The notes beneath the pieces were generated by a model. It worked only from the letters and a program-made list of their open reading frames with translations. It searched no databases and was not told the DNA's origin. Source: Diadema antillarum (lineage: Eukaryota). Taken from it: a stretch of DNA of 64,000 bases. The position numbers were made by a program, and so were the translations under genes. The DNA lies in NCBI RefSeq assembly GCF_040938485.1, contig NW_027271076.1, positions 310,001-374,000 on the forward strand, in the 5' to 3' direction. Numbering within the stretch: the first letter of the stretch is position 1; each line of letters starts with the position of its first letter. This document shows positions 1 to 64,000 of the stretch, in pieces.

Positions 1-519
1 CATCCGTAAAGAATGAACGGGTGACGTCATTGCCGTTACTGTCCCGGATCACCGATATGTATCTTAGTGAACGGGAATGAATCAATACAATAGGGTCCTT
101 TTGGATTCCCGGTGGTGTACCTTGGGAATATGTGGAGTATTGAGACGACATTTCTGTCTCTGAAACTTTCTTCCCGCAGCCATTTGGTCGCTTTATAGCC
201 CTCAAGATCGTTTGGTTGAAACCGTTTCCCCATGTTGCCGCTATACTTCTTATTCTCATATTTGTCTATTATTAATGTGTATATTTTTCAAGCCATTATC
301 TTCGTGAAGCATAAACTTTGATATGACGCTGATCTCCTGCATTTCTATCGCACGTAGATTTGCGTAATTTGTCTTTTTCGAAATCGGAATAAGGTTCGTG
401 ATTCGGAAGGTTATTTAGTACGCACCATGTATTCATTTTCGGGTTAACGGACATCCATGTGTACGGATTTTACGAGTTCTGTTATAATGACCTTTCATAA
501 CAAAGGACCTTACTTCATT

Positions 520-3500
520 TGTGACCCGCTACAACAAAATGATCCTAAAGTCGGGCGAGGTCGATTATTTGAAAATTGCATGACACAATTCCCTAATCGG
601 CCGTAATCTGGCAGAACTGCGTATCTCCTTTAACACATTACGCCAGAAATCGGGTTTAAAGATTCAATGTTACACCTTTCTAAACTGAGATACGATGAGT
701 TGCATTTGTCCTCTTTTCTCGGTCATAATTGGTCTAAAGAATTTATTTCCAGCAAAAAAATGACAATTTGACCTTTTTAAGTAGCAAAAATTACCAATTT
801 AAAAAACTTACGCAGTTCTGCCAGATTAATCGTCGCCAAATTTTTGCGATCGTAATCTGGCAGAACTGCGTATCTCTGGTCACGTGCCCGGGTTGATCAG
901 CCAGAACTGCGTAAGTTTTTGGCCATGCGGGGGGTTTTTCAGGCAGAACTGCGTATCTCTAGGAGATACGCAGTTCTGCCTGATAAGCACGTGTTTCATC
1001 AGGCAGAACTACGTATCTCTTTTCGTCGTCAACCACGTGCTTATCAGCCAGAACTGCGTATCTCCTAGAGATACGCAGTTCTGGCTGATAAACACGTGGT
1101 TTATCAACCAGAACTACGTATCTCGGTCTATTTTCTGCGGGTTATCTATCGTATTTTACCATCCACCCTCTTACTATTCAGCGGATGCAGTGTCAAAACA
1201 ATGAATATTTTAGATTGAGTACAATTTTTTTTTTGAAATATTTGTATTGTATAAAGTCATCATCATTGATTCACATTTAATTTCATTTTATCCATTCATT
1301 TGTATGAGGAAAATAACTTGCTTTCCCCAAATGTTGTCAGTCTGTGTTCATGTTTCAGTATTATTTAGCGGCACAAGAAGTACTGCTACATCAAAAGCCT
1401 GGCTGCTGCTTGGGTTATTGTCGATCTCGTGAAGCATTGCATTTGGATTAAGAATAATATTAGACTAGATTCTAGATGTTAAGCTATATTGTTCATCAAG
1501 ACTACAGGAACTACACTGTAGACCGTCTAGACCGTAGTCTTTTCAGGCCTAACGATACACTAGACGTCTAGAGAGTAGTAGAGCGGTACGTAGGAATCTG
1601 CATACGATAGGCCTACTGATCTCATCATTATCCTAGTATTCCTACTCTATGCCCAAAGTAAGAGTAAGCCTAGACCCTTTTGGCTGAAGGCCTAAACTCT
1701 ATTTAAACTAAAGAATACTAGGAGCTAGGCCTGACTAAAAGTTTATTTACAGTTTTATTAGAAAATAAAAAAATAGACCCTAGTTCTCGTTTGTGTCGAC
1801 TCCTACTGTAGGCCTTATTGTCGCTACAGTACTAACGTTAGGGTAGTAGTGTTCTAACCGTTACTATCTACGCAGGCCTATTAAAAACGTACGAGAACTC
1901 TCGAACTCTGTCTACTCGATTGTCTAGGTCTATGTAACATCCAGACGTCTATTTTGGGGCGTCATTATAACAGACTAGTAGATCAATGAAAATTAGTTTC
2001 TAGATTTTCTAGTCTAGACTCTAGATCTAACGCTAGACTCTATATCCAGGTAGGGGCTAAATCTAGCGTTACAGCTAGACTGTTTATTGGGGATCTAGGC
2101 CTAGAAGGTACTAATGTTACAGTAGATCTAAGAACAACGTAAAGCCTAACCTGCCTATCTATAATGACTAACGGTAAGTGTATAAAGTCTATAACCTATA
2201 ATGTCTAGTAGTAGTACTAGACTAGTAGTAATGTATAACTGTTTAATAGAACACAGATCTAAATCTAAGTTTCAGATCTATTTCTAGGGCTAAATGTTTA
2301 TAATTTAGCGTTTAACCTGTAGATTCTAGATTCTTCATATTACAGACTTCAAGAATGTCTGGCCGAATCAAATCTGGAAAAATAGAAAACTGAGTAAAGA
2401 CAGAATAACCGGCGATTCAGCCTAAGTTAAGTAACGGTAGGCCCCAGTAGTCTAACATGCTACTAGTAGTAGGCCCCTACTGCACAACTCTACTGGGAGT
2501 ACCGGTACGGTACCGGTATTAAAAAGTAAACTGTAATTTAAGTGTTAGTATTGGTCAATTTCTGACGTCTGTAGGATTGGATCGAAAATGCCATCGTTAT
2601 GGACGGTATCCTAGATATTCATTAAACTTCTCGAGATCAATCCCATAGATCCAAGCCCACTAACCGCTTATTACAATGAAAAATAAAATAAAAAGCTATG
2701 GTCAATGGATTACAGATATTATTGTTCGCGTGACCTACGCTACCGCACAGTACATTGATTTCACGTACACTAACAATGGACAAGTGCTGCAGCAGTACTA
2801 AGTAGGCCTAAAATTGACTGGAGCGTGATGTCAGACAAGATGCAAACTATAACGTTTGTTAGATCTAGAAATGCTCTAGGCTTAAAAAACACTAGATTGT
2901 AGCAAAACTTAATAGTAAGGCATACCGCATATTGACCTGTTTTGAAGCCTGCCAGTCTATGAAGGGAAAGAAAGTGGCAATTTCCCCCAAGAGTAACGAG
3001 GGTTATTGCTTTAGCGTGACTGTCGTCGTGTACAATACACGTAGCCGTACGACGTGTCTAGCTAGCTAGTTTAGGCGCAGGCAGGCACTGCTAGCCTGAA
3101 CGCGCAGCGCGTTCGTCACTACCAAGGTCACGCACGCGCGTGTTAAGATATACCATGTCCGTGCGGGATGCAGGAACACCTTGGTCCAAGCGTTGTCGTA
3201 AGTCGACTTACGCAGTTCTGCCTGATTAACATCGGAAAATTCATTTCGAATCTCGACTTACGCAGTTCTGCCAGATTAATCGCCCTCTCTCCTCAGGAAT
3301 TTTGCCAAAATCACTTTCTAAAAATAACTTTCTGTACCGATTCACAACTTATTTTTTGGCCCACTTGAAAGAGCATGAGAAAAAACACACAAAACACTCA
3401 AAACCTGAAAATCGACCAAAATCGACTTAGGGAGTTCTGCCAGATTACGGCCGTAATCTTTCTGCTTTAAATTGATATATAACACGTCTCATAAAAATAA

Positions 3501-4040
3501 TGGGCTGCGGAGATATCGATGTTTAAAAGAGAGCATGTCAAGACGTCTGGGAAATCACTGTTTCGAGAAAAGCGCCCTAAAAGTTCTCCTTGCGACGCAA
3601 TCACAATCAAGAGACACGCAAGTCAGTATTCACCTCCGGACAATAGAAGTTAAGCCCTAGCAACCCCCGAAATGCTCATTCAAACACAGCGTCGGCGGTC
3701 TCCTCACCGACCAATCAGTGACCAGGATGTCAGGAGAAACGTCTAGGCATAGCGCAACCCGCCCGCACGCACCAGTCGACTGGGCAGTGTGCGAGCTTCA
3801 CGCTTCGGTTAGCGGCAAGCAGCAAACTGACCAATGAGATCACTCTGGTCGTTGTTAGGGGCGGAGCCTATGTGTGGCGCTCAATCCAAATGTTCGAACC
3901 AGTTTCTGCTTCGTTGAAACGCCAAAAAAACATGGCCCAGAAAAACGCTATTTTTTGGTCTTTCCTTTTATCATTTTGCTTCAAAATTTCGACAGATGAT
4001 AGAAGACATGTCAGACTCTAATAATATGTCAAATTCAGTG
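520..4040 (+). mobile_element. TGTGACC-ended MITE family 2 copy (520-597 plus 3454-~4040), split by a nested element; right TIR missing
   Basis: Starts TGTGACCCGCTACAACAAAA. Both halves are collinear with the intact copy at 33884-34549. Confidence 0.8.
598..3453. mobile_element. 2.86-kb non-autonomous DNA transposon with TIR CGGCCGTAATCTGGCAGAACT and TSD TAAT; superfamily unresolved
   Basis: About 21-bp inverted termini. TAAT lies at 594-597 and 3454-3457. Subterminal CAGAACTGCGTATCTC/GCAGTTCTG motifs repeat at both ends. Confidence 0.85.
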
Positions 4041-4566
4041 TGTGGCTGACTGAAGAACAACTAAAACGTAAAAATTGGGGGCTTGTCCAGAAACGAGCAA
4101 GGGCCTTCTCGCAGGAAGAATTGATTCACAATCCAACGGATTCTCATTTCATTTCATAACGGATTTCTATTTATTTCAAGCCTTCCAACACTCTTCGGCA
4201 GAAACGGGTACACCCCCAAAACAAATGTCAAAACACGATCGGAATAATGTGTTATTTCGGTTTTCGTTTCATTCACTTTTTTACATTACTCATGTGATAC
4301 CAAACAAACTGCAGATCGAGGTCAGCTGGAATCGAATCAGCCATAATCATACATTTGAATTTAGCAGTACCATTTTGAGTTGAGGAAATGACTCCGAAGA
4401 ATCATGACACTCTACTCACCATTGCTCATTTATTATACATGTCCAGACAAATATATGTAGTCGTAAGATGTTATTCTAGTACCCGAATGAATCAAAATCT
4501 ACAAAGATATTCTTATGCGAAAAGAAATGCCGTTGTCCACCCATTGATTCAGTGTTACTATCTTAA

Positions 4567-5091
4567 CAATTTTATGTGCCATGGTGGAAAGGTGGAAACC
4601 CCCTGTGTGCCACATTATTCTGAGACACCAACGTAGTAATTCCTTGCGAAAACATTTGGTTTTTTTTTTCAAATCTATGCAAATCTTACAGATATTTGTT
4701 AAGCTTCATATGTAATGAGCAAAGTTCTTCAGAAAATGCCAAGGTTTGCTGTGATGTAAATTTTGTGACAAATACATAACTGATTTTCTTTCAAATGACC
4801 GGTAGCCACAATGTTGTACGGGCATGATTTTGCACACAAAACAGTGAGCGAAATTTAAAATCTACACTCAAATAAAGTACAGAACACCGCTCGCTATTCA
4901 GTCACCACATAATATGCAATACAAGAAGTGCTGCTATCATGTGAGGAAAGGAATCATGAGAAACGCTTTCATTGTACTGCGGTATTTTGCGATTTATCGA
5001 TCGATTTGGGCGGGTTTGTACGTTTGATCAGAACATGCGAAGTTGGCACTCCGTCGACTGAGCCGGGCGTGCGAACGTGGCACACAAGGAG
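4567..5091 (+). mobile_element. piggyBac-like MITE (TTAA flanks, CTC...GAG-type ends), ~525 bp
   Basis: TTAA at 4563-4566 and 5092-5095, with an imperfect TIR around ATGTGCCA/TGGCACAC. Homologs at 20993-21788 and 30745-31255. Confidence 0.65.
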
Positions 5092-5452
5092 TTAATTGTC
5101 GTTATACTACCTTTATCATTCGTAGCTTTTGCAGTACTTGGTAGAAGACTTCCCTGAAATCCGATGGTTTCCTGAGGTGGCATTTTCATGATTATTGAGT
5201 GTCTACTAGTAGAAACAATGCACTATTGTGTAGTATAACGACTCATGGAAAGGAAACACAAAATCAAACAACTAAAAAAAAGAGAGAAAAAACCCCGAAA
5301 ACGATCAATTATTTGTCAAACCTTTCCAAAATCCAAATCAGAAAAGCATGTTGATCTTCTAGAAATTTTAACTACTCTAAGAATCACTTGTAGACTAAAA
5401 CAATATTCGGAGGCCTTGGAAAGCCTGTAACCGAAAAAACGAAAAGGTCATA

Positions 5453-6148
5453 TGTGACCCTGCATCACAAAACCAACAAAAAGTCGCCAGACATGGATTT
5501 GTAATTAAGGGAAGATTCTTAAAGAGCATACTCTAAGCTTTAAACTGATGTACAGCTCAATTCAAGTGGACTCCCCTAACCTCTCTAAATAGTAAAAAGA
5601 AAGCACACACTCTGGAAAAGTGTGAACTGAGGTAAGAGGCTCTGAAGTACAGAGCTTATTTAAGCGTGTAATCTTTACCAAGCCGTGATAGCTGCGCAAT
5701 GAAAGGGACAAAACACAGGATATAAACTACTGGAGCAACAAAAATGAAGGGATTATCAGATTATGCTGAAATTGAGCATGTTCTATCAACACATTCTGTC
5801 CATGATTAATGCCGAGTTTCAAAACAGTAGAATTATCTATCAAAAGTTATGAGACTTGAAATGGAAGAGTGTGTAAAGGATTTCAAGAAATGAAAAGGGT
5901 ACTCTTAGGCATACCTGATCATTCTATTCCCCCCCCCCCAAAAAAAAAGCTTGTAGAAAAACTGATGAAAACACACTTTCCCCTTCATGTTATCATCCCA
6001 AATTAAAGGATAATGTAGAGGAAGGATAGCTCTTTCAGAAAATATGAAAAAATCAAGATTGACTCGGTTGACACATTTCACCTTTTTTGAGTCCTCACGC
6101 AAAATCATGGGGTGCAACTTTTTGTTGGTTTTGTGATGCACGGTCACA
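5453..6148 (+). mobile_element. TGTGACC MITE family 1, ~0.7 kb, TA-flanked
   Basis: ~40-bp imperfect TIRs (TGTGACC.TGCA.CACAAAAC), TA on both sides, non-coding interior shared with 13 other copies. Confidence 0.88.
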
Positions 6149-6412
6149 TATACAAACAAGAAGGAATGGAAAATCAAGACCTTTTTACATTTCTGAAACT
6201 CAGCCAGTGAATGTTAATGTACATGAGAAAAGCAAAACAATAAAAAAATCAGGATATCCTTTCAAAAATAAAAAAGAAATGTTAATTGTGCGTTGATTTA
6301 ATGCTTATACTCCATCGATTTATATAACATTTGTGCACTTGAAATCCGAATAGATGATTCTGTCTTGGCTGCCCGTGGACTGAGAACACGCGCGAATACG
6401 TCAACAAAAAAG

Positions 6413-7504
6413 TTAGGATAATTCGATCCTAGGATTACTTTTCTCGGGTTGGAATTGTGATTCAAGATCTTCAAATATTGGTGTATTTCTTTTGGTTGCG
6501 TTTCGACAAAAATCTTTCACGGCTTCACGGAATTGCTTGTGACGAAGAGTGTACACTATCGGGTTCACGCAGGAGTTACAAATGGCGAGTGCATTGTCTA
6601 TGCGTGAGAGGGGACTGCGCACATAGTTCGGACAATACGCTATTTGGTCTGGAGCCCAGCAGATGACGTAGATAAGGACAACTGTCAATGTTAGCGTGAT
6701 GACTCGAGATCGCGCGATATTGTGGAACGATGCCGTGGACTCATTCGACACAAAGCGGGCGGCTTCTCTTCGGAGAGAGCGTGCAATGACGATCTGGGTT
6801 GTAAGCATGAGGGCGGTCGGGAAAGCAAAGTGGGCAACAAAGATATAAATCCCATAAAGGATTTCCAGGTTTCGCTCTTGTCGCTGATACACACACCGTC
6901 CCGTTGTCGCGCCCGTAGTGTTGTTGAAAAGAACTCGAACCATTAATATACTCGATCCAGCCCAAATCAGAAAAACGATGCGATTTACGAGTCGGCGACT
7001 TGCGAGGCGTCTAAAATGGATCGGATAAACGACAGCAAAAAAGCGATCAAGGGATACTGCCACCAGGCTGTAGATCGATGCTGTGACGGTAGTCCACACC
7101 AGAAACTCGCCTTCAATGACTTTGCAATAAAAAGCTCCCGTCAGTGAATTGGGAATAGAGTTGACTGTCGGGTGCGGAATCAAGAGGATCGAAGTGACAA
7201 AATCAGCTATTGCCAGATTTCCCACAAGGATATCCGTTGAGCGGCTCTTCGAGCGACGGCCGAACACTACAGCGATGACGAGGATGTTGCCAGTAATCCC
7301 AAGAATTGCGATGATGAGCTCGCAGATCACATACCAAGACCACGTCATACCTTCCCAAGACCACGTAATCAGATTTTGCTCAGCCACAGTCGAAACATCG
7401 CTATATCTCTCATTCAAAGCTGATTCTTCGGAGGGTGTTAGCATTTCAGTCACAACAACATCAAAATGTCCTTTTGTAGACATTTCAATAAGCGTAGTAC
7501 TCAT
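6413..7504 (-). CDS. Class A GPCR copy 1 (galanin/allatostatin-A receptor-like), 363 aa, with a net 7-aa deletion at the TM6/ECL3 junction
   Basis: 7TM motifs GN(TM1), LAIADF, DRF, CWAP, NPIVY and helix-8 FREAVK are present. The ORF-track start at 7555 lies in the intron: the acceptor TTGCAG| ends at 7531, so the first exonic ATG is at 7504. Confidence 0.9.
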   Translation of the reverse strand: MSTTLIEMSTKGHFDVVVTEMLTPSEESALNERYSDVSTVAEQNLITWSWEGMTWSWYVICELIIAILGITGNILVIAVVFGRRSKSRSTDILVGNLAIADFVTSILLIPHPTVNSIPNSLTGAFYCKVIEGEFLVWTTVTASIYSLVAVSLDRFFAVVYPIHFRRLASRRLVNRIVFLIWAGSSILMVRVLFNNTTGATTGRCVYQRQERNLEILYGIYIFVAHFAFPTALMLTTQIVIARSLRREAARFVSNESTASFHNIARSRVITLTLTVVLIYVICWAPDQIAYCPNYVRSPLSRIDNALAICNSCVNPIVYTLRHKQFREAVKDFCRNATKRNTPIFEDLESQFQPEKSNPRIELS

Positions 7505-7988
7505 TATTTTGAAAAGCAATTCCTTGTCCTCTGCAATACATGAGCAAAAGTACAAGTTAAATCAATATTATTACAAGTTGTATGTTACATCTATCGGATC
7601 GAAATGACATAATCAAAATTAAAGAGAAGTATTAGATCAGATGATTACAGAGTTTCTTTATCTTTAGAGACATGCTTACGACATCATTCGTGTATAATAT
7701 ACTTTATATTGTATTGAAAAAAATCCTTTATCAGACGAGTGTAAGAGAAATGAAAAAAAAATTGTATCACCTTGGATTAAGTCAACTTTTTCTTTTCTTT
7801 TCTTTGTGATGATGGAAATAAATAAACTATTGAATTGAATTGAATTGTATTGAGTGAGATATATCATAATCACTAGTGTATCAACATTATGTATAATTTT
7901 AGCGCTTATTCTTCCTTAAATCTGCATATAAACTATTGTTTACGACAAAAACGTTCCGATGAACCTCCAATATTCATTACAAATATGC

Positions 7989-7993
<5 letters not shown>

Positions 7994-8038
<45 letters not shown>
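7994..8038. repeat. (TA)n microsatellite; others near 28020-28230, 30701-30744, 31256-31308, 32213-32250, 34550-34582 and 62893-62933
   Basis: Direct reading of the sequence. Confidence 0.95.
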
Positions 8039-8040
<2 letters not shown>

Positions 8041-8052
8041 CATAGATATATT

Positions 8053-8759
8053 TGTAAATATGCACCTCAAAACGAACATAAAGTCGCACACACTGATTTT
8101 GCGTGAGGACTGAAAATAAGTGAAATGGGTCAACCTAGCCGAACTTGACTTTTTCATATTTTCTGAAAGAGCGGGACTTCTTTATCATTATGCTAACATT
8201 TGGTATCATAAAACAGGCAGGAAAGTGTGTTTTTTAGCAGTTTATCTCGAACATTTTTGGTAGAATAGTGTGATTAGGTGTGTCTTTAGAATCCCTTTTT
8301 CATTTCTGAAAAACCTTGTCCACACTCTTCACTTTTAACTCTAATAACTTTTGAAAGGATAGTGCTCCTGCTTTGAAAGTTGGCATTAATTAAGGACAGA
8401 ATGTGGTAATGAGGCATGCCTAATTTCAGTTTAATCTGATAATTTCTTCATTGTTGTTACTTTGGTGGTTTACTTCCCATTTTTTTTGTCCCGTTCATCG
8501 CACATTCAGCACGGTTTGGTAAAGATTAAGCGCTTGAATAGTCATTGTACTTCAGAGCTTCTTTTCTCAGTTCACATTTTTCCTGAGTTTGTGCATTCTT
8601 TCCAATATTTAGATCGATTTAGATACTTAGATATTTAGAGTCCATTTTATTTGAGTTATACATCATTTTAAAGCTTAAAGTCTGCTCTTTCAGAATAATG
8701 GTCTTAACTAAAAATTCATGTCTGGCGACTTTTTGTTTGTTTTGAGGTGCAGGGTCACA
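8053..8759 (-). mobile_element. MITE family 1, in the intron of copy 1
   Basis: Reverse-orientation homolog of 5453-6148; left TIR decayed. Confidence 0.85.
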
Positions 8760-9523
8760 AATAGTCATACATATAAATATCACAGTAACTGATGGTTTAT
8801 TTATAGTAATTGAGATTTTCTTAATGACATTTTTTTTTTTATCCAAGCTGTTAAACATACTTTCGTAAAATCGAGATAAAGCTGTCTTTTATCGATTCTT
8901 GTGTTTTCTAAGAGACAAAAGGAAATCACACGACTGTTGTGTAATAATCTAAGTCAAAATCATTTTCGTTGACACAATCTGTAATGCATGTGTATAAATG
9001 TACATATTGAATTTGTTATCATGAAAAGCCTGTCACACATAAGACAGCATATAATTCACATGAAATTTTGCCTTTGGCTGCAGGTTTCATAATGAATCTT
9101 TTTCTTGAGAGAAAATCAAATCGTGTGTCCATAAACAGTTCTGCATCATCTGTTATTTAACAAACATGCTAATCCCTTTCTGTAGTTTCATGTTAAAAAG
9201 TGCTAGGATTGAAACTCATTGATGTGGGAAAAAAAGTCAATTATGTATATATGAATAAGATTTAGGTTGATCATGTGGTTTTATCATTCTAGACTTCGAA
9301 AGCACTACCGGCACATCATATCAGACAATTGACTACAAGGCGTACCAAAAACAAGAGAAAGGAATAAGATGCGTGGCTGCATTTGAATTTACAAATGAAA
9401 GTTACTGTTGATGAAATTAGCCTATTTTGGTAACAGGGAATCATTTCCATGCTAGTTTCATTTATCACAACACGAGCACACACACAAACACACACACACA
9501 CACACATTGACCCATCTACTTAC

Positions 9524-9611
9524 CTCATGAAGATCAGGGTGGTCTCGCAGTAGGTATCCAAAAAGACGAAGTGGAACTTCAGAAAACTTCCACACCACTT
9601 TTATATAAAAG
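9524..9611 (-). promoter_or_regulatory. TATA box plus short exon 1 of GPCR copy 1
   Basis: CTTTTATATAAAAG (palindromic TATA) at 9598-9611. The exon ends CATGAG|GTAAGT with the donor at 9523. The module is conserved in six copies. Confidence 0.75.
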
Positions 9612-11207
9612 CACATTCGTTAGATCTTTCGATGAGTGCACTTTTAGAGTGACCAAATTCTAACAAATCAGAAAAAAAAGAGAGTTGAATGGAATCGATG
9701 ATTTAACCTTCAAGTCAATTTCCTGCAAGGTCAGCCTGAGCTCATGTCATTCTGACTATTTGTCAAATATGATAAAATTTTGATAAGGGAATTAAAGAAA
9801 AACTGTCATATAAAGATTAAAAGGAATAACATCAACATCGCCCTGTTTTCGGGGGGGGGGGGGGGGGTAGGCACCAATATGCTACAATATTAGATCTATA
9901 ACGATCATAAAATCTATGCAGAAAGCCCGAGGCTTAAATGGATAAGCAAGATTTCTCTTTTTCGAGAAAAAGCAGAAATCGATGATGTTTTTTGTGCTCT
10001 TTGTCAGGAACAGATCAATGCTGTAACAGAGTTCCTGGATGCATTAACTCATGAAGAGATTGCATGTCTGTCTTATTTTTTTAATCTCTATTTCATTCTT
10101 GCTCTCTCTCTCTTTCTCTCTCTCTCACCATCTCCCTCCCTCAGATATGCTCGGGAAAAAAGTAAACAAACCTTTATCTTAACGGTTCTCTATGTTTTCT
10201 CCCTTCCTTTATATTTTTTTTTTCAGTCTCCTTATACCTTTGCTTTTTTCATTAAGGTTTCGCTAGTGGTATGTAGTCATCTTCTTTGCTTTCAAATGTG
10301 TACTTCTTCCTTTGCATCGATCTTTCTATTCTACAATCAACAATTATGTTAAGAAAAAAGAAATAGGAAGGAAAGGAAGAAGAAGGACAAAACGCTTCCG
10401 GTAAAGAATTGCTGATGACGCGTGCATGTAGAATGTAAAGTCATCTCTGTTTTGTATGCATTTTGAAATGTTGAGGATTATTTACCTATTTAAAAAGATA
10501 TATGTAATGGAGGATGAATGAGATCGGAAAATACATCATATCACATGCAAAATAATAATGACTGGCCTCATTATCATTCACAAACATAGGCAGAACTGAG
10601 CAGATTACAGTATTATCTTTTCTTTAAAAAAAAAAACACGATTTATATACACAAAGCACACTCTGTATCTCTGGAGACGAAGAGAGGAGAGAGAAAGGAA
10701 GAGAAAGAAATGGAGAGAGAAAGACAAAGGAAAAAGGAAAGAAAGATAAAGCTTGCATACTATACCCACTCGAACACACGCTCTATTGCGTATGCATAAT
10801 GTGTGTGCGTGTGTGTGTGGCTGTGCGGGTGTGTGTGTTTATGTATGGATACATATGCTGAGCCATGAAATCAAAGTGTTATAGTAACACAATGATGAGG
10901 ATATAAAGCCATCGATTTTAATATTTTCAGGACAATCAACGACATTACACAAAGGAAATTTATCCTAAACATACTTGGCGTAGATTTAATGAATACATAG
11001 ATTTTAGTGAAGTTTGAGGAAAATTGCATAATCGAATATAATCGGACAATGTTGGCAGTAAAACAAGAAACGATCTTGAACTTAATGACGCCAATCGCCC
11101 GCATACACACGTTGTATTCGTAATGACATGTTTAAACCTGTAAGAGTAAACTAAAATCCGCTTTCATTTCAATTGAATAGCCTAGATGGTTCGTTACTGT
11201 CACATAC

Positions 11208-11833
11208 ATATTGGAAAGAAAGCACGCACTTTGGAAACCGAGAAAAGAGGGTCTGAAGTATACGGTCTATCTGTCTATTCAAGCGCTTAATCTTTACCAA
11301 ACCGTGCTAGCTGTGCGATAAATGGGACAAAAACAGGATGTAAACCACTGTGGCAACAACAATGAAGAGATTATCAAATTAAGTTGAAATTAGGCATGCT
11401 CTATTAACACATTCTGACCATGATTAATGCCAACTTTCAAAGCAGTAGCACTATCCCTTCCAAAGTTATCAGACTTGAAATTGAAGAGTGTGCAAAGGGT
11501 TATCAAGAAATGAAAGGGGCCTCTAAGACATACCTGATCTCACTACTCTACAAAAAAAAAAAGAGTTGTAAAAAAACTGTTGTAAAAGCACTTCCATCCA
11601 TTTTACGATCCCAAACTTAACCCGTTCCATACTAAATTCTGAAATCCCCATAGACTTAATACACAAACCACCAGGTTCCCGAAGTGAATGGGTTAAGAAT
11701 AATGGAGAAGAAGATAGTTTTTTTCAGAAAAAAAAATCAGTTTTGACTTAGTTGACCAGTTTTACCTTTTTTTGAGTCCTCACGTAAAATCAAGGGGTGC
11801 GACTTTTTGTTCGTTTTGTGATGCACGGTCACA
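11208..11833 (+). mobile_element. MITE family 1, left-truncated, carrying a nested 72-bp insertion
   Basis: Internal homology to the family and right TIR GCACGGTCACA. Confidence 0.82.
11621..11692. mobile_element. 72-bp piggyBac-like mini-element
   Basis: TTAA|CCCGTTC...GAATGGG|TTAA. It is absent from the other family 1 copies at this position. Confidence 0.75.
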
Positions 11834-12689
11834 TGTGGACGTGGGGTTCAAGAGAGCGCTGTTGTGTCTTAATATGGATCCGTATTAGTAGACGGAAACA
11901 TTAGTGGACAACGTTCGAATCAAGAGATGAACTGAAATTGACGCTATTTTGACCCCTGACATAATTAAACAGGTTTCGTTCGGATATGTAAAAAAAAAAA
12001 AAAATCGCAGATGCATGAAACGGAATCAATGCAACATCGCCCTTTTCAATCCCTGGACCGTGTACCTTTAAATGTCGAAAGGGTCGTGTTCATTCAGATG
12101 ACATGCACATTTTTGATTACATTTTTCCCGCGGTCCTTTGCAGGCTTTGACTATAGCCTTCTCAATCATGTTGCCCTTTTGTTATGTTGTTATAGTAATA
12201 AATTGGTGTGATTTTGTCATAATGCAAAACGTGTATTTCTGACCCATTTATCAGTCCATGAGATTAGTCCCACGTTCACCCCTATTCATTATAAAGCCAC
12301 ATGATATTGTCCATCTACAACAGATTTGCTTCTGCTCCACTGTGCACACACACACACACACACACAAAATGATGCCGATGGCACAAATGAATACATCATT
12401 TTGATCATTGATTATTGAATGTAATGCAGTATCCAAATTCATGTAATGTATTATCCATTTTTTTTTAATCTGTTTAATCCAACTTTGCAAGTGGCGTTCA
12501 TTTCCAAGGGATCGATCTGCCTGGAAAAGTGGAAATTTACATAGACAGAATAATTCAGCATTTAAAATTCCCATTATCTACCAATGTATTACCTTGTGGT
12601 AGAAACATTTATGTGGCTCCGGGGAATTTAATAATATTCCCCTTATTAAACCCCTTCCAAACCCTCTTTTAACAATTAAAAGCATTATA

Positions 12690-12830
12690 AATTACTGCCA
12701 ACTGAATGTTGCATTCAGCCCTCTTTCTAAGATTATTGTTTCTATCTCCTTCTTTTTTTCACTCCAAACTCCGCAATTCAGCCATTCCCAACGTGTCAGT
12801 AGTCCGGTTACATTCTTGAAACCCCAGAAC
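12690..12830 (-). mobile_element. Possible relic of a LINE ORF2 AP-endonuclease N-terminus
   Basis: Minus-strand reading WEWLNCGVWSEKKKEIETIILERGL resembles the APE N-terminal WN..G..K..E pattern. It is short and degenerate. Confidence 0.3.
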
Positions 12831-13127
12831 ACTCTAGCCCCCAAGTCATTTAAACATAATTGGCCGGATGTGTGGAATTTTTCGCTTCTAAAGGTGCGAA
12901 AGTGTATCTCGTTGAATTTGTTAAAAAGAGACCTAAAAAACCCACATACCTATTATAAACTCGTACCATATTTGTATTCCAATTTACTGTAAACAATAGG
13001 TTATTACGGCCACGATACGATGTGTTTCCGACATCACACTGACATAGTACCGATCAATGTTATCACTCAGCGCATATCTCACCTCACCGCAAGCCCATAC
13101 TGCACTGCTTTGCTGTTCACCCGGTTG

Positions 13128-13340
13128 CAGTTCGTTATTCCAAAGGCTGATTGAAGGCTGGTTGATGTTATTCCCTATAGGTTTGTTAATCCCAAAACTA
13201 AACAACATTTGTTATTGCGAAGGTTCGTTGGTACGTACAATCCGTTCATTAACGAACATCTGATTAATACGGATCCTGTGTGTTTTGGCATAAGAAACCT
13301 TCGAAAGGGGGAAATTGTTTCATTTTTGGATTAACGAATT
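13128..13340. mobile_element. Degenerate copy of the foldback element at 21450-21747
   Basis: Decayed TTCGTTATTCC.AAGG and GAACCTTCG motifs in both orientations. Confidence 0.45.
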
Positions 13341-14049
13341 AGAATAACAAACATCACCCGTTCACTCATTGAAATGGAAGATTTAATTTGTACTTGAAGA
13401 TAGTTTATTTCATGTTTACAATATTTCACCTAGTTTAATCTTCCTGGTCGAGCTCGACATGGTTCCCTACATTTGTAATTAATATCCAAACATCTATTCT
13501 GAAGTGGCTCCACATGAAATGCAATTCCTTTACATGTATATATATTTTTTTTTATTTTGTTCCTGCGATTTTATGACATAAAATTCGTCTACATATTGAT
13601 TCAGATGGTTCAGTTTTGTTATGTTTTGTTTGTTATCCAAAGCTTTCTTCAATTTTATAATTCTGTATTGAGGAATGACAAAGTAAGGAATACCAAGGGA
13701 AAGTTGAACTTGTTATGAATATGCGAAAAGCTCGTCACGTGAGTTGAAGAAGGGAACGAACAATGTTTAGGTACACGAGATGAGGTTCAATTTGGTCAAC
13801 TTTACAAATATGCGCCATTCGCAGTGGTCATGGATGGATGGTAAGATAATGATTTGGTGATGGATGACAGCGCGTAACAGTTGGGGGCTTGTCCGGGGAA
13901 AGAACGCGGGGACCCTCGCAGGAAGAATTGAAAGTATATTCATTTGTTTGTTTAAAAGTATTGACAATCTCAGATAAGCAAAACTTCTTTCTGTGGGGCA
14001 GATGTTATGAACATGTTAAATGGATTGATTGTCACTTGGGTTGGGGAAG

Positions 14050-15080
14050 ATTACGAATACCGGCAAAGTACATGACCTGGCATGAAATGCACTCTACTTT
14101 ATAGTTCCCTTAAATCTTCATCGATGGGTTGGATAGTAACCGTCACTACCTTATTGCTCAAAGGTAGTCAAAATATGTTATGGCATGACTGAGCAAGACA
14201 ATTTATCATACCAAAAGCAACTCGTAATAAAGTCTATTTAATTGATGAACTTACTTTGGAAATTCATGGCAAGGACAGTTTCTGTCTCGTCCGAGTCACT
14301 CCGTTAGCTTTGACTGCCTGGCAAACATTCATCCGTAAAGGTTGAGCGGGTGATATCACTGTCTTTACTGTCCCGGATCACCGATATGTATCTTTATAGA
14401 GAACGGTAGTGCCGAATTCCCCCTCCTCTGATTAGGGAAAGACTTTAAGCGTTCGCATAATTCTCTTCATGGACTCCTTTTTCGAACCATTTGACTTTCG
14501 TATTAATGATAGCAACTTTTTTGTCCTTAAAATGATGCCCAGCGCAGTGTTGTTCACATGAACAAAAACGTAATTATGATTTCTTTCACGTTGACCCAGA
14601 TTGCAAACGCGACATGAAAGACCGAGCATCCATAGTCATAATTCAGTCAGAGGTGTTTCTGGTCCAACGGATCCTCAGTGCATATCGGATTCCTGTCTTT
14701 TTCGAACCTTCCAACACTCTTCGACAGAATCTGATACACTCGAAAAACAAAGTTTTCAAACATAAATGGAACAGTGCAGTACATTAGGTTCTACTACTTA
14801 ACTTCAAGTGGAGTGTTGTGAGGACAATTACACTGTAAAACGCTGTTAAATTACACTGTCCTTAAAATGTCGTTATTCATTGTCAAAATCGAATTAGTGA
14901 TTTCAATGCACCTCGATTATTAAAATTGGGCACCGTTTTGAGCTGAGGAAGTAACTAGAAAGAATCTTGAAACTTTACTTACCGTGAATTTTACAAGTAA
15001 GTCCAGACTATTGGATGTAATTACCATGGTGGTGTTCTACTACCTGGATGAATCAAACTCTATAATGACATTCTTGTGAC
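14050..15080 (-). other. Unidentified decayed sequence co-duplicated downstream of GPCR copies 1, 2 and 4
   Basis: Homologous blocks at 1-70, 4100-4540 and 33000-33520 (for example CCCGGATCACCGAT in three places). Confidence 0.6.
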
Positions 15081-15315
15081 TAAATAAATACCGTCGTCAT
15101 GAATATTATTAATTCAGTGTTAACTATGTTAATTGTTATCACCACCACTGTTATTTGTAGCTTTCCAGTATAAAGCAGGAGGATTACGCTTGAGAAGAGA
15201 AACCATGTATTTTCCTAAACTGCGAATTTTCATTATCATTGAGTGTGTACCTCGTTCATGATGTACGTTGTTATTAAAACAAACTATGGAAAGGGAGCAA
15301 ATGCAAATATATTAA

Positions 15316-15692
15316 AGAGATTATTGGAGGAGATGAGGTTTGGGCTTTGAAATTATAGCGATATTTCAAGAAACCACTGATGAAATAATACCACGCATAC
15401 CATTCTAAGAGGAATTCAAAGTTTGTTTGATGAAAATCGGATTAGAATGGCTGAAACATCCTAAAATCAAAGTAAAATAAGGCAATCGTAATAAGAGGTA
15501 GATCCTTACCTTTTACTACAATCTCTCTAGTTTGAATATCTCAGCCATTTCTAAACCAATTTTCATCAAATAAACATGGAATTCATTTCGGAATTACATC
15601 CTCTGTCACATTTCATAAGAGGTTTCTCATTATCTCACCAAAAAAATGTTAGAAACCTAATGTTAGGTCTCAACCAAAACTATACAATCCCT
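15316..15692. mobile_element. Kolobok-like MITE (TTAA|AG...CT|TTAA), ~350-380 bp
   Basis: TTAA flanks at 15312-15315 and 15693-15696. Homologs at 34699-35057 and 53633-53980. Confidence 0.65.
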
Positions 15693-16313
15693 TTAAGCAG
15701 ACAGAAAAGATGACACTGCATATCGATATGTCAAGAAACTTGTTGTATGCCACTTTGAAAGAGAAACACAGGCATTTCGATCTTCTAGAAAATGTTATCA
15801 TTTCAAGAATCTCCTTTTAATCAAAGTTTAGAGGTTTTGATCATTCTGATGCCGAAACAAAGAAGAAAGCATACACAAACAAGAAGGGGAAAATAAAGCC
15901 TTTTTATACCATAACTCCTTTGAAATGCTCTCAGTGTACTAATGAAGAAAATTTGAACACGTCACAGCATCAAAACCAAGAAATCCGGTTTCAAAAACAT
16001 ATTGGGTTACAGTTCTAGTCATGATATGGATTCTGTGTATTAAACGTTTGACCCATTTAGTGCTATGATGGTAACCCGCTTCCTCCATCGCGGTATCAGA
16101 CTTTAATCCAGGAATGAGACAATTTTTCAACTGCCCTCAGAGCAGTCACTGTTTAACCACTACATGTACCTGCGTCCTCAAAGAGATAAAAAGTGCGTTA
16201 TGTGAAATACTTGTGCTCTATCGACTTGCATCTCGTTCGTGCCCCTGAAATTTAAGTGCACATGATATGCTGATGAATTAACCACGCGCGATTGTATGGA
16301 AAATATAGAAGGG

Positions 16314-17429
16314 TTAGGGTTTGTCGATCCAAGTTTGACATTTGTCCGATCGAAATTGTGATTCGAGATCCTCAAATATCGGTGCATTTCCTTTGCCTGT
16401 TTTTCTAAAAAAGTCTTTTACGGCTTCGCGGAATTTAGGGTGACGAAGGGTGTACACTATCGGGTTGACGCAGGAGTTACAAATGGCGAGTGCGGTAGTT
16501 ATACGTGAGAGGGGACTGCGAACATAGGACGGAGTGATGAGTCCTAGGTTAAACGAGAGGAACGCTATCTGGTCTGGGGCCCAGCAGATGACGTAGATGA
16601 GGACAACTGTCAATGTTAGGGTGAGGACTCGAGATCGGGCGGTCAGGTGGAACGATGCCGAGGACTCGTTCGACACGAAGCGGGCGGCTTCTCGCCGGAG
16701 TGAGCGCGCAATGGCTGCCTGGGTCAAGAGCATAAAAACGGTCGGGAGAGCTAACTGGACGACGAAGATATAAATCCCGTAAAGTATTTCAAGATTTTTC
16801 TGCTCTCGCTGATACACGCACTTCCCCAGTATCACACCCGTTGTATTAGTCAAAAAATTTCGAACCATAAAGACAAACGATCCTGCCCAAATGAGACAAA
16901 CGATGAGATTGACGATTTGGCGATTGGCGAAGCGTCTGAAATGAATTGGATAAACGACAGCGAAGAAGCGATCGAGGGATACTGCCAAGAGGCTGTAGAT
17001 CGATGCGGTAACCGTGGTCCACATCAAATAATCTCCTTCCAATATTTTACAAAATAATGCGCCCGTCCATGAATTGGGGATAGAGTTGACTGTCGGGTAC
17101 GGAATCAGAAGAACAGAAGTGATAAAATCAGCTATCGCCAGATTTCCCACAAGGATATCTGTCGAGCGACTCTTCGAACGACGGCCGAACACGACAGCGA
17201 TGACGAGAGCGTTGCCGGTGATGCCGATAATTGCGATGACGAGCTCGCAGATCACATACCAAGACCACGTCATACCTTTCCAAGACCATGTAATCAGATT
17301 TTTCCCAGCCACAGACGAAAAAGTGTTATATTCCTCATCGCCAGATGATTCGGGGGAGGCTGTTAGCATTTCGGTCACCATCACATCCAAATGTCCTTTT
17401 TCAGACATTCCAATAAGCGTTGCAGTCAT
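16314..17429 (-). CDS. Class A GPCR copy 2, 371 aa, intact
   Basis: Full set of class A motifs. Acceptor TAGCAG| ends at 17457, and the ATG is 27 nt into the exon. Confidence 0.93.
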   Translation of the reverse strand: MTATLIGMSEKGHLDVMVTEMLTASPESSGDEEYNTFSSVAGKNLITWSWKGMTWSWYVICELVIAIIGITGNALVIAVVFGRRSKSRSTDILVGNLAIADFITSVLLIPYPTVNSIPNSWTGALFCKILEGDYLMWTTVTASIYSLLAVSLDRFFAVVYPIHFRRFANRQIVNLIVCLIWAGSFVFMVRNFLTNTTGVILGKCVYQREQKNLEILYGIYIFVVQLALPTVFMLLTQAAIARSLRREAARFVSNESSASFHLTARSRVLTLTLTVVLIYVICWAPDQIAFLSFNLGLITPSYVRSPLSRITTALAICNSCVNPIVYTLRHPKFREAVKDFFRKTGKGNAPIFEDLESQFRSDKCQTWIDKP

Positions 17430-18587
17430 CGTTTTGAAAAATCAGTTCCTTGTACTCTGCTAATATAAGCAAAAATAGAAGTTAAATCAGTATTATGTCT
17501 ATTACTTTATTTCGATGGACTCCAAATAACATGATGGAAGTCACAGAAATATGTTAAATCTAATGAATACAAAGATTTCTTATCCTAAGACACATGCTGC
17601 CTTGGCTACGGTCAGATAATCAGTAGGTCTCTCATTAGCATAGATAGCATAGATCTGCATTTTTGAAATTGTGTATTTACCACCAATGACAAGAAGAACA
17701 TTCGGATGAATTTTCACTTTCCAGTACGGATATCCGTTAAATACTATGATGTTCTCTCATTTGAACATTTTTAAACATTATCGCATTGTGTATCAGAGGC
17801 AAAGTCTACTACAAAATTATGAATTGTTGATGAAAACAATGGTAACTGGTACATATAAAATGAACGAATTTTTTTATAACCTTTTTGTTCAACAAAAAAG
17901 GGACAATAATTTCATGAAATCTTATAGAACTGTCTTTATCCATTCATTAAAACTAATTGTCTAAAAGACAAAAAATAAACACGAAACTGTCCTTTTGTTC
18001 TTGTCATGTTCACGTGCACAATTGTTAATGCATATGATTATATATACATATATAAGTATATATAGTTTCCGTGGTTTTGAAAAGGGTGTCACACCTAAAA
18101 AAAAAGCTTATAAAATCATGTCACATTAAATTTCACTCCTGGCTCAAAACTTTGAAATTAATATATTAATTGAAAATCAACTTTGGTATACATTTCTGTA
18201 TCATTTTTTTTTATTTGTTTTGCGGAAACCATTTTTTTGTACTTTTATGTAGAAATGTTAGGATTGGAGATCATTTCTGTGAAAACAAAAACTGTCCGTT
18301 TCGTATAATGATTAAGATTTAGGTTAATTATCTGGTTTTCCATTTTCTGTACTTTATCTAGGAAGCACTAGCGGAACATAATGTAAGATAGTCAAACATG
18401 AGGGCATCTAGAACCAATGGAAAGAAAATAAGAGTGATCCTGCCTTTGCACTTCGGCAGAAATATTAATATTGACGACTTTTGCCTGTTTTGTCTACTGT
18501 TAATGATAGTAGAAAACTATTTGTATGATTGTTTAATTCATCACAACACACACACGCACACACACACACACAGACCCACAGACTTAC

Positions 18588-18672
18588 CTCTCTCGAAGAT
18601 CAGGTTGGTCTCGCAGTGATCATCCAAAAAGACGAAGTGGAACTTCAAAAAACTTCGACACTATTTTTATAT
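18588..18672 (-). promoter_or_regulatory. TATA box plus exon 1 of copy 2 (terminal ATG absent)
   Basis: TATAAAAA on the minus strand. The exon ends GAGAGAG|GTAAGT. Confidence 0.75.
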
Positions 18673-19137
18673 GAAAGCACATCACTAGACTGATGGCGAG
18701 TGCACTTTGAAAGTAATTAAATGCCAGAAGTCCGAAAGAATTGAATGGAATCTATGATTTAGCCTTCAAGCCACTTTGGATTTCCTGCAAAGTCAGCTTT
18801 GCCTCATATCTGTCTTATTATTTGTCATATTTCAAAAATTTCACTAAGGCAATAGAAAACAAACAGACCTCATATGAAGATTAAAAAGAAGCGCATCAAC
18901 ATCGCATTTTTTTTTTCGCTACTACAAGTCAATATTACATCTATCGTTATAACGATCAAGAAGTCCATGCATGAATTACAATCCCAACGCTAATGGTTGG
19001 GCAACATTTTTCTTTTTTTCGAGGAAAACGGAAATCAATCTTCTTCTTTTTTCTTAATTCGTGCTCTTTTTCAGGAACAGATGAATGGTGTAACAGAGTT
19101 CCCGGGTGCATTAACTCATGAAAAGATTTTATGTCTG

Positions 19138-19179
<42 letters not shown>

Positions 19180-19698
19180 CCTCGAACATAGTCGTAGAAA
19201 TAAAGATATCTCTATCTCAACTGTACTCTATGCTGTTTATCCGTTTTTCCCTCAGTTCATAGATCGTCAGTCCTTTTATACTTCTGCGCTTTTTTTTTCA
19301 TTAAGATTTTGATAGTAGAGAGTAGTAATCTTGTTTGCTTTTTGATATGTTTTTTCTCCCTCGGCTGGTATGGATTTGCAGTGATTTTTTTTAAGGAAAA
19401 ATAAAAATGATAATGATAATAATGATAATAATAATGCTCATAATAACATTTATTATATACAACGCTATTTTGGGACATATGAAGAATTCCATAATTTGTT
19501 AAGATTTTTTTAGATAATTTGGAAATAAGGGAGAATCTTATAAAAAAAGACAAAAACAAACATTTTAATGAAACAACTAATCCCATAATTGATCAATGAA
19601 AACTAGTAGCCTATCTAAACTTTGCTGTATAACCAAAGGATATGATTTCACTTGCTGTATGTGTATGATTAATATTGCATCATAGATTTTTTGTATTA

Positions 19699-20378
19699 TG
19701 TGACCGTGCACCACAAAACGAACAAAAAGTCGCACACACTGATTTTGTATGAGGACTGAAAATAGGTGAAATTGGTCAGCTGAACCGATTTTGACTTTTT
19801 CATATTTTCTGAAAGAGCAAGTCTTCTTTTACATTATGCGAAAATTTGGGATCATAAAACGGGCAGGAAATTGTGTTTTTTAGCAGTTTATCTCGAACAT
19901 TTTTGGCAGAATAGTGTGACTAATTGTGTCTTTGGAGGCTGCTTTACATTTCTTAAAAACTTTGTGCACACTCTTCACGTTCACCTCCTATAACTTTTGA
20001 AAGGATAATGCTACTTCTTTGAAAGTTTGCATTAACTAAGGACAGATTGTGTTAATAACGCATATTTAATTTCAATTTAATCTGATAATCCCTTCATTGT
20101 TGTTGCTCCGGTGGTTTACATCCTGTTTTTGTCCCATTCATCGCACAACCAGCACGGCTTAGTAAAGATTATTTCTTGAATGGACACTGTACTTCAGAGC
20201 CCCTTTTTTTCAGTTTACACTTTTCCTGAGTGTGTGCCTTCTTTCTAGTATCTAGATGGGTTAGGAGAGTCCATTTGACTTGAGTTATACATCATGTTAA
20301 AGCTTAAAGTCTGCTCTTTTAGAATATGATCTTAACTAGAATCATGTCTGGCGACTTTTTTTGTGGTGCACGGTCACA
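19699..20378 (-). mobile_element. MITE family 1
   Basis: TA|TGTGACC...GGTCACA|TA. Confidence 0.88.
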
Positions 20379-20679
20379 TATTAACAATTTCCCTTAGTGC
20401 ATTAAAATGCGCTAAGGTGAATTATATATAACAAATCCATGTGGCAAAATATATGGTGCATTAGGAGAACTCTCCTATTGTGCAATATTCTCTGCTGCCC
20501 TCTACATTTCATTTTGCGCAGTTTCAAGAGTGTAGGGGTACAGGAAAACTCGTAAACAAGCATTGAACACGCTAAGGGGAATCTAATATTTCGCCCAAAG
20601 GACGGATTCCCCTTAGGATACCTGGTTTTCACATGGAAATTCACCCTATGCCCCAAATTGTAAATATAAAGATACTGAT

Positions 20680-20723
<44 letters not shown>
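20680..20723. repeat. (AAT)n microsatellite
   Basis: Direct reading of the sequence. Confidence 0.95.
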
Positions 20724-20727
<4 letters not shown>

Positions 20728-20992
20728 AATTGTTTTGTATATACCAGTAGCACATTTCATGATTGTTTTGTTCATTATTTCAATGGAACATTTTGTTTCT
20801 TGTCCATAGGCCTATTATAATCAACAATATTATGTTTAGAAGAATTAAAAAAAAAATGAAGAGGAAGGAGAACAAAAAGAAGTCAAAATGGCTTGCAGTA
20901 AATCAAGATAAAGGCTATTATGTATAATTTACAGTTAACCTTGTTTTGTAGGCATTTTACAATTCTGGAGATTATTAACTTTTGCGTTTTAA

Positions 20993-21788
20993 CTCTTTAT
21001 GTGCCATGATGGAAACCACCCGTATGCCACATTATGCTGAGACACCAACGTAGTCATGCGTTGAGAAAACATTCTGTTTTTCGAATCTGTATAACTTAGA
21101 AAGATTTATGTTTAATAGTAGAGGAAATGAGCAAATTTGAAGAAAAAAAAGGCCAAGATTTGCATCGATGTAAATTCTATGAAAAATCTATAACTGTTTT
21201 TATTTGAAATGCCCAGCATTTACATTACCGTAATAACATTTGCACACAAAGCAGTGACAGAAACTTATAATTTGCACGCAGAACCAGTGTGAAACACTGC
21301 TTGTTAGTAAATCACAACATGAAATGCAAGCTATAGACGAGAGGAACGGAAAAACGCTTTCATTGTACTGTGGCATTTGGCGATTTATTGATCGGTTTTG
21401 GCGGGTTTGTGCGTTTGAGCGGAATATGCGAAGTTGGTACGCCGTCAACGGTTATAGCTCGTTATTCTGAAGGTTCGTTACTCCGAATGTTCGTTATTCC
21501 GAAGGCTCTTCAGTCCGAAGATTCGTTATTCCGAAGGTTCGTTAATCCGAATTTCATTTTCGGAGTAACAAATCATCGGAATAACGAACCTTCGGAATAA
21601 CTCCACAAATGTCCGGATTAACGAACCCTTTTTTATTTTCGGATTAAAGAACCTCTAGGTATAAGGAATTTGTGTGTTTCGGATTAACGAACCTTCGGAA
21701 TAACGAACCTTCGGAATAGCGAACCTTCGGAATAACGAATAACACCCCCTTCAACTGAGTCGGAGGTGCGAACGTGGCATATTAAGAG
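20993..21788 (+). mobile_element. piggyBac-like MITE hosting a foldback insertion
   Basis: TTAA|CTCTTTATGTGCC...GGCATATTAAGAG; homologous to 4567-5091. Confidence 0.68.
21450..21747. mobile_element. 298-bp foldback element built from 16-bp tandem units in inverted arms
   Basis: The unit GAACCTTCGGAATAAC recurs at 21689, 21705 and 21721, with inverse units in the left arm. Flanks CCGTCAAC/CCTTCAAC form an 8-bp TSD with one mismatch. Confidence 0.8.
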
Positions 21789-22593
21789 TTAGAGAGATAA
21801 CTGTAGTGGAGGAAGGAAAATAAAACAAAAATAAGATTTAACAAAAAATGTATTATTATCGCATGCAACAAAACTTGCCTCTTTATCATTCGCGCAATCA
21901 CGTGATTAAGCACAGACACAGACCGAATTGAGCAGTTTACCGTACTATTGTTATTTTTTTAAGGTGGAAAACAATAACGATTTATGTATACTAAGCATAA
22001 TCTATCCCTCTGGAGAGAATGAGAGAAAAAAAAATCAAAAGATAAAACTTGCTCGGTACACACTCAAACACACACACATGCTCTATTGTATAAGCCTATG
22101 CAAAATACGTGTCTGTGTATCAGTGTCTGTGCCTGTGTGTGTGTGTGCTTATGTATAGATGTGGAAATGTTATTCTATAATTTCTCAATTCAACACAAAG
22201 TGTCCTTAGTAACGCACGAGGATAGCAAGATATCAATTTATGCTCACAACGACAATCAACGTGATTACTCTATATACGAAATTCGAAGGGGAATGTATCT
22301 CATATATATAGATATATGAATATATCATACATATATATTTCGTGGATTCAGTAAATTCGCTAACATTCATTTTCATAGTGAAGTTTGAGAAAAATCAAAT
22401 AATCGAATAATCGGCAATGCTGGCCGTGAAACAAGAAATAAACTTGAAACTACATGAAGCTTATGACTCCAATCCCCGCATACACATTTTACATTCGTAG
22501 TTTCAATTTCTATTTTCATTTCTTTTCATTGAAAAATACATCAAATAATTAAAACAAAAAAGATGATACATGATATCCAGCTAGGATGCACAA

Positions 22594-23248
22594 TAGACTA
22601 TTACATCACAAAGCCAACAAGACGTCGCACACACTGATTTTGTGTCAGGTGTCAAAATTTGTGAGATGGGTCAATCTAGTCAATCTTTTTTTTTTTTCAT
22701 TATCATTTTCTGAAAGAGCAAAACTTCATCCACATTATTGTATGGTTTCGGATCAAGAAACAAATGGGAAATTGTGTTTTTTTGCAGATTTTCTAGGACG
22801 CTTTTCTCTATAATAGTGTGATTAGATGTGTCATAGATTTCCTTTTCATAAAAAAAGAACTTTTGGAAAGATGATGCTGTTGCTTTGAAAGCTGGTATTT
22901 ATCATGGATGGAATGTGCGATTAAAGCAAAATCAATTTCAGTTTAATTTGATAATTCCATCATTGTTTATACTGCAGCGTTTCATGTCCTGTTTTTGTCC
23001 CATTCATTGCACAGCTAGCTTAGCAAAGGTTAAGCCCTTGATTAGACTTATACTTAATATGAACCTCTTTTCTCAGTAAACACTTTTCCAGATATGGATT
23101 TTCTTATCAATATTTGGATAGGTTAGAAAGGCTATTTGAATTTAGTTAAACATCATTTCAAAGCTTAAAGTCTGCTCTTCCTGAATTTGGCCTTAACTAG
23201 AAATCCATGTCAGGAAATTCTTAGTTGGTTTTGTAGTGCAGGGTCACA
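22594..23248 (-). mobile_element. MITE family 1 (diverged)
   Basis: Family interior and right TIR GCAGGGTCACA|TA. Confidence 0.8.
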
Positions 23249-24481
23249 TATGGTTGTCAATCCGTGAAGGATAGAATCTAAGTGTAAATGCTAAATAAAT
23301 AATCGTTATGACGAAACCTACTTAGGAGGAAGCTTGTTAAGAGTAGGCCTCAGTATTGAACCAAGTGTAGATATCAAGATAAGGAACACGGATACAACAT
23401 AGGACCAAGATATAGATAGCAGCAACAAAAAAAAAAATAAATACTTGAGGATATAGCATATTCTTCTCAAATACAGATTAGGAGGACAAAATGAATTTAA
23501 TTACTGATAACACTAAAAGAATAAACTAAAATGTTATATTTATCTTATCTTAATAGCATCAATATTTCGTTACCATGTACACGGACCCGTGATTCAAAGA
23601 GGTGCTGCGGGATAGCATGATCATCGCTGCCTTCTTCATAACAAAGATTGACGATGTGTTATATTACATGCCACTCAAAAAAGATAATGTGTTTTTCACG
23701 CGATTTTCCGCGGATAGCTAACGGGCAGACATTGGATTTAAATGATCCGTATGTAGTAGAAGGAACCAGCAATGAAAAACGGCAGCATGAAGAGACGAAC
23801 AGAGACTTTCCACGCTCATTTTACTAATCAGTTGATATTTGGACATTTCAGATATTTCAGTATTAACATCTTAATTAAATGTCTTCACCAGCATTTTTAT
23901 GCTTAAAATAGCAGTACACCTTAGAAGGATGAATCCTGGCAAAAGAAAAAGAAGGAGCCTGAGGGAAGAGGGGAGAAATCTTGAGGTTTCCAAAAATGCG
24001 TTACACTGTATTTTCATGTTCATGCTGGCGATTCGTCGTTGTTATGACGAATCATGCATTTTGATCGCCTAGAATTTGTTGTAATTTTAAATCACCTGTT
24101 AAAGTCATAGAGATTAAAAGCTTAGAAAATTCTGCAACTGAAATAAAGAAAAATCGTATGAACAAGAAAGGAATAAAATGAAGACTTTTTTACTCTTTCA
24201 AAACGATGCCAGTGAAAATTGTAAAGAACAACGTAAACGCTAACACAACGAAGAACCAAGATGTGGACTTCAAAAACTTGATGCGCTGCAGGTCTTATCA
24301 TAGAATGGCATGTGTTTCATGTCTGACTCATTCTGTCACATGATGATCATGCGTGATACGGGTACCCCTTAAGACTCTTATAGATTTGTGTACCAAATAT
24401 GTGCAACGAATTTCTAGGAGATGATTCTACCTTTAAATAATGCTGGCAAATTGCCAGCGCGCAAGTATGGCAATTCAAAAT

Positions 24482-25616
24482 CTAAGTTATTTCGATCTTG
24501 GGATGACGCTTATCGGGTCGGAATTGGGATTCCAGATCCCCAAATATTGGTGTAGTTGTTTTGTTCGTGTTTCTGAAAAAGTCTTTAACGGCTTCACGGA
24601 ATTGCGGGTGACGAAGGGTGTACAGTATCGGGTTCACGCAGGAGTTACAAATGGCGAGTGCGGTGACAACACGTGCAAAAGGACTACGCACAAAGGAAGG
24701 AGTGATAAGTCCCAGGTTGAAAGAGAAGAACGCTATCTGGTCTGGAGCCCAGCATATGACGTAGACAAGGACAACCGTCAATGTTAGCGTGAGTACTCGA
24801 GATCGGGCGATGTGGTGGAACGATGCCGTCGACTCGTTCGACACGAAGCGGGCGGCCTCCCGCCGGAGTGAGCGCGCAATGGCTACCTGGGTCGCAAGCA
24901 TAAGGACGGTTGGGAGGACGAACTGGACGACGAAAATATAAATCCCATAAACTATTTCAAGATTTCTGTGTTCTCGCTTATACACGCACTTTCCCAATAT
25001 CACATTTGTAGAGTTGATTAAGAAGATTCGAACCATGAAGACACACGATCCCACCCAAATAAGACAAACGATGGGATTGACCAGTCGGCGATTTGCGAAG
25101 CGTCTAAACTGGATCGGATAAACCACCGCGAAGAAGCGATCAAGGGACACTGCCACTAGGCTGTAGATTGATGCCGTTACGGTGGTCCACATCAAGTATT
25201 CACCTTCCACGACTTTACAGAATAATGCGCCAGTCCATGAATTGGGAATGGAGTTCAACTTTGGATACGGAATCAAGAGGATCGAAGTGACAAAATCAGC
25301 TATTGCAAGATTTCCCACGAGGATATCCGTTGAGCGACTCTTCGAACGACGCCCGAACACTGCAGCGATGACGAGAACGTTACCAGTGATCCCAAGAACT
25401 GCGATGACGAGCTCGCAGATCACATACCAAGGCCACGCCATACCTTTCCAAGACCACGTAATCAGATTTTGCTCAGCCACTGACGAAAAAGAGCTATATT
25501 CCTCATCGCCAGCTGTGGCTGTTCGCATTTCGGTCACCACTACATCTAAATGTCCTTCCGCAGACATTTCAATAACCGTTGCACTCAAATTGTTTTGAAA
25601 ATCAGTTCCTTGTATT
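24482..25616 (-). CDS. Class A GPCR copy 3, coding exon. Start is either the exon-1 ATG at 29579 (379 aa) or the internal ATG at 25567 (361 aa).
   Basis: Intact 7TM ORF. The ancestral first ATG reads ATTTG here (the ORF track used TTG at 25588). Acceptor GTCAG| ends at 25617. Confidence 0.9.
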
Positions 25617-26304
25617 CTGACACTGTAAGTAAAAAATAATGCAATGTAAGGTATTTACTCAACATAATGGCTTATTATGCATGAGGTTATGTTATATCAT
25701 CGGTAAAGATAACGTCATCAAAATCACAGACATGTATTCGAACTGATGAATACAAAGATTCATTGTCTATTAGTAGACACATGCTACAGTCAGATATATC
25801 ATCATTATTAGGATATCAATATAATAAACTTAAGTTTATGTGATTTACCAGTCTTTTTCTATAAAACAGCATTTTCTTAAACTTTATATTTGCCGCTAAT
25901 GTTAAGAAGAGCATTCCAATAAATCCTCACTGTTCATTACGGACGCCAATATACTAGTTCCTTCATTTGCGTTGACTTTAAACATTGTAACTCTGTGTAA
26001 TAGGACAAAGTTATGATCAAACAAGAAAGATTTATATTACAGGAATTGATACGGTCTTGATGAAGGGATTTTCGAAATAGCCTTGCTGTTACTGAATAAG
26101 ATATAGAACATTGTACTGAAATTGTCAAATGTCAATTGTCAAAAACATTTTTCTTTGAAGACAAAAATATTATAGAAAATTGTGATCCTCCTTGAGTTTC
26201 TGTCGTTTTCATTGTCACAGTTTTAATCTAAAATAAATTAAGTAGGGTCTATAGATATATACCGTAGATAAATAATGTATGAATATATATATAGAAATAT
26301 TATA

Positions 26305-26951
26305 TGTGACCTTGCATCACAAAAGCAACAAAGAGTTGCCAAACATGAATTTTAGTTAGGGGCAGATTCTGAAAGAGCAGACTCTAAGCTTTATAAGGAT
26401 GTATAGCTCAATTCATAATATGGACTCTCCTAACCTATGGAAATATTAAAAAGAAAGCATGCACTCTGGACAAGTGTGAACTGGGAAAAAAAGGGTTTGA
26501 AATACAGGGTCAATTCAAGCGTTTGATATTTACCAAACCGTGCTGGCTGTGCTATGAGTGGGACAAAAAACAGGATGTAAACCATCGTTGCAACAACAAT
26601 AAAGGGATTACCAGATTAAGCTGACATCAAGCATGCTTTATTAACACATTCTGTAGATGAGTAATGTCAACTTTCAAGGCGGTAACACTTTCCTTTCAAA
26701 AGTTATTAGAGTTGAAATTGAAAGGTTTGCAAAGGATTTTCAGGAAATGAAAAGGGACCTCCACCTGATCACACTACTCTACAAAAAAGGTTGTACAAAA
26801 ACTGCTAAAAACACACTCTCCCGTTCATTTTATGACCCCAAACTGAAAAATAATGAAGAACAAAATAGCTCTTACAGATAGTATGAAACACTCAAGATTG
26901 ACTCGGTTGACCCGTGTCACCTTTTTGTTGGTTTTGTGATGCACGGTCACA
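26305..26951 (+). mobile_element. MITE family 1, intron of copy 3 (left arm of an inverted pair)
   Basis: TA|TGTGACC...GCACGGTCACA. Confidence 0.85.
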
Positions 26952-26960
26952 TTATATATA

Positions 26961-27665
26961 CGTGACTGTGCATCACAAAACCAGAAAAAAAAAGTCGCAC
27001 CCCTTGATTTTACGTGAGGATTCAAAAATGCTGAAACAGGTCAATCAAGTCAATTTTGAGTTTTTCATATTTTCTGAAAGAGTCATTCTTCTTCTGAATT
27101 ATTTGTTAGTTTGGGATTATAAAATAAATGGGGAAAGTGTGTTTTTAGCAGTTTTTCTACAACCCTTTTTTTTTGTAGAGTGGTGTAATCATTATGTCTC
27201 AGAGGCCACTGTTCATTTCTTGAAAATTCTTTGCACATTATTCACTTTCAACCCTGATTACTTTTGAAAGGATAATGCTACTTCTTTGAAAGTTGGCATT
27301 TATCATGAACAGAATGTGTTAATAGAGCATGCTTAATTTCAGCCTAATCTGAAAATCCCTACATTGTTGTTGCTCCGGTGGTTTTTATCCTGCTTTCTGT
27401 CCAATTCATCGCACAGATAGCACGGCTTGGTAAAGCTTAAGCGCTTAAAGAGACCATGTACTTTAGAGCCTTTTTTTTTTTCTTAGTTCACACTTTTCCA
27501 GAGTGTGTTTGCTTTCTTTTCCAATATTTGGATAGGTTAGGAGAGTCCATTTGGATTGAGTTATACATCATTTTAAAGCTTAGGATCTGCCCTATGAGAA
27601 TCATTGCCTTGAACTAAAAATTCTTTTGTGGCGACTTCTTCATGGTTTTGTGATGGAGGGTCACA
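26961..27665 (-). mobile_element. MITE family 1, intron of copy 3 (right arm of the inverted pair)
   Basis: Opposite orientation to the previous copy; the spacer is only TTATATATA. Confidence 0.85.
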
Positions 27666-28170
27666 TGTTTTTGTACATTATGCGAGAGGTCGATCCTGAC
27701 CGAAACATACAGATGGTGTCTCATTGTGAAGCATAATAATTATGTGGAAGAAATAAAGTTTAAGGCTGTGATTTCCAAAATGTTCACAGAATCATGAGTC
27801 TGTACGTTGTACATACCCACACACTGCTGTGGTGCATGACGCCCCATACCCCGACCACTTAAATGTCCAAGGTAATTTCAGATGATTATCATCATAAGTG
27901 TTACCACAAACATACCTGATCCGAGAGTAGACATAGTTCAGAAGTTGTTTTAGTTATTACCTTTTATTATTGATATCCAAATATGTCATATGCTTACTTA
28001 AAAATAACATTAGATAGGATATATGTATGTATATATGTATATATATATATATATATATGAGATATGAGAAATGAGGAGAAATCGGTGCGTAGCTTTGACA
28101 TCATTATTCCTCTTACTGTTCCTCTTTTTTGGAAAAGCGCAAGAGTTGAAAAATTGGTCTCCGCCGGGGA

Positions 28171-28220
<50 letters not shown>

Positions 28221-28519
28221 CATATATATATGACATTAATCACCGTAGTACACTTTATGTTTAAAACGACGGTAAAGTGTGATTATTGTACTTCGGAAGT
28301 TTGATACAGGAATTGAATCTATTTTCTTTTTGTATGATACAGAACACATTTCTGTTGACTGCAGACTGTATCTCCGTGTTTAAATGTTTTGCTGATTTAT
28401 GCAAAGGTGATACTTCAGACCATTTTTTAATTATCTTATTTTAAATAGTTATATGATATTGCCCAGTATGATATTGTGCCTTCTATATCATGGCACATTA
28501 TGCCATCTAGACAATCATA

Positions 28520-29212
28520 TCTGACATTGCACCTCAAAACAAACAAAAATTCGCCAGACATGAATTTTTGGTTAAGACCATATTCTGAAAGAACAGACTT
28601 TAAGCTTTAAAATTATGTATAACTCAAATCAAATGGACTCTCCTAACCTACCTAAATATCGGAAAGAAAGCACAAACTCAGGAAAAGTGTGAACTGAGAA
28701 AAGAGGCTCTGAAGTACAATGTCTATTCAAGCGCTTAATCTTTACCAAACCGTGCTGGCTGTGCGATGAATGGGACAAAAAACAGGAAGTAAACCACCAG
28801 AGTAACAACAATGAAGGGATTATCAGATTAAACTGAAATTAAGCATGCCTCATTAACACATTCTGTCCGTAATAAATGCCAACTTTCAAATCAGTAGCAC
28901 TATCCTCTCAAAAGTTATTAGAGTTGAAAGTGAAGAGTGTGGACAAGGGTTTTTCAGAAATGAAAAAGGGATTCTAAAGACACACCTAATCACACTATTC
29001 TACCAGAAATGTTCGAGATAAACTGCTAAAAAAAACACACTTTCCTGCCCGTTTAATGATACCAAATTTTAGCATAATGTAAAAGAAGATCCGCTCTTTC
29101 AGAAAATATGAAAAAGTCAAGTTCGGCTAGGTTGACCCATTTCACTTATTTTCAGTCCTCACGCAAAATCATTGTGTGCGACTTTATGTTCGTTTTGAGG
29201 TGCACGGTCACA
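28520..29212 (+). mobile_element. MITE family 1, intron of copy 3 (young subfamily)
   Basis: Very similar to the copies at 8053, 51363 and 57691. Confidence 0.88.
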
Positions 29213-29574
29213 TATTGTAATGCGTTCTCTTGGCAGCTCCTGATGAAGGCCATAACGAAAGAATAGTCCTCGATAATGACAAGTGCAAGAATCATCCTTT
29301 AAGTATAAGATTAAGATCAAGATTAATATTAAGATTTAATTTAATCATCTAGTTTTAATTTTTTGTACTTCAACGTTGAAAGCACTAGAGGAACATTACG
29401 TAAGATAGGGGGATATAGGTCAACTAGAAACAAGAGAAAGGTGAGCTATGGCGTTGGAATTCCAAAGAAAAATTCAAATTGACGATATTACCCTCTTTTG
29501 ATGGTAGAAAACTATGTGTATGATTGTTTAATTCACCATATCACGAACACTTGCACACAGACCCACAGACTTAC

Positions 29575-29660
29575 CTCATGAAGAAGATCAGGTTGGTGTC
29601 GCAGCAAACATCCAAAAAGACGAAGTGGAACTTCAGAAAACTTCCTCACTACTTTTATAT
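29575..29660 (-). promoter_or_regulatory. TATA box plus exon 1 of copy 3
   Basis: TATAAAAG at 29659-29652. The exon ends CATGAG|GTAAGT. Predicted intron 29574-25617. Confidence 0.75.
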
Positions 29661-30697
29661 GAAAACACATCACTAGATGGTTTGACGAGTGAGTTTGAAA
29701 GTAATTCCATGCCGGAAGTCTGATAGGGTTGAAGGGAATCCATGATTTAACCTTCAAGCCACTTGGGATTTCATTAATAGTCGGCCTGAGCTCATCTCTT
29801 CATGTTTTTTTTTTCATATTTCAAGAAGATTTCTATTAAAGATGACGATGACAAAGAAACGCATCAACGTCGCATTTTCCCCCGCAAATAGGATACAACC
29901 TTACATCTTTAGCGGTCAGTAATCATGAATTGCAAGGCCCAGAGCTAATGGATATGCAGTTTATATGATATGCAATTTTTTCCCTTTTCTTGAGGAGAGC
30001 GATGTTTTTCGTTTTTGCTCTTTGTCAGTAACAGATCAATGATGTAACAGAGTTCCTGGATCCATTAAGGGATGAAAAGATTGCATATCTGTCTTTCTCT
30101 CTCTCCCTCTCTATTTCTATCGGACGTACTTACGAGCAGAAATACACAAATCTGTGTTTCAACTGTTCCCTCTACTATGTCTCCTGTTTATCCTTCTGTA
30201 TTTTTTTTTCTTGATAGTTTTTCGCTGATCTCTGTTTTCCTCTATATTTTCTTGGGTTTTTTTCTCATACATTTCCACCAGTGTGCAGTGATCCTTTTAG
30301 CTCTCAAGCTTGCGCTTTTCAATAGCTTATTATGATTTTACATTTTACTCTCAGGAATGTGTGTTTCTTATCCATATTTAGATTGACAATAACGATGAGA
30401 AAACGAAGGTAAAAAAATACAGAGGGCGTATGTTTAAACATTCTCCTTTGATTGTCTCTTTGTTTTGGATTTTGTGCGATATTGGAGCTGGAAGTTGAAG
30501 CTCGGGAAACATGACATTTTATCGCATGGAAATGTTTTCAATGCTTATGTATTATTATAGTATTTTGACATATGTACATACTATTATATGATACAGAATC
30601 ACACGCAAACACAGAAATAAGCAGATTGGCCCTACTTTTTTTCGAATTCAAAGTTTTACATTCTTGAAGCATACTCTCTCTCTATGAATATACACTT

Positions 30698-30744
<47 letters not shown>

Positions 30745-30746
<2 letters not shown>

Positions 30747-31252
30747 TCAAGTGCCACGTTCGCACGTCCGACTCAGTCGACGGCGTGCCAACTTCGCATA
30801 TTCTGCTCAACAAACAAAGCCGCCAAAACCGATCGATAAATCACTAATCACTGCTAATCCGGCGTCACAGTGAAGGCGTTTCTCGTGCTTTTGTTCCTCT
30901 CATATACGGCTTGCATTCTACATTGTATGTGGTGATTGACTATCTAGCGGTGTTCCCAACTAGATTTGTTCGAACATTCTAAGTTTTTGTCACGGTTTTA
31001 TGTGCAAAAGTCATGCCTTGGATACAGTAATGTAGCAACTGGTCATTCAAAAAAAAAAAATAGATTCGTAATACAATTGATATCGAAACAAAACTTGGCA
31101 TTCCTCTTTAACTTTGCCTACTATTATGCCCTTCTTAGCAGAAATTTGTAGAAGTTATACAAATTGAAAAAACAGAATTCTTTCTCAAAGCATGACTACC
31201 TTCCTGTCTCAAAATAACGTGGCACACGGGAGGTTTCCACCATTGCACATAA

Positions 31253-31255
<3 letters not shown>
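30745..31255 (-). mobile_element. piggyBac-like MITE, inverted, flanked by (TA)n on both sides
   Basis: Reverse homolog of 4567-5091. Confidence 0.65.
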
Positions 31256-31308
<53 letters not shown>

Positions 31309-31525
31309 CCCTAGTTGGCACCTTAGGGAGACATATTGGGGGAAGTGTCTTCATTATGGAGACAACTGGTCATTAAGGAGACAATTTTTGTGTCTCCATT
31401 GCGTAAATTGCCATTGAACATGTATTTTAAAATTTGCATATAAAACAAATGGAAATGTCTTCCAAATGACCCATCTTGGAGTATATATATATATATATAT
31501 ATATATATACGTGTGTGTGTGTGTG

Positions 31526-32209
31526 TGTGACCCTGCATCACAAAACAATCAAAAAGTCGCCAGACATGGATTTTTAGTTAAGAGTAGATTCTGAAAGACC
31601 AGACTCTAAGCTTTAAAATGATGTTTAACTCAATTCAAATGGATTTTCCTAATCTATATAGATATTGAAAAGAAAGGACACACTCTGGAAAGTGTGAACT
31701 GAGAAAACAGGCTCTGAAGAACAGGGTGTATTCAAGCACTTAACCTTTACTAAACTATGCTAGCTGTGGGATGAACTGAACAAAAACATAATGTTGACCA
31801 CTGGAGCAACAACAATGAAGGAATTATTAGATTAAACTGAAATTAAGCATGCTTCATTAGCACATTCTGTATAATGATTAATACCGACTTTCAATCCAGT
31901 AGCATTATTCTCTCAAAAGTTATTGGAGTTGAAAGTGAAGTGTATGGACACAGGGTTTTTGAGAAATGGGAAGGGTTCTATGAGAAACGACTAATCACAC
32001 AATTTCACCAAAATATGTTCAGGAAAAACTGTTCAAAACACAAGTGCCTGTTTGTCTTGTGATCCGAGACTTTTATATAATAGAACTAGACTTGTTCTTT
32101 CAGAAAATATGAAAAACTAAAGATTGGTTAGGTTGACCCATTTCACCTATTTTCAGTCCTCGCACAAAATCACTGTGTGCGACTTTTTGTTCGTTTTGTG
32201 GTGCATGGG

Positions 32210-32213
<4 letters not shown>
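31526..32213 (+). mobile_element. MITE family 1 between compound microsatellites
   Basis: TGTGACCCTGCATCACAAAAC...GTGCATGGGCACA. Confidence 0.85.
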
Positions 32214-32254
<41 letters not shown>

Positions 32255-33842
32255 GTGTGTGTGTGTCTGTGTGTGTGTGTGTGTGATGTGTGATGTGTGT
32301 GTGTGTATAAGCGTGCATGTGCACACACTATATTGTGTTTGTTATTTCATTTTTATATCCCAGTCAAGTTCAAAAAGTTCATAAAGTTCAAAAAGTTCAT
32401 AATGACTCATGTGGTTGAGTCAATGAACTTAAAGATAGTGGTATACACTGAAAAACTTTCAATCTCCGAGAAAGTTTCACGTACGATTTTGCCATTTTTT
32501 TTCTTTTAAGGGGAGATAAATCCACATTATTGGTGGAGAAAACTACAACGGTCACAGCACACCCTCTGCACTGCTGTTCACTCAGTAAGTGGCAACATTT
32601 ATAAATCATGTTATAATAGTCTAGTTTGTTGAAACATTTCCTTGGACCATCTTGCTATAGTCAAGCTCTACCCATGCAGATGGTCCCCTGCATTATTTAA
32701 TGTTGTTTTCTAAAACGTTTATTCAAATTGCTTTTCCTTTCAATATGACATTCGTATCTTTATTCTCTATGTTTTTCCTACGATCGTTACATATAATTAA
32801 AACGTGTAAAGACGTATGTAATTCTTATAATGATGCCAAAAACTTTACAATTCGTTTTGCTTTAGTGAAAATGGAATCCAGAAAAAAAAACAAACAAACA
32901 AACAAACGAATAAACAAACCCTGAACTAAATTATTATTAAAGTACACTTTCCTGGAACCACTGATGAATCTGCATCATGAACCTCCCTCACTCTGTATTT
33001 GCAGTAGGGTAAAGAGAAATTCTGCTCATTACATGAGGCTAACACTTGATACTGTCTTTGAATACGACTTTCACCATGAAACTGCATCTCTAGTCAAAGG
33101 ATGTTATAGCAGGACTGAGCAGAACAACTCTTACATTAAAAACAACAACAAGAAGAAGACAGATCAAACCTTTTGATCAAGTCTGTTTGACTTGACTTAT
33201 CTTGAAATATTTGGAGAGTAGGCCTACAGTGTCGTGACTCGTCCGATTCGCTCCGTAAGCTCTGACTGGCTGGTGAACATAATGCGAACATTCACCCGTG
33301 ATGTCACTGCCTTTATTAGTGCCTTTATTGTAGGATGCTTCCCGGATCACCGATTTGTACGCTGGAGAATAAGGTTGTGCCGAAGTCCCCCTCCTCTTTT
33401 GAGGGAAAGAATTGGAGGATATTCGCAGACTTCTCTTTCTCAATCGTGAATACCTGACGAGGAGGCACGAGGAGGAGGAGTCGTTCAGGGATTTCCTTGC
33501 TAATCGCAAACAGTTTTATCAATGGCCATGCATCTATTATGCAAAAAAAAAAAAGTTTAATTGGAACGTTTTTTGTCTGTTCTTCATATCAACGATATGT
33601 GGAATTCATCAAGATTCGTTCTTTTTATTTCAATTAGCTGATGCTTCTGATGTGTTTTCATCTAAATCCGATTCAGATGTATTGTCTATAAACATGAAAT
33701 TGACGAATTTACTTGAATGGATAAGACCATAAAATGTCAATAAATTAACCAAAAAGAAAGAGACAATTTTTTGTTTTAATTAATTTCCTGGAAATTTGCC
33801 AAGGTATATTTTCCTTGATTATACACTTTAAGGAAAAAAAAA

Positions 33843-33883
<41 letters not shown>

Positions 33884-33888
<5 letters not shown>

Positions 33889-34545
33889 CCCGCTACAACA
33901 AAAGGATCCGAAAGTCGGGATAGGACATTTTTTTTTTAATATGGCATGACATTTTCCCCTTACTCTTCTACTCTAATTTCATATATAGCACAACTTACAA
34001 ACGTACTTGGTTGCGGATATATCGATGAATTCTATGAGCGCATGTCAAGTGGGTGTGGAAATCAGAGTTTCGAGAAAAACGCCCTCAAAGTTTTTCTTGC
34101 GACGCTATCATGATCAAGGGAAGGCGAGACAGTTTTCACCGCTAGACAATAGAAGGTATGCTCCTAGCGACCTCCGCGATGTTCATTCAAGCTTAGCTCC
34201 AGCGGTCTACGCACGACCAATCAGTAATCAGGATGCCACGCACTGACCAATAAGATCACTCCCTCATTGCTAGGGGCGAAGTCTAGCTGCGGCGCTAAAT
34301 CCAAATCTTCGGACACGTTTCAGTTATGTTGAAAGTCAGAAAATCATGGCCCCCCAAAATGCTGATTTCTTGCCTTTCCTTTGATCATTTAGCTTCGATG
34401 ACAGATGACAGACAAAACATAAGACTACAAAATTATGTCAAAATCAGAAATCCGATTGTTTTGATTAATTTTGATTATGTGACTTCAAACTCGATTTTCT
34501 CGGCTCAGCCATCAGCGACTTTAGGATCCTTTTGTTGTAGCGGGT

Positions 34546-34549
<4 letters not shown>
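33884..34549 (+). mobile_element. TGTGACC MITE family 2, complete, 666 bp
   Basis: Near-perfect 26-bp TIR TGTGACCCGCTACAACAAAAGGATCC; interior differs from family 1. Confidence 0.88.
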
Positions 34550-34610
<61 letters not shown>

Positions 34611-34698
34611 TCTCAAGAGAGTATAACTTTGTCTTCCTAAAATTATCTTTTGCTGTTATTCTCTACCTTTTTTATTCCCTTACTTTCCCTTACTCTAA

Positions 34699-35057
34699 AA
34701 GGTGTGTAGCCTGCAGTTCTGGTTGAGGTGAGGATTGTAGCTTTTAACGTTTTGCGAGATATTCAGAAACCACTCTATGAAATGTCAAAGAGCATGCAAT
34801 TCTAAGGGATATCAAAAGTTTATTTGATGAAAATAGGTGAAACAAAGAGATCCTAATAAGAGGCGTGGCCTGTCGCCTTTTATTATTATAACTCTTTTTG
34901 ATATCTCAGCTATTTGAATACCAATTTTCGCCAAACAAACGTTGAATCCTTCTTAAAAATTACATGTTCTGTCATATTTTATAAGAGGTTTCTCATTATC
35001 TCACTTCGGAATGTTTAAAACATGAATCCCCACCTTAACCAGTACTGTACAGTCCCT
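34699..35057. mobile_element. Kolobok-like MITE
   Basis: Homolog of 53633-53980; ends CCAGTACTGTACAGTCCCT. Confidence 0.62.
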
Positions 35058-36792
35058 CTAACTATAGCATAATTCCTCATAGTTAGAAAAAAGAAATAAG
35101 ATTACAAAAAAAATAACCTCATTATTGCTAAGGAGTCAGTGACATAGATACGTCATATTGCTGTTTTATCTCATGAAAGTAACATTTTAAAGATCAATGA
35201 TTTGTCGGGCCTACATTTTGCGCTTAAGGAAACTTATGTACAAACTTACAACCATTTCTCCCTCTTGTATTCCATCCCATGTTAATAAAAAGAAAAACAA
35301 TGTCCATCACCTGGCAATGTAATCAATTTCACTTGCCTTTGAATGGAGCAATGTTTTGGCCTGATTTGCATTTCTGGCCCTACTTTTGGAGTTCCCCTGA
35401 TAGCAGAATAAAAAGAAGCTTGAAGTTTTAATACTTTCACTTTCGAGTTTAGAGATTTTTTTTTCTTCAGAAATTTCCTTATAACAGTATCAATTATACC
35501 CTTGTTAGCCCTGATTTCATCTCTTTTAAATCATAATCGTTCATTGCCTTTTAGTAAAATGTATGTTCTATACCTCGATGAACCAATGCATCTCGTGCAA
35601 CCCCTCGTCATTCGTTCCTTTTCTTCGTCCTCTTCCCATTATTCCTTCGACACTATTATTTGCTCTCTTTCTTTTTTTCAGTACAAAGCTGCCTTTCGTT
35701 TGTTTGTGTGTGTAATCCTTTTGGCCTTTTTGTTCTTTCTTTTACTAATCCTGTTTCAGCAATTAGATATCAATTATTGTTTATGAGGAAATTGCAAAGT
35801 ACAACCCTCAATCCTCAATCAATTTTGGTTCGGCATTTGTCTTAAAGTCACAGCATGCATTCTGTTTCAGTTCACAGCACATTATTTTCCTTGATTACAA
35901 TGTTGTAAAACTGATTTTTTTTTCTTATTAAGAGTACTAACATGTTACGGATTTAAGAATTTAGAAGTTATGAAGATTCTGCAACTGACCCCCCCCCCCC
36001 CCCATGCCCCCCCCCCATCCATATATGTGTGTATATAGACATATGTGATAAATTGCAAGAAAGCCTATTTATATAACGGATAATACCAACATTTCTAAGC
36101 GTTTTACAATAGATATGCATACACCTACTTAAACTTAACTGCAGTAAATTTGATACTCCAAGTCAATAAGCATGGATAACTTTGACGCTATGAAAATGCT
36201 TTAACAACTGAACAAGCACTACGAAAATCAGAATTACTTACTGAAAATCAAACTGATAAGTGGTGGAGTAAAGCAGAAAAGGTTACAGACATTATTTGAC
36301 TGTTTCAAACGATGTGGATTTACGAACTGTATTTGGCAAATATTTCCAAACCTTGAGGCATACATCTACGGACAATAAAGATGAGTGCTGGCAGGCGATA
36401 TAAACAAGAAAGGTCTTTCAAAGAATTACTCTTTCAAAACGCTGAAAGGGAATATTGATAACCAAATAAAAGGACAAAGCACCGAAAACCTGAAATGTGG
36501 TTTTAAAAAGCTGACGACTTGCAAGTCTTGTCATACGATGACTTCTAACCGTTTAACATTCTTTTGCGCCGCGATGGTCAATCCGCTTCATTCCGCCGCA
36601 TTCACAGACCCGGGCGTATTGATTTAAATATATTTTAATCTGCTCTCAAAGACTCCGATGTTTAAAATAATGAAAACTAAATTGAAACCAGACGTGAAAA
36701 AAATAAAGTGCAAGGATCAGTCTGGTGCATTGTATCTCCTGCCAGTATTTGCTGCTCATAGATGTATGCTGCTTGTGGAGGTCTGCGTAGTT

Positions 36793-37929
36793 TTAATCAG
36801 CTGATCCCACGTTGGCGTGTTGGCATATCGACAACTCGATCGCGTGTGGCAAACGAAGATTTGATTTTTGCCGATGCTTTAAATGACTTTTCTCGAGTCG
36901 GTGTTGCAATTCCAAATCCTCAAATATTGGTGTATTCCTTTTGCTTTTGTTTCTGAAGAAGTGCCTCACGGCCTCACGGAATTGCGGGTGTCGAAGGGTA
37001 TACACTATCGGGTTCACGCAGGAGTTACAAATGGCGAGGGCGATGACCACGCGTGCGAGAGTACTACGCACAAAGGAAGGAGTGAGACCTAGGTTGAAGG
37101 AGAGGAATGCTATTTGGTCTGGGGCCCAGCAGATGACGTAGATAAGGACAACCGTCAATGTTAGCGTGAGGACTCGAGAACGAGCGATTTGATGGAACGA
37201 TGCCGTGGACTCATTCGACACGAAGCGGGCGGCTTCTCTTCGGAGAGAACGTGCAATGGCTATCTGGGTCACTACCATGAGGACGGTCGGGAGAGCGAAA
37301 TGAACCACGAAGACATAAATCCCGAAGACGGTTTCGAGGCTTCGTGGCTGTCGTTGATACACGCACTTTCCCACTATGACGTCCGTAGTGTTGGTCCAGA
37401 AGATTCGAACCATAAAGACACAGGATCCTGCCCAAATAAGACAAACGATGCGATTGACGAGCCGACGAGTTGCGAATCGCATAAAATGGATTGGATAAAT
37501 GACAGCGAAGAAGCGATCGAAAGACACTGCCACTAGGCTGTAGATCGATGCCGTAACCGCAGTCCACATGACATATTCGCCTTCCATGACTTTACAAAAT
37601 AATGAACCCGTCCACGTATTTGGAATCGAGTTGACTGTTGGGTGCGGAATCAAGAAGACGGAGGTGACAAAATCAGCGATCGCCAGATTTCCGACGAGGA
37701 TATCCGTTGAGCGATTCATGGAGCGACGGCCGAATACGACAACGATGACGAGAGCGTTGCCAGTGATCCCAAGAATTGCGATGACGAGCTCGCAGATCAC
37801 ATACCAAGACCATGCCATAGCTTCCCAAGACCACGAGATTAGTTCCTGCCCAACCACAGACGAAAGCATTTCGGTCACCACCACATCTATATCTACTTTT
37901 GCCGACATTCCAATAGGTGCTGCACTCAT
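36793..37929 (-). CDS. Class A GPCR copy 4, 378 aa from the exonic ATG; shortened N-terminus and extended C-tail
   Basis: Intact 7TM motifs. ORF-track residues 1-22 are the intronic polypyrimidine tract. Candidate acceptors give exon starts at 37966 or 37957, and both put the exon-1 ATG in frame. Confidence 0.9.
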   Translation of the reverse strand: MSAAPIGMSAKVDIDVVVTEMLSSVVGQELISWSWEAMAWSWYVICELVIAILGITGNALVIVVVFGRRSMNRSTDILVGNLAIADFVTSVFLIPHPTVNSIPNTWTGSLFCKVMEGEYVMWTAVTASIYSLVAVSFDRFFAVIYPIHFMRFATRRLVNRIVCLIWAGSCVFMVRIFWTNTTDVIVGKCVYQRQPRSLETVFGIYVFVVHFALPTVLMVVTQIAIARSLRREAARFVSNESTASFHQIARSRVLTLTLTVVLIYVICWAPDQIAFLSFNLGLTPSFVRSTLARVVIALAICNSCVNPIVYTLRHPQFREAVRHFFRNKSKRNTPIFEDLELQHRLEKSHLKHRQKSNLRLPHAIELSICQHANVGSAD

Positions 37930-38736
37930 CGCTTTCAAAATGAATTTCTTGTATAGCCTGTCACTACTGGCAAGAGAAAGAAAAAAAAAACAAAGCAAGA
38001 AACAAAGTGAAATAAAATGAAATAAAAGATACAACTATGTCTTATCATTTAATGTCTTTCGGATCAAAAGAACATTGTGACGATAACAAAAAAGTAAAGT
38101 AAAATATTCAGTCTGATGATTACATTCCATCATTATTCAGATATATCATTATCAAGAGTATGTGTATATAGTTACCTTAAATTTATGTGATTTAACATTG
38201 TGCTTCATTATAGCTGCGTTTTCCGGACCTTTACATTTACCGCCATTGATAACAAGAACATTATAGTGAATCTTTTCTATTCAATGAGGATGTCCTTATA
38301 CCTGCTTTCTCATTTCTATTGTTTTGAATAAATATTGAAGATTTGTCATGTTGTAAAGCAGAGACAAAGATTAGGACAAAACTATGATATATTCCAAAAT
38401 TATAGACGTCTGAGTATTATAATTGTACAAAGGATTGAAATTTGGTATCTTAGATAACCATGGTCTTATTAGGTGAAAGTACAATTTCATGTTTTAATGA
38501 AATTGCGATTATTAAAAAAAAAGTGTCTTTAAGCTATTCTTGAAAACAAACCTTTGAAAAAAATGTATGTATATTATAAGTTGTTATTTTGAAAAGCCTT
38601 TCACACTTACACGCAGGACGCTTCATGCCACTTTAATTTTCGTTTCTTGCTGAAAGGTTGAAATGGGTAAACTTTAGACAGAAAAAATAGATACGCATAT
38701 CAACACACAGTTCTTTACACTAGTAATCTCTTTATT

Positions 38737-38992
38737 TGGGACCCTGCATGACAAGACCCAACAAAAAGTCAGGATTTTTTTAGTTGAAAGGGTTGAAACA
38801 GCAGACTTTAAGTTTCAAAACGATGTATAACTCAATTAAAAAATATTCTCCAAACCTATCTGAACAAGGGACATGAAGCCACACTCGGGGGAAGTGTGTA
38901 CATACTGGGAAAAGAGGCTTTGAAGTATAGCTTCTATTCAAGCACTTAATCTTACCAAGCCGTGCTAGCTGGGCCATGACTGGGACAGAAAA
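38737..38992 (+). mobile_element. MITE family 1 fragment, intron of copy 4
   Basis: Decayed left TIR plus ~250 bp of family interior. Confidence 0.65.
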
Positions 38993-39277
38993 GTCCCCTG
39001 CGTATATGGCTAGAATTTACGTTTATCATCAGGTTTCCCATTTTCTTGAAAAGGACTGTCAGAACATTAATTGTAAGATAGTCAGAATTAAGGGCTACTA
39101 TACAAAAGCAAGAGATGGAAGAAATAGTGCGAACCTGCCTTCGGATTTCTAAAGAAATAATCATGTTGACGATATTAGCCTGTTTTGATAGTAGAACACT
39201 GTTTCCATGATTGCTCAATTTATAACAACACTAGCGCTGACACAAACACCCACACACAGAGAGACCAACACACTTAC

Positions 39278-39362
39278 CTCATGAAGAAGATCCGGTCTAT
39301 CTCGCAGTGAACATCCAGAACGACGTAGTGGAACTTCGGAAAACTTCGACACTACTTTTATA
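39278..39362 (-). promoter_or_regulatory. TATA box plus exon 1 of copy 4
   Basis: TATAAAAG at 39362-39355. The exon ends CATGAG|GTAAGT. Confidence 0.75.
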
Positions 39363-40229
39363 GGAAAAGATCATTTGGGGAGTGCACTCCGAAAATACTA
39401 GAACGCTACAAAAGCAGAAACGGTTGAATGGGATTTCTGATCTAGTCTTGCAGCCACTTTGGAGTTCATGCAAAGTCAACTTGAACTCATCTCTCCCTAT
39501 CTCTCTCCCTCTCTTTCATTTGTCATATTTTCAAGTTTTAAGAAGGGAATTCAAGAAGATTTCCTCAGGTGAAGATGACAAAGAAACGCATCAACATTTT
39601 TTTTTTTCGCTAATGAAATGCAATATCACGTTTATAACGGGCATTAATCCATGCATGAATTGCAGTGCCCAACGCTGGATGTGCAATACTATTTTTCCTT
39701 TGCGACAGAAAGGGATATCGATGTTTGGGTCTTTGTGAGGAACAGATCAATGGTGTAACAGAGTTCCTGTGGGCATTAGCTTATGAGGACATTGCATGTC
39801 TGTTTTTCTCTCTCTCTCTCTCTCTCTCTGACGTAAGTATGCGAGGAAATGTTCTCATGTCTATCTCAATTGTTCCCTGTACTGTTTATTCGATTTTTTT
39901 TCTATACATTTTCCTTGATACTTCGGTTTTCAGTGCAGGCCCGATGTACTTCTCAATTTTCTTCTGGTGTTTTGTACATGTCTACCAGTGTGTGAAGTGA
40001 TCTTCTTTGCTTTCAAACTTGCGCTTCTTAAAAGGATATTGAGGGTTAACTTTGTATATTATACCTTCCCCGGAATTCTTGTTTCGTTTCCATACTTAAA
40101 GCAACATTTATTATGAGAAGAAGAAAATGAGGAAGAAGAGGGGAGGAAGAAGAAGCAGAAGATAAAGAAATGAGGAGAGCATAGACATAGGATCCAACGT
40201 AGGATCAAACTTTCCTGTTTTAGAATGAA

Positions 40230-40830
40230 AAACACATGTTCTTTTAAAGAAAATAATTTGTTGCCTTGGTAACGGCTGAAGACATCATTTAGAAAAGTGG
40301 CCATAGGTGGATTCCTTTTCAGCATCCCCAAAAGAGTAAAAAAAAAAGGGCCGACAAATTAAACTGTACAAAAATTGATTATTTATTTATCTAGTTTTTC
40401 TTTTACTGGGGTACTTCTCCTTTCTAGGGAAAAAAGTTGTTGCCATAGCAACGATAATAATGTGGCATGAACGTAGGGGAAAAAGCTGATAATTATCATA
40501 GCAATTTGTAATGAGTATGCTACTCAAACTTTTCATCTTTTCATGCTTTTTGATGAAAAAAAATCATTTTCTTTTAAAAATTAGCTGTTACCATGGCAAC
40601 CGTTATTGCTATGACGTTGCTGTGACAGTCGGAAATTGTGAGTTTTAATTTGATTGAAGCGTGATATGTTTATAGTGACTTATTTTGGTGTTTTTAGCAT
40701 GCTTTTGTGATGTTTAATGAAAAATACATGTTATTTCAACGAAAATAATTTGATGCCATGGCAACGGCTAAAGATGTCATTTAGAAATATGGCAATAGGT
40801 CGATTCGTGTTTGGCACCGACAAAATAAAG
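40230..40830. repeat. Insertion with ~110-bp direct repeats and four RFX X-box-like palindromes
   Basis: 40230-40330 repeats at 40720-40830. GTTRCCNTRGYAAC-type motifs at 40260, 40439, 40587 and 40752 (the last has one mismatch). Confidence 0.6.
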
Positions 40831-40942
40831 GAAATAGCTCAAAAAATCTCACTATACAGAAGTTTATCATCTATGGACGTATTCTTGCTTTTCTTTCAAT
40901 CGCCGTTTGTAGCTATATTTTTTCGCTTTGAAAATTAAGGAA

Positions 40943-41549
40943 GGGGATTGAGCAGGAGAGCCCGTAACTATGAAAAAAAAAAGGAAAAGGGAAGATATTC
41001 TGAGGTGTTATTATGACCTTTGATCGTCTATTAGTGCATGCAATACGTTATTACCATGATGACTCATGGAAGGTACCAAATACTATTAGGGGAGATTTGT
41101 TATTGTTATGGATTATGACTTTAGCCATTATACTGCTAGTCAAAGAATGTCATGACAGGGGGGGGGGGGAGGGGGATTGAGCAGGAGAGCTTTTACTATG
41201 AAAAAAGAAAAGAAAAAGGGAAGATATCCTGAGGTGTTATTATGACCATTGATTGCCTAGTAGTGCAGGCAATACGTTATTACCATGATGACTCATGGAA
41301 GGTACCAAATACTATTAGGGGAGATTTGTTATTGTTATGGATTATGACTTTACCCATTATACTGCACCTTAGCTAGTCAAAGAATGTCATGACGGAGGGG
41401 GGGGGGGGGATTGAGCAGGTCATGGAGAGCCCGTACTATAACGAAAGAAAGAAAAAGGGAAGATATCCTGAGGTGTTATTATGACCATTGATTGTCTATT
41501 AGTGCAGGCAATACGTTATAACCATGATGACTCATGGAAGGTACCAAAT
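40943..41549. repeat. Tandem triplication of a ~230-bp unit (2.6 copies)
   Basis: Units start GGGGATTGAGCAGG at 40943, 41172 and 41406, separated by G-runs. Confidence 0.9.
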
Positions 41550-41640
41550 GCGACCGTCCGGCTCAAAACAAAAACAAAAACAAAAACGGCAAAATAAGGT
41601 TCTCTGTATGAGAGAAATATATTATTCAGAGGGGTGAAGG

Positions 41641-41798
41641 TTCAGGTGCGAGTTTCTTCACTTTGTCTCCCTCTACAGATTAAATTTGTTAAGATTTCAA
41701 CTGCTGATCTGTAAATTAACAAACATGTCGGAAAAAAAGAGCCAAATTAACAAATTTAATTTGTAGAGCGAGACAAAGTGAAGAAACTCGCACCTGAA
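41641..41798. repeat. 158-bp hairpin / mini inverted-repeat element
   Basis: 52-bp arms at 41641-41692 and 41747-41798, with 2 mismatches by eye. Confidence 0.75.
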
Positions 41799-42417
41799 GG
41801 TTCTCTGTAATCGAACAAATCATGCACTTTGGGTTGACCGAATCAAATCGTTGAAGGTTGTCATTAATACTAGGGGAACTAATCTTTTCTCTTCCTATAC
41901 TGTCGAAATTTGAGGGCTTAACAAAACTGAAAATGACAAGTGAGCCGTTCTTTCTGGAGCAATATAATTTGTTTTCCTTGTTGTTGTTGATGTTCTTGTT
42001 GTTGTTTTTGGACATGCACTGCTTTCAATGTGAAATACTCTTCTGCAAAGCACGCCTGGGTGAACCTAATTCTATTTTTAAATCATCTTTTGTCCCTTTC
42101 TTTAAATGAAACTGCACCTCCTAACTGTCTTTATTATGCCAGTCGTTTTTATTGCTTAGGATAGTCCAATTTTAACAAGTTATTATCATTTTAAGTCCAT
42201 TCACTTTTGGTTTTGGGGGCTTTTTTTTTTTAGCTGGGTGGTCTCAAATGCAAGATAAGATAAAATCAGCCAACCAGCAAACAAAAGCAGAATGTGAAGC
42301 AGACTAAAGTCTCCAAATTAGCACGAAATCAGAAAGAGTCTTTTGTTTCTTCATCCCACTGTAAGAAAGAAACAATTATATTATTCAACTTGTATAATTT
42401 TTTTCAGAATCAAGTGT

Positions 42418-43533
42418 TTATCCTAGGATTAATTTTTTTTCGGGTCGGTACTGTGATTCTAGATGCTCAAATATTGGTGTATTTCTTTTGCCTGTGTTCA
42501 TGAAGAAATCCTTAACTGCTTCATGACATTGTTGGTGGCGAAGGGTGTACACTATTGGGTTCACACAGGAGTTACAAATGGCGAGTGCGACGAGAAAGCG
42601 TGCAAATGGACTGCGCACATATGAAGGAGTGAGTCCCAGGTTAAATGGCATATGCAATATATGATCTGGGGCCCAGCATATGATATAGATAAGGACAACC
42701 ATTAATGTTAGCGTCAGAACTCGTGATCGGGCAACATTGTGGAATAATGCTGTGGACTCATTCGACATGAAGCAAGCGGCCTCCCGTCGAAGGGAACCCG
42801 CAATGTCTGCCTGGGTCATAATCATAAGAGCGGTCGGGATAGCAAACAGGATAACAAAGATGAAAATCCCTTAGACAACTTCAAGGATTCGTGGTGGTCG
42901 TTGATACACGCACTTTCCCACTACGACGTCTGTAGTGTTGGTTCAGATGATCTGAACCATCAAGATACATGATACCGCCCAAATAAGACAAATCGTGATA
43001 TTCACGAATCGGCGATTGATCAAGCGCTTAAAATGGATCGGATAAACGACTGCGAAGAAGCGATCGAAGGACAGTGCCACCAGGCTGTATATCGACGCCG
43101 TAATTGTGGTCCACATCAAATATTCTCCTTCCAAGACTTTACAATATAATTCTCCCGTCCATGAATTGGGAATAGACTTGACGTTTGGGTACGGAATCAA
43201 GAAGATTGAAGTAAGAAAATAAGCTACCGCCAAATTTCCTACGAAGATATCCATTGAGCGACTCTTTCCGCGACTCTTCGATCGACGGCCGAACACCACG
43301 GCGATGACAAGGGCGTTGCCAGTGATCCCAAGAATTGAGATGACAAGCTCGCAGATCACATACGAAGACCACGTCATAACTTCCCATGACCATGTGATCA
43401 GGGGTGGCTCAGCTGCGGACGAAAAATTGCTATATTTCTCTTTGGCATTTAATTCGAAGGAGACTGTCAGCATTTCGGCCCCTACCTTTTTCAAGCATAG
43501 TTTTGGGGACACTCCAGTAAGCGTTGTATTCAT
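42418..43533 (-). pseudogene. GPCR copy 5 pseudogene, closest paralog of copy 6
   Basis: The two ORF-track fragments are in the same frame, broken by TGA (42943-42945) and TAA (42871-42873). There is a +2 frameshift near the C-terminus, and D2.50 is changed to Y (LAVAYF). It shares the ICL1 4-aa insertion (RGKS) with copy 6. Confidence 0.93.
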
Positions 43534-46049
43534 TGTTTCGAAAATCGATTCCTTTTTCCCTGTAACATCAAATGAAAAAAAGTATTAATGAATAATTCAA
43601 AACAAGTGAATAAAAAAGTCTCACTATGTTGAGCCCCTGGGGTTAAGTCAACATAAGGTAGGTCACCGAAAATTGTTCACTTTCATACATAGAACAATTA
43701 ATTATCCTTAGCCTTTTTTTTTTCATTATCATAATGATGTTGATAAGCAGTTATATAATCATTACAGAAAATGATTATGTTAATTTAACATTCTGCTTCG
43801 GTAAATCTTTGTGTTCGGAAACATTACATTTACCGCCAATGATAAGAAGAGCATAATGAATCTTCACTATTCAGTATGGGTGTTCCTTTATTAGTTCTCT
43901 CGTATTCGTTCCTTTGACACCATGTTACTTTTTGTATGAAGGACATAAAGTTCAGATCCTGAATGTGATATCTTCCGCAATTTCCAAAATTAATGATTCA
44001 GATTATGGTAAGCTAATAAAAACTGAATAAGCTAATCTGGTAGATAACCTTGTTGCTATCGAACATAATAAAGGGCATGCTGTTTGCATGAAATTGCGAC
44101 AAAAAATGAGAATTGGTACTTTTTTGTCTTTAATAAAAGACTTCGATAAAGATACATATAAAAGACACAAATAAAATGGGAATATGCTTTATGATTGTAC
44201 TACTTTATATCTTCTTGTCTGTATGGACACGATGTGTGCATGTGTGTGTGTTTTTGTACAATACACTTGCTATTTTGTAAAGCCTGTCCCAAGTTCATGC
44301 AAAAGCCTGGCATTAATTTTTGTTTGTGATTTAACGGTTCAGATGAATAACCTTGATAGAAAGCCAAATATACGTGTATACATGTATTTGTGCTCTATTT
44401 CATACACATGGCAGCCACATTCTGAAGTTTCATGTTAAAGTAAACTCGACTAGGAGTGGATTTTATTTCTAATAAAAACAAATTATCCGCTATAAAAATA
44501 CTACGATTTTCTATTCCTCATGCTTCACTTCTGAAACCACTACAGGAACATTTTGTACGAGAGTAAAATGAGTTGTCCATAATAATGCAAAGCTCTGATT
44601 TTTAGTGGACCCCTCTCTCTTGAGATAGAGGATGGATAATCTATCATGTTACGTTGTATTTCTTTTAAATTCATAGTTACTTATAATTTTCATGGTACAG
44701 TTACATTTCTTGTCAGTTCTTTTCTTGGATATAATAATGATTATCTTCTGTTGAAGAAGCAACTGAAATATCAAGATTGAATTGAATTGAATTGAATTGA
44801 AATAATAAGGTCAACAAGAAACCAGAGAAGAAAACTGTCGAAGGAGCTCTTATTTAATAAGTTTAGTTTGAGCCTTCGTTTGGATTTCCAAAGTCAAACT
44901 TGCTGATGATAGCTATCTTCTGTAGTAGACGATAATAAAATTTCTTCAGGCCACTTTGATTGCCTGCAAACTCAGCTTGAATTCATTTGTTATGTATAAT
45001 AGTATTCTAAGAAAGTTCCACTATTTTGCATAGAATTCAAGAAGATCTTTCTAATGGGCATAACAAAGAGACGCATTAACTTTGCAGTTTCTGCGCAAGC
45101 ATACCACAATATCACGTCAGTAATCCATATATGGATTATATTAACGCTGATAGATGTGCAATAATCTTTTTATAGTATTTTTATTTATTCATTTATTCAT
45201 TTCTGCCGAGGAAATCGAAAATCGATCATTCGGGTTTTTTCCCCCTCTTTGTTAGGAAAAGATCTATGGTATGACAGAGTTCGTAGGTGCACTGACTCAT
45301 GCAAAGATTGCATCTCTGTCTTGTTGTCTTTCTTTTTCTCTCTCTCTCCTGCTCACTGACATGCGCACAGAAATATCCAACTGTCTTTCTCACTCGTTCT
45401 CTCTGCTCTTTGTCCGTTTTTTTCTCTCCCCCATTACAGATCTGAATGGTTTCAGTCCTTTTCTATTAGTGTGTAGTCGTCTTCTTTGCTTTCAGATTTG
45501 TGCTCCTAACTAGGCTACTATAAAATTGTACTATGCTCTCTGAAATTCTTGTTCTTTTAAAGCAACAATAAAAGCAACAATTATGATAAGACGAAGAAAA
45601 AGAGAAGAAGAAAATAGAAAAAAATCATAATAAAAGATTATAGATCATGCGCATGCGATAAATTCAAAGAATACCTGCGTGATTTTGTTTTTGTTTTTGG
45701 CTTTTCACTCTCTGCAATAAGCATTATACCGGTATCTACAAAAACGTTTGTTATAGAAAGCTAATTTCTACTTGTACATGTTTAACCATGGTTAAATGCA
45801 GTACCTATAGTCTTATATTTTCAACTCTTTTAGAACATTCAGTGGTTTGTGTGGATTATATTGAAATTTATGTTGCCAGTAGACCAAGTGCATTACATAT
45901 GGCCAAACTATTCAATTCAGCTAATGCTTGCCATTTAAAAAAAAACAAAAACAAAAACAAAAAAACTAGCCAAATTGTTCAGGATAATGTTTCAATTTTC
46001 TTCAGATCCAAAGAAGAAAGACAATAGTTTTGGAGAAAGTAAAGTAGAT

Positions 46050-46288
46050 GTGAATGTGTATGCATGTAGTGGTAGAGTAGTTAAACGTCCTTTACGCCTT
46101 GTTTTGTAAACACATTTATTTATATCTGTTATTTTCACATGTACATGTAAATTATCACTTACACTTTTGTATTCATATACTGTAAATATGTTTGTTCTCT
46201 CATACCCCGAGAGGGGGTCGATAGAGTCAATAAAATCTTACAAATCTTACAAATCTTACAAATCTTACAAATCTTACAAATCTTACTT
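46050..46288 (+). mobile_element. Probable 3' end of a 5'-truncated LINE/SINE with a (AAATCTTAC)n tail
   Basis: Short GC stem (CCCCGAGAGGGGG), then AATAAA and about six 9-bp tail units. It is absent from the paralogous copy-6 region near 53500. Confidence 0.45.
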
Positions 46289-48976
46289 AATCTTTGACAC
46301 ACAAGAAGCAAAGTTCAGGTAACATGACCTTAATATGATTGAATTGGATTTAATCAATTTTGATTTAATGACTTTTATTAAAATGTATTTTCATTTAAAA
46401 AATTTAATTTCACAATGAAATTGATTTTATTATCCATTCTGAATATGTTTGTATAGCCTAAAACACGTTTGTTGGGTCCCGTGTCTCTGTTATTATTGTT
46501 ATGCAAGTCGAAGTTAATGTTCCTGTCAATGGTCGATGTCACTGCCCGTGTGCCTCTGTCTTTGTTTCTGTTCTTGTCTATGTCTATTGTGTCTGTCTTT
46601 GTCTTGTCCTTACCTCGGTTTTGCATTTCTACATAACATTTACTATAATACTTCATAGGGTCTATTCTGGAATCAAACACTCATTTATGTAAAGGGTGCA
46701 CTCGTCAAGAGTTCCTGTACTTCTAGAGATGCGCCCCAGCGTTTTCAAATTGGCCGCATATTACTTGTACTTCCCATATTCAATGAAAATAAATGTCATT
46801 GAACCTGAACCTAATCTATCACTGAAGGGGTTCACCAAAATGTTTTTTTTTTTACAGTTTTCACAAAGGGAAGAAAATCGAATTCAGAGTGTCACATTAA
46901 GTCTAGCTTTTGGTTTTCCTTTCCTGAACATGATTATGGTATTGAAATGGTGCTTAATGATTCCACGAAGATTTTCTACTAATAAACAATGCGTTGGTTT
47001 TTCAGAGGATCAGCAAAGAGTCCGGGTAAAACGCAAATCTCACTTTTTCTCTGCTCAGTAATAGTTAAGATATTAATGATTTTCTTTTTTTTTTCTTTTT
47101 CTTTTTTGCAGGGGAGGGGCACAAAATTCGTTCATTTTTTTGCTTTTATTTATTGTTTTATGGTGCAATGCTGGTGCTTTTTTTTTTAAATGGTGCTTCT
47201 TTTAAAGGAGAAATGTGTGGAGGATAAAGACTGCGGGGGAAGAGCGCAAATATGTGTCATTGTTCATCACGTAGTCACGTGCTCATACATGCACGAGTAT
47301 TATCCAGTCACAATTTATAATTTTGTTCTTAAACAACAACATTTCAAATACCTGACGTAAACGTTTTATCTTTATGGAGACAACAATAAGAAACAAAGAG
47401 ACAAAAAAAAAGAAACAAAGAAAGATAAATATATGATAGTTATTATGATTTATGACATGTAATATAATATATGATATATTATATATATAGCCCTTGCCCC
47501 CTTCAAACAACACATTTGTTATCAATTGTTGATGATTCATTTTTTTTTTTCAAAGATGCAGTAAATTCAGAATTGACAATAGATTATCAGAATAAATTAA
47601 CGCGACTAACGTATCATGAATCGAAATTAAACAAAAGGTATGTTTTTTGTTTTTTTGTCTTCAGTAATATACTATCAATTACTATGCCTGTTAATATGCT
47701 CCATGATAGAGTTATAAAAGAGGTAAATTAATTAAGATTTCTATGTTTGATTTTGGATGAACAGCTTTTGATGGCAGCCGCACATTGATAGCTAATGCCA
47801 AACAATTTCCCGCGAGATAGGTATTCTCAACAAATCAAAACTTGTTTTACTACGCATTTCAAGACGAATTTTTTCTCTAACGAAAGAAAATACATCCTAT
47901 TATCTGTAATATTCCGTCTAAAACACACACTAATGCATTATTTTCTGAAAAAAAAATCTTAAAAGCGAAATAATTTATATTTATGTCAGGTGAGTCAATT
48001 CATGCATAGATTAAACTATAACATAATATCCACATGTATTTGACACTACTATGTTAAAAGAAACAAACAAATCCATCCACATTAAATACCAAGCATTTCA
48101 TTTAAGTTTGACAAGCAAGGAGAAGATAAAAGGAATCAGAGGAGAGATATCCTGTGTGTGAGTGTTTTTTTTTAACTGTGGTATTGTCATAACGAGTGTC
48201 TATTAGTGCAGGCTATACGTTGTTGACGATTAATGTAAAATTAGCAAACGCAAAATATAATGAAACAAACAAGAAAACAAATACAAAAAGATTGAACAGG
48301 TTATATTCTGCAATTTATTCGAAATCAGAACAAAAAAAAAAAAGAGGGGCTTTTTATCATAATCCCATTCCCAAGAGTATACAGACATTGTTTACCTTCT
48401 AGATTTTTTTTGACAATCAGTTTAATTGACATAGAGTTGATAGAACTGTTTAGAATTTAGAGGCGTCGAAAATTCTTCGACCTAGACAAAGAATAACCAT
48501 ATACAAACATGAATAAGGCTTTAATGAAGACTTCTTACTGCTTTGAAACTCTGCCAATCAATATAAGGATCAAGATGTAAAAAGACAGCAGAAAAACAGA
48601 AATCAGGTTTCTAGAAATTGAAGGGTTGTAAAGGTCTTGTAATAGAAAGGTTTCTAATAGAAACTTTTGTGACAAAAGTATGTGCCATGGTGGTAACGTC
48701 CAATATTTCCACCGCAGTCATAAACTGCAACACATGTATGAAAAACAACAACAAAAGAATGTTGAAAGGTTGATATCTAAACGTACGCTTGCGTCATAAA
48801 GCAACATGTAAAACGACAAATGCACTACGAAGATTTTGTCTGGTGCCAATAATTCACAAACTTGGGGTTCATCCGTCCATAGAGCAGACGGTGCGGCTTA
48901 TGACGCGGTTTTAAAGAGATGATTCCATACTTCTATTAGCATGCTAGTAAATTGACAACATGTGGCAATCAAAGAG

Positions 48977-50101
48977 TTACGCAATGTTTATCCTAGGATT
49001 ACTTTTCTCGGGTCGGTATTGTGATTCCAGATCCTCAAATATTGGTGTATTTCTTTTGCCTCTGTTCATGAAGAAATCCTTAACGGCTTCACGGAATTGT
49101 TGGTGGCGAAGTGTGTACACTATTGGGTTCACACAGGAGTTACAAATGGCGAGTGCGACGAGAAAGCGTGCAAAAGGACTACGCACAAAGGAAGGAGTAA
49201 GCCCCAGGTTGAAAGTAAAATACGCTATTTGGTCTGGGGCCCAACAGATGACGTAGATGAGGACAACCGTTAATGTTAGTGTGAGGACTCGAGATCGAGC
49301 GACATTGTGGAACGATGCTGTGGACTCATTCGACACGAAGCGAGCGGCCTCCCGTCGAAGGGAACGCGCAATGGCTGTCTGGGTCCCAATCATAAGAGCA
49401 GTCGGGATAGTAAACAGGATAACAAAGATGTAAATCCCATAGACAACTTCAAGGATTCGTGGTGGTCGCTGATACACGCACTTTCCCACTACGACGTCTG
49501 TAGTGTTGGTTAAGATGATCTGAACCATCAAAATACATGATACCGCCCAAAGAAGACATATGATGATATTTACGAGTCGGCGATTGACCAAACGCTTAAA
49601 ATGGATCGGATAAACGACAGCGAAGAAACGATCGAAGGACACTGCCACCAGGCTGTAGATCGACGCCGTAATCGTGGTCCACATCAAATATTCTCCTTCC
49701 AAGACTTTACAATATAATGCTCCTGCCCATGAATTGGGAATAGACTTGATGTTTGGGTACGGAATCAAAAGGATTGAAGTGAGAAAATCAGCTATCGCCA
49801 AATTTCCTACGAAGATATCCATTGAGCGACTCTTTCCGCGAGTCTTCGAGCGACGGCCAAACACCACGGCGATGACGAGAGCGTTGCCAGCGATCCCAAG
49901 AATTGCGATGACGAGCTCGCAGATCACATACGAAGACCACGTCATAACTTCCCATGACCATGTGACCAGGGGTTGCTCAGCTGCGGACGAAAAATCGCTA
50001 TATTTCTCTTCGGCATCTAATTCGTAGGAGGCTGTTAGCATTTCGGTCCCTACCTCCTTTAAGTATAGTTTTGAGGACACTCCAGTAAGAGTTGCATTCA
50101 T
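48977..50101 (-). CDS. Class A GPCR copy 6, 374 aa, intact
   Basis: Full set of class A motifs. Acceptor TTACAG| ends at 50128. Confidence 0.93.
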   Translation of the reverse strand: MNATLTGVSSKLYLKEVGTEMLTASYELDAEEKYSDFSSAAEQPLVTWSWEVMTWSSYVICELVIAILGIAGNALVIAVVFGRRSKTRGKSRSMDIFVGNLAIADFLTSILLIPYPNIKSIPNSWAGALYCKVLEGEYLMWTTITASIYSLVAVSFDRFFAVVYPIHFKRLVNRRLVNIIICLLWAVSCILMVQIILTNTTDVVVGKCVYQRPPRILEVVYGIYIFVILFTIPTALMIGTQTAIARSLRREAARFVSNESTASFHNVARSRVLTLTLTVVLIYVICWAPDQIAYFTFNLGLTPSFVRSPFARFLVALAICNSCVNPIVYTLRHQQFREAVKDFFMNRGKRNTPIFEDLESQYRPEKSNPRINIA

Positions 50102-51362
50102 TGTTTAAAAAATCGATTCCTTTTTCCCTGTAATATCAAATGAGAAGAGTATATATGAATGGTTTAATACAAGAAAATTAAAAAAAAAGTCTCACTAAGT
50201 TGAGCCTCTATAGGGGTAAATCAACGTAATGGAGGTCACGGAAAATTGTTCACTTTCATATATACGATAATTCATTATCCTTAGCTTAATGTGTGTTGGG
50301 TTTTTTTTTTATTATCATGACGATGTTGATAATCGGTTATATAACTATTACCGAAAATGATTCAGTTGATTTAACATTCTGCTTCGGTAAATCTTTGTGT
50401 TCGGAAATTTACCGCCAAGATAAGAGGAACATAATGAATCTTCACTATTCAGTTTCGTTATTAGTTCTCTAATATTTGTCCTTTGACACCATGTTACTTT
50501 TTGTATGAAGGACATGGATGTGATATATTCCTGAATTTCCAACATTATTGATATCAGAATATTGTGAGGTGATGAAGACTGAATGAACCAGTCTGGCAGA
50601 TAACCTCGCTGCTATCGAACAAAGATAGGGCATGCTGTTTGCATGAAATTGTGAAAGAAAGAAAAAAGAGAATTGGTACTTTTTTATCATTCAAAACAGA
50701 CTTCTAAACGATGAATAAAAAAGTTATAATAGAATTGGAACAAGCTTTAAAATTGTACTTTATATTTTGTTGTTTTTTGTTTTTGTTTGTTTGTTTGTTT
50801 GTTTGTGTGTTTGTTTGTTTGTTTGTTTGTTTGTTTTGGGGGGGATACAATATGTGTATGTGCAAATACACTTGTTCTTTTTTAAAGCCTGCCACAAGTG
50901 TTTGCAAAAGCCTATAGGTGACATTATTTTTCGCTTGTGACTAAAAGGTTCAGATAACCTTAATAGAAAGCCAAATATATGTGTATACATACTTGTCTTT
51001 GTACTCTGTCTATCTGACACACATGGCAAATACATTACTGAGTATCATGTTCCAGTAGACCTGGTTAGGCGTGGGTCTTAACCGTTTTGTATATTACTAG
51101 GTCTTTCCCTGATTTTCTGGTTTTCAATTTTGCATGCTTCACTTTGGAAAGCACTACAGGAACATTCTGTACGAGACTGCAATGAGTTCTCCACGATATA
51201 CAAGCTCTGACTTTTAGTGGACCCCTCTTTCCTTTAGATAGAGGATGGCTAATTTAACATGTAACAAGGTTTATATGTAACTATGTATTGCTTTTAAATC
51301 AAAAATTTCCTGTAATTTTCATGGTACAGTCAAGTATCTTTTGTCAGTTTTTTTTTTGTATG

Positions 51363-52031
51363 TGTGACCTGCACCTCAAAACAAACAAAAAGTCGCCAGA
51401 CATGATTTTTTTTGTAAAGACTATATTCTGAAAGAGTAGACTTTAAGCATCAAATGGACTCTCCTAACCTATCTAAATATTGGAAAGAAAGCACAAACTC
51501 AGGAAAAGTGGGAACTGAGAAAAGAGGCTCTGAAGTATAGTGTCTATTCAAGCGCTTAGTCTTTACCAAACCGTGCTGGCTGTGCGATGAATGGGACAAA
51601 AAACAGGAAGTAAACCACCAGAGTAACAACACAAAAGGGATTATTAGATTAAACTGAAATTAGGCATGCCTCATTATCACATTCTGTCCATAATCAATGC
51701 CAACTTTCAAAGCAGCACCATTATCCTTTCAAAAGTTACTAGAGTTGAAAGTGAAGAGTGTGGTCAAAGTTTTTCAGAAATGAAAAAGGGATTCTAAAGA
51801 CACACCTTATCACACTATTCTACCAAAAATGTTCGAGATAAACTGCTACAAAAACACACTTTCCTGCCCGTGTTATGATACCAAATTTTAGCATAATGTA
51901 AAAGAAGACCCGCTCTTTCAGAAAATATGAAAAAGTGAAGTTAGGCTAGGTTGACCCATTTCACTTATTTTCAGTCCTCACGCAAAATCAGTAAGCGCGA
52001 CTTTATGTTCGTTTTGAGGTGAACGGTCACA
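51363..52031 (+). mobile_element. MITE family 1, intron of copy 6
   Basis: Both TIRs present. It is absent from the paralogous copy-5 intron. Confidence 0.88.
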
Positions 52032-52277
52032 TATTATATTATCTCCTGTAGAAGAAGGAACTAAAATATCACTATTGAATTGAATTGAATTGAAACATTG
52101 AAACATAAGGTCAACAAGAAACAAGAGAAGAAAACTGTCGAAGGAGCTCATATAATACATTTAGTGTGAGCCTTCGTTTTGATTTCCAAAGTAAAATTTG
52201 CTGATGATAGCTACCTTGTTTATAAGTATGATATTCTTATGACTGATTGCTTAATTGTATCACCATACGAGTAAATA

Positions 52278-52316
<39 letters not shown>

Positions 52317-52322
52317 CCTTAC

Positions 52323-52410
52323 CTCATGAAGAAGATCACGTTGGTATCGCAGTGAGCTTCTTCCCGAACGACGTAGTGGAACTTCGGGAAACTTCGACAC
52401 TACTTTTATA
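52323..52410 (-). promoter_or_regulatory. TATA box plus exon 1 of copy 6
   Basis: TATAAAAG at 52410-52403. The exon ends CATGAG|GTAAGG. Confidence 0.75.
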
Positions 52411-53632
52411 TGAAAGCACATCGCTAGATCGTTTTGATAACGAGTGCACTCTGAAAGTAATCGAATGTCACAATTCAGAAAGGGTTGAGTGGAATCTATG
52501 AAATGACCTTCGAGTCGCTTTTGATTTTCATCAAACTCAGCTTGAACTCATTTGTTATTCTTATTTGTATTATTCTAAAGAAAGTTCCACTATTTTACAG
52601 CGAAACCAATCAAAGAATTTTCTCCTATAGACATAACAAAGAAACCCATTAACGTCGCAGTTTTCTGCCCAAGCATACCATAATGTTACATCTAAAGCGG
52701 TCATTACTCCGTGCATGGATTGAAGTAACGTCGGTGAAATTGCAATGTCGTTTTCTTTTTTTCTTCTCCTTCTTTTTTAGGAAAACAAAAATCGATCATT
52801 CGAGTTTTTTCCCCGCTTTTTTGTTAGGAAAAGATCAATTTTATGACAGAGTTCCTAGGTGCACTGATTCATGCAAAGATTGCATCTCTGTCTTGTTGAC
52901 TTTCTCTCCTTCTCTCTCTCTCCTGCTCTCACTCTCTCTCTCTCTATTTCTTTCTCTCTCTCCTGCTCTCTGACATGCGCACAAAAATATCTAACTGTCT
53001 ATGTCACTCGTTCTCTCTGCTCTTTGTCCGTTTTTATTTCTCTCCTCCATTACAGAATGCTCGCCAGTCTCTGTACTTCGGCATTTTATTGGTTTCCGGC
53101 CTTTTCTAGCAGTGTGAAGTCATCTTCTTTGCTTTCAGATTTGTACTTCTCCCTTGGCTATCATAAAATTGCATTACGCTCTCTGCAATTCTTGTTTCAT
53201 TTCCTATATTTAAAGCAACAATTATGATAACAAGAAAAAAAAAAGAAGAAGCAGAAGATAAAGTAACGATTTATCATGATATAAAATAGTACTATAGATC
53301 GTGCGCATACGATGATACATTGAAAACCTGTTTTTCTCTCCCCCCCCCCTTTCTGCAATAAGCGGTATTCCGCTATCTACAAAAAGCATAGTAAGCTAGC
53401 TTCTTCATGTGTTGGTATGGGAAATGCAGTACCTATAGTCTTATATTTTCAACCCTTTTAGAACATTCAATTGTTTATATGAAATATATAAGAATTCATG
53501 TTGCTTTCTACCTAATCTTTGGCACATATGAAGCAAAGTTCTGGTTACATGAACTTAATTTGATTTAATTGGATTTAATCAATTTGATTTAATTACTTTT
53601 ATTAACATGTATTTCCAATGTAATGAATTTAA

Positions 53633-53980
53633 AGAGTGTTTTCAGTTCTGGTCGAGGTGAGGATGTAGCTTTTAACGTTTTACGAGATATTCAGAAACCT
53701 CTCTATGAGATGTCAAAGAGCATGCAATTATAAGGGGTATCAAACGTTTATTTGATGAAATCGGTTTTGAAATGGCTGAGATATCCAAATACAAGGTGAA
53801 ACAAAGAGATCCTAATAAAAGGCATAGCCTGTCTCCTTTTATTATCATCACTTTTTTGGATATCTCAGCCATTTTGGAAACCAATTTTCATCAAATAAAC
53901 CTTGAATCCTTCTTAAAATTACATGCTCCGTTTTCATATTTCATAAGAGGTTTCTCATTATCCAGTACTGTACAGTCCCT
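53633..53980. mobile_element. Kolobok-like MITE
   Basis: TTAA|AGAGTG...CAGTCCCT|TTAA. Confidence 0.68.
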
Positions 53981-55130
53981 TTAATTTTAGATTGGAATTA
54001 GTTTTATTGTCCACTTTGTATACTGTATAGCCTTTAGCACGTTTGTTGGTTCCCATGTCCCTCTTATTATTGTTATACAAGTCGAAGTTAGTGTTCCTGT
54101 CAATGTCACTGTCCGTATGTTCCTATCCGTATGTCCCTGTCTTTGTTTCTTTTGTTGTCTATGTTTCTGTTTCTGTCGTTGTTTTGTCCTTACCTTGGTT
54201 TTTTATTTTTTATATATTTACTCTGATGCTGCATAGTGCCCATTATGGAATTAAATACTCATTTTTGCTGAGGGCACACTCGTCAAAATTTTTTGTACTT
54301 CTAGAGATGTGCCTCCAGCATGTTACTTGTACTATTTCTATTCATATTCGCTGAAAATAAATGTCATTAAACCTCAACCAAATTTTTCACTAAAGTGTTC
54401 ACCGAAATGTTTCAGTGATGTTGACAAAGTTCTTTCAAAGGAGAGAAAATAAAATTGAATTCAGAGTTTTATATTAGTAAAGACTAGCTTTTGTGTGTCC
54501 TTTGCTGAACATGGGCGATACCACGAAGACTTTCTATTAGTAAACATTACACTGATTTGTTTTTCTCTTTTTAGTATTGAATAGTGAAGATATCGTTGTT
54601 CTCGCTGTTGCGTTTTGTTTCGTTTTTGTTTTTGTGTTGTTGGTTTTTTTAAGGGGGAATACAGAATTCGCTAAATTTATTGTTTGTTTGTTTGTTTGTT
54701 TGTTTGTTTGTTTGTTTTTTGTCTTGTACAATTTGGAGCTTATCTAATTGGCTCTTGAAGGAGATACCTGTAGAGGATGAAGACGGCGCGGGATAAAAGC
54801 GGCTAATTCGCACCATTACATAACCCTATCACGCAATCACGTGACCAAATAAAAGCAGACAGTCATGCACGGGGACAATACAGTCACAACTTTTTAAAGA
54901 CAATAAAGTTTCAAATACGTAACGTATACGTGACGTATTATGTTTTATCTCTACGAAGATTACAGTGAGATCAGAGAGACATTAAGCAATAAATAAAGAT
55001 AAAGCATGCACTGTTCACACTAAACACACACATATGTATATAATGTATATTATATAGTATTATTCTATATGGTGTATGTTATATAATATATAAGAAAAAA
55101 TGCAGGGTATTACCAATATGATATATAATA

Positions 55131-55700
55131 TGTGACCGCGCCTCGCGAAACCAACTTAGAACTGAAAATAAGTGAAATGGGTCAACCAGCCAATTTTAGT
55201 TTCTCATATCTTATGAAAGAGCAATTCTTTTTCTTCATTGTTTTTAAGTTTGGGGTCTTGAAACGAATGGAAAATTGTGTTTTTAGCAGTTTCTCTGAAC
55301 ACTTTTTTTTGTAGAATGATGTGTTTTGGTGTGTCTTACAGAGGCCCCTTTCCATTTCTTAAAAACCCTTTGCAAAGTCTTCACTGTCAATTCTAATAAC
55401 TTTTGAAAGGATAATGCCGCTGCTTTAAAACTTGGCATTAGTCATGAATAGAATGCGTTAATGTAGTATGTCTAATTTCAGCTAATTCGAATAATATCTT
55501 CATTGATTTTGCTATGGAGTTTTACATCCTATTTTTTTTTTTTTTTTTGTCCCATTCATTCATTTGCACAGAGAACGGCTTGGTAACCATTATGCACTTG
55601 AACGCACCCGCTACTTTACAGCATCTTTTCATAGGATATACTTTTCCAGACTGTGTGCTTTGTTTTCTATATTCAGATAGGTTAGGACAGTTTATTTGAA
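55131..55700 (-). mobile_element. MITE family 1, truncated
   Basis: TA|TGTGACCG start; homology ends at about 55700. Confidence 0.75.
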
Positions 55701-55780
55701 TATTTTGAATATTTATCATAATGTATAATATGTAATATATAATATATTACAATATGTTAAAATAAACAATGCATAATACA

Positions 55781-57425
55781 TTATATTAGATGGCTTAGAC
55801 AGTTTCTGGTATGTGATTGGTCGAGAGTTCATCACGTGATGCTGTTTGCGAGGATCGCAAATGTTATATTTTCCCAGCTCGTTATATTGACCAACTGGTC
55901 AACTGAATATGTTTTTTCCATGTGTGTCGCCCTCTTACGGTTGAAAAACAAACAATTACACCAATATAAGGGTGTGGGACCACGTCGGTAACTGGGAGGA
56001 GCAAACGATTACTATCGATAACTGCAGTCTGGATCGATATAATCTGTTCCCACTCACCCCCCCCCCCCCCCCCCTCCGCACCACACACACACGATACGTG
56101 TGAGAGAGTAGAAGGCACGGCGCGGCGCGGAGTAGCGTCATGCGCTAGGCCTGCCTGGATGGAATTCGGGAAGCTAGGCTACCCAATGTACCGTTTACGT
56201 ACGCACGTATCATTCGGCCTGCGAAGTTTGGATTCACACTTCAAAATGGAACCCCATTTTGTCTATAATAAACGACGACGAGCTCGATAATATTTTGGAG
56301 GATAAGGATTCTAACTCCACTTAACATGGCCTAAAACAAGCGAGTTAATTGTCTAGAGACATTTTGTTCAGTTCAGTTCTTAGAACGAGGGCAATTCATG
56401 CATCTTTGTATTGACGTAACTTAAAAGTTAGACTAACGTTAGATCCAGGCCTAACGTTACATCGAACAAACCACAAGTGGAGGACTAACTGTTACGACAC
56501 CGAGCAGACTGGTTTGCAAATCACTGTGTTTCTACAATGTTCATCTCTGCAACAGAGGGGAAAAAGACTGATTTTGAAATTGCTGCAGATTCATGATGAC
56601 AGAAGGTAGGCCTACGTCTATACCGGTCCTGGCACAAGACAAATTGATTGAAAATCACAGGGTAGGCCTAGAAAAATATGATGCACTGGACTGGGGAGCC
56701 AATTTGGACGCATGTGATGTAGCTAGGCCCTTCTAAACAGACACTAACATTAGGGTTAACTCTAACGTTAGACTTAACGTTAATTAATTAGAGAGTTTTA
56801 GATGTAAACTTGCCTAACATAGACTTACGTAACGCCAAATAACGTTAGACCGTGTAGATCTATATTCTTACGTTAGAACTCCCTAACGTTAGATCTAAAT
56901 TAGGACTAACGACGAACGTTAGAACAGAGTCTATCAGTAGTAGGCCCTCCTGTAACATAATTAGAATCTAGACATAGGTTCTAACGTAAGGGCCTACCTG
57001 TGGCTGTAGAAACAAATGTCAAATGATTAAAATTGCCCATGTTGTAGGCCATCAAATAATGTTTAAGGCCTATTAAAGTTAGATTTGTTTTGTGAGTAGA
57101 CCCTAAACATCTGCTGATCTTTTGGACCTGAGCCTAATTTAACTATAGGGCCCTAAAGCGTCATTACTTGACTTGAGCCTAAATGTTAACGTTAGTACTA
57201 TATAGTAGGGCCTACCCTGTCGTTGATGAGCCTAGCAACTACAGTAACAAGTTACATGGCACAGTCCATCCAGTCGCCGCTGTATGTACAACTACAAAAT
57301 CGTGACGGCGCGCACACGTAACACAGCGTCTGGTCGGGCTATGAGCGTATAAACGGTTAGGCTATACGTCGTTTAGTGTAGGCTCTTCTGTAAAGCACAA
57401 TCAAGGGCAAGGCCATCTAATATAA
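55781..57425 (+). mobile_element. Degenerate, internally deleted Crypton-like (tyrosine-recombinase) transposon
   Basis: 14-bp inverted ends TTATATTAGATGGC/GCCATCTAATATAA and a CpG-rich promoter-like patch. A broken reading MEPHFV/IINDDELDNILEDKDSNST*HGLKQA at 56246-56340 resembles the N-terminus of Crypton/DUF3504-type proteins (recalled, not searched). Confidence 0.55.
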
Positions 57426-57608
57426 CAGATATCGACTGGTAGGGGGTGGAATGTAACAATCTTTGGAACGCCAGGGAGTTATATTTTCCCTCGTGATCAT
57501 ATTTTCCCTCAGCGCTGCGCGCTTCGGGAAAATATAATCCCTTGGGAAAATATAATTTCCTGGCGGTCCAAAGAATGTTATATTCCACCCCGTACCAGTC
57601 AATATCTG
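57426..57608. mobile_element. 183-bp palindromic non-autonomous element flanked by TATAA direct repeats
   Basis: CAGATATCGACTGG...CCAGTCAATATCTG, with arms pairing over ~65 bp. Confidence 0.8.
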
Positions 57609-57690
57609 TATAATATTCAATATATAATAGCCCTTTTCCCCCTTCATACACACATTTGCTAGCAATTGCTGACAATTCAATTTTTTCATA

Positions 57691-58377
57691 TGTGACCGTG
57701 CACCTCAAAACGAACATAAAGTCGCACACACTGATTTTGCGTGAGGACAAAAAATAAGTGAAATGGGTTAACCTAGCCTAACTTGACTTTTTCATATTTT
57801 CTGGAAGGGCGGGTCTTCTTTTATGCTAAAATTTGGTATCATAAAACTGGCAGGAAAGTGTGTTTTTTTAGCAGTTTATCTCGAACATTTTTTGGTAGAA
57901 TAGTGTGATTAGGTGTGTCTTTAAAATCCCTTTTTTATTTCTGAAAAACCTTGTCCACACTCTTCACTTTCAACTCTAATAATTGTTAAAAGGATAGTGC
58001 TACTGCTTTGAAAGTTCGCATTAATTATGGACAGAATGTGTTAATTAGGCATGCTTAATTTCAGTTTAGTCTGATAATCCCTTTTGTGTTGTTACTCTGG
58101 TGGTTTACTTCCTGTTTTTTGTCCCATTCATCGCACAGCCAGCACGGTTTGGTAAAGATTAAGCGCATGAACAGGCACTGTACTTCAGAGCCTCTTTTCT
58201 CAGTTCACACTTTTCCTGAGTTTGTGCTTTCTTTCCAATATTTAGATAGGTTAGGAGAGTCCGTTTGATTTGAGTTATACATCATTTTAAAGCTTAAAGT
58301 CTGCTCTTTCAGAATATGGTCTTAACTAAAAATTCATGTCTGGCGACTTTTTGTTTGTTTTGAGGTGCAGAGTCACA
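57691..58377 (-). mobile_element. MITE family 1 (young subfamily)
   Basis: TA|TGTGACC...AGTCACA|TA. Confidence 0.88.
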
Positions 58378-60441
58378 TATGTACAGTAAATTCAGGATTG
58401 ACTACATTATCAGAATGGATTTACGGGAATAACTTATCATAACGCGAAGTTAAACAAACATACTGCTTATTTTCTTCAGTAATATATCGAATACTTTGCC
58501 TGTTAATATATTCCACAACAACATTAAAGAAGAGGTAAATTCATTAAAATATTTGGATTAAATTTTGAATCAACAACTTTTCCTGGCAGCCGCACATGCC
58601 GAACTATTTCCCGCAAGATATTATCAACAAAATTAAAGATTTGTTTTCCTACACATATTTAGATAATGTCATACTGTACTTTAATTCTACTGTATCTGAA
58701 TCATAGCGTACATGAGAGGGGCAACACGCGTTCCTCGCATTTCAAGATCAAATTTTACTCTTACAAAAGAAAATACTTCCTAATATCTCTAATGTTCCTT
58801 CTAGATCACAAACTAATGTAATATTTTCTGAAAACAAGATAAATTATTTACATCGATTTCAGTTGAGGCAATTCGTCTATGAACTAAACAACAATTTATT
58901 ACCACATGTATTTGATATAATAACAAACAAATAAACAAATCGGTCTGTAAATACCCTACATGTCGATCCAAAAAATTTACGGTATCTTCGACACGTACAC
59001 TTTGTTAATCAGGTTTTGTCTCTATATAGAGACCCTGTTTTATCGATTTCATTGGATAATAACGCCAAATAATGTACATGTACTTAGTTTTAATACTCTC
59101 AAACTGACTCATCTGAGGCTCATCACTGTTGATACCAGTATGCTTGATACGATATACATACATTTTCCCTTTTCAGACAGAAACTGCCTTTCCCTCACAG
59201 CCCTCAAGCATTTTCCGCGCTGCGAACATCGTGTATATCACTTGTTTCTGGTTTGTCAACTACTGTGATGTTTTGTATTTCCTTTGTTTGTAATGTCTTT
59301 TAAGATTTCATCTTCTCCTCTCACCCCAATTTACTTCTGAATTTTTCTGAAAGCAGCACATTCAGAGCGCACTTTTTGCTATCATTTTTCTGTTCTTTAT
59401 GAAGAAGCAAGGGTGGCTTACTTTTTTATATTTTTTTCTAACGCGGACTGCAATACGCAAGCTGAGTTTTAAGCAGTCCCATCCATTTCTAAATGCCTAC
59501 TTGATTATTCATTATTTCATACAACATCAATTAATTATTCTTTATGACTAAGTTTAGATTATGTTACTTCGTCATATAACAATTCAGGTGCTTATGCACA
59601 TATCTGAATATGTTGTATTGTGACAATTTTGTGGTTTTTATGATAGTGTAAACTCGTTTTTTTTTTTTTCGGGGGTGGGAAATGAATGAACTGAAATGAT
59701 AAAAGAATACCAATAATTCTAGTAAGTTACCAGGCACCAAATTCAAAGTTATAAGATATTTTTAGGATCATTGAGCATTTACTCGTGCACGCGATACGTT
59801 GTCGTTATGATGAATCGTGGTATCATAGCAAATGCAAAATGAAACAGATTAAACAAACAAATGCAGAAGATAAAACAGGATAAATCATCCAAATTAGTGC
59901 AAAATTAAGGTCTTCTTTTATTCCATTTGAAGAAAAATACCAACACGTCTAACTGAAGAATCAGATTTTAGATTTAAAGATTTAGAGAAGTTGAAAATTT
60001 TTCAACCCAAACAAAGGAAAATAAACAAGAACGGCTTGATTGAAAATATACTGTTTTGATTCTTTTGGAAACACTGCCAATCGATAATAAGAATGAAATA
60101 ATGAAAAAAACACCCCCAAAAATGGAAACGTCCTTTCAAGAAGTAATGTTATAGGATGGCTTCTAAACGTTTAACATGATAGATGTCAATGTTTAAACTT
60201 ACGCTTGTGTTATGAAGGAAACCGTACAACAAAACAAAAGAAAGGTGAAGAAAGTCTGGTGCATTGTATCTCAGGTCAATACAACATTGTTTGTATCCAT
60301 ATGCTAGGTATGTGCTGTTTCATGTACTTGTTTTTGAATGTATTTTAATATGCTGATAGATTGATAACTGGTGTGAGTATGGCAAACGCAGAATTAAGCT
60401 TTGTCAATGTTTATGTGACTTTTCTTGGGTCGCTATTGGGA

Positions 60442-61506
60442 TTACAGATCCTCAAATATTGGTGTGTTTTCTTTGCTTGTGTTCCTGAAAAAGTCCGTAA
60501 CCGCTTCACGGAATTGCGGGTGACGAAGGGTGTACAGTATTGGGTTCACGCAGGAGTTACAGATGGCGAGTGCAGTGACTACGCGAGCAAAAGGACTACG
60601 CACAAAGGAAGGAGTAAGTCCGAGGTTGAAAGAAAAATAGGCTATCTGGTCTGGGGACCAGCAGATGAAGTAGATAAGGACAACAGCGAATGTTAGCGTG
60701 AGGACTCGAGATCGGGCTGTTTGGTGGAACGATGCTGTAGACTCATTTGACTCGAAGCGGGTGGCCTCCCGCCGAAGCGAGCGCACAATGGCTATCTGGG
60801 TCACAAGCATAAGGACGGCCGGGAGAGCGAACTGGACGACAAAAATATAAATCCCGTAGATGATTTCAAGTTTTCGCGGCGGTCGCTGATATATGCATTT
60901 TCCCACTTCCACGTTCGTAGTGTTGGTTAAGGGTATTTGAACCGTTAAGATGCATGACATCGCCCAAATAAGACAAACAATGAAATTTACTAGTCGACGA
61001 TTGACAAAACGCTTAAAATGAATGGGATAAACAACAGCGAAGAAACGATCGAAGGACATTGCCACCAGGCTGTAGATCGACGCCGTAATCGTGGCCCACA
61101 TCAAATAGTCTCCTTCCAAACCTTTACAATATAATGCTCCCGTCCACGAATTGGGAATAGAATTGACTGTTGGGTATGGAACCAGAAGAGTCGAAGTGAG
61201 GAAATCAGCTATCGCCAAATTTCCAACGAGGATATCCATTGAACGACCCTTCGAGCGACGGCCGAACACGACGGCGATGACGAGAGCGTTGCCGACGATC
61301 CCAATTATTGCTATAACAAGCTCGCAGATTACATACCAGGACCACGTCATAACTTTCCAAGACCACATGATTCGATTTTGCTCAGCCATGGACAAAACAT
61401 TGGTATATTCCTCATCGCCAGTTGATTGGGAAGAGGCTGTTAGCATTTCGGTCACTACCTCATTAAAGTGTGGTTTTGCCGACATTCCAGTAAGCGTTGC
61501 ATTCAT
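60442..61506 (-). CDS. Class A GPCR copy 7, 354 aa, C-tail shortened by about 16 aa
   Basis: Intact 7TM plus helix 8. Acceptor TTGCAG| ends at 61533. TAA replaces the Glu of EDLE, and the ancestral tail is still readable to the TAA at 60394-60396. Confidence 0.88.
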   Translation of the reverse strand: MNATLTGMSAKPHFNEVVTEMLTASSQSTGDEEYTNVLSMAEQNRIMWSWKVMTWSWYVICELVIAIIGIVGNALVIAVVFGRRSKGRSMDILVGNLAIADFLTSTLLVPYPTVNSIPNSWTGALYCKGLEGDYLMWATITASIYSLVAMSFDRFFAVVYPIHFKRFVNRRLVNFIVCLIWAMSCILTVQIPLTNTTNVEVGKCIYQRPPRKLEIIYGIYIFVVQFALPAVLMLVTQIAIVRSLRREATRFESNESTASFHQTARSRVLTLTFAVVLIYFICWSPDQIAYFSFNLGLTPSFVRSPFARVVTALAICNSCVNPILYTLRHPQFREAVTDFFRNTSKENTPIFEDL

Positions 61507-62126
61507 TGTTTTGAAAATCAATTCCTTGTACTCTGCAAGTACAAAACAAAAGATAAAGTACATGACATGTCCTTATCGTATGATATGAAATTACGATCAC
61601 TTCAAAATCATGGAAACCACAGGAAATTATTCAATGTGATGAGCACAATTACTTATAGTTTTCAGCATAAGATTTGTCATTATGAACATATCATATAATT
61701 GTATACCGACAATGAATTGATTTAACATTACGCTTACGTAAATCTGCGTATTGTATTTACCGTAAATGATATGAGGAGCATTCCAATATCCATTTTGACT
61801 ATTCAGTACAGATATTCCTATGCAAGTTCTCTCATTTTCGTTGATTTTGAAGCACTTTCAAGTTGTGTTTACCACGAATAAAAGCAGGGCAAGCACATAA
61901 TGAGTTTGTAATATCGAATGTATTCCACAATATTCTAAATCATTGATGTCAGAGTATTTAATACAAATCGAATAAATACATTAAATAGCGCTTGATGTTG
62001 TATGTCTACCTTATGACACTGAAAACTGGAAAAATGATACCTTTTTTCTGACGTTCATCAATTCAAAATAATGTATATCTTTGAACAATATAAAATATAA
62101 TGGAAGCATATATGGGCATGTCTATA

Positions 62127-62770
62127 TTTGACCTTGCATCACAAAACCAACAAAAAGCCTGCAGACAACTGTGTTAAGTTAAGGGCAGATTCTGAAAGAG
62201 CAGACTTTAAGCTTTAAAATGATGTATGACTCAATTCAAATGGATTTTCCTAACCTATCTTAAATAGTGATATTAAAGATAGTACACACTTTGGAAAAGT
62301 GTGTACTGAGAAAAGAGGTTCTGAAGATTAGGGTCTATTCAAGCGCCATGCTGTGTGCAATGAATGGGAAAAAAAAAAAAACTCCACAGCGACAATATTG
62401 AAGGGATTATCAGATGTAACTGAAAATGATCCTGCTCTATTAACATATTTTGTCCATGACTAATTCCAACATTAAAAGCAGTACCGCTATGCTTTTAAAA
62501 GTTTTAGTTTTTTGGTGTGTTTTTTACAGTTGAGAGTGATGAGTGTGTAAAAGGATTTTCAGAAATGAAAACGAGACTTACGACACACCTAATCACACTA
62601 TTCTACAACAATATGTCCTAGAAAAAACTGCTCAAAACACAATATTTCCCCTACGTGTTCTGATCTCAAACTTTAGCATGATATAGAAGAATCGCTCTTT
62701 CTGAACATATGAGTCCACATGTAAAATCAGTGAGTGCGACCTTTTATTGGTTTTGTGATTGACGTTCACA
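62127..62770 (+). mobile_element. MITE family 1, intron of copy 7
   Basis: Decayed TIRs, TA flanks, family interior. Confidence 0.82.
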
Positions 62771-62887
62771 TACAGTATACGCTTGTTACTTTGAACAGAA
62801 GCTTGTCATACCCTTTCTGACAGAAAAATTCCAATGAATAATTTCATGTAGAAACACAAATATAATTATGTGTGTACATTTTTCTCT

Positions 62888-62939
<52 letters not shown>

Positions 62940-63315
62940 ACATATATATGGTAAACATGGTAAACACGTTCTGAAGTATCAGGTAGTTAGGAGTGGAATT
63001 TTTCCTCTGTGAAAAAAAAAAAAAATCCGCTGTGTAAATGACGGTTTTCATTGATCTCTGGTTTTCAGTTTTCCATGCTTCAATTAGGAGAACACTACCA
63101 GAACATTTTGTATGAGAGCCGAATATAAGTGCAGCTGGAAATATTAGAAAGAAAAAAAATTATAGTACAATGTTATATTTTGTGTTATCCTACCGTTGAA
63201 TTAAACAAGAAAATACATGCTGATGATGTTAAAAATGTGTAGCAGTAGGATATTTGTATGACGGTTTAATTTTTGCAAACGAAGAAAATACAAACACGCG
63301 CAAACACTACCTTAC

Positions 63316-63420
63316 CTCATGAAGAAAATCAGGTTGGTCTCCCAGTGAGCTGCGTCCAGAACGACTGGAATTAACTTGTGATTTGTGGAACTTCGGAAAA
63401 CTTCGACATTACTTTTATAT
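63316..63420 (-). promoter_or_regulatory. TATA box plus exon 1 of copy 7 (about 20 nt longer than in paralogs)
   Basis: TATAAAAG at 63419-63412. The exon ends CATGAG|GTAAGG. Confidence 0.72.
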
Positions 63421-64000
63421 GACAGGACGTCGCTAGATCGTTAGCGAGTCCACTCTTAAAGTAACTGAATGTCATAAGTCACAAAGAGGCCACTTTTGAA
63501 TTCCTGCAAACTCAGCTTGAGCTCATTTGTTATTGTTACATATATAATTTTAGAAGTCATACTACTTTACAGAAAATTCAAGAGGATCTTTTCGATCGAT
63601 CGACATGACAAAGAAACGCATCAACATCGCAGTTTTCTGCGCAAACATCGCAATGTTACATCTACAACGGTCATTAATCCGTGCATGGATTGAAACGACG
63701 CTAATGGATGTGCAATGTAGTTTTTTTTTTTTTTTCCGAGAAAAAGAAAATACATCATTCGGGTTCTTTCCCTCTTTGTAGGAAAAAAGATCAACGATAC
63801 GACAGAGTTCCTAGGTTCACTGACTCATGCGTAGATTGCATCTCTCTTTTTGTCTTTCTTTCCTTCTTTCTCCCTCTCTCTTTCTCATTCTCTCGTTCTC
63901 AAAGACATACGCGCAGAATTCACGAATGTCTACCTCATCAGTTTTCTCTGCTCTTTGTCCGTTTTTTTTTTTTCTTTCTTCCATCATGGTAGTTCCATGA

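What the first reader, a model, noticed from the sequence alone, without database searches (positions are those of the whole stretch)
25565..29579. Copy 3: a 2-nt insertion destroys the old start codon and brings the uORF ATG into frame
Seen: paralogs read AAA ACA ATG, but copy 3 reads AAAACA ATTTG AGT. Splicing 29575 to 25616 gives ATG AG|A ATA CAA GGA ACT GAT TTT CAA AAC AAT TTG AGT GCA..., that is MRIQGTDFQNNLSATVIEMSAEG, continuous with the 7TM ORF. The new N-terminus is former uORF sequence and adds an N-L-S glycosylation sequon. A second acceptor 6 nt upstream keeps the frame. Inference: one mutation turns a repressive uORF into the main start, making non-coding exon 1 coding.
Basis: partly seen in the sequence, partly recalled or inferred. 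Interest (0 to 1): 0.8.

Follow-up and report, generated by a model that had tools for sequence, protein, structure and literature searches.

The report
In-frame upstream ATG in urchin receptor
In one gene of a fast-evolving sea-urchin chemoreceptor-like family, a real two-base insertion destroyed the old start codon and put a small upstream start codon in frame, but comparison with relatives suggests ordinary drift of a changeable 5' leader, with a nearby downstream ATG able to serve as the start.

Summary
The window is Diadema antillarum (JBFRCO010000188.1:300001-364000) and carries seven tandem rhodopsin-type GPCR genes on the minus strand.

- **Insertion.** Six paralogs read A-TG-A at the start. 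Copy 3 reads ATTTG (25590-25586).
- **It is real.** The insertion is in the second assembly haplotype and in DNA contigs of three further read sets.
- **Predicted exon 1.** All copies except the broken copy 5 have a conserved TATA box followed by a roughly 52-nt first exon. In five of them it ends ATGAG|GTAAG; copy 2 has lost that ATG.
- **Frame.** Joining 29575 to 25616 or to 25622 puts this ATG in frame, adding 18 or 20 residues before the ATG at 25567.

- No RNA run was available, so the splice and the start site used are untested.
- The upstream ATG has a pyrimidine at -3 in every copy; M1 and M8 have a purine.
- The D. setosum ortholog has neither the upstream ATG, the old ATG nor the insertion. 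It must start at the ATG equivalent to 25567, and the gene is under purifying selection (dN/dS 0.21).
- Among 20 family genes the junction ATG was lost repeatedly, the old ATG was lost at least 4 times, and in-frame capture arose three times.

This fits neutral leader turnover. The scan had already judged the sister case, copy 4 (s1-224642), to be drift.

The parts
24482..25567 (-). Copy 3 receptor CDS from the conserved second Met (M8, ATG 25567-25565) to the stop; 361 aa rhodopsin-type GPCR
   Evidence: ORF. Pfam 7tm_1 E=2e-41. dN/dS 0.21 against the D. setosum ortholog.
25586..25590 (-). ATTTG: the ancestral start ATG (M1) interrupted by two extra T. It now reads AAT TTG (N L) in the receptor frame.
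   Evidence: Alignment A1. Present in haplotype 2 and in contigs of X1, X2 and X3 with no indel listed at the site. Absent in D. setosum, which reads CTG there.
25568..25616 (-). Exon-2 leader from the conserved acceptor to M8. It is the former 5'UTR / overlapping-uORF sequence, now open in the receptor frame.
25617..25624 (-). Tandem acceptors: AG 25624-25623 (exon would start at 25622) and AG 25618-25617 (exon starts at 25616), behind a T-rich tract. Both keep the frame.
   Evidence: The CAG at 25619-25617 aligns with the acceptor of all paralogs. Sequence is identical in D. setosum.
25617..29574 (-). Predicted 5' intron (3958 nt here, 3106 nt in haplotype 2), filled with repeats
   Evidence: Extreme contig depth at 26350-27585 and 28471-29355.
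28516..29210 (-). Polymorphic high-copy repeat insertion inside the intron. Present in the window haplotype; absent in haplotype 2 and in a contig of X1.
   Evidence: X1 record 7 joins 28515 to 29211. (window 29211 matches L002 7170 and window 28520 matches L002 7166).
29575..29626 (-). Predicted non-coding exon 1 (about 52 nt; start inferred from the TATA box and CCACTTC). It ends ATGAG before donor GTAAGT (29574-29569).
   Evidence: Alignment A2. nhmmer hits upstream of 6 of the 7 copies in the window and of most family genes in the related loci. 94% identity to D. setosum against 85-88% in the intron.
29577..29579 (-). Junction upstream ATG, context ttcttcATGa (T at -3). In frame with the receptor in copy 3.
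   Evidence: Unchanged in the X1 and X2 contigs and in haplotype 2.
29588..29611 (-). Small 7-codon uORF wholly inside exon 1 (ATG 29611-29609, stop TGA), about 15 nt from the predicted cap site
   Evidence: Also present in the D. setosum ortholog, c2 and c4.
29652..29659 (-). TATAAAAG box, nearly invariant across family members (one copy, c2, reads TATAAAAA)
25526..25528 (-). Third in-frame ATG (M21), the start chosen in the public annotation (348-aa model)
   Evidence: P0001/P0070 sequences.

Best explanation
Copy 3 is a functional member of a tandemly expanded, intronless-CDS, rhodopsin-type (echinoderm odorant-receptor-like) GPCR family of Diadema antillarum.

Each gene has a TATA-driven, roughly 50-nt first exon that is spliced to an acceptor about 30 nt upstream of the ancestral start, M1. 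This splice is predicted, not shown.

In the D. antillarum lineage, after the split from D. setosum, a 2-nt T insertion inside M1 destroyed that start. It also shifted the exon-1 junction ATG from an out-of-frame overlapping uORF into the receptor frame, an oORF-to-N-terminal-extension conversion.

That upstream ATG sits in a weak context. Ribosomes must leak past it in the paralogs. So the mRNA most likely yields two proteoforms: a minor 379-aa form (381 aa with the alternative acceptor) from the upstream ATG, and the 361-aa form from the ATG at 25567. The latter is sufficient for function, as the D. setosum ortholog shows.

The event is one of many neutral-looking rearrangements of a rapidly changing leader, not a demonstrated regulatory innovation.
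For: - **Insertion real and widespread:** both assembly haplotypes plus three read sets.
- **Exon-1 architecture conserved:** found upstream of most of the 20 surveyed genes of two species, with TATA, donor and acceptor.
- **Frames verified:**
- **Start contexts:** upstream ATG -3 = T or C in every copy; M1 -3 = A or G; M8 -3 = G.
- **D. setosum ortholog:** orthology supported 99/98 in the tree and by collinearity. It reads CCTGAG|GT in exon 1 and CTG at M1, with no insertion, so only M8 can start it.
- **Purifying selection:** c3 dN/dS 0.21, like c2 (0.19) and c1 (0.24).
- **Turnover in the family:** the junction ATG is lost in Dant c2, Dset c3o, L003b, L004a/L006b, L005b, L007a, L007b and L009g. 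M1 is lost in c3, Dset c2o, L007a and L009g, and all of these keep M8. Genes without M8 all keep M1. In-frame capture arose three times independently: Dant c3, Dant c4 and Dset c2o.
Against: - No RNA data, so exon-1 usage, acceptor choice and start site are all inferred.
- If the upstream ATG is used efficiently, the long form could dominate.
- In M1-lost genes an out-of-frame junction ATG is never retained (0 of 5 against 5 of 12). This could hint at selection rather than drift, though it is not significant (hand-calculated Fisher-type probability about 0.13) and the cases are not phylogenetically independent.
- The two haplotypes differ by 5 non-synonymous and 2 synonymous changes. These numbers are too small to say anything about present constraint.
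Confidence: 0.6

Rival explanations
1. One reading: the former uORF ATG (29579) is now the principal start of copy 3. Exon 1 has become coding, and the new N-terminus, with its N-L-S sequon, is a functional gain.
For: It is the first in-frame AUG of the predicted mRNA with no stop before the receptor. The insertion is present in all haplotypes seen. In-frame capture recurs in the family (c4, D. setosum c2 ortholog). No M1-lost gene keeps an out-of-frame junction ATG.
Against: The context is weak (T at -3) and identical to paralogs in which this ATG must be bypassed. The D. setosum ortholog functions without it. The extension is not conserved and is already polymorphic, T or I at residue 6. N-tail sequons are not conserved in the family. 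Public gene models do not use it.
Confidence: 0.2
2. Exon 1 at 29575-29626 is not part of copy 3's mature mRNA. This could be because of a different promoter inside the repeat-filled 4-kb intron, or because of disuse. The upstream ATG would then be irrelevant, and the gene would simply have lost M1 and start at 25567.
For: The intron is 2-3 times longer than in the paralogs and is invaded by repeats, one of them polymorphic. NCBI's RNA-seq-informed models lack exon 1 (pipeline described in PMC13511894).
Against: Promoter, exon 1, donor and acceptor are intact and more conserved between species (94%) than the intron (85-88%). The same architecture is found across the family.
Confidence: 0.15
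3. Copy 3 is a decaying gene. Loss of the start codon would be the first step of pseudogenisation.
For: M1 is lost. The haplotype comparison gives 5 non-synonymous against 2 synonymous differences. The array contains a true pseudogene, copy 5.
Against: The ORF is intact in both haplotypes and in D. setosum. dN/dS is 0.21, equal to neighbours that have M1. The CDS differs 0.6-0.8% between haplotypes against about 3.5% in the flanks.
Confidence: 0.04
4. The TT is a sequencing or assembly error.
For: None found.
Against: Present in two assembled haplotypes and in contigs of three read sets from two studies.
Confidence: 0.01

Closest known systems
N-terminal extensions from in-frame upstream AUGs (NTE; 'class 1 uORFs'), as opposed to out-of-frame overlapping uORFs (oORF; 'class 2')
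   Same: In paralogs c1, c6 and c7 the exon-1 ATG opens an oORF that overlaps the receptor start. In copy 3 the same ATG is in frame with no stop, which is the definition of an NTE (PMC7889888; PMC4751561).
   Different: Here the conversion can be traced to one dated 2-nt insertion that simultaneously removed the reference start. The ATG straddles a splice junction (ATGAG|GT). Translation of the extension is not shown.
uATG birth-death turnover in 5' leaders (genome-wide studies, e.g. PMC7889888, PMC13019311)
   Same: Rapid gain and loss of upstream ATGs with little constraint on the uORF peptide. Here the junction ATG is lost in 9 of 17 leaders with a known exon 1, and the frame changes three times.
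   Different: The turnover is seen within one young tandem gene family and includes turnover of the main start itself (M1 versus M8).
Echinoderm odorant-receptor-like GPCR expansions ('surreal-GPCRs' of Strongylocentrotus purpuratus)
   Same: Rhodopsin-class, lineage-specific tandem expansion, uninterrupted CDS. The nearest non-Diadema relatives are Lytechinus and Strongylocentrotus receptors at 40-45% identity (PMC7042368).
   Different: Placement in surreal groups A-F was not tested. Expression in tube feet or pedicellariae is unknown for Diadema.

Membership tests
Rhodopsin-family GPCR (Pfam PF00001 7tm_1) | Match to the 7tm_1 profile above the gathering score | tested here: met
   142.6 bits against a cut-off of 30.5, E=2e-41, profile positions 1-260 of 260.
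Rhodopsin-family GPCR (Pfam PF00001 7tm_1) | D/E-R-Y/F motif after TM3 and NPxxY in TM7 | tested here: met
   Read directly in the translation...SLDRFFAV... and ...VNPILYTL....
Echinoderm OR-like / surreal-GPCR expansions | Lineage-specific tandem array of closely related paralogs with uninterrupted CDS | tested here: met
   7 copies in the window and at least 8 more on the same contig between 148 and 390 kb. Orthologous array in D. setosum.
Echinoderm OR-like / surreal-GPCR expansions | Phylogenetic placement within the published S. purpuratus groups A-F | not tested
   Only BLAST-level similarity (40-45%) to Strongylocentrotus and Lytechinus receptors.
Echinoderm OR-like / surreal-GPCR expansions | Expression in sensory appendages (tube feet, pedicellariae, spines) | not testable with these tools
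   No RNA run was served for this species.
N-terminal extension (in-frame upstream AUG) | Upstream AUG in frame with the CDS and no intervening stop | tested here: met
   for both candidate acceptors and for both haplotypes.
N-terminal extension (in-frame upstream AUG) | The AUG lies in the mature mRNA (exon 1 transcribed and spliced to this acceptor) | tested here: inconclusive
   Supported only by conservation of TATA, exon 1, GTAAGT donor and acceptor across paralogs and species. No RNA contig crosses the junction.
N-terminal extension (in-frame upstream AUG) | Ribosomes initiate at the upstream AUG | not testable with these tools
   Only the context could be read: T at -3, A at +4.
Regulatory (conserved, repressive) uORF | Upstream AUG conserved among paralogs and orthologs beyond the background | tested here: not met
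   The junction ATG is replaced by CAC, TAC, ATA, CTG or GAG in 9 of 17 leaders with a known exon 1, while the AG|GT donor is kept.

The most novel reading that the evidence does not exclude
The exon-1 junction ATG could act as a standby start that interacts with loss of the main start. In this family, a gene that has lost M1 never retains the junction ATG out of frame (0 of 5). It is either captured in frame (D. antillarum c3, D. setosum c2 ortholog) or deleted (D. setosum c3 ortholog, L007a, L009g). Among genes that keep M1, 5 of 12 retain it out of frame. If this holds, selection would be reshaping the leader each time the start moves from M1 to M8, and the two orthologs of copy 3 would be alternative solutions to the same problem.
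Probability: 0.1. Interest if true: 0.5.

Novelty: new member of a known kind. Interest (0 to 1): 0.3.

Why it matters
If translated, copy 3 would be a cleanly dated natural example of an overlapping uORF becoming an N-terminal extension through a single indel that also removes the old start. It sits in a family where the same capture happened three times.

That makes the array a convenient natural series for testing leaky scanning and start-codon turnover: out-of-frame, in-frame and absent upstream ATG; M1 present or lost.

As it stands, the evidence points to neutral drift of a non-essential extracellular N-tail and a dispensable upstream ATG. The practical value is mainly for annotation. 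Public models of these genes start at inconsistent methionines (M1, M8, M21 or later), and none includes exon 1.

Tried and rejected
1. **RNA evidence.** The look-up of sequencing runs returned no run on record as RNA. The one run of unknown kind (X4) gave only a 185-nt CDS fragment and no junction. Both tools are then exhausted, so the splice stays untested.
2. **Exact look-up of the M8-start protein.** It is not in the collection. The cluster of the annotated model holds only the two haplotype copies, both starting at M21.
3. **Public annotation as evidence for the start.** Rejected. Models of neighbours begin at M1, M8, M21 or even inside the N-tail (P0016), and one is a chimera of two genes (P0004).
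4. **Shared versus independent loss of M1 in the two species.** Independent loss takes 3 events and shared loss takes 4. This cannot be decided.
5. **Association of M1 loss with the state of the upstream ATG.** 0 of 5 against 5 of 12, hand-calculated Fisher-type probability about 0.13. Not significant, and the cases are not independent.
6. **Pseudogene reading.** Rejected on dN/dS 0.21.
7. **Earlier findings by words.** Nothing returned.
Full report
**What the window is.** The window holds seven paralogous ORFs of about 350-410 codons on the minus strand. Counted along the plus strand they are:

| Copy | Coordinates | Note |
|---|---|---|
| 1 | 6413-7555 | |
| 2 | 16314-17429 | |
| 3 | 24482-25588 | subject of this finding |
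| 4 | 36793-38034 | |
| 5 | 42418-43533 | broken |
| 6 | 48977-50101 | |
| 7 | 60442-61563 | |

Copy 3 matches Pfam 7tm_1 over the whole profile (E=2e-41). The word search identifies the source as Diadema antillarum. Close orthologs are in D. setosum, and the next relatives (40-45% identity) are in Lytechinus and Strongylocentrotus. Locus coordinates returned later place the window at JBFRCO010000188.1:300001-364000. The family array extends from about 148 kb to 390 kb of that contig. This is the kind of lineage-specific rhodopsin-type expansion described in echinoderms as odorant-receptor-like or 'surreal' GPCRs (PMC7042368).

**The observation.** It is correct on every count.
- Aligning the seven 5' ends shows a conserved acceptor CAG about 30 nt upstream of a start ATG in six copies. 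Copy 3 carries ATTTG at 25590-25586, two bases longer.
- A motif ending CATGAG|GTAAG lies 1.3-4 kb upstream of copies 1, 3, 4, 6 and 7: 5 matches against 0.09 expected.
- That motif sits in a conserved block with an invariant TATAAAAG about 33 nt before a CCACTTC-like initiator.
- A profile search also finds a diverged exon 1 for copy 2 (window 18576-18677) and none for the pseudogene copy 5.
- Joining ATGAG (29579-29575) to 25616 gives an open frame of 18 codons running into the ATG at 25567 and on into the receptor. The alternative acceptor six bases upstream (exon start 25622) also keeps the frame.
- The N-L-S sequon is created by the insertion.

**Is the insertion real?** Yes.
- The public assembly retains both haplotypes of one animal (PMC13511894).
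- The second haplotype (L002, collinear, 96-97% identical) has the same ATTTG and the same exon-1 ATG.
- DNA contigs from three further read sets cross 25586-25590. X1 is possibly the assembly animal; X2 and X3 are two other samples from another study. X2 record 10 and X3 record 16 cross with zero gaps. X1 record 5 carries 13 gaps somewhere along its length, and no indel is listed at the site for any of the three runs.
- X1 and X2 also cover 29575-29579 unchanged.
- Contigs cannot exclude a rare allele without the insertion.

**The ortholog.** The D. setosum gene for P0002 is the ortholog of copy 3. The loci are collinear and the tree gives 99/98 support.
- Its exon 1 is 94% identical to copy 3's but reads CCTGAG|GTAAGT, so it has no junction ATG.
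- Its exon 2 reads AAAACACTGTGT, so it has no M1 and no 2-nt insertion.
- Its only possible start is the ATG equivalent to 25567 (M8). That is also the annotated start.
- The gene pair nevertheless evolves under purifying selection: dN/dS 0.21, against 0.19 for copy 2 and 0.24 for copy 1.

Two conclusions follow. The M8 start suffices for a functional receptor in this orthogroup. The TT insertion arose on the D. antillarum side after the split. Whether M1 was lost once or twice cannot be decided (3 events against 4).

**Family survey.** I paired exon-1 and leader hits for 20 genes of the two species and built a tree of 19 of them, leaving out the broken copy 5.

| Junction ATG state | Genes |
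|---|---|
| Out of frame (overlapping uORF) | c1, its D. setosum ortholog, c6, c7, L004b |
| In frame | D. antillarum c3; D. antillarum c4 (+2 at the acceptor, M1 kept); D. setosum c2 ortholog (T-run +5, M1 changed to ATA) |
| Replaced by CAC, TAC, ATA, CTG or GAG, AG\|GT donor kept | D. antillarum c2, D. setosum c3 ortholog, L003b, L004a/L006b, L005b, L007a, L007b, L009g |

- M1 is lost in c3 (both species), the D. setosum c2 ortholog, L007a and L009g. Every one of these keeps M8.
- Genes without M8 (c5, c6, L003b, L005a) all keep M1.
- The leader is therefore highly changeable. The junction ATG is not a conserved regulatory element, and the receptor needs one of M1 or M8.
- Both frames are already open across the roughly 50-nt leader, so any +2/-1 indel fuses them. 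Three in-frame cases among eight leaders with the ATG is what random phase would give.

**Mechanism.** The upstream ATG has a pyrimidine at -3 in all copies (ttcttcATGa). M1 always has A or G at -3, and M8 has G. By the established scanning rule that a purine at -3 favours initiation (my knowledge), the upstream ATG is leaky. There is also an internal argument: c1, c6 and c7 can only make receptor if most ribosomes bypass the same ATG in the same context.

I therefore expect copy 3, if spliced as predicted, to give two proteoforms:
- a minor form of 379 aa (381 aa with the alternative acceptor) from 29579;
- the 361-aa form from 25567.

A 7-codon uORF within exon 1 (29611-29588) lies about 15 nt from the predicted cap and is probably skipped. 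The extension lengthens an unconserved extracellular N-tail and is already polymorphic (T or I at residue 6). N-tail sequons are not conserved in the family. Shown here: the DNA facts, the frames, the conservation pattern and the selection on the CDS. Inferred: transcription start, splicing, start usage and glycosylation.

**What could not be done.**
- No RNA run was served and the single read-laying run gave only DNA-like contigs.
- NCBI's RNA-informed models do not include exon 1 for c3, c4 or the D. setosum c2 ortholog. Their start choices are inconsistent (M1, M8, M21, later) and one model is chimeric, so I give them little weight.
- Frames were computed only inside scripts.

**Comparison with what is known, and verdict.**
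- In the usual classification the paralogs carry an out-of-frame overlapping uORF and copy 3 an N-terminal extension (PMC7889888; PMC4751561).
- Birth-death turnover of upstream ATGs is well documented (PMC7889888, PMC13019311).
- Copy 3 is a tidy new instance, traceable to one indel that also removes the old start.
- The comparative evidence favours ordinary drift, in line with the earlier follow-up on copy 4 (s1-224642).
- One pattern is left open: no M1-lost gene keeps an out-of-frame junction ATG (0 of 5 against 5 of 12, not significant).
- Interest 0.3.

Noticed in passing
L001:16157-17015 (D. setosum ortholog of copy 2): A third independent in-frame capture. M1 is ATA, the T-run in the leader is 9 instead of 4-5, and exon 1 ends CTGATGAG|GTAAGT. 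The junction ATG therefore reads MRVQGIHFFFKTISATLIG-M... into the receptor. D. antillarum copy 2 instead lost the junction ATG (CGAGAGAG|GT, window 18576-18677) and keeps M1.
   Followed up: partly
window 28516-29210: A roughly 695-bp very high-copy repeat (summed contig depth about 1e6) inside the copy 3 intron is an insertion polymorphism. It is present in the window haplotype and absent in haplotype 2 (L002) and in an X1 contig that joins 28515 to 29211. Related copies lie at 26300-27660 and 31526-32212.
   Followed up: partly
window 25524: The window haplotype has CGA (Arg) in ...TEM-R-TATAG. Haplotype 2 and all three read sets have CTA (Leu), the residue found in nearly all paralogs (TEML). 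The Arg allele is private to this haplotype among the sequences seen.
   Followed up: partly
window 7449-7536 and 25565-25616 (c1/c3-type leaders): In c1, and in the inferred ancestral c3, the overlapping uORF from the junction ATG ends at a TGA one base before the M8 ATG (TGA-A-ATG). That geometry would allow reinitiation at M8 and might explain why M8 is kept in most copies.
   Followed up: no
L009:10001-19220 (contig 360442-389661; overlaps window 60442-64000): The public model P0004 (396 aa) is a chimera. Its N-terminal two thirds come from the next gene upstream of the window (L009g, which has lost both M1 and the junction ATG), spliced onto the C-terminal part of copy 7.
   Followed up: partly
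window 9480-9517, 52280-52316, 39235-39271, 29530-29568: A (TG)n-rich tract follows the exon-1 donor in several copies. It is longest in c1 and c6. It could be a slippage-prone tract or an intronic splicing element.
   Followed up: no
window 60442-60460 (copy 7 3' end): The copy 7 ORF stops right after ...TPIFEDL, about 14 residues short of the C-tail shared by the other copies (...FEDLESQ...).
   Followed up: no
window 42418-44950 (copy 5): The profile search found the exon-2 leader of the broken copy 5 (43478-43567) but no exon-1/promoter block upstream of it.
   Followed up: partly

What the first reader, a model, noticed from the sequence alone, without database searches (positions are those of the whole stretch)
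37927..39282. Copy 4: an independent +2 change also puts the exon-1 ATG in frame
Seen: the acceptor-to-ATG distance is 28 nt (GACAG| at 37957) or 37 nt (GCCAG| at 37966) instead of 26. This gives MRLYKKFILKAM... or MSSDRLYKKFILKAM..., both in frame, and the original ATG is retained. The extra bases lie at the acceptor, not at the start codon as in copy 3, and the added peptide uses the other reading frame. Inference: convergent removal of the overlapping uORF in two paralogs (plus ATG loss in copy 2) suggests repeated selection for de-repression; chance is possible because one in three indels restores frame.
Basis: partly seen in the sequence, partly recalled or inferred. Interest (0 to 1): 0.7.

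Follow-up and report, generated by a model that had tools for sequence, protein, structure and literature searches.

The report
In-frame upstream ATG in urchin receptor
In one gene of a sea-urchin receptor family, two extra bases just after the splice acceptor put a small upstream start codon in frame with the receptor; the change is real and old, but it looks like ordinary drift of a fast-changing 5' leader and shows no sign of selection.

Summary
The window is Diadema antillarum DNA with seven tandem class-A GPCR paralogs on the minus strand. Each has a TATA-driven exon 1 of about 52 nt ending ATGAG|GTAAGT, and one coding exon.

**Observation: confirmed.** In copy 4 the acceptor-to-ATG distance is 28 nt (34 or 37 nt from two nearby AGs) against 26 in the family. 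The exon-1 ATG (39282) is in frame for all three acceptors, and the family ATG (37929) is kept.

**New evidence:**
- The +2 is identical on the other haplotype and in the D. setosum ortholog, so it predates that split.
- The GCCAG acceptor is not conserved; GACAG is.
- The D. setosum ortholog lost exon 1 to a transposon and carries a frameshift.
- Copy 4 has a second, 5-codon uORF closed inside exon 1.

**Family survey.** Across 21 exon-1-bearing genes in two species the junction ATG overlaps out of frame in 8, is in frame in 4 by independent events, and is absent in 9. ATG retention, indel counts and frame classes (p about 0.09) all fit near-neutral turnover.

**Limits.** No RNA run was listed, so the splice junction and any translation effect are untested. 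Selection for de-repression is not supported and not excluded. The earlier scan notes on this family all come from this same window.

The parts
39355..39362 (-). TATA box (TATAAAAG) of copy 4
   Evidence: Conserved in all 21 family exon-1 modules, 77-104 nt before the donor
39328..39337 (-). Conserved GAAGTTCCAC block about 30 nt after the TATA box; inferred initiator and transcription start near 39329
   Evidence: Invariant in the six window copies (alignment A1). The start site itself is inferred; no RNA data
39278..39329 (-). Inferred non-coding exon 1 (about 52 nt)
   Evidence: Bounded by the inferred start and the invariant donor. An nhmmer profile finds one such module upstream of every intact family gene
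39297..39314 (-). Upstream uORF 1: ATG TTC ACT GCG AGA TAG (MFTAR*), closed inside exon 1, context TGGatgT
   Evidence: A homologous 7-codon uORF is in copies 2 and 3, the P0008 gene, and the D. setosum c3, c1 and gA orthologs
39280..39282 (-). Junction-proximal upstream ATG (context TTCatgA), 5 nt before the donor; in frame with the receptor in copy 4
39272..39277 (-). Splice donor GTAAGT
   Evidence: G+1, T+2 and G+5 in 21 of 21 family exon 1s; A+3 and A+4 in 20 of 21
37958..39277 (-). Intron (1320 nt to the homologous acceptor)
   Evidence: Partly alignable with D. setosum (window 38310-38949 to L001 9226-9840)
37969..38003 (-). Polypyrimidine tract
   Evidence: Read directly
37958..37968 (-). 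Three candidate acceptor AGs: CCAG| (exon from 37966), TAG| (from 37963), GACAG| (from 37957). Only GACAG| is homologous to the family acceptor and conserved in D. setosum
   Evidence: In D. setosum the first site reads GGTGG
37930..37957 (-). 28-nt leader of exon 2; the 2 extra bases lie in its first 6 nt (GCTATA)
   Evidence: Alignments A2 and A3. The same 28 nt are found on haplotype B and in D. setosum
36793..37929 (-). Copy 4 receptor CDS from the family ATG (378 aa plus stop), 7tm_1
   Evidence: Pfam E 1.3e-41. The RefSeq-length protein is 378 aa. Lineage-polarised changes are 14 synonymous and 11 non-synonymous

Best explanation
Copy 4 is an intact member of a Diadema-specific tandem family of rhodopsin-type GPCR genes.

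**Gene structure (inferred from conservation, not from RNA).** A TATA promoter drives a non-coding exon 1 of about 52 nt. That exon is spliced through an invariant AG|GTAAGT donor to a single coding exon.

**The change.** The family's ancestral spacing leaves an exon-1 ATG, 5 nt before the donor, one base out of frame, so it opens a uORF that runs over the receptor's start codon. On the copy-4 stem branch, before D. antillarum and D. setosum split, two bases were gained just after the acceptor, possibly by TA to TATA slippage. This turned the overlapping uORF into an optional 11-residue N-terminal extension (MRLYKKFILKA) and left the family ATG in place.

**Expected translation (inferred).**
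- Some ribosomes translate the 5-codon uORF 1.
- Few start at the weak-context junction ATG (TTCatgA).
- Most start at the family ATG (GCGatgA).

**Why it happened.** The change is best read as nearly neutral turnover in a weakly constrained leader. The same leader has gained or lost ATGs and indels in most lineages, and no adaptive switch is needed to explain it.
For: **Structure.**
- The TATA box, the GAAGTTCCAC block and the donor are conserved in 21 exon-1 modules of two species, while the adjoining intron diverges.
- An acceptor with a pyrimidine tract sits at a fixed 26 nt in most genes.

**Frame.**

**Age and reality.** The sequence is identical on the second haplotype. The D. setosum ortholog has the same +2 and the same 28-nt spacing. 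The tree places one event on the copy-4 stem.

**Copy 4 is a working gene in D. antillarum.** The ORF is intact, the alleles differ by 4 synonymous and 1 non-synonymous change, and dN/dS against the ortholog is 0.32.

**Neutral turnover.**
- Junction-ATG states are 8 overlapping, 4 in frame and 9 absent.
- The ATG columns are no more and no less conserved than their neighbours.
- The leader indel rate is at or below the intron rate.
- The D. setosum copy with the same +2 lost exon 1 and is frameshifted.

**Context.** All junction ATGs have a pyrimidine at -3, and all main ATGs have a purine at -3.
Against: - No RNA evidence for the transcription start, exon 1 or the junction; no run was listed.
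- In-frame outcomes are somewhat enriched. Five of 8 indel events fall in the +2 class (p about 0.09), and 4 of the 5 frame-changing events in ATG-bearing genes are in frame. That leaves room for weak selection.
- Eight ATG losses were observed against a rough expectation of 4 to 8.
- A weak context does not guarantee bypass. In human data, first ATGs often initiate more than the CDS start (PMC9943669).
Confidence: 0.6

Rival explanations
1. Repeated positive selection for de-repression. The overlapping uORF represses translation, and paralogs that needed higher output removed it independently by frame change or ATG loss.
For: - Four independent in-frame conversions: copy 4, copy 3, the P0008 gene and the D. 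setosum copy-2 ortholog. There are also at least 8 ATG losses.
- In-frame outcomes outnumber the other frame among frame-changing events, 5 to 2.
- Deleting the ATG of an overlapping uORF raises CDS output in reporters (PMC9943669).
Against: - No statistic reaches significance (p about 0.09 and 0.19).
- ATG retention matches its neighbouring columns.
- Indels are not in excess.
- The weak ATG context implies a small gain.
- Copies 2, 3 and 4 carry another uORF upstream.
- The D. setosum ortholog with the same change became a pseudogene.
Confidence: 0.15
2. The exon-1 ATG is irrelevant. Copy-4 mRNA does not contain it, because transcription starts elsewhere or exon 1 is spliced differently, so the frame relation has no consequence.
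For: - No RNA run could be listed.
- The RefSeq protein is 378 aa from the family ATG, not the 389-aa extended form.
- Three competing AGs sit at the acceptor.
Against: - The TATA box, initiator-like block and a perfect donor are conserved in 21 genes of two species, with one module per gene.
- Pseudogenised copies are the ones that lose the module: copy 5 on haplotype A and the D. setosum copy 4.
- All three acceptor candidates keep the frame.
Confidence: 0.17
3. The extension is the functional novelty. The lysine-rich 11 residues change the membrane insertion or trafficking of the receptor's N-terminus, and the exon-1 ATG is now the main start.
For: - The frame has been kept open in two species since the split.
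- The family tolerates variable N-termini. The family ATG is lost in five genes, which then start at the next Met.
Against: - The family ATG and its purine at -3 are retained in both species.
- The leader has 5 substitutions in 28 nt between the species, three of which change extension residues.
- Four positive charges on an extracellular tail would be expected to hinder its translocation (inference from the positive-inside rule).
- The upstream ATG has a weak context.
Confidence: 0.05

Closest known systems
The overlapping-uORF and N-terminal-CDS-extension classes of upstream start sites (as classified in human 5'UTRs, PMC9943669)
   Same: An upstream ATG whose frame relative to the CDS decides whether it diverts ribosomes (overlapping uORF) or lengthens the protein. 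Small indels convert one class into the other.
   Different: Here the ATG sits 5 nt before a splice donor, so the relation is set across an intron. It is seen as a polymorphism among paralogs of one family. No translation data exist.
Echinoderm lineage-specific expanded rhodopsin-type receptors (surreal-GPCRs of Strongylocentrotus purpuratus; OR-like genes of starfish and sea cucumbers, PMC7042368, PMC5442662)
   Same: Tandem arrays of rhodopsin-type GPCR genes with a single coding exon, expanded within one lineage. The closest relatives are in the same genus, and identity to other urchins is 47% or less.
   Different: Placement in the described groups A-F and expression in sensory appendages were not tested. 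RefSeq names them allatostatin-A/galanin receptor-like by similarity only.
Vertebrate olfactory-receptor gene architecture: short non-coding 5' exon(s) spliced to one coding exon (own knowledge, not checked here)
   Same: A small promoter-proximal non-coding exon, an intron of 1-4 kb, and an acceptor a few tens of nt before the start codon.
   Different: Unrelated expansion. A TATA box at a fixed distance and a conserved donor-proximal ATG are features of this family.

Membership tests
Rhodopsin-type (class A) GPCR, Pfam 7tm_1 | 7tm_1 profile match above the gathering score | tested here: met
   143 bits against a cut-off of 30.5, E 1.3e-41, residues 57-310
Rhodopsin-type (class A) GPCR, Pfam 7tm_1 | DRY-type motif after TM3 and NPxxY in TM7 | tested here: met
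   The copy 4 translation contains FDRFFAV and NPIVY
Echinoderm lineage-specific expanded chemoreceptor-like GPCRs (surreal-GPCR type) | Tandem array of genes with one coding exon, expanded within a lineage | tested here: met
   Seven copies in the window and at least 8 more on the same contig. Orthologous arrays are present in D. setosum. Identity to non-Diadema urchins is 47% or less
Echinoderm lineage-specific expanded chemoreceptor-like GPCRs (surreal-GPCR type) | Phylogenetic placement in the described groups, and expression in tube feet or pedicellariae | not tested
   No S. purpuratus group sequences were fetched and no RNA run was listed
In-frame upstream AUG giving an N-terminal CDS extension | Same frame as the CDS with no intervening stop | tested here: met
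   2+28, 2+34 and 2+37 nt are all multiples of 3, and the frame is open
In-frame upstream AUG giving an N-terminal CDS extension | The AUG lies in the mature mRNA (start site upstream of it, exon 1 spliced to exon 2) | not testable with these tools
   The look-up of sequencing runs listed no run, so read laying could not be used. Support comes only from conservation
In-frame upstream AUG giving an N-terminal CDS extension | Ribosomes initiate at it | not testable with these tools
   Needs ribosome profiling, reporters or N-terminal proteomics. The context TTCatgA is weak
Allatostatin-A / galanin-type neuropeptide receptor (the RefSeq product name) | Orthology to bilaterian AstA/galanin receptors | tested here: inconclusive
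   Only '-like' names are given. The paralogs carry six or more different receptor names. The best non-echinoderm hit is 26% identical

The most novel reading that the evidence does not exclude
The junction-spanning upstream ATG is a family-wide translational brake on these receptor genes. Diadema lineages have repeatedly released it under selection, by frame-restoring indels (copy 4, copy 3, the P0008 gene, the D. setosum copy 2) or by ATG loss. Individual paralogs would then be tuned at the level of translation, not transcription.
Probability: 0.12. Interest if true: 0.55.

Novelty: new member of a known kind. Interest (0 to 1): 0.25.

Why it matters
The finding itself is ordinary. It documents how quickly upstream ATGs, start codons and leader lengths turn over in a young receptor family, and that a 2-nt indel can switch an overlapping uORF into an N-terminal extension across a splice junction.

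- **Practical value.** The RefSeq N-termini of these genes are inconsistent, and one model fuses two genes. The exon-1 / acceptor / first-Met map given here can correct them.
- **If selection were shown.** The family would become a compact natural series for testing uORF repression. It holds overlapping, in-frame and ATG-less leaders on near-identical promoters.

Tried and rejected
- **RNA evidence.** The look-up of sequencing runs on exon 2 listed no run, so read laying could not be used, and its single search is spent.
- **Bacterial-type promoter scan.** Irrelevant for a eukaryote; ignored.
- **First regular expressions for acceptors and exon 1.** They missed diverged members and were replaced by an nhmmer profile and tblastn anchoring.
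- **The copy 3 row in the first dN/dS table.** It is out of register because of its +2 and must be disregarded.
- **Intron alignments between species.** They are partly non-homologous, so their substitution distances are inflated. Only the indel-event density was used, as a rough neutral yardstick.
- **Rejected: that 28 nt is ancestral and 26 nt derived.** Copy 4 is nested inside a clade whose other members and outgroups have 26 nt.
- **Rejected: that the +2 is an assembly error.** It is present on two haplotypes and in a second species.
- **Association between the short uORF 1 and loss of the overlapping uORF.** One of 7 against 7 of 14, which is not significant and not phylogenetically independent.
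- **Frame walks across the junction.** They were done in memory only. No joined sequence was saved or sent to a search tool.

Full report
**What the window is.** The window holds seven tandem ORFs of about 370 aa on the minus strand. They match Pfam 7tm_1 (E about 1e-41). A protein search identifies the source as Diadema antillarum, contig JBFRCO010000188.1 of GCA_040938485.1. Many paralogs lie on the same contig, and orthologs lie in D. setosum. Identity to other sea urchins is 47% or less, so this is a Diadema-specific expansion of rhodopsin-type receptors. It is the kind described in echinoderms as surreal-GPCRs or OR-like genes (PMC7042368). I call the copies c1 to c7 in plus-strand order. 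The finding concerns c4, whose CDS is 37929-36793.

**Gene anatomy.**
- A BLAST of the region upstream of c4 against the window finds a homologous module upstream of every copy except c5.
- The alignment shows a TATAAAAG box, an invariant GAAGTTCCAC block about 30 nt later, and a tail ending TTCTTCATGAG|GTAAGT about 85 nt after the TATA box. The sequence downstream diverges into a (TG)n repeat.
- Upstream of each ORF a pyrimidine tract and a CAG lie 26 nt before the family ATG.
- An nhmmer profile of the exon-1 module finds exactly one module per intact gene in 11 further loci from both species.
- Across 21 modules the donor is G+1, T+2 and G+5 in all 21, and A+3 and A+4 in 20.
- I infer a non-coding exon 1 of about 52 nt spliced to a single coding exon. 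This rests on conservation alone.

**Check of the observation.**
- For c4 the upstream ATG is at 39282-39280, exon 1 ends at 39278, and the family ATG is at 37929.
- GACAG| gives 28 nt and GCCAG| gives 37 nt.
- With the two exon-1 bases after the ATG, all three spacings are multiples of three with no stop.
- c1, c5, c6 and c7 have 26 nt. c2 has 27 and has lost the ATG (GAGAGAG|GT). c3 has TT inserted into the family ATG.
Its conclusion does not depend on which acceptor is used.

**Which acceptor.** GACAG| aligns with the family acceptor and is conserved in the D. setosum ortholog. GCCAG is replaced there by GGTGG. In D. antillarum the pyrimidine tract abuts the upstream AG, so use of more than one site is possible. 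Tandem YAG-TGN-CAG acceptors recur in c3, c8 and the P0008 and P0013 genes.

**Age and independence.**
- A second D. antillarum contig (L009, JBFRCO010000492.1) is collinear with window 47190-25779 at 95-99.9% identity. The assembly is known to retain both haplotypes (PMC13511894; bioRxiv 10.64898/2026.05.24.727502), so I treat L009 as the other allele.
- Its c4 exon 1 and leader are identical. Its CDS differs at 5 sites, one of them non-synonymous.
- The D. setosum ortholog (L001) has the same GCTATACAAG start of exon 2 and the same 28-nt spacing.
- A maximum-likelihood tree of 25 coding sequences pairs each window copy c1 to c5 with its D. setosum ortholog. It nests c4 inside a c1-c4 clade whose other members have 26 nt.
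- The +2 is therefore one derived event on the c4 stem, older than the species split.
- The TT of c3 is absent from the D. setosum c3 ortholog, which reads CTG at that place. It is a separate and younger event.

1. c4's exon 1 holds another ATG (39314, context TGGatgT) that opens a 5-codon uORF closed by a TAG inside exon 1. Homologs of 7 codons occur in c2, c3, the P0008 gene and three D. setosum genes.
2. The D. setosum c4 ortholog has no exon 1 or TATA box. The syntenic interval is an (AT)n repeat plus an element with 134-nt inverted ends and a transposase-HTH remnant. Its CDS carries a 1-nt deletion that shifts the frame. The lineage carrying the +2 was therefore not protected from decay.
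3. D. antillarum c4 itself looks functional. Polarised changes on its branch are 14 synonymous and 11 non-synonymous, and pairwise dN/dS is 0.32.

**Family survey (21 genes with an exon 1, two species).**

| State of the junction ATG | Genes |
|---|---|
| Opens an out-of-frame uORF overlapping the start (8) | c7, c6, c5 on haplotype B, c1, the P0011 gene, D. setosum c5 and c1 orthologs, the P0015 gene |
| In frame (4) | c4 (+2 at the acceptor); c3 (+2 in the old ATG); the P0008 gene (leader 25 nt); D. setosum c2 ortholog (leader 31 nt through a T9 run, family ATG now ATA) |
| Absent (9) | CACGAG or TACGAG in c8 and the P0010 and P0014 genes; CATACGAG in D. setosum gA; CATAAG or AATAAG in the P0004 gene and the P0013 pair; CCTGAG in D. 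setosum c3; GAGAGAG in c2 |

- The P0008 exon 1 lies 9.5 kb upstream, across a retroelement.
- The P0010 gene, counted as absent, has a different ATG 14 nt before the donor that also opens an overlapping out-of-frame uORF.
- The ATG/ACG alternation is at a CpG, so deamination alone can create the ATG.
- The family ATG is also dispensable. It is lost in five genes, which then start at a Met seven codons downstream.

**Is this more than drift?**
- The three ATG columns carry their majority base in 19, 16 and 18 of 21 genes. The seven columns before them average 0.77, which predicts that 46% of genes keep any given triplet. The observed figure is 57%.
- Between the two species, indel events per aligned nt are about 0.019 in introns, 0.007-0.010 in the leader and 0.005 in exon 1. 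Leader indels are therefore not in excess.
- Scaled to the c4 stem branch, about one neutral indel is expected in 28 nt.
- The eight indel events in the family fall 5:2:1 into the in-frame, other-frame and frame-neutral classes. The binomial p is about 0.09.
- Among ATG-bearing genes with a frame change the split is 4:1, p about 0.19.
- This is a mild trend that fits weak selection against overlapping uORFs. It shows nothing on its own.

**Likely mechanism.**
- All junction ATGs have a pyrimidine at -3 and A at +4. All main ATGs have a purine at -3.
- I infer that most scanning ribosomes pass the junction ATG. In ancestral-type copies those that do not pass are diverted into the overlapping uORF. 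In c4 they make a receptor with 11 extra residues.
- Deleting the ATG of overlapping uORFs raises reporter output in human genes (PMC9943669). The same paper also shows that first ATGs can out-initiate the CDS despite a weak context, so the size of the effect is open.
- Four positive charges in the added peptide would, by the positive-inside rule, not favour an extracellular tail (inference).

**Verdict.** The adaptive reading is not supported by any test available here, and chance suffices. The kind of event, conversion between an overlapping uORF and an N-terminal extension, is known. This is a new instance in an undescribed family. The earlier scan notes on this family (copy 3, copies 1/6/7, copy 5) come from the same window, not from other DNA.

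Noticed in passing
window 44929-44936 against L009:2757-2999: The loss of copy 5's TATA box, exon 1 and donor is allelic. The other haplotype keeps a 242-nt segment carrying them, and the deletion is flanked by CTAC(T/C)ACA-like microhomology. Both haplotypes share copy 5's premature stop, so pseudogenisation came first.
   Followed up: partly
L001:7900-11100 (D. setosum OZ188207.1): The D. setosum ortholog of copy 4 has its promoter and exon 1 replaced by an (AT)n repeat and a roughly 950-nt element with 134-nt inverted ends and a transposase-HTH remnant. A 1-nt deletion shifts the frame in the third intracellular loop. The public protein model (326 aa) skips over it.
   Followed up: partly
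window 39297-39314, 29611, 18623 (minus strand) and relatives: A short uORF (context TGGatgT, 5-7 codons, closed inside exon 1) occurs in copies 2, 3 and 4, the P0008 gene and three D. setosum genes. It occurs mostly where the overlapping uORF is gone (1 of 7 against 7 of 14), which is not significant.
   Followed up: partly
exon-1 tails, e.g. L008:8860-8870, L007:8935-8947, L007:19175-19185: The junction ATG alternates with ACG at a CpG (CACGAG or TACGAG). CpG deamination could therefore create the upstream ATG repeatedly, and the ancestral state is ambiguous.
   Followed up: no
L002:16929-16985 (D. setosum copy-2 ortholog): The leader is 31 nt through a T9 run, against T5 in D. antillarum and T4 in the family, and the family ATG is changed to ATA. 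The exon-1 ATG is in frame with the next Met. The homopolymer length could be affected by sequencing error.
   Followed up: no
window 6413-7555, 24482-25588, 48977-50101; L008:10001-19220: The RefSeq-length proteins start at inconsistent Mets (copy 1 311 aa, copy 3 348 aa, copy 6 354 aa). One model (396 aa) joins the gene upstream of copy 7 to copy 7. The N-termini of this family need re-annotation.
   Followed up: partly
window 36793-36930 and 37830-37870: Copy 4 and its D. setosum ortholog share a C-terminal tail about 20 aa longer than in the paralogs. They also share a deletion of about 15 aa in the acidic N-terminal segment (TEMLSSVVGQEL against TEMLTASPESSGDEEYNTFSSVAGKNL).
   Followed up: no
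window 39240-39272, 29530-29570, 18530-18585, 9430-9520, 52255-52318: A (TG)n microsatellite starts within about 10 nt of the exon-1 donor in most copies.
   Followed up: no
L006:7997-9118: A reverse-transcriptase ORF (RVT_1, E 1e-35) lies in the 9.5-kb interval between the only available exon 1 and the coding exon of the P0008 gene.
   Followed up: partly
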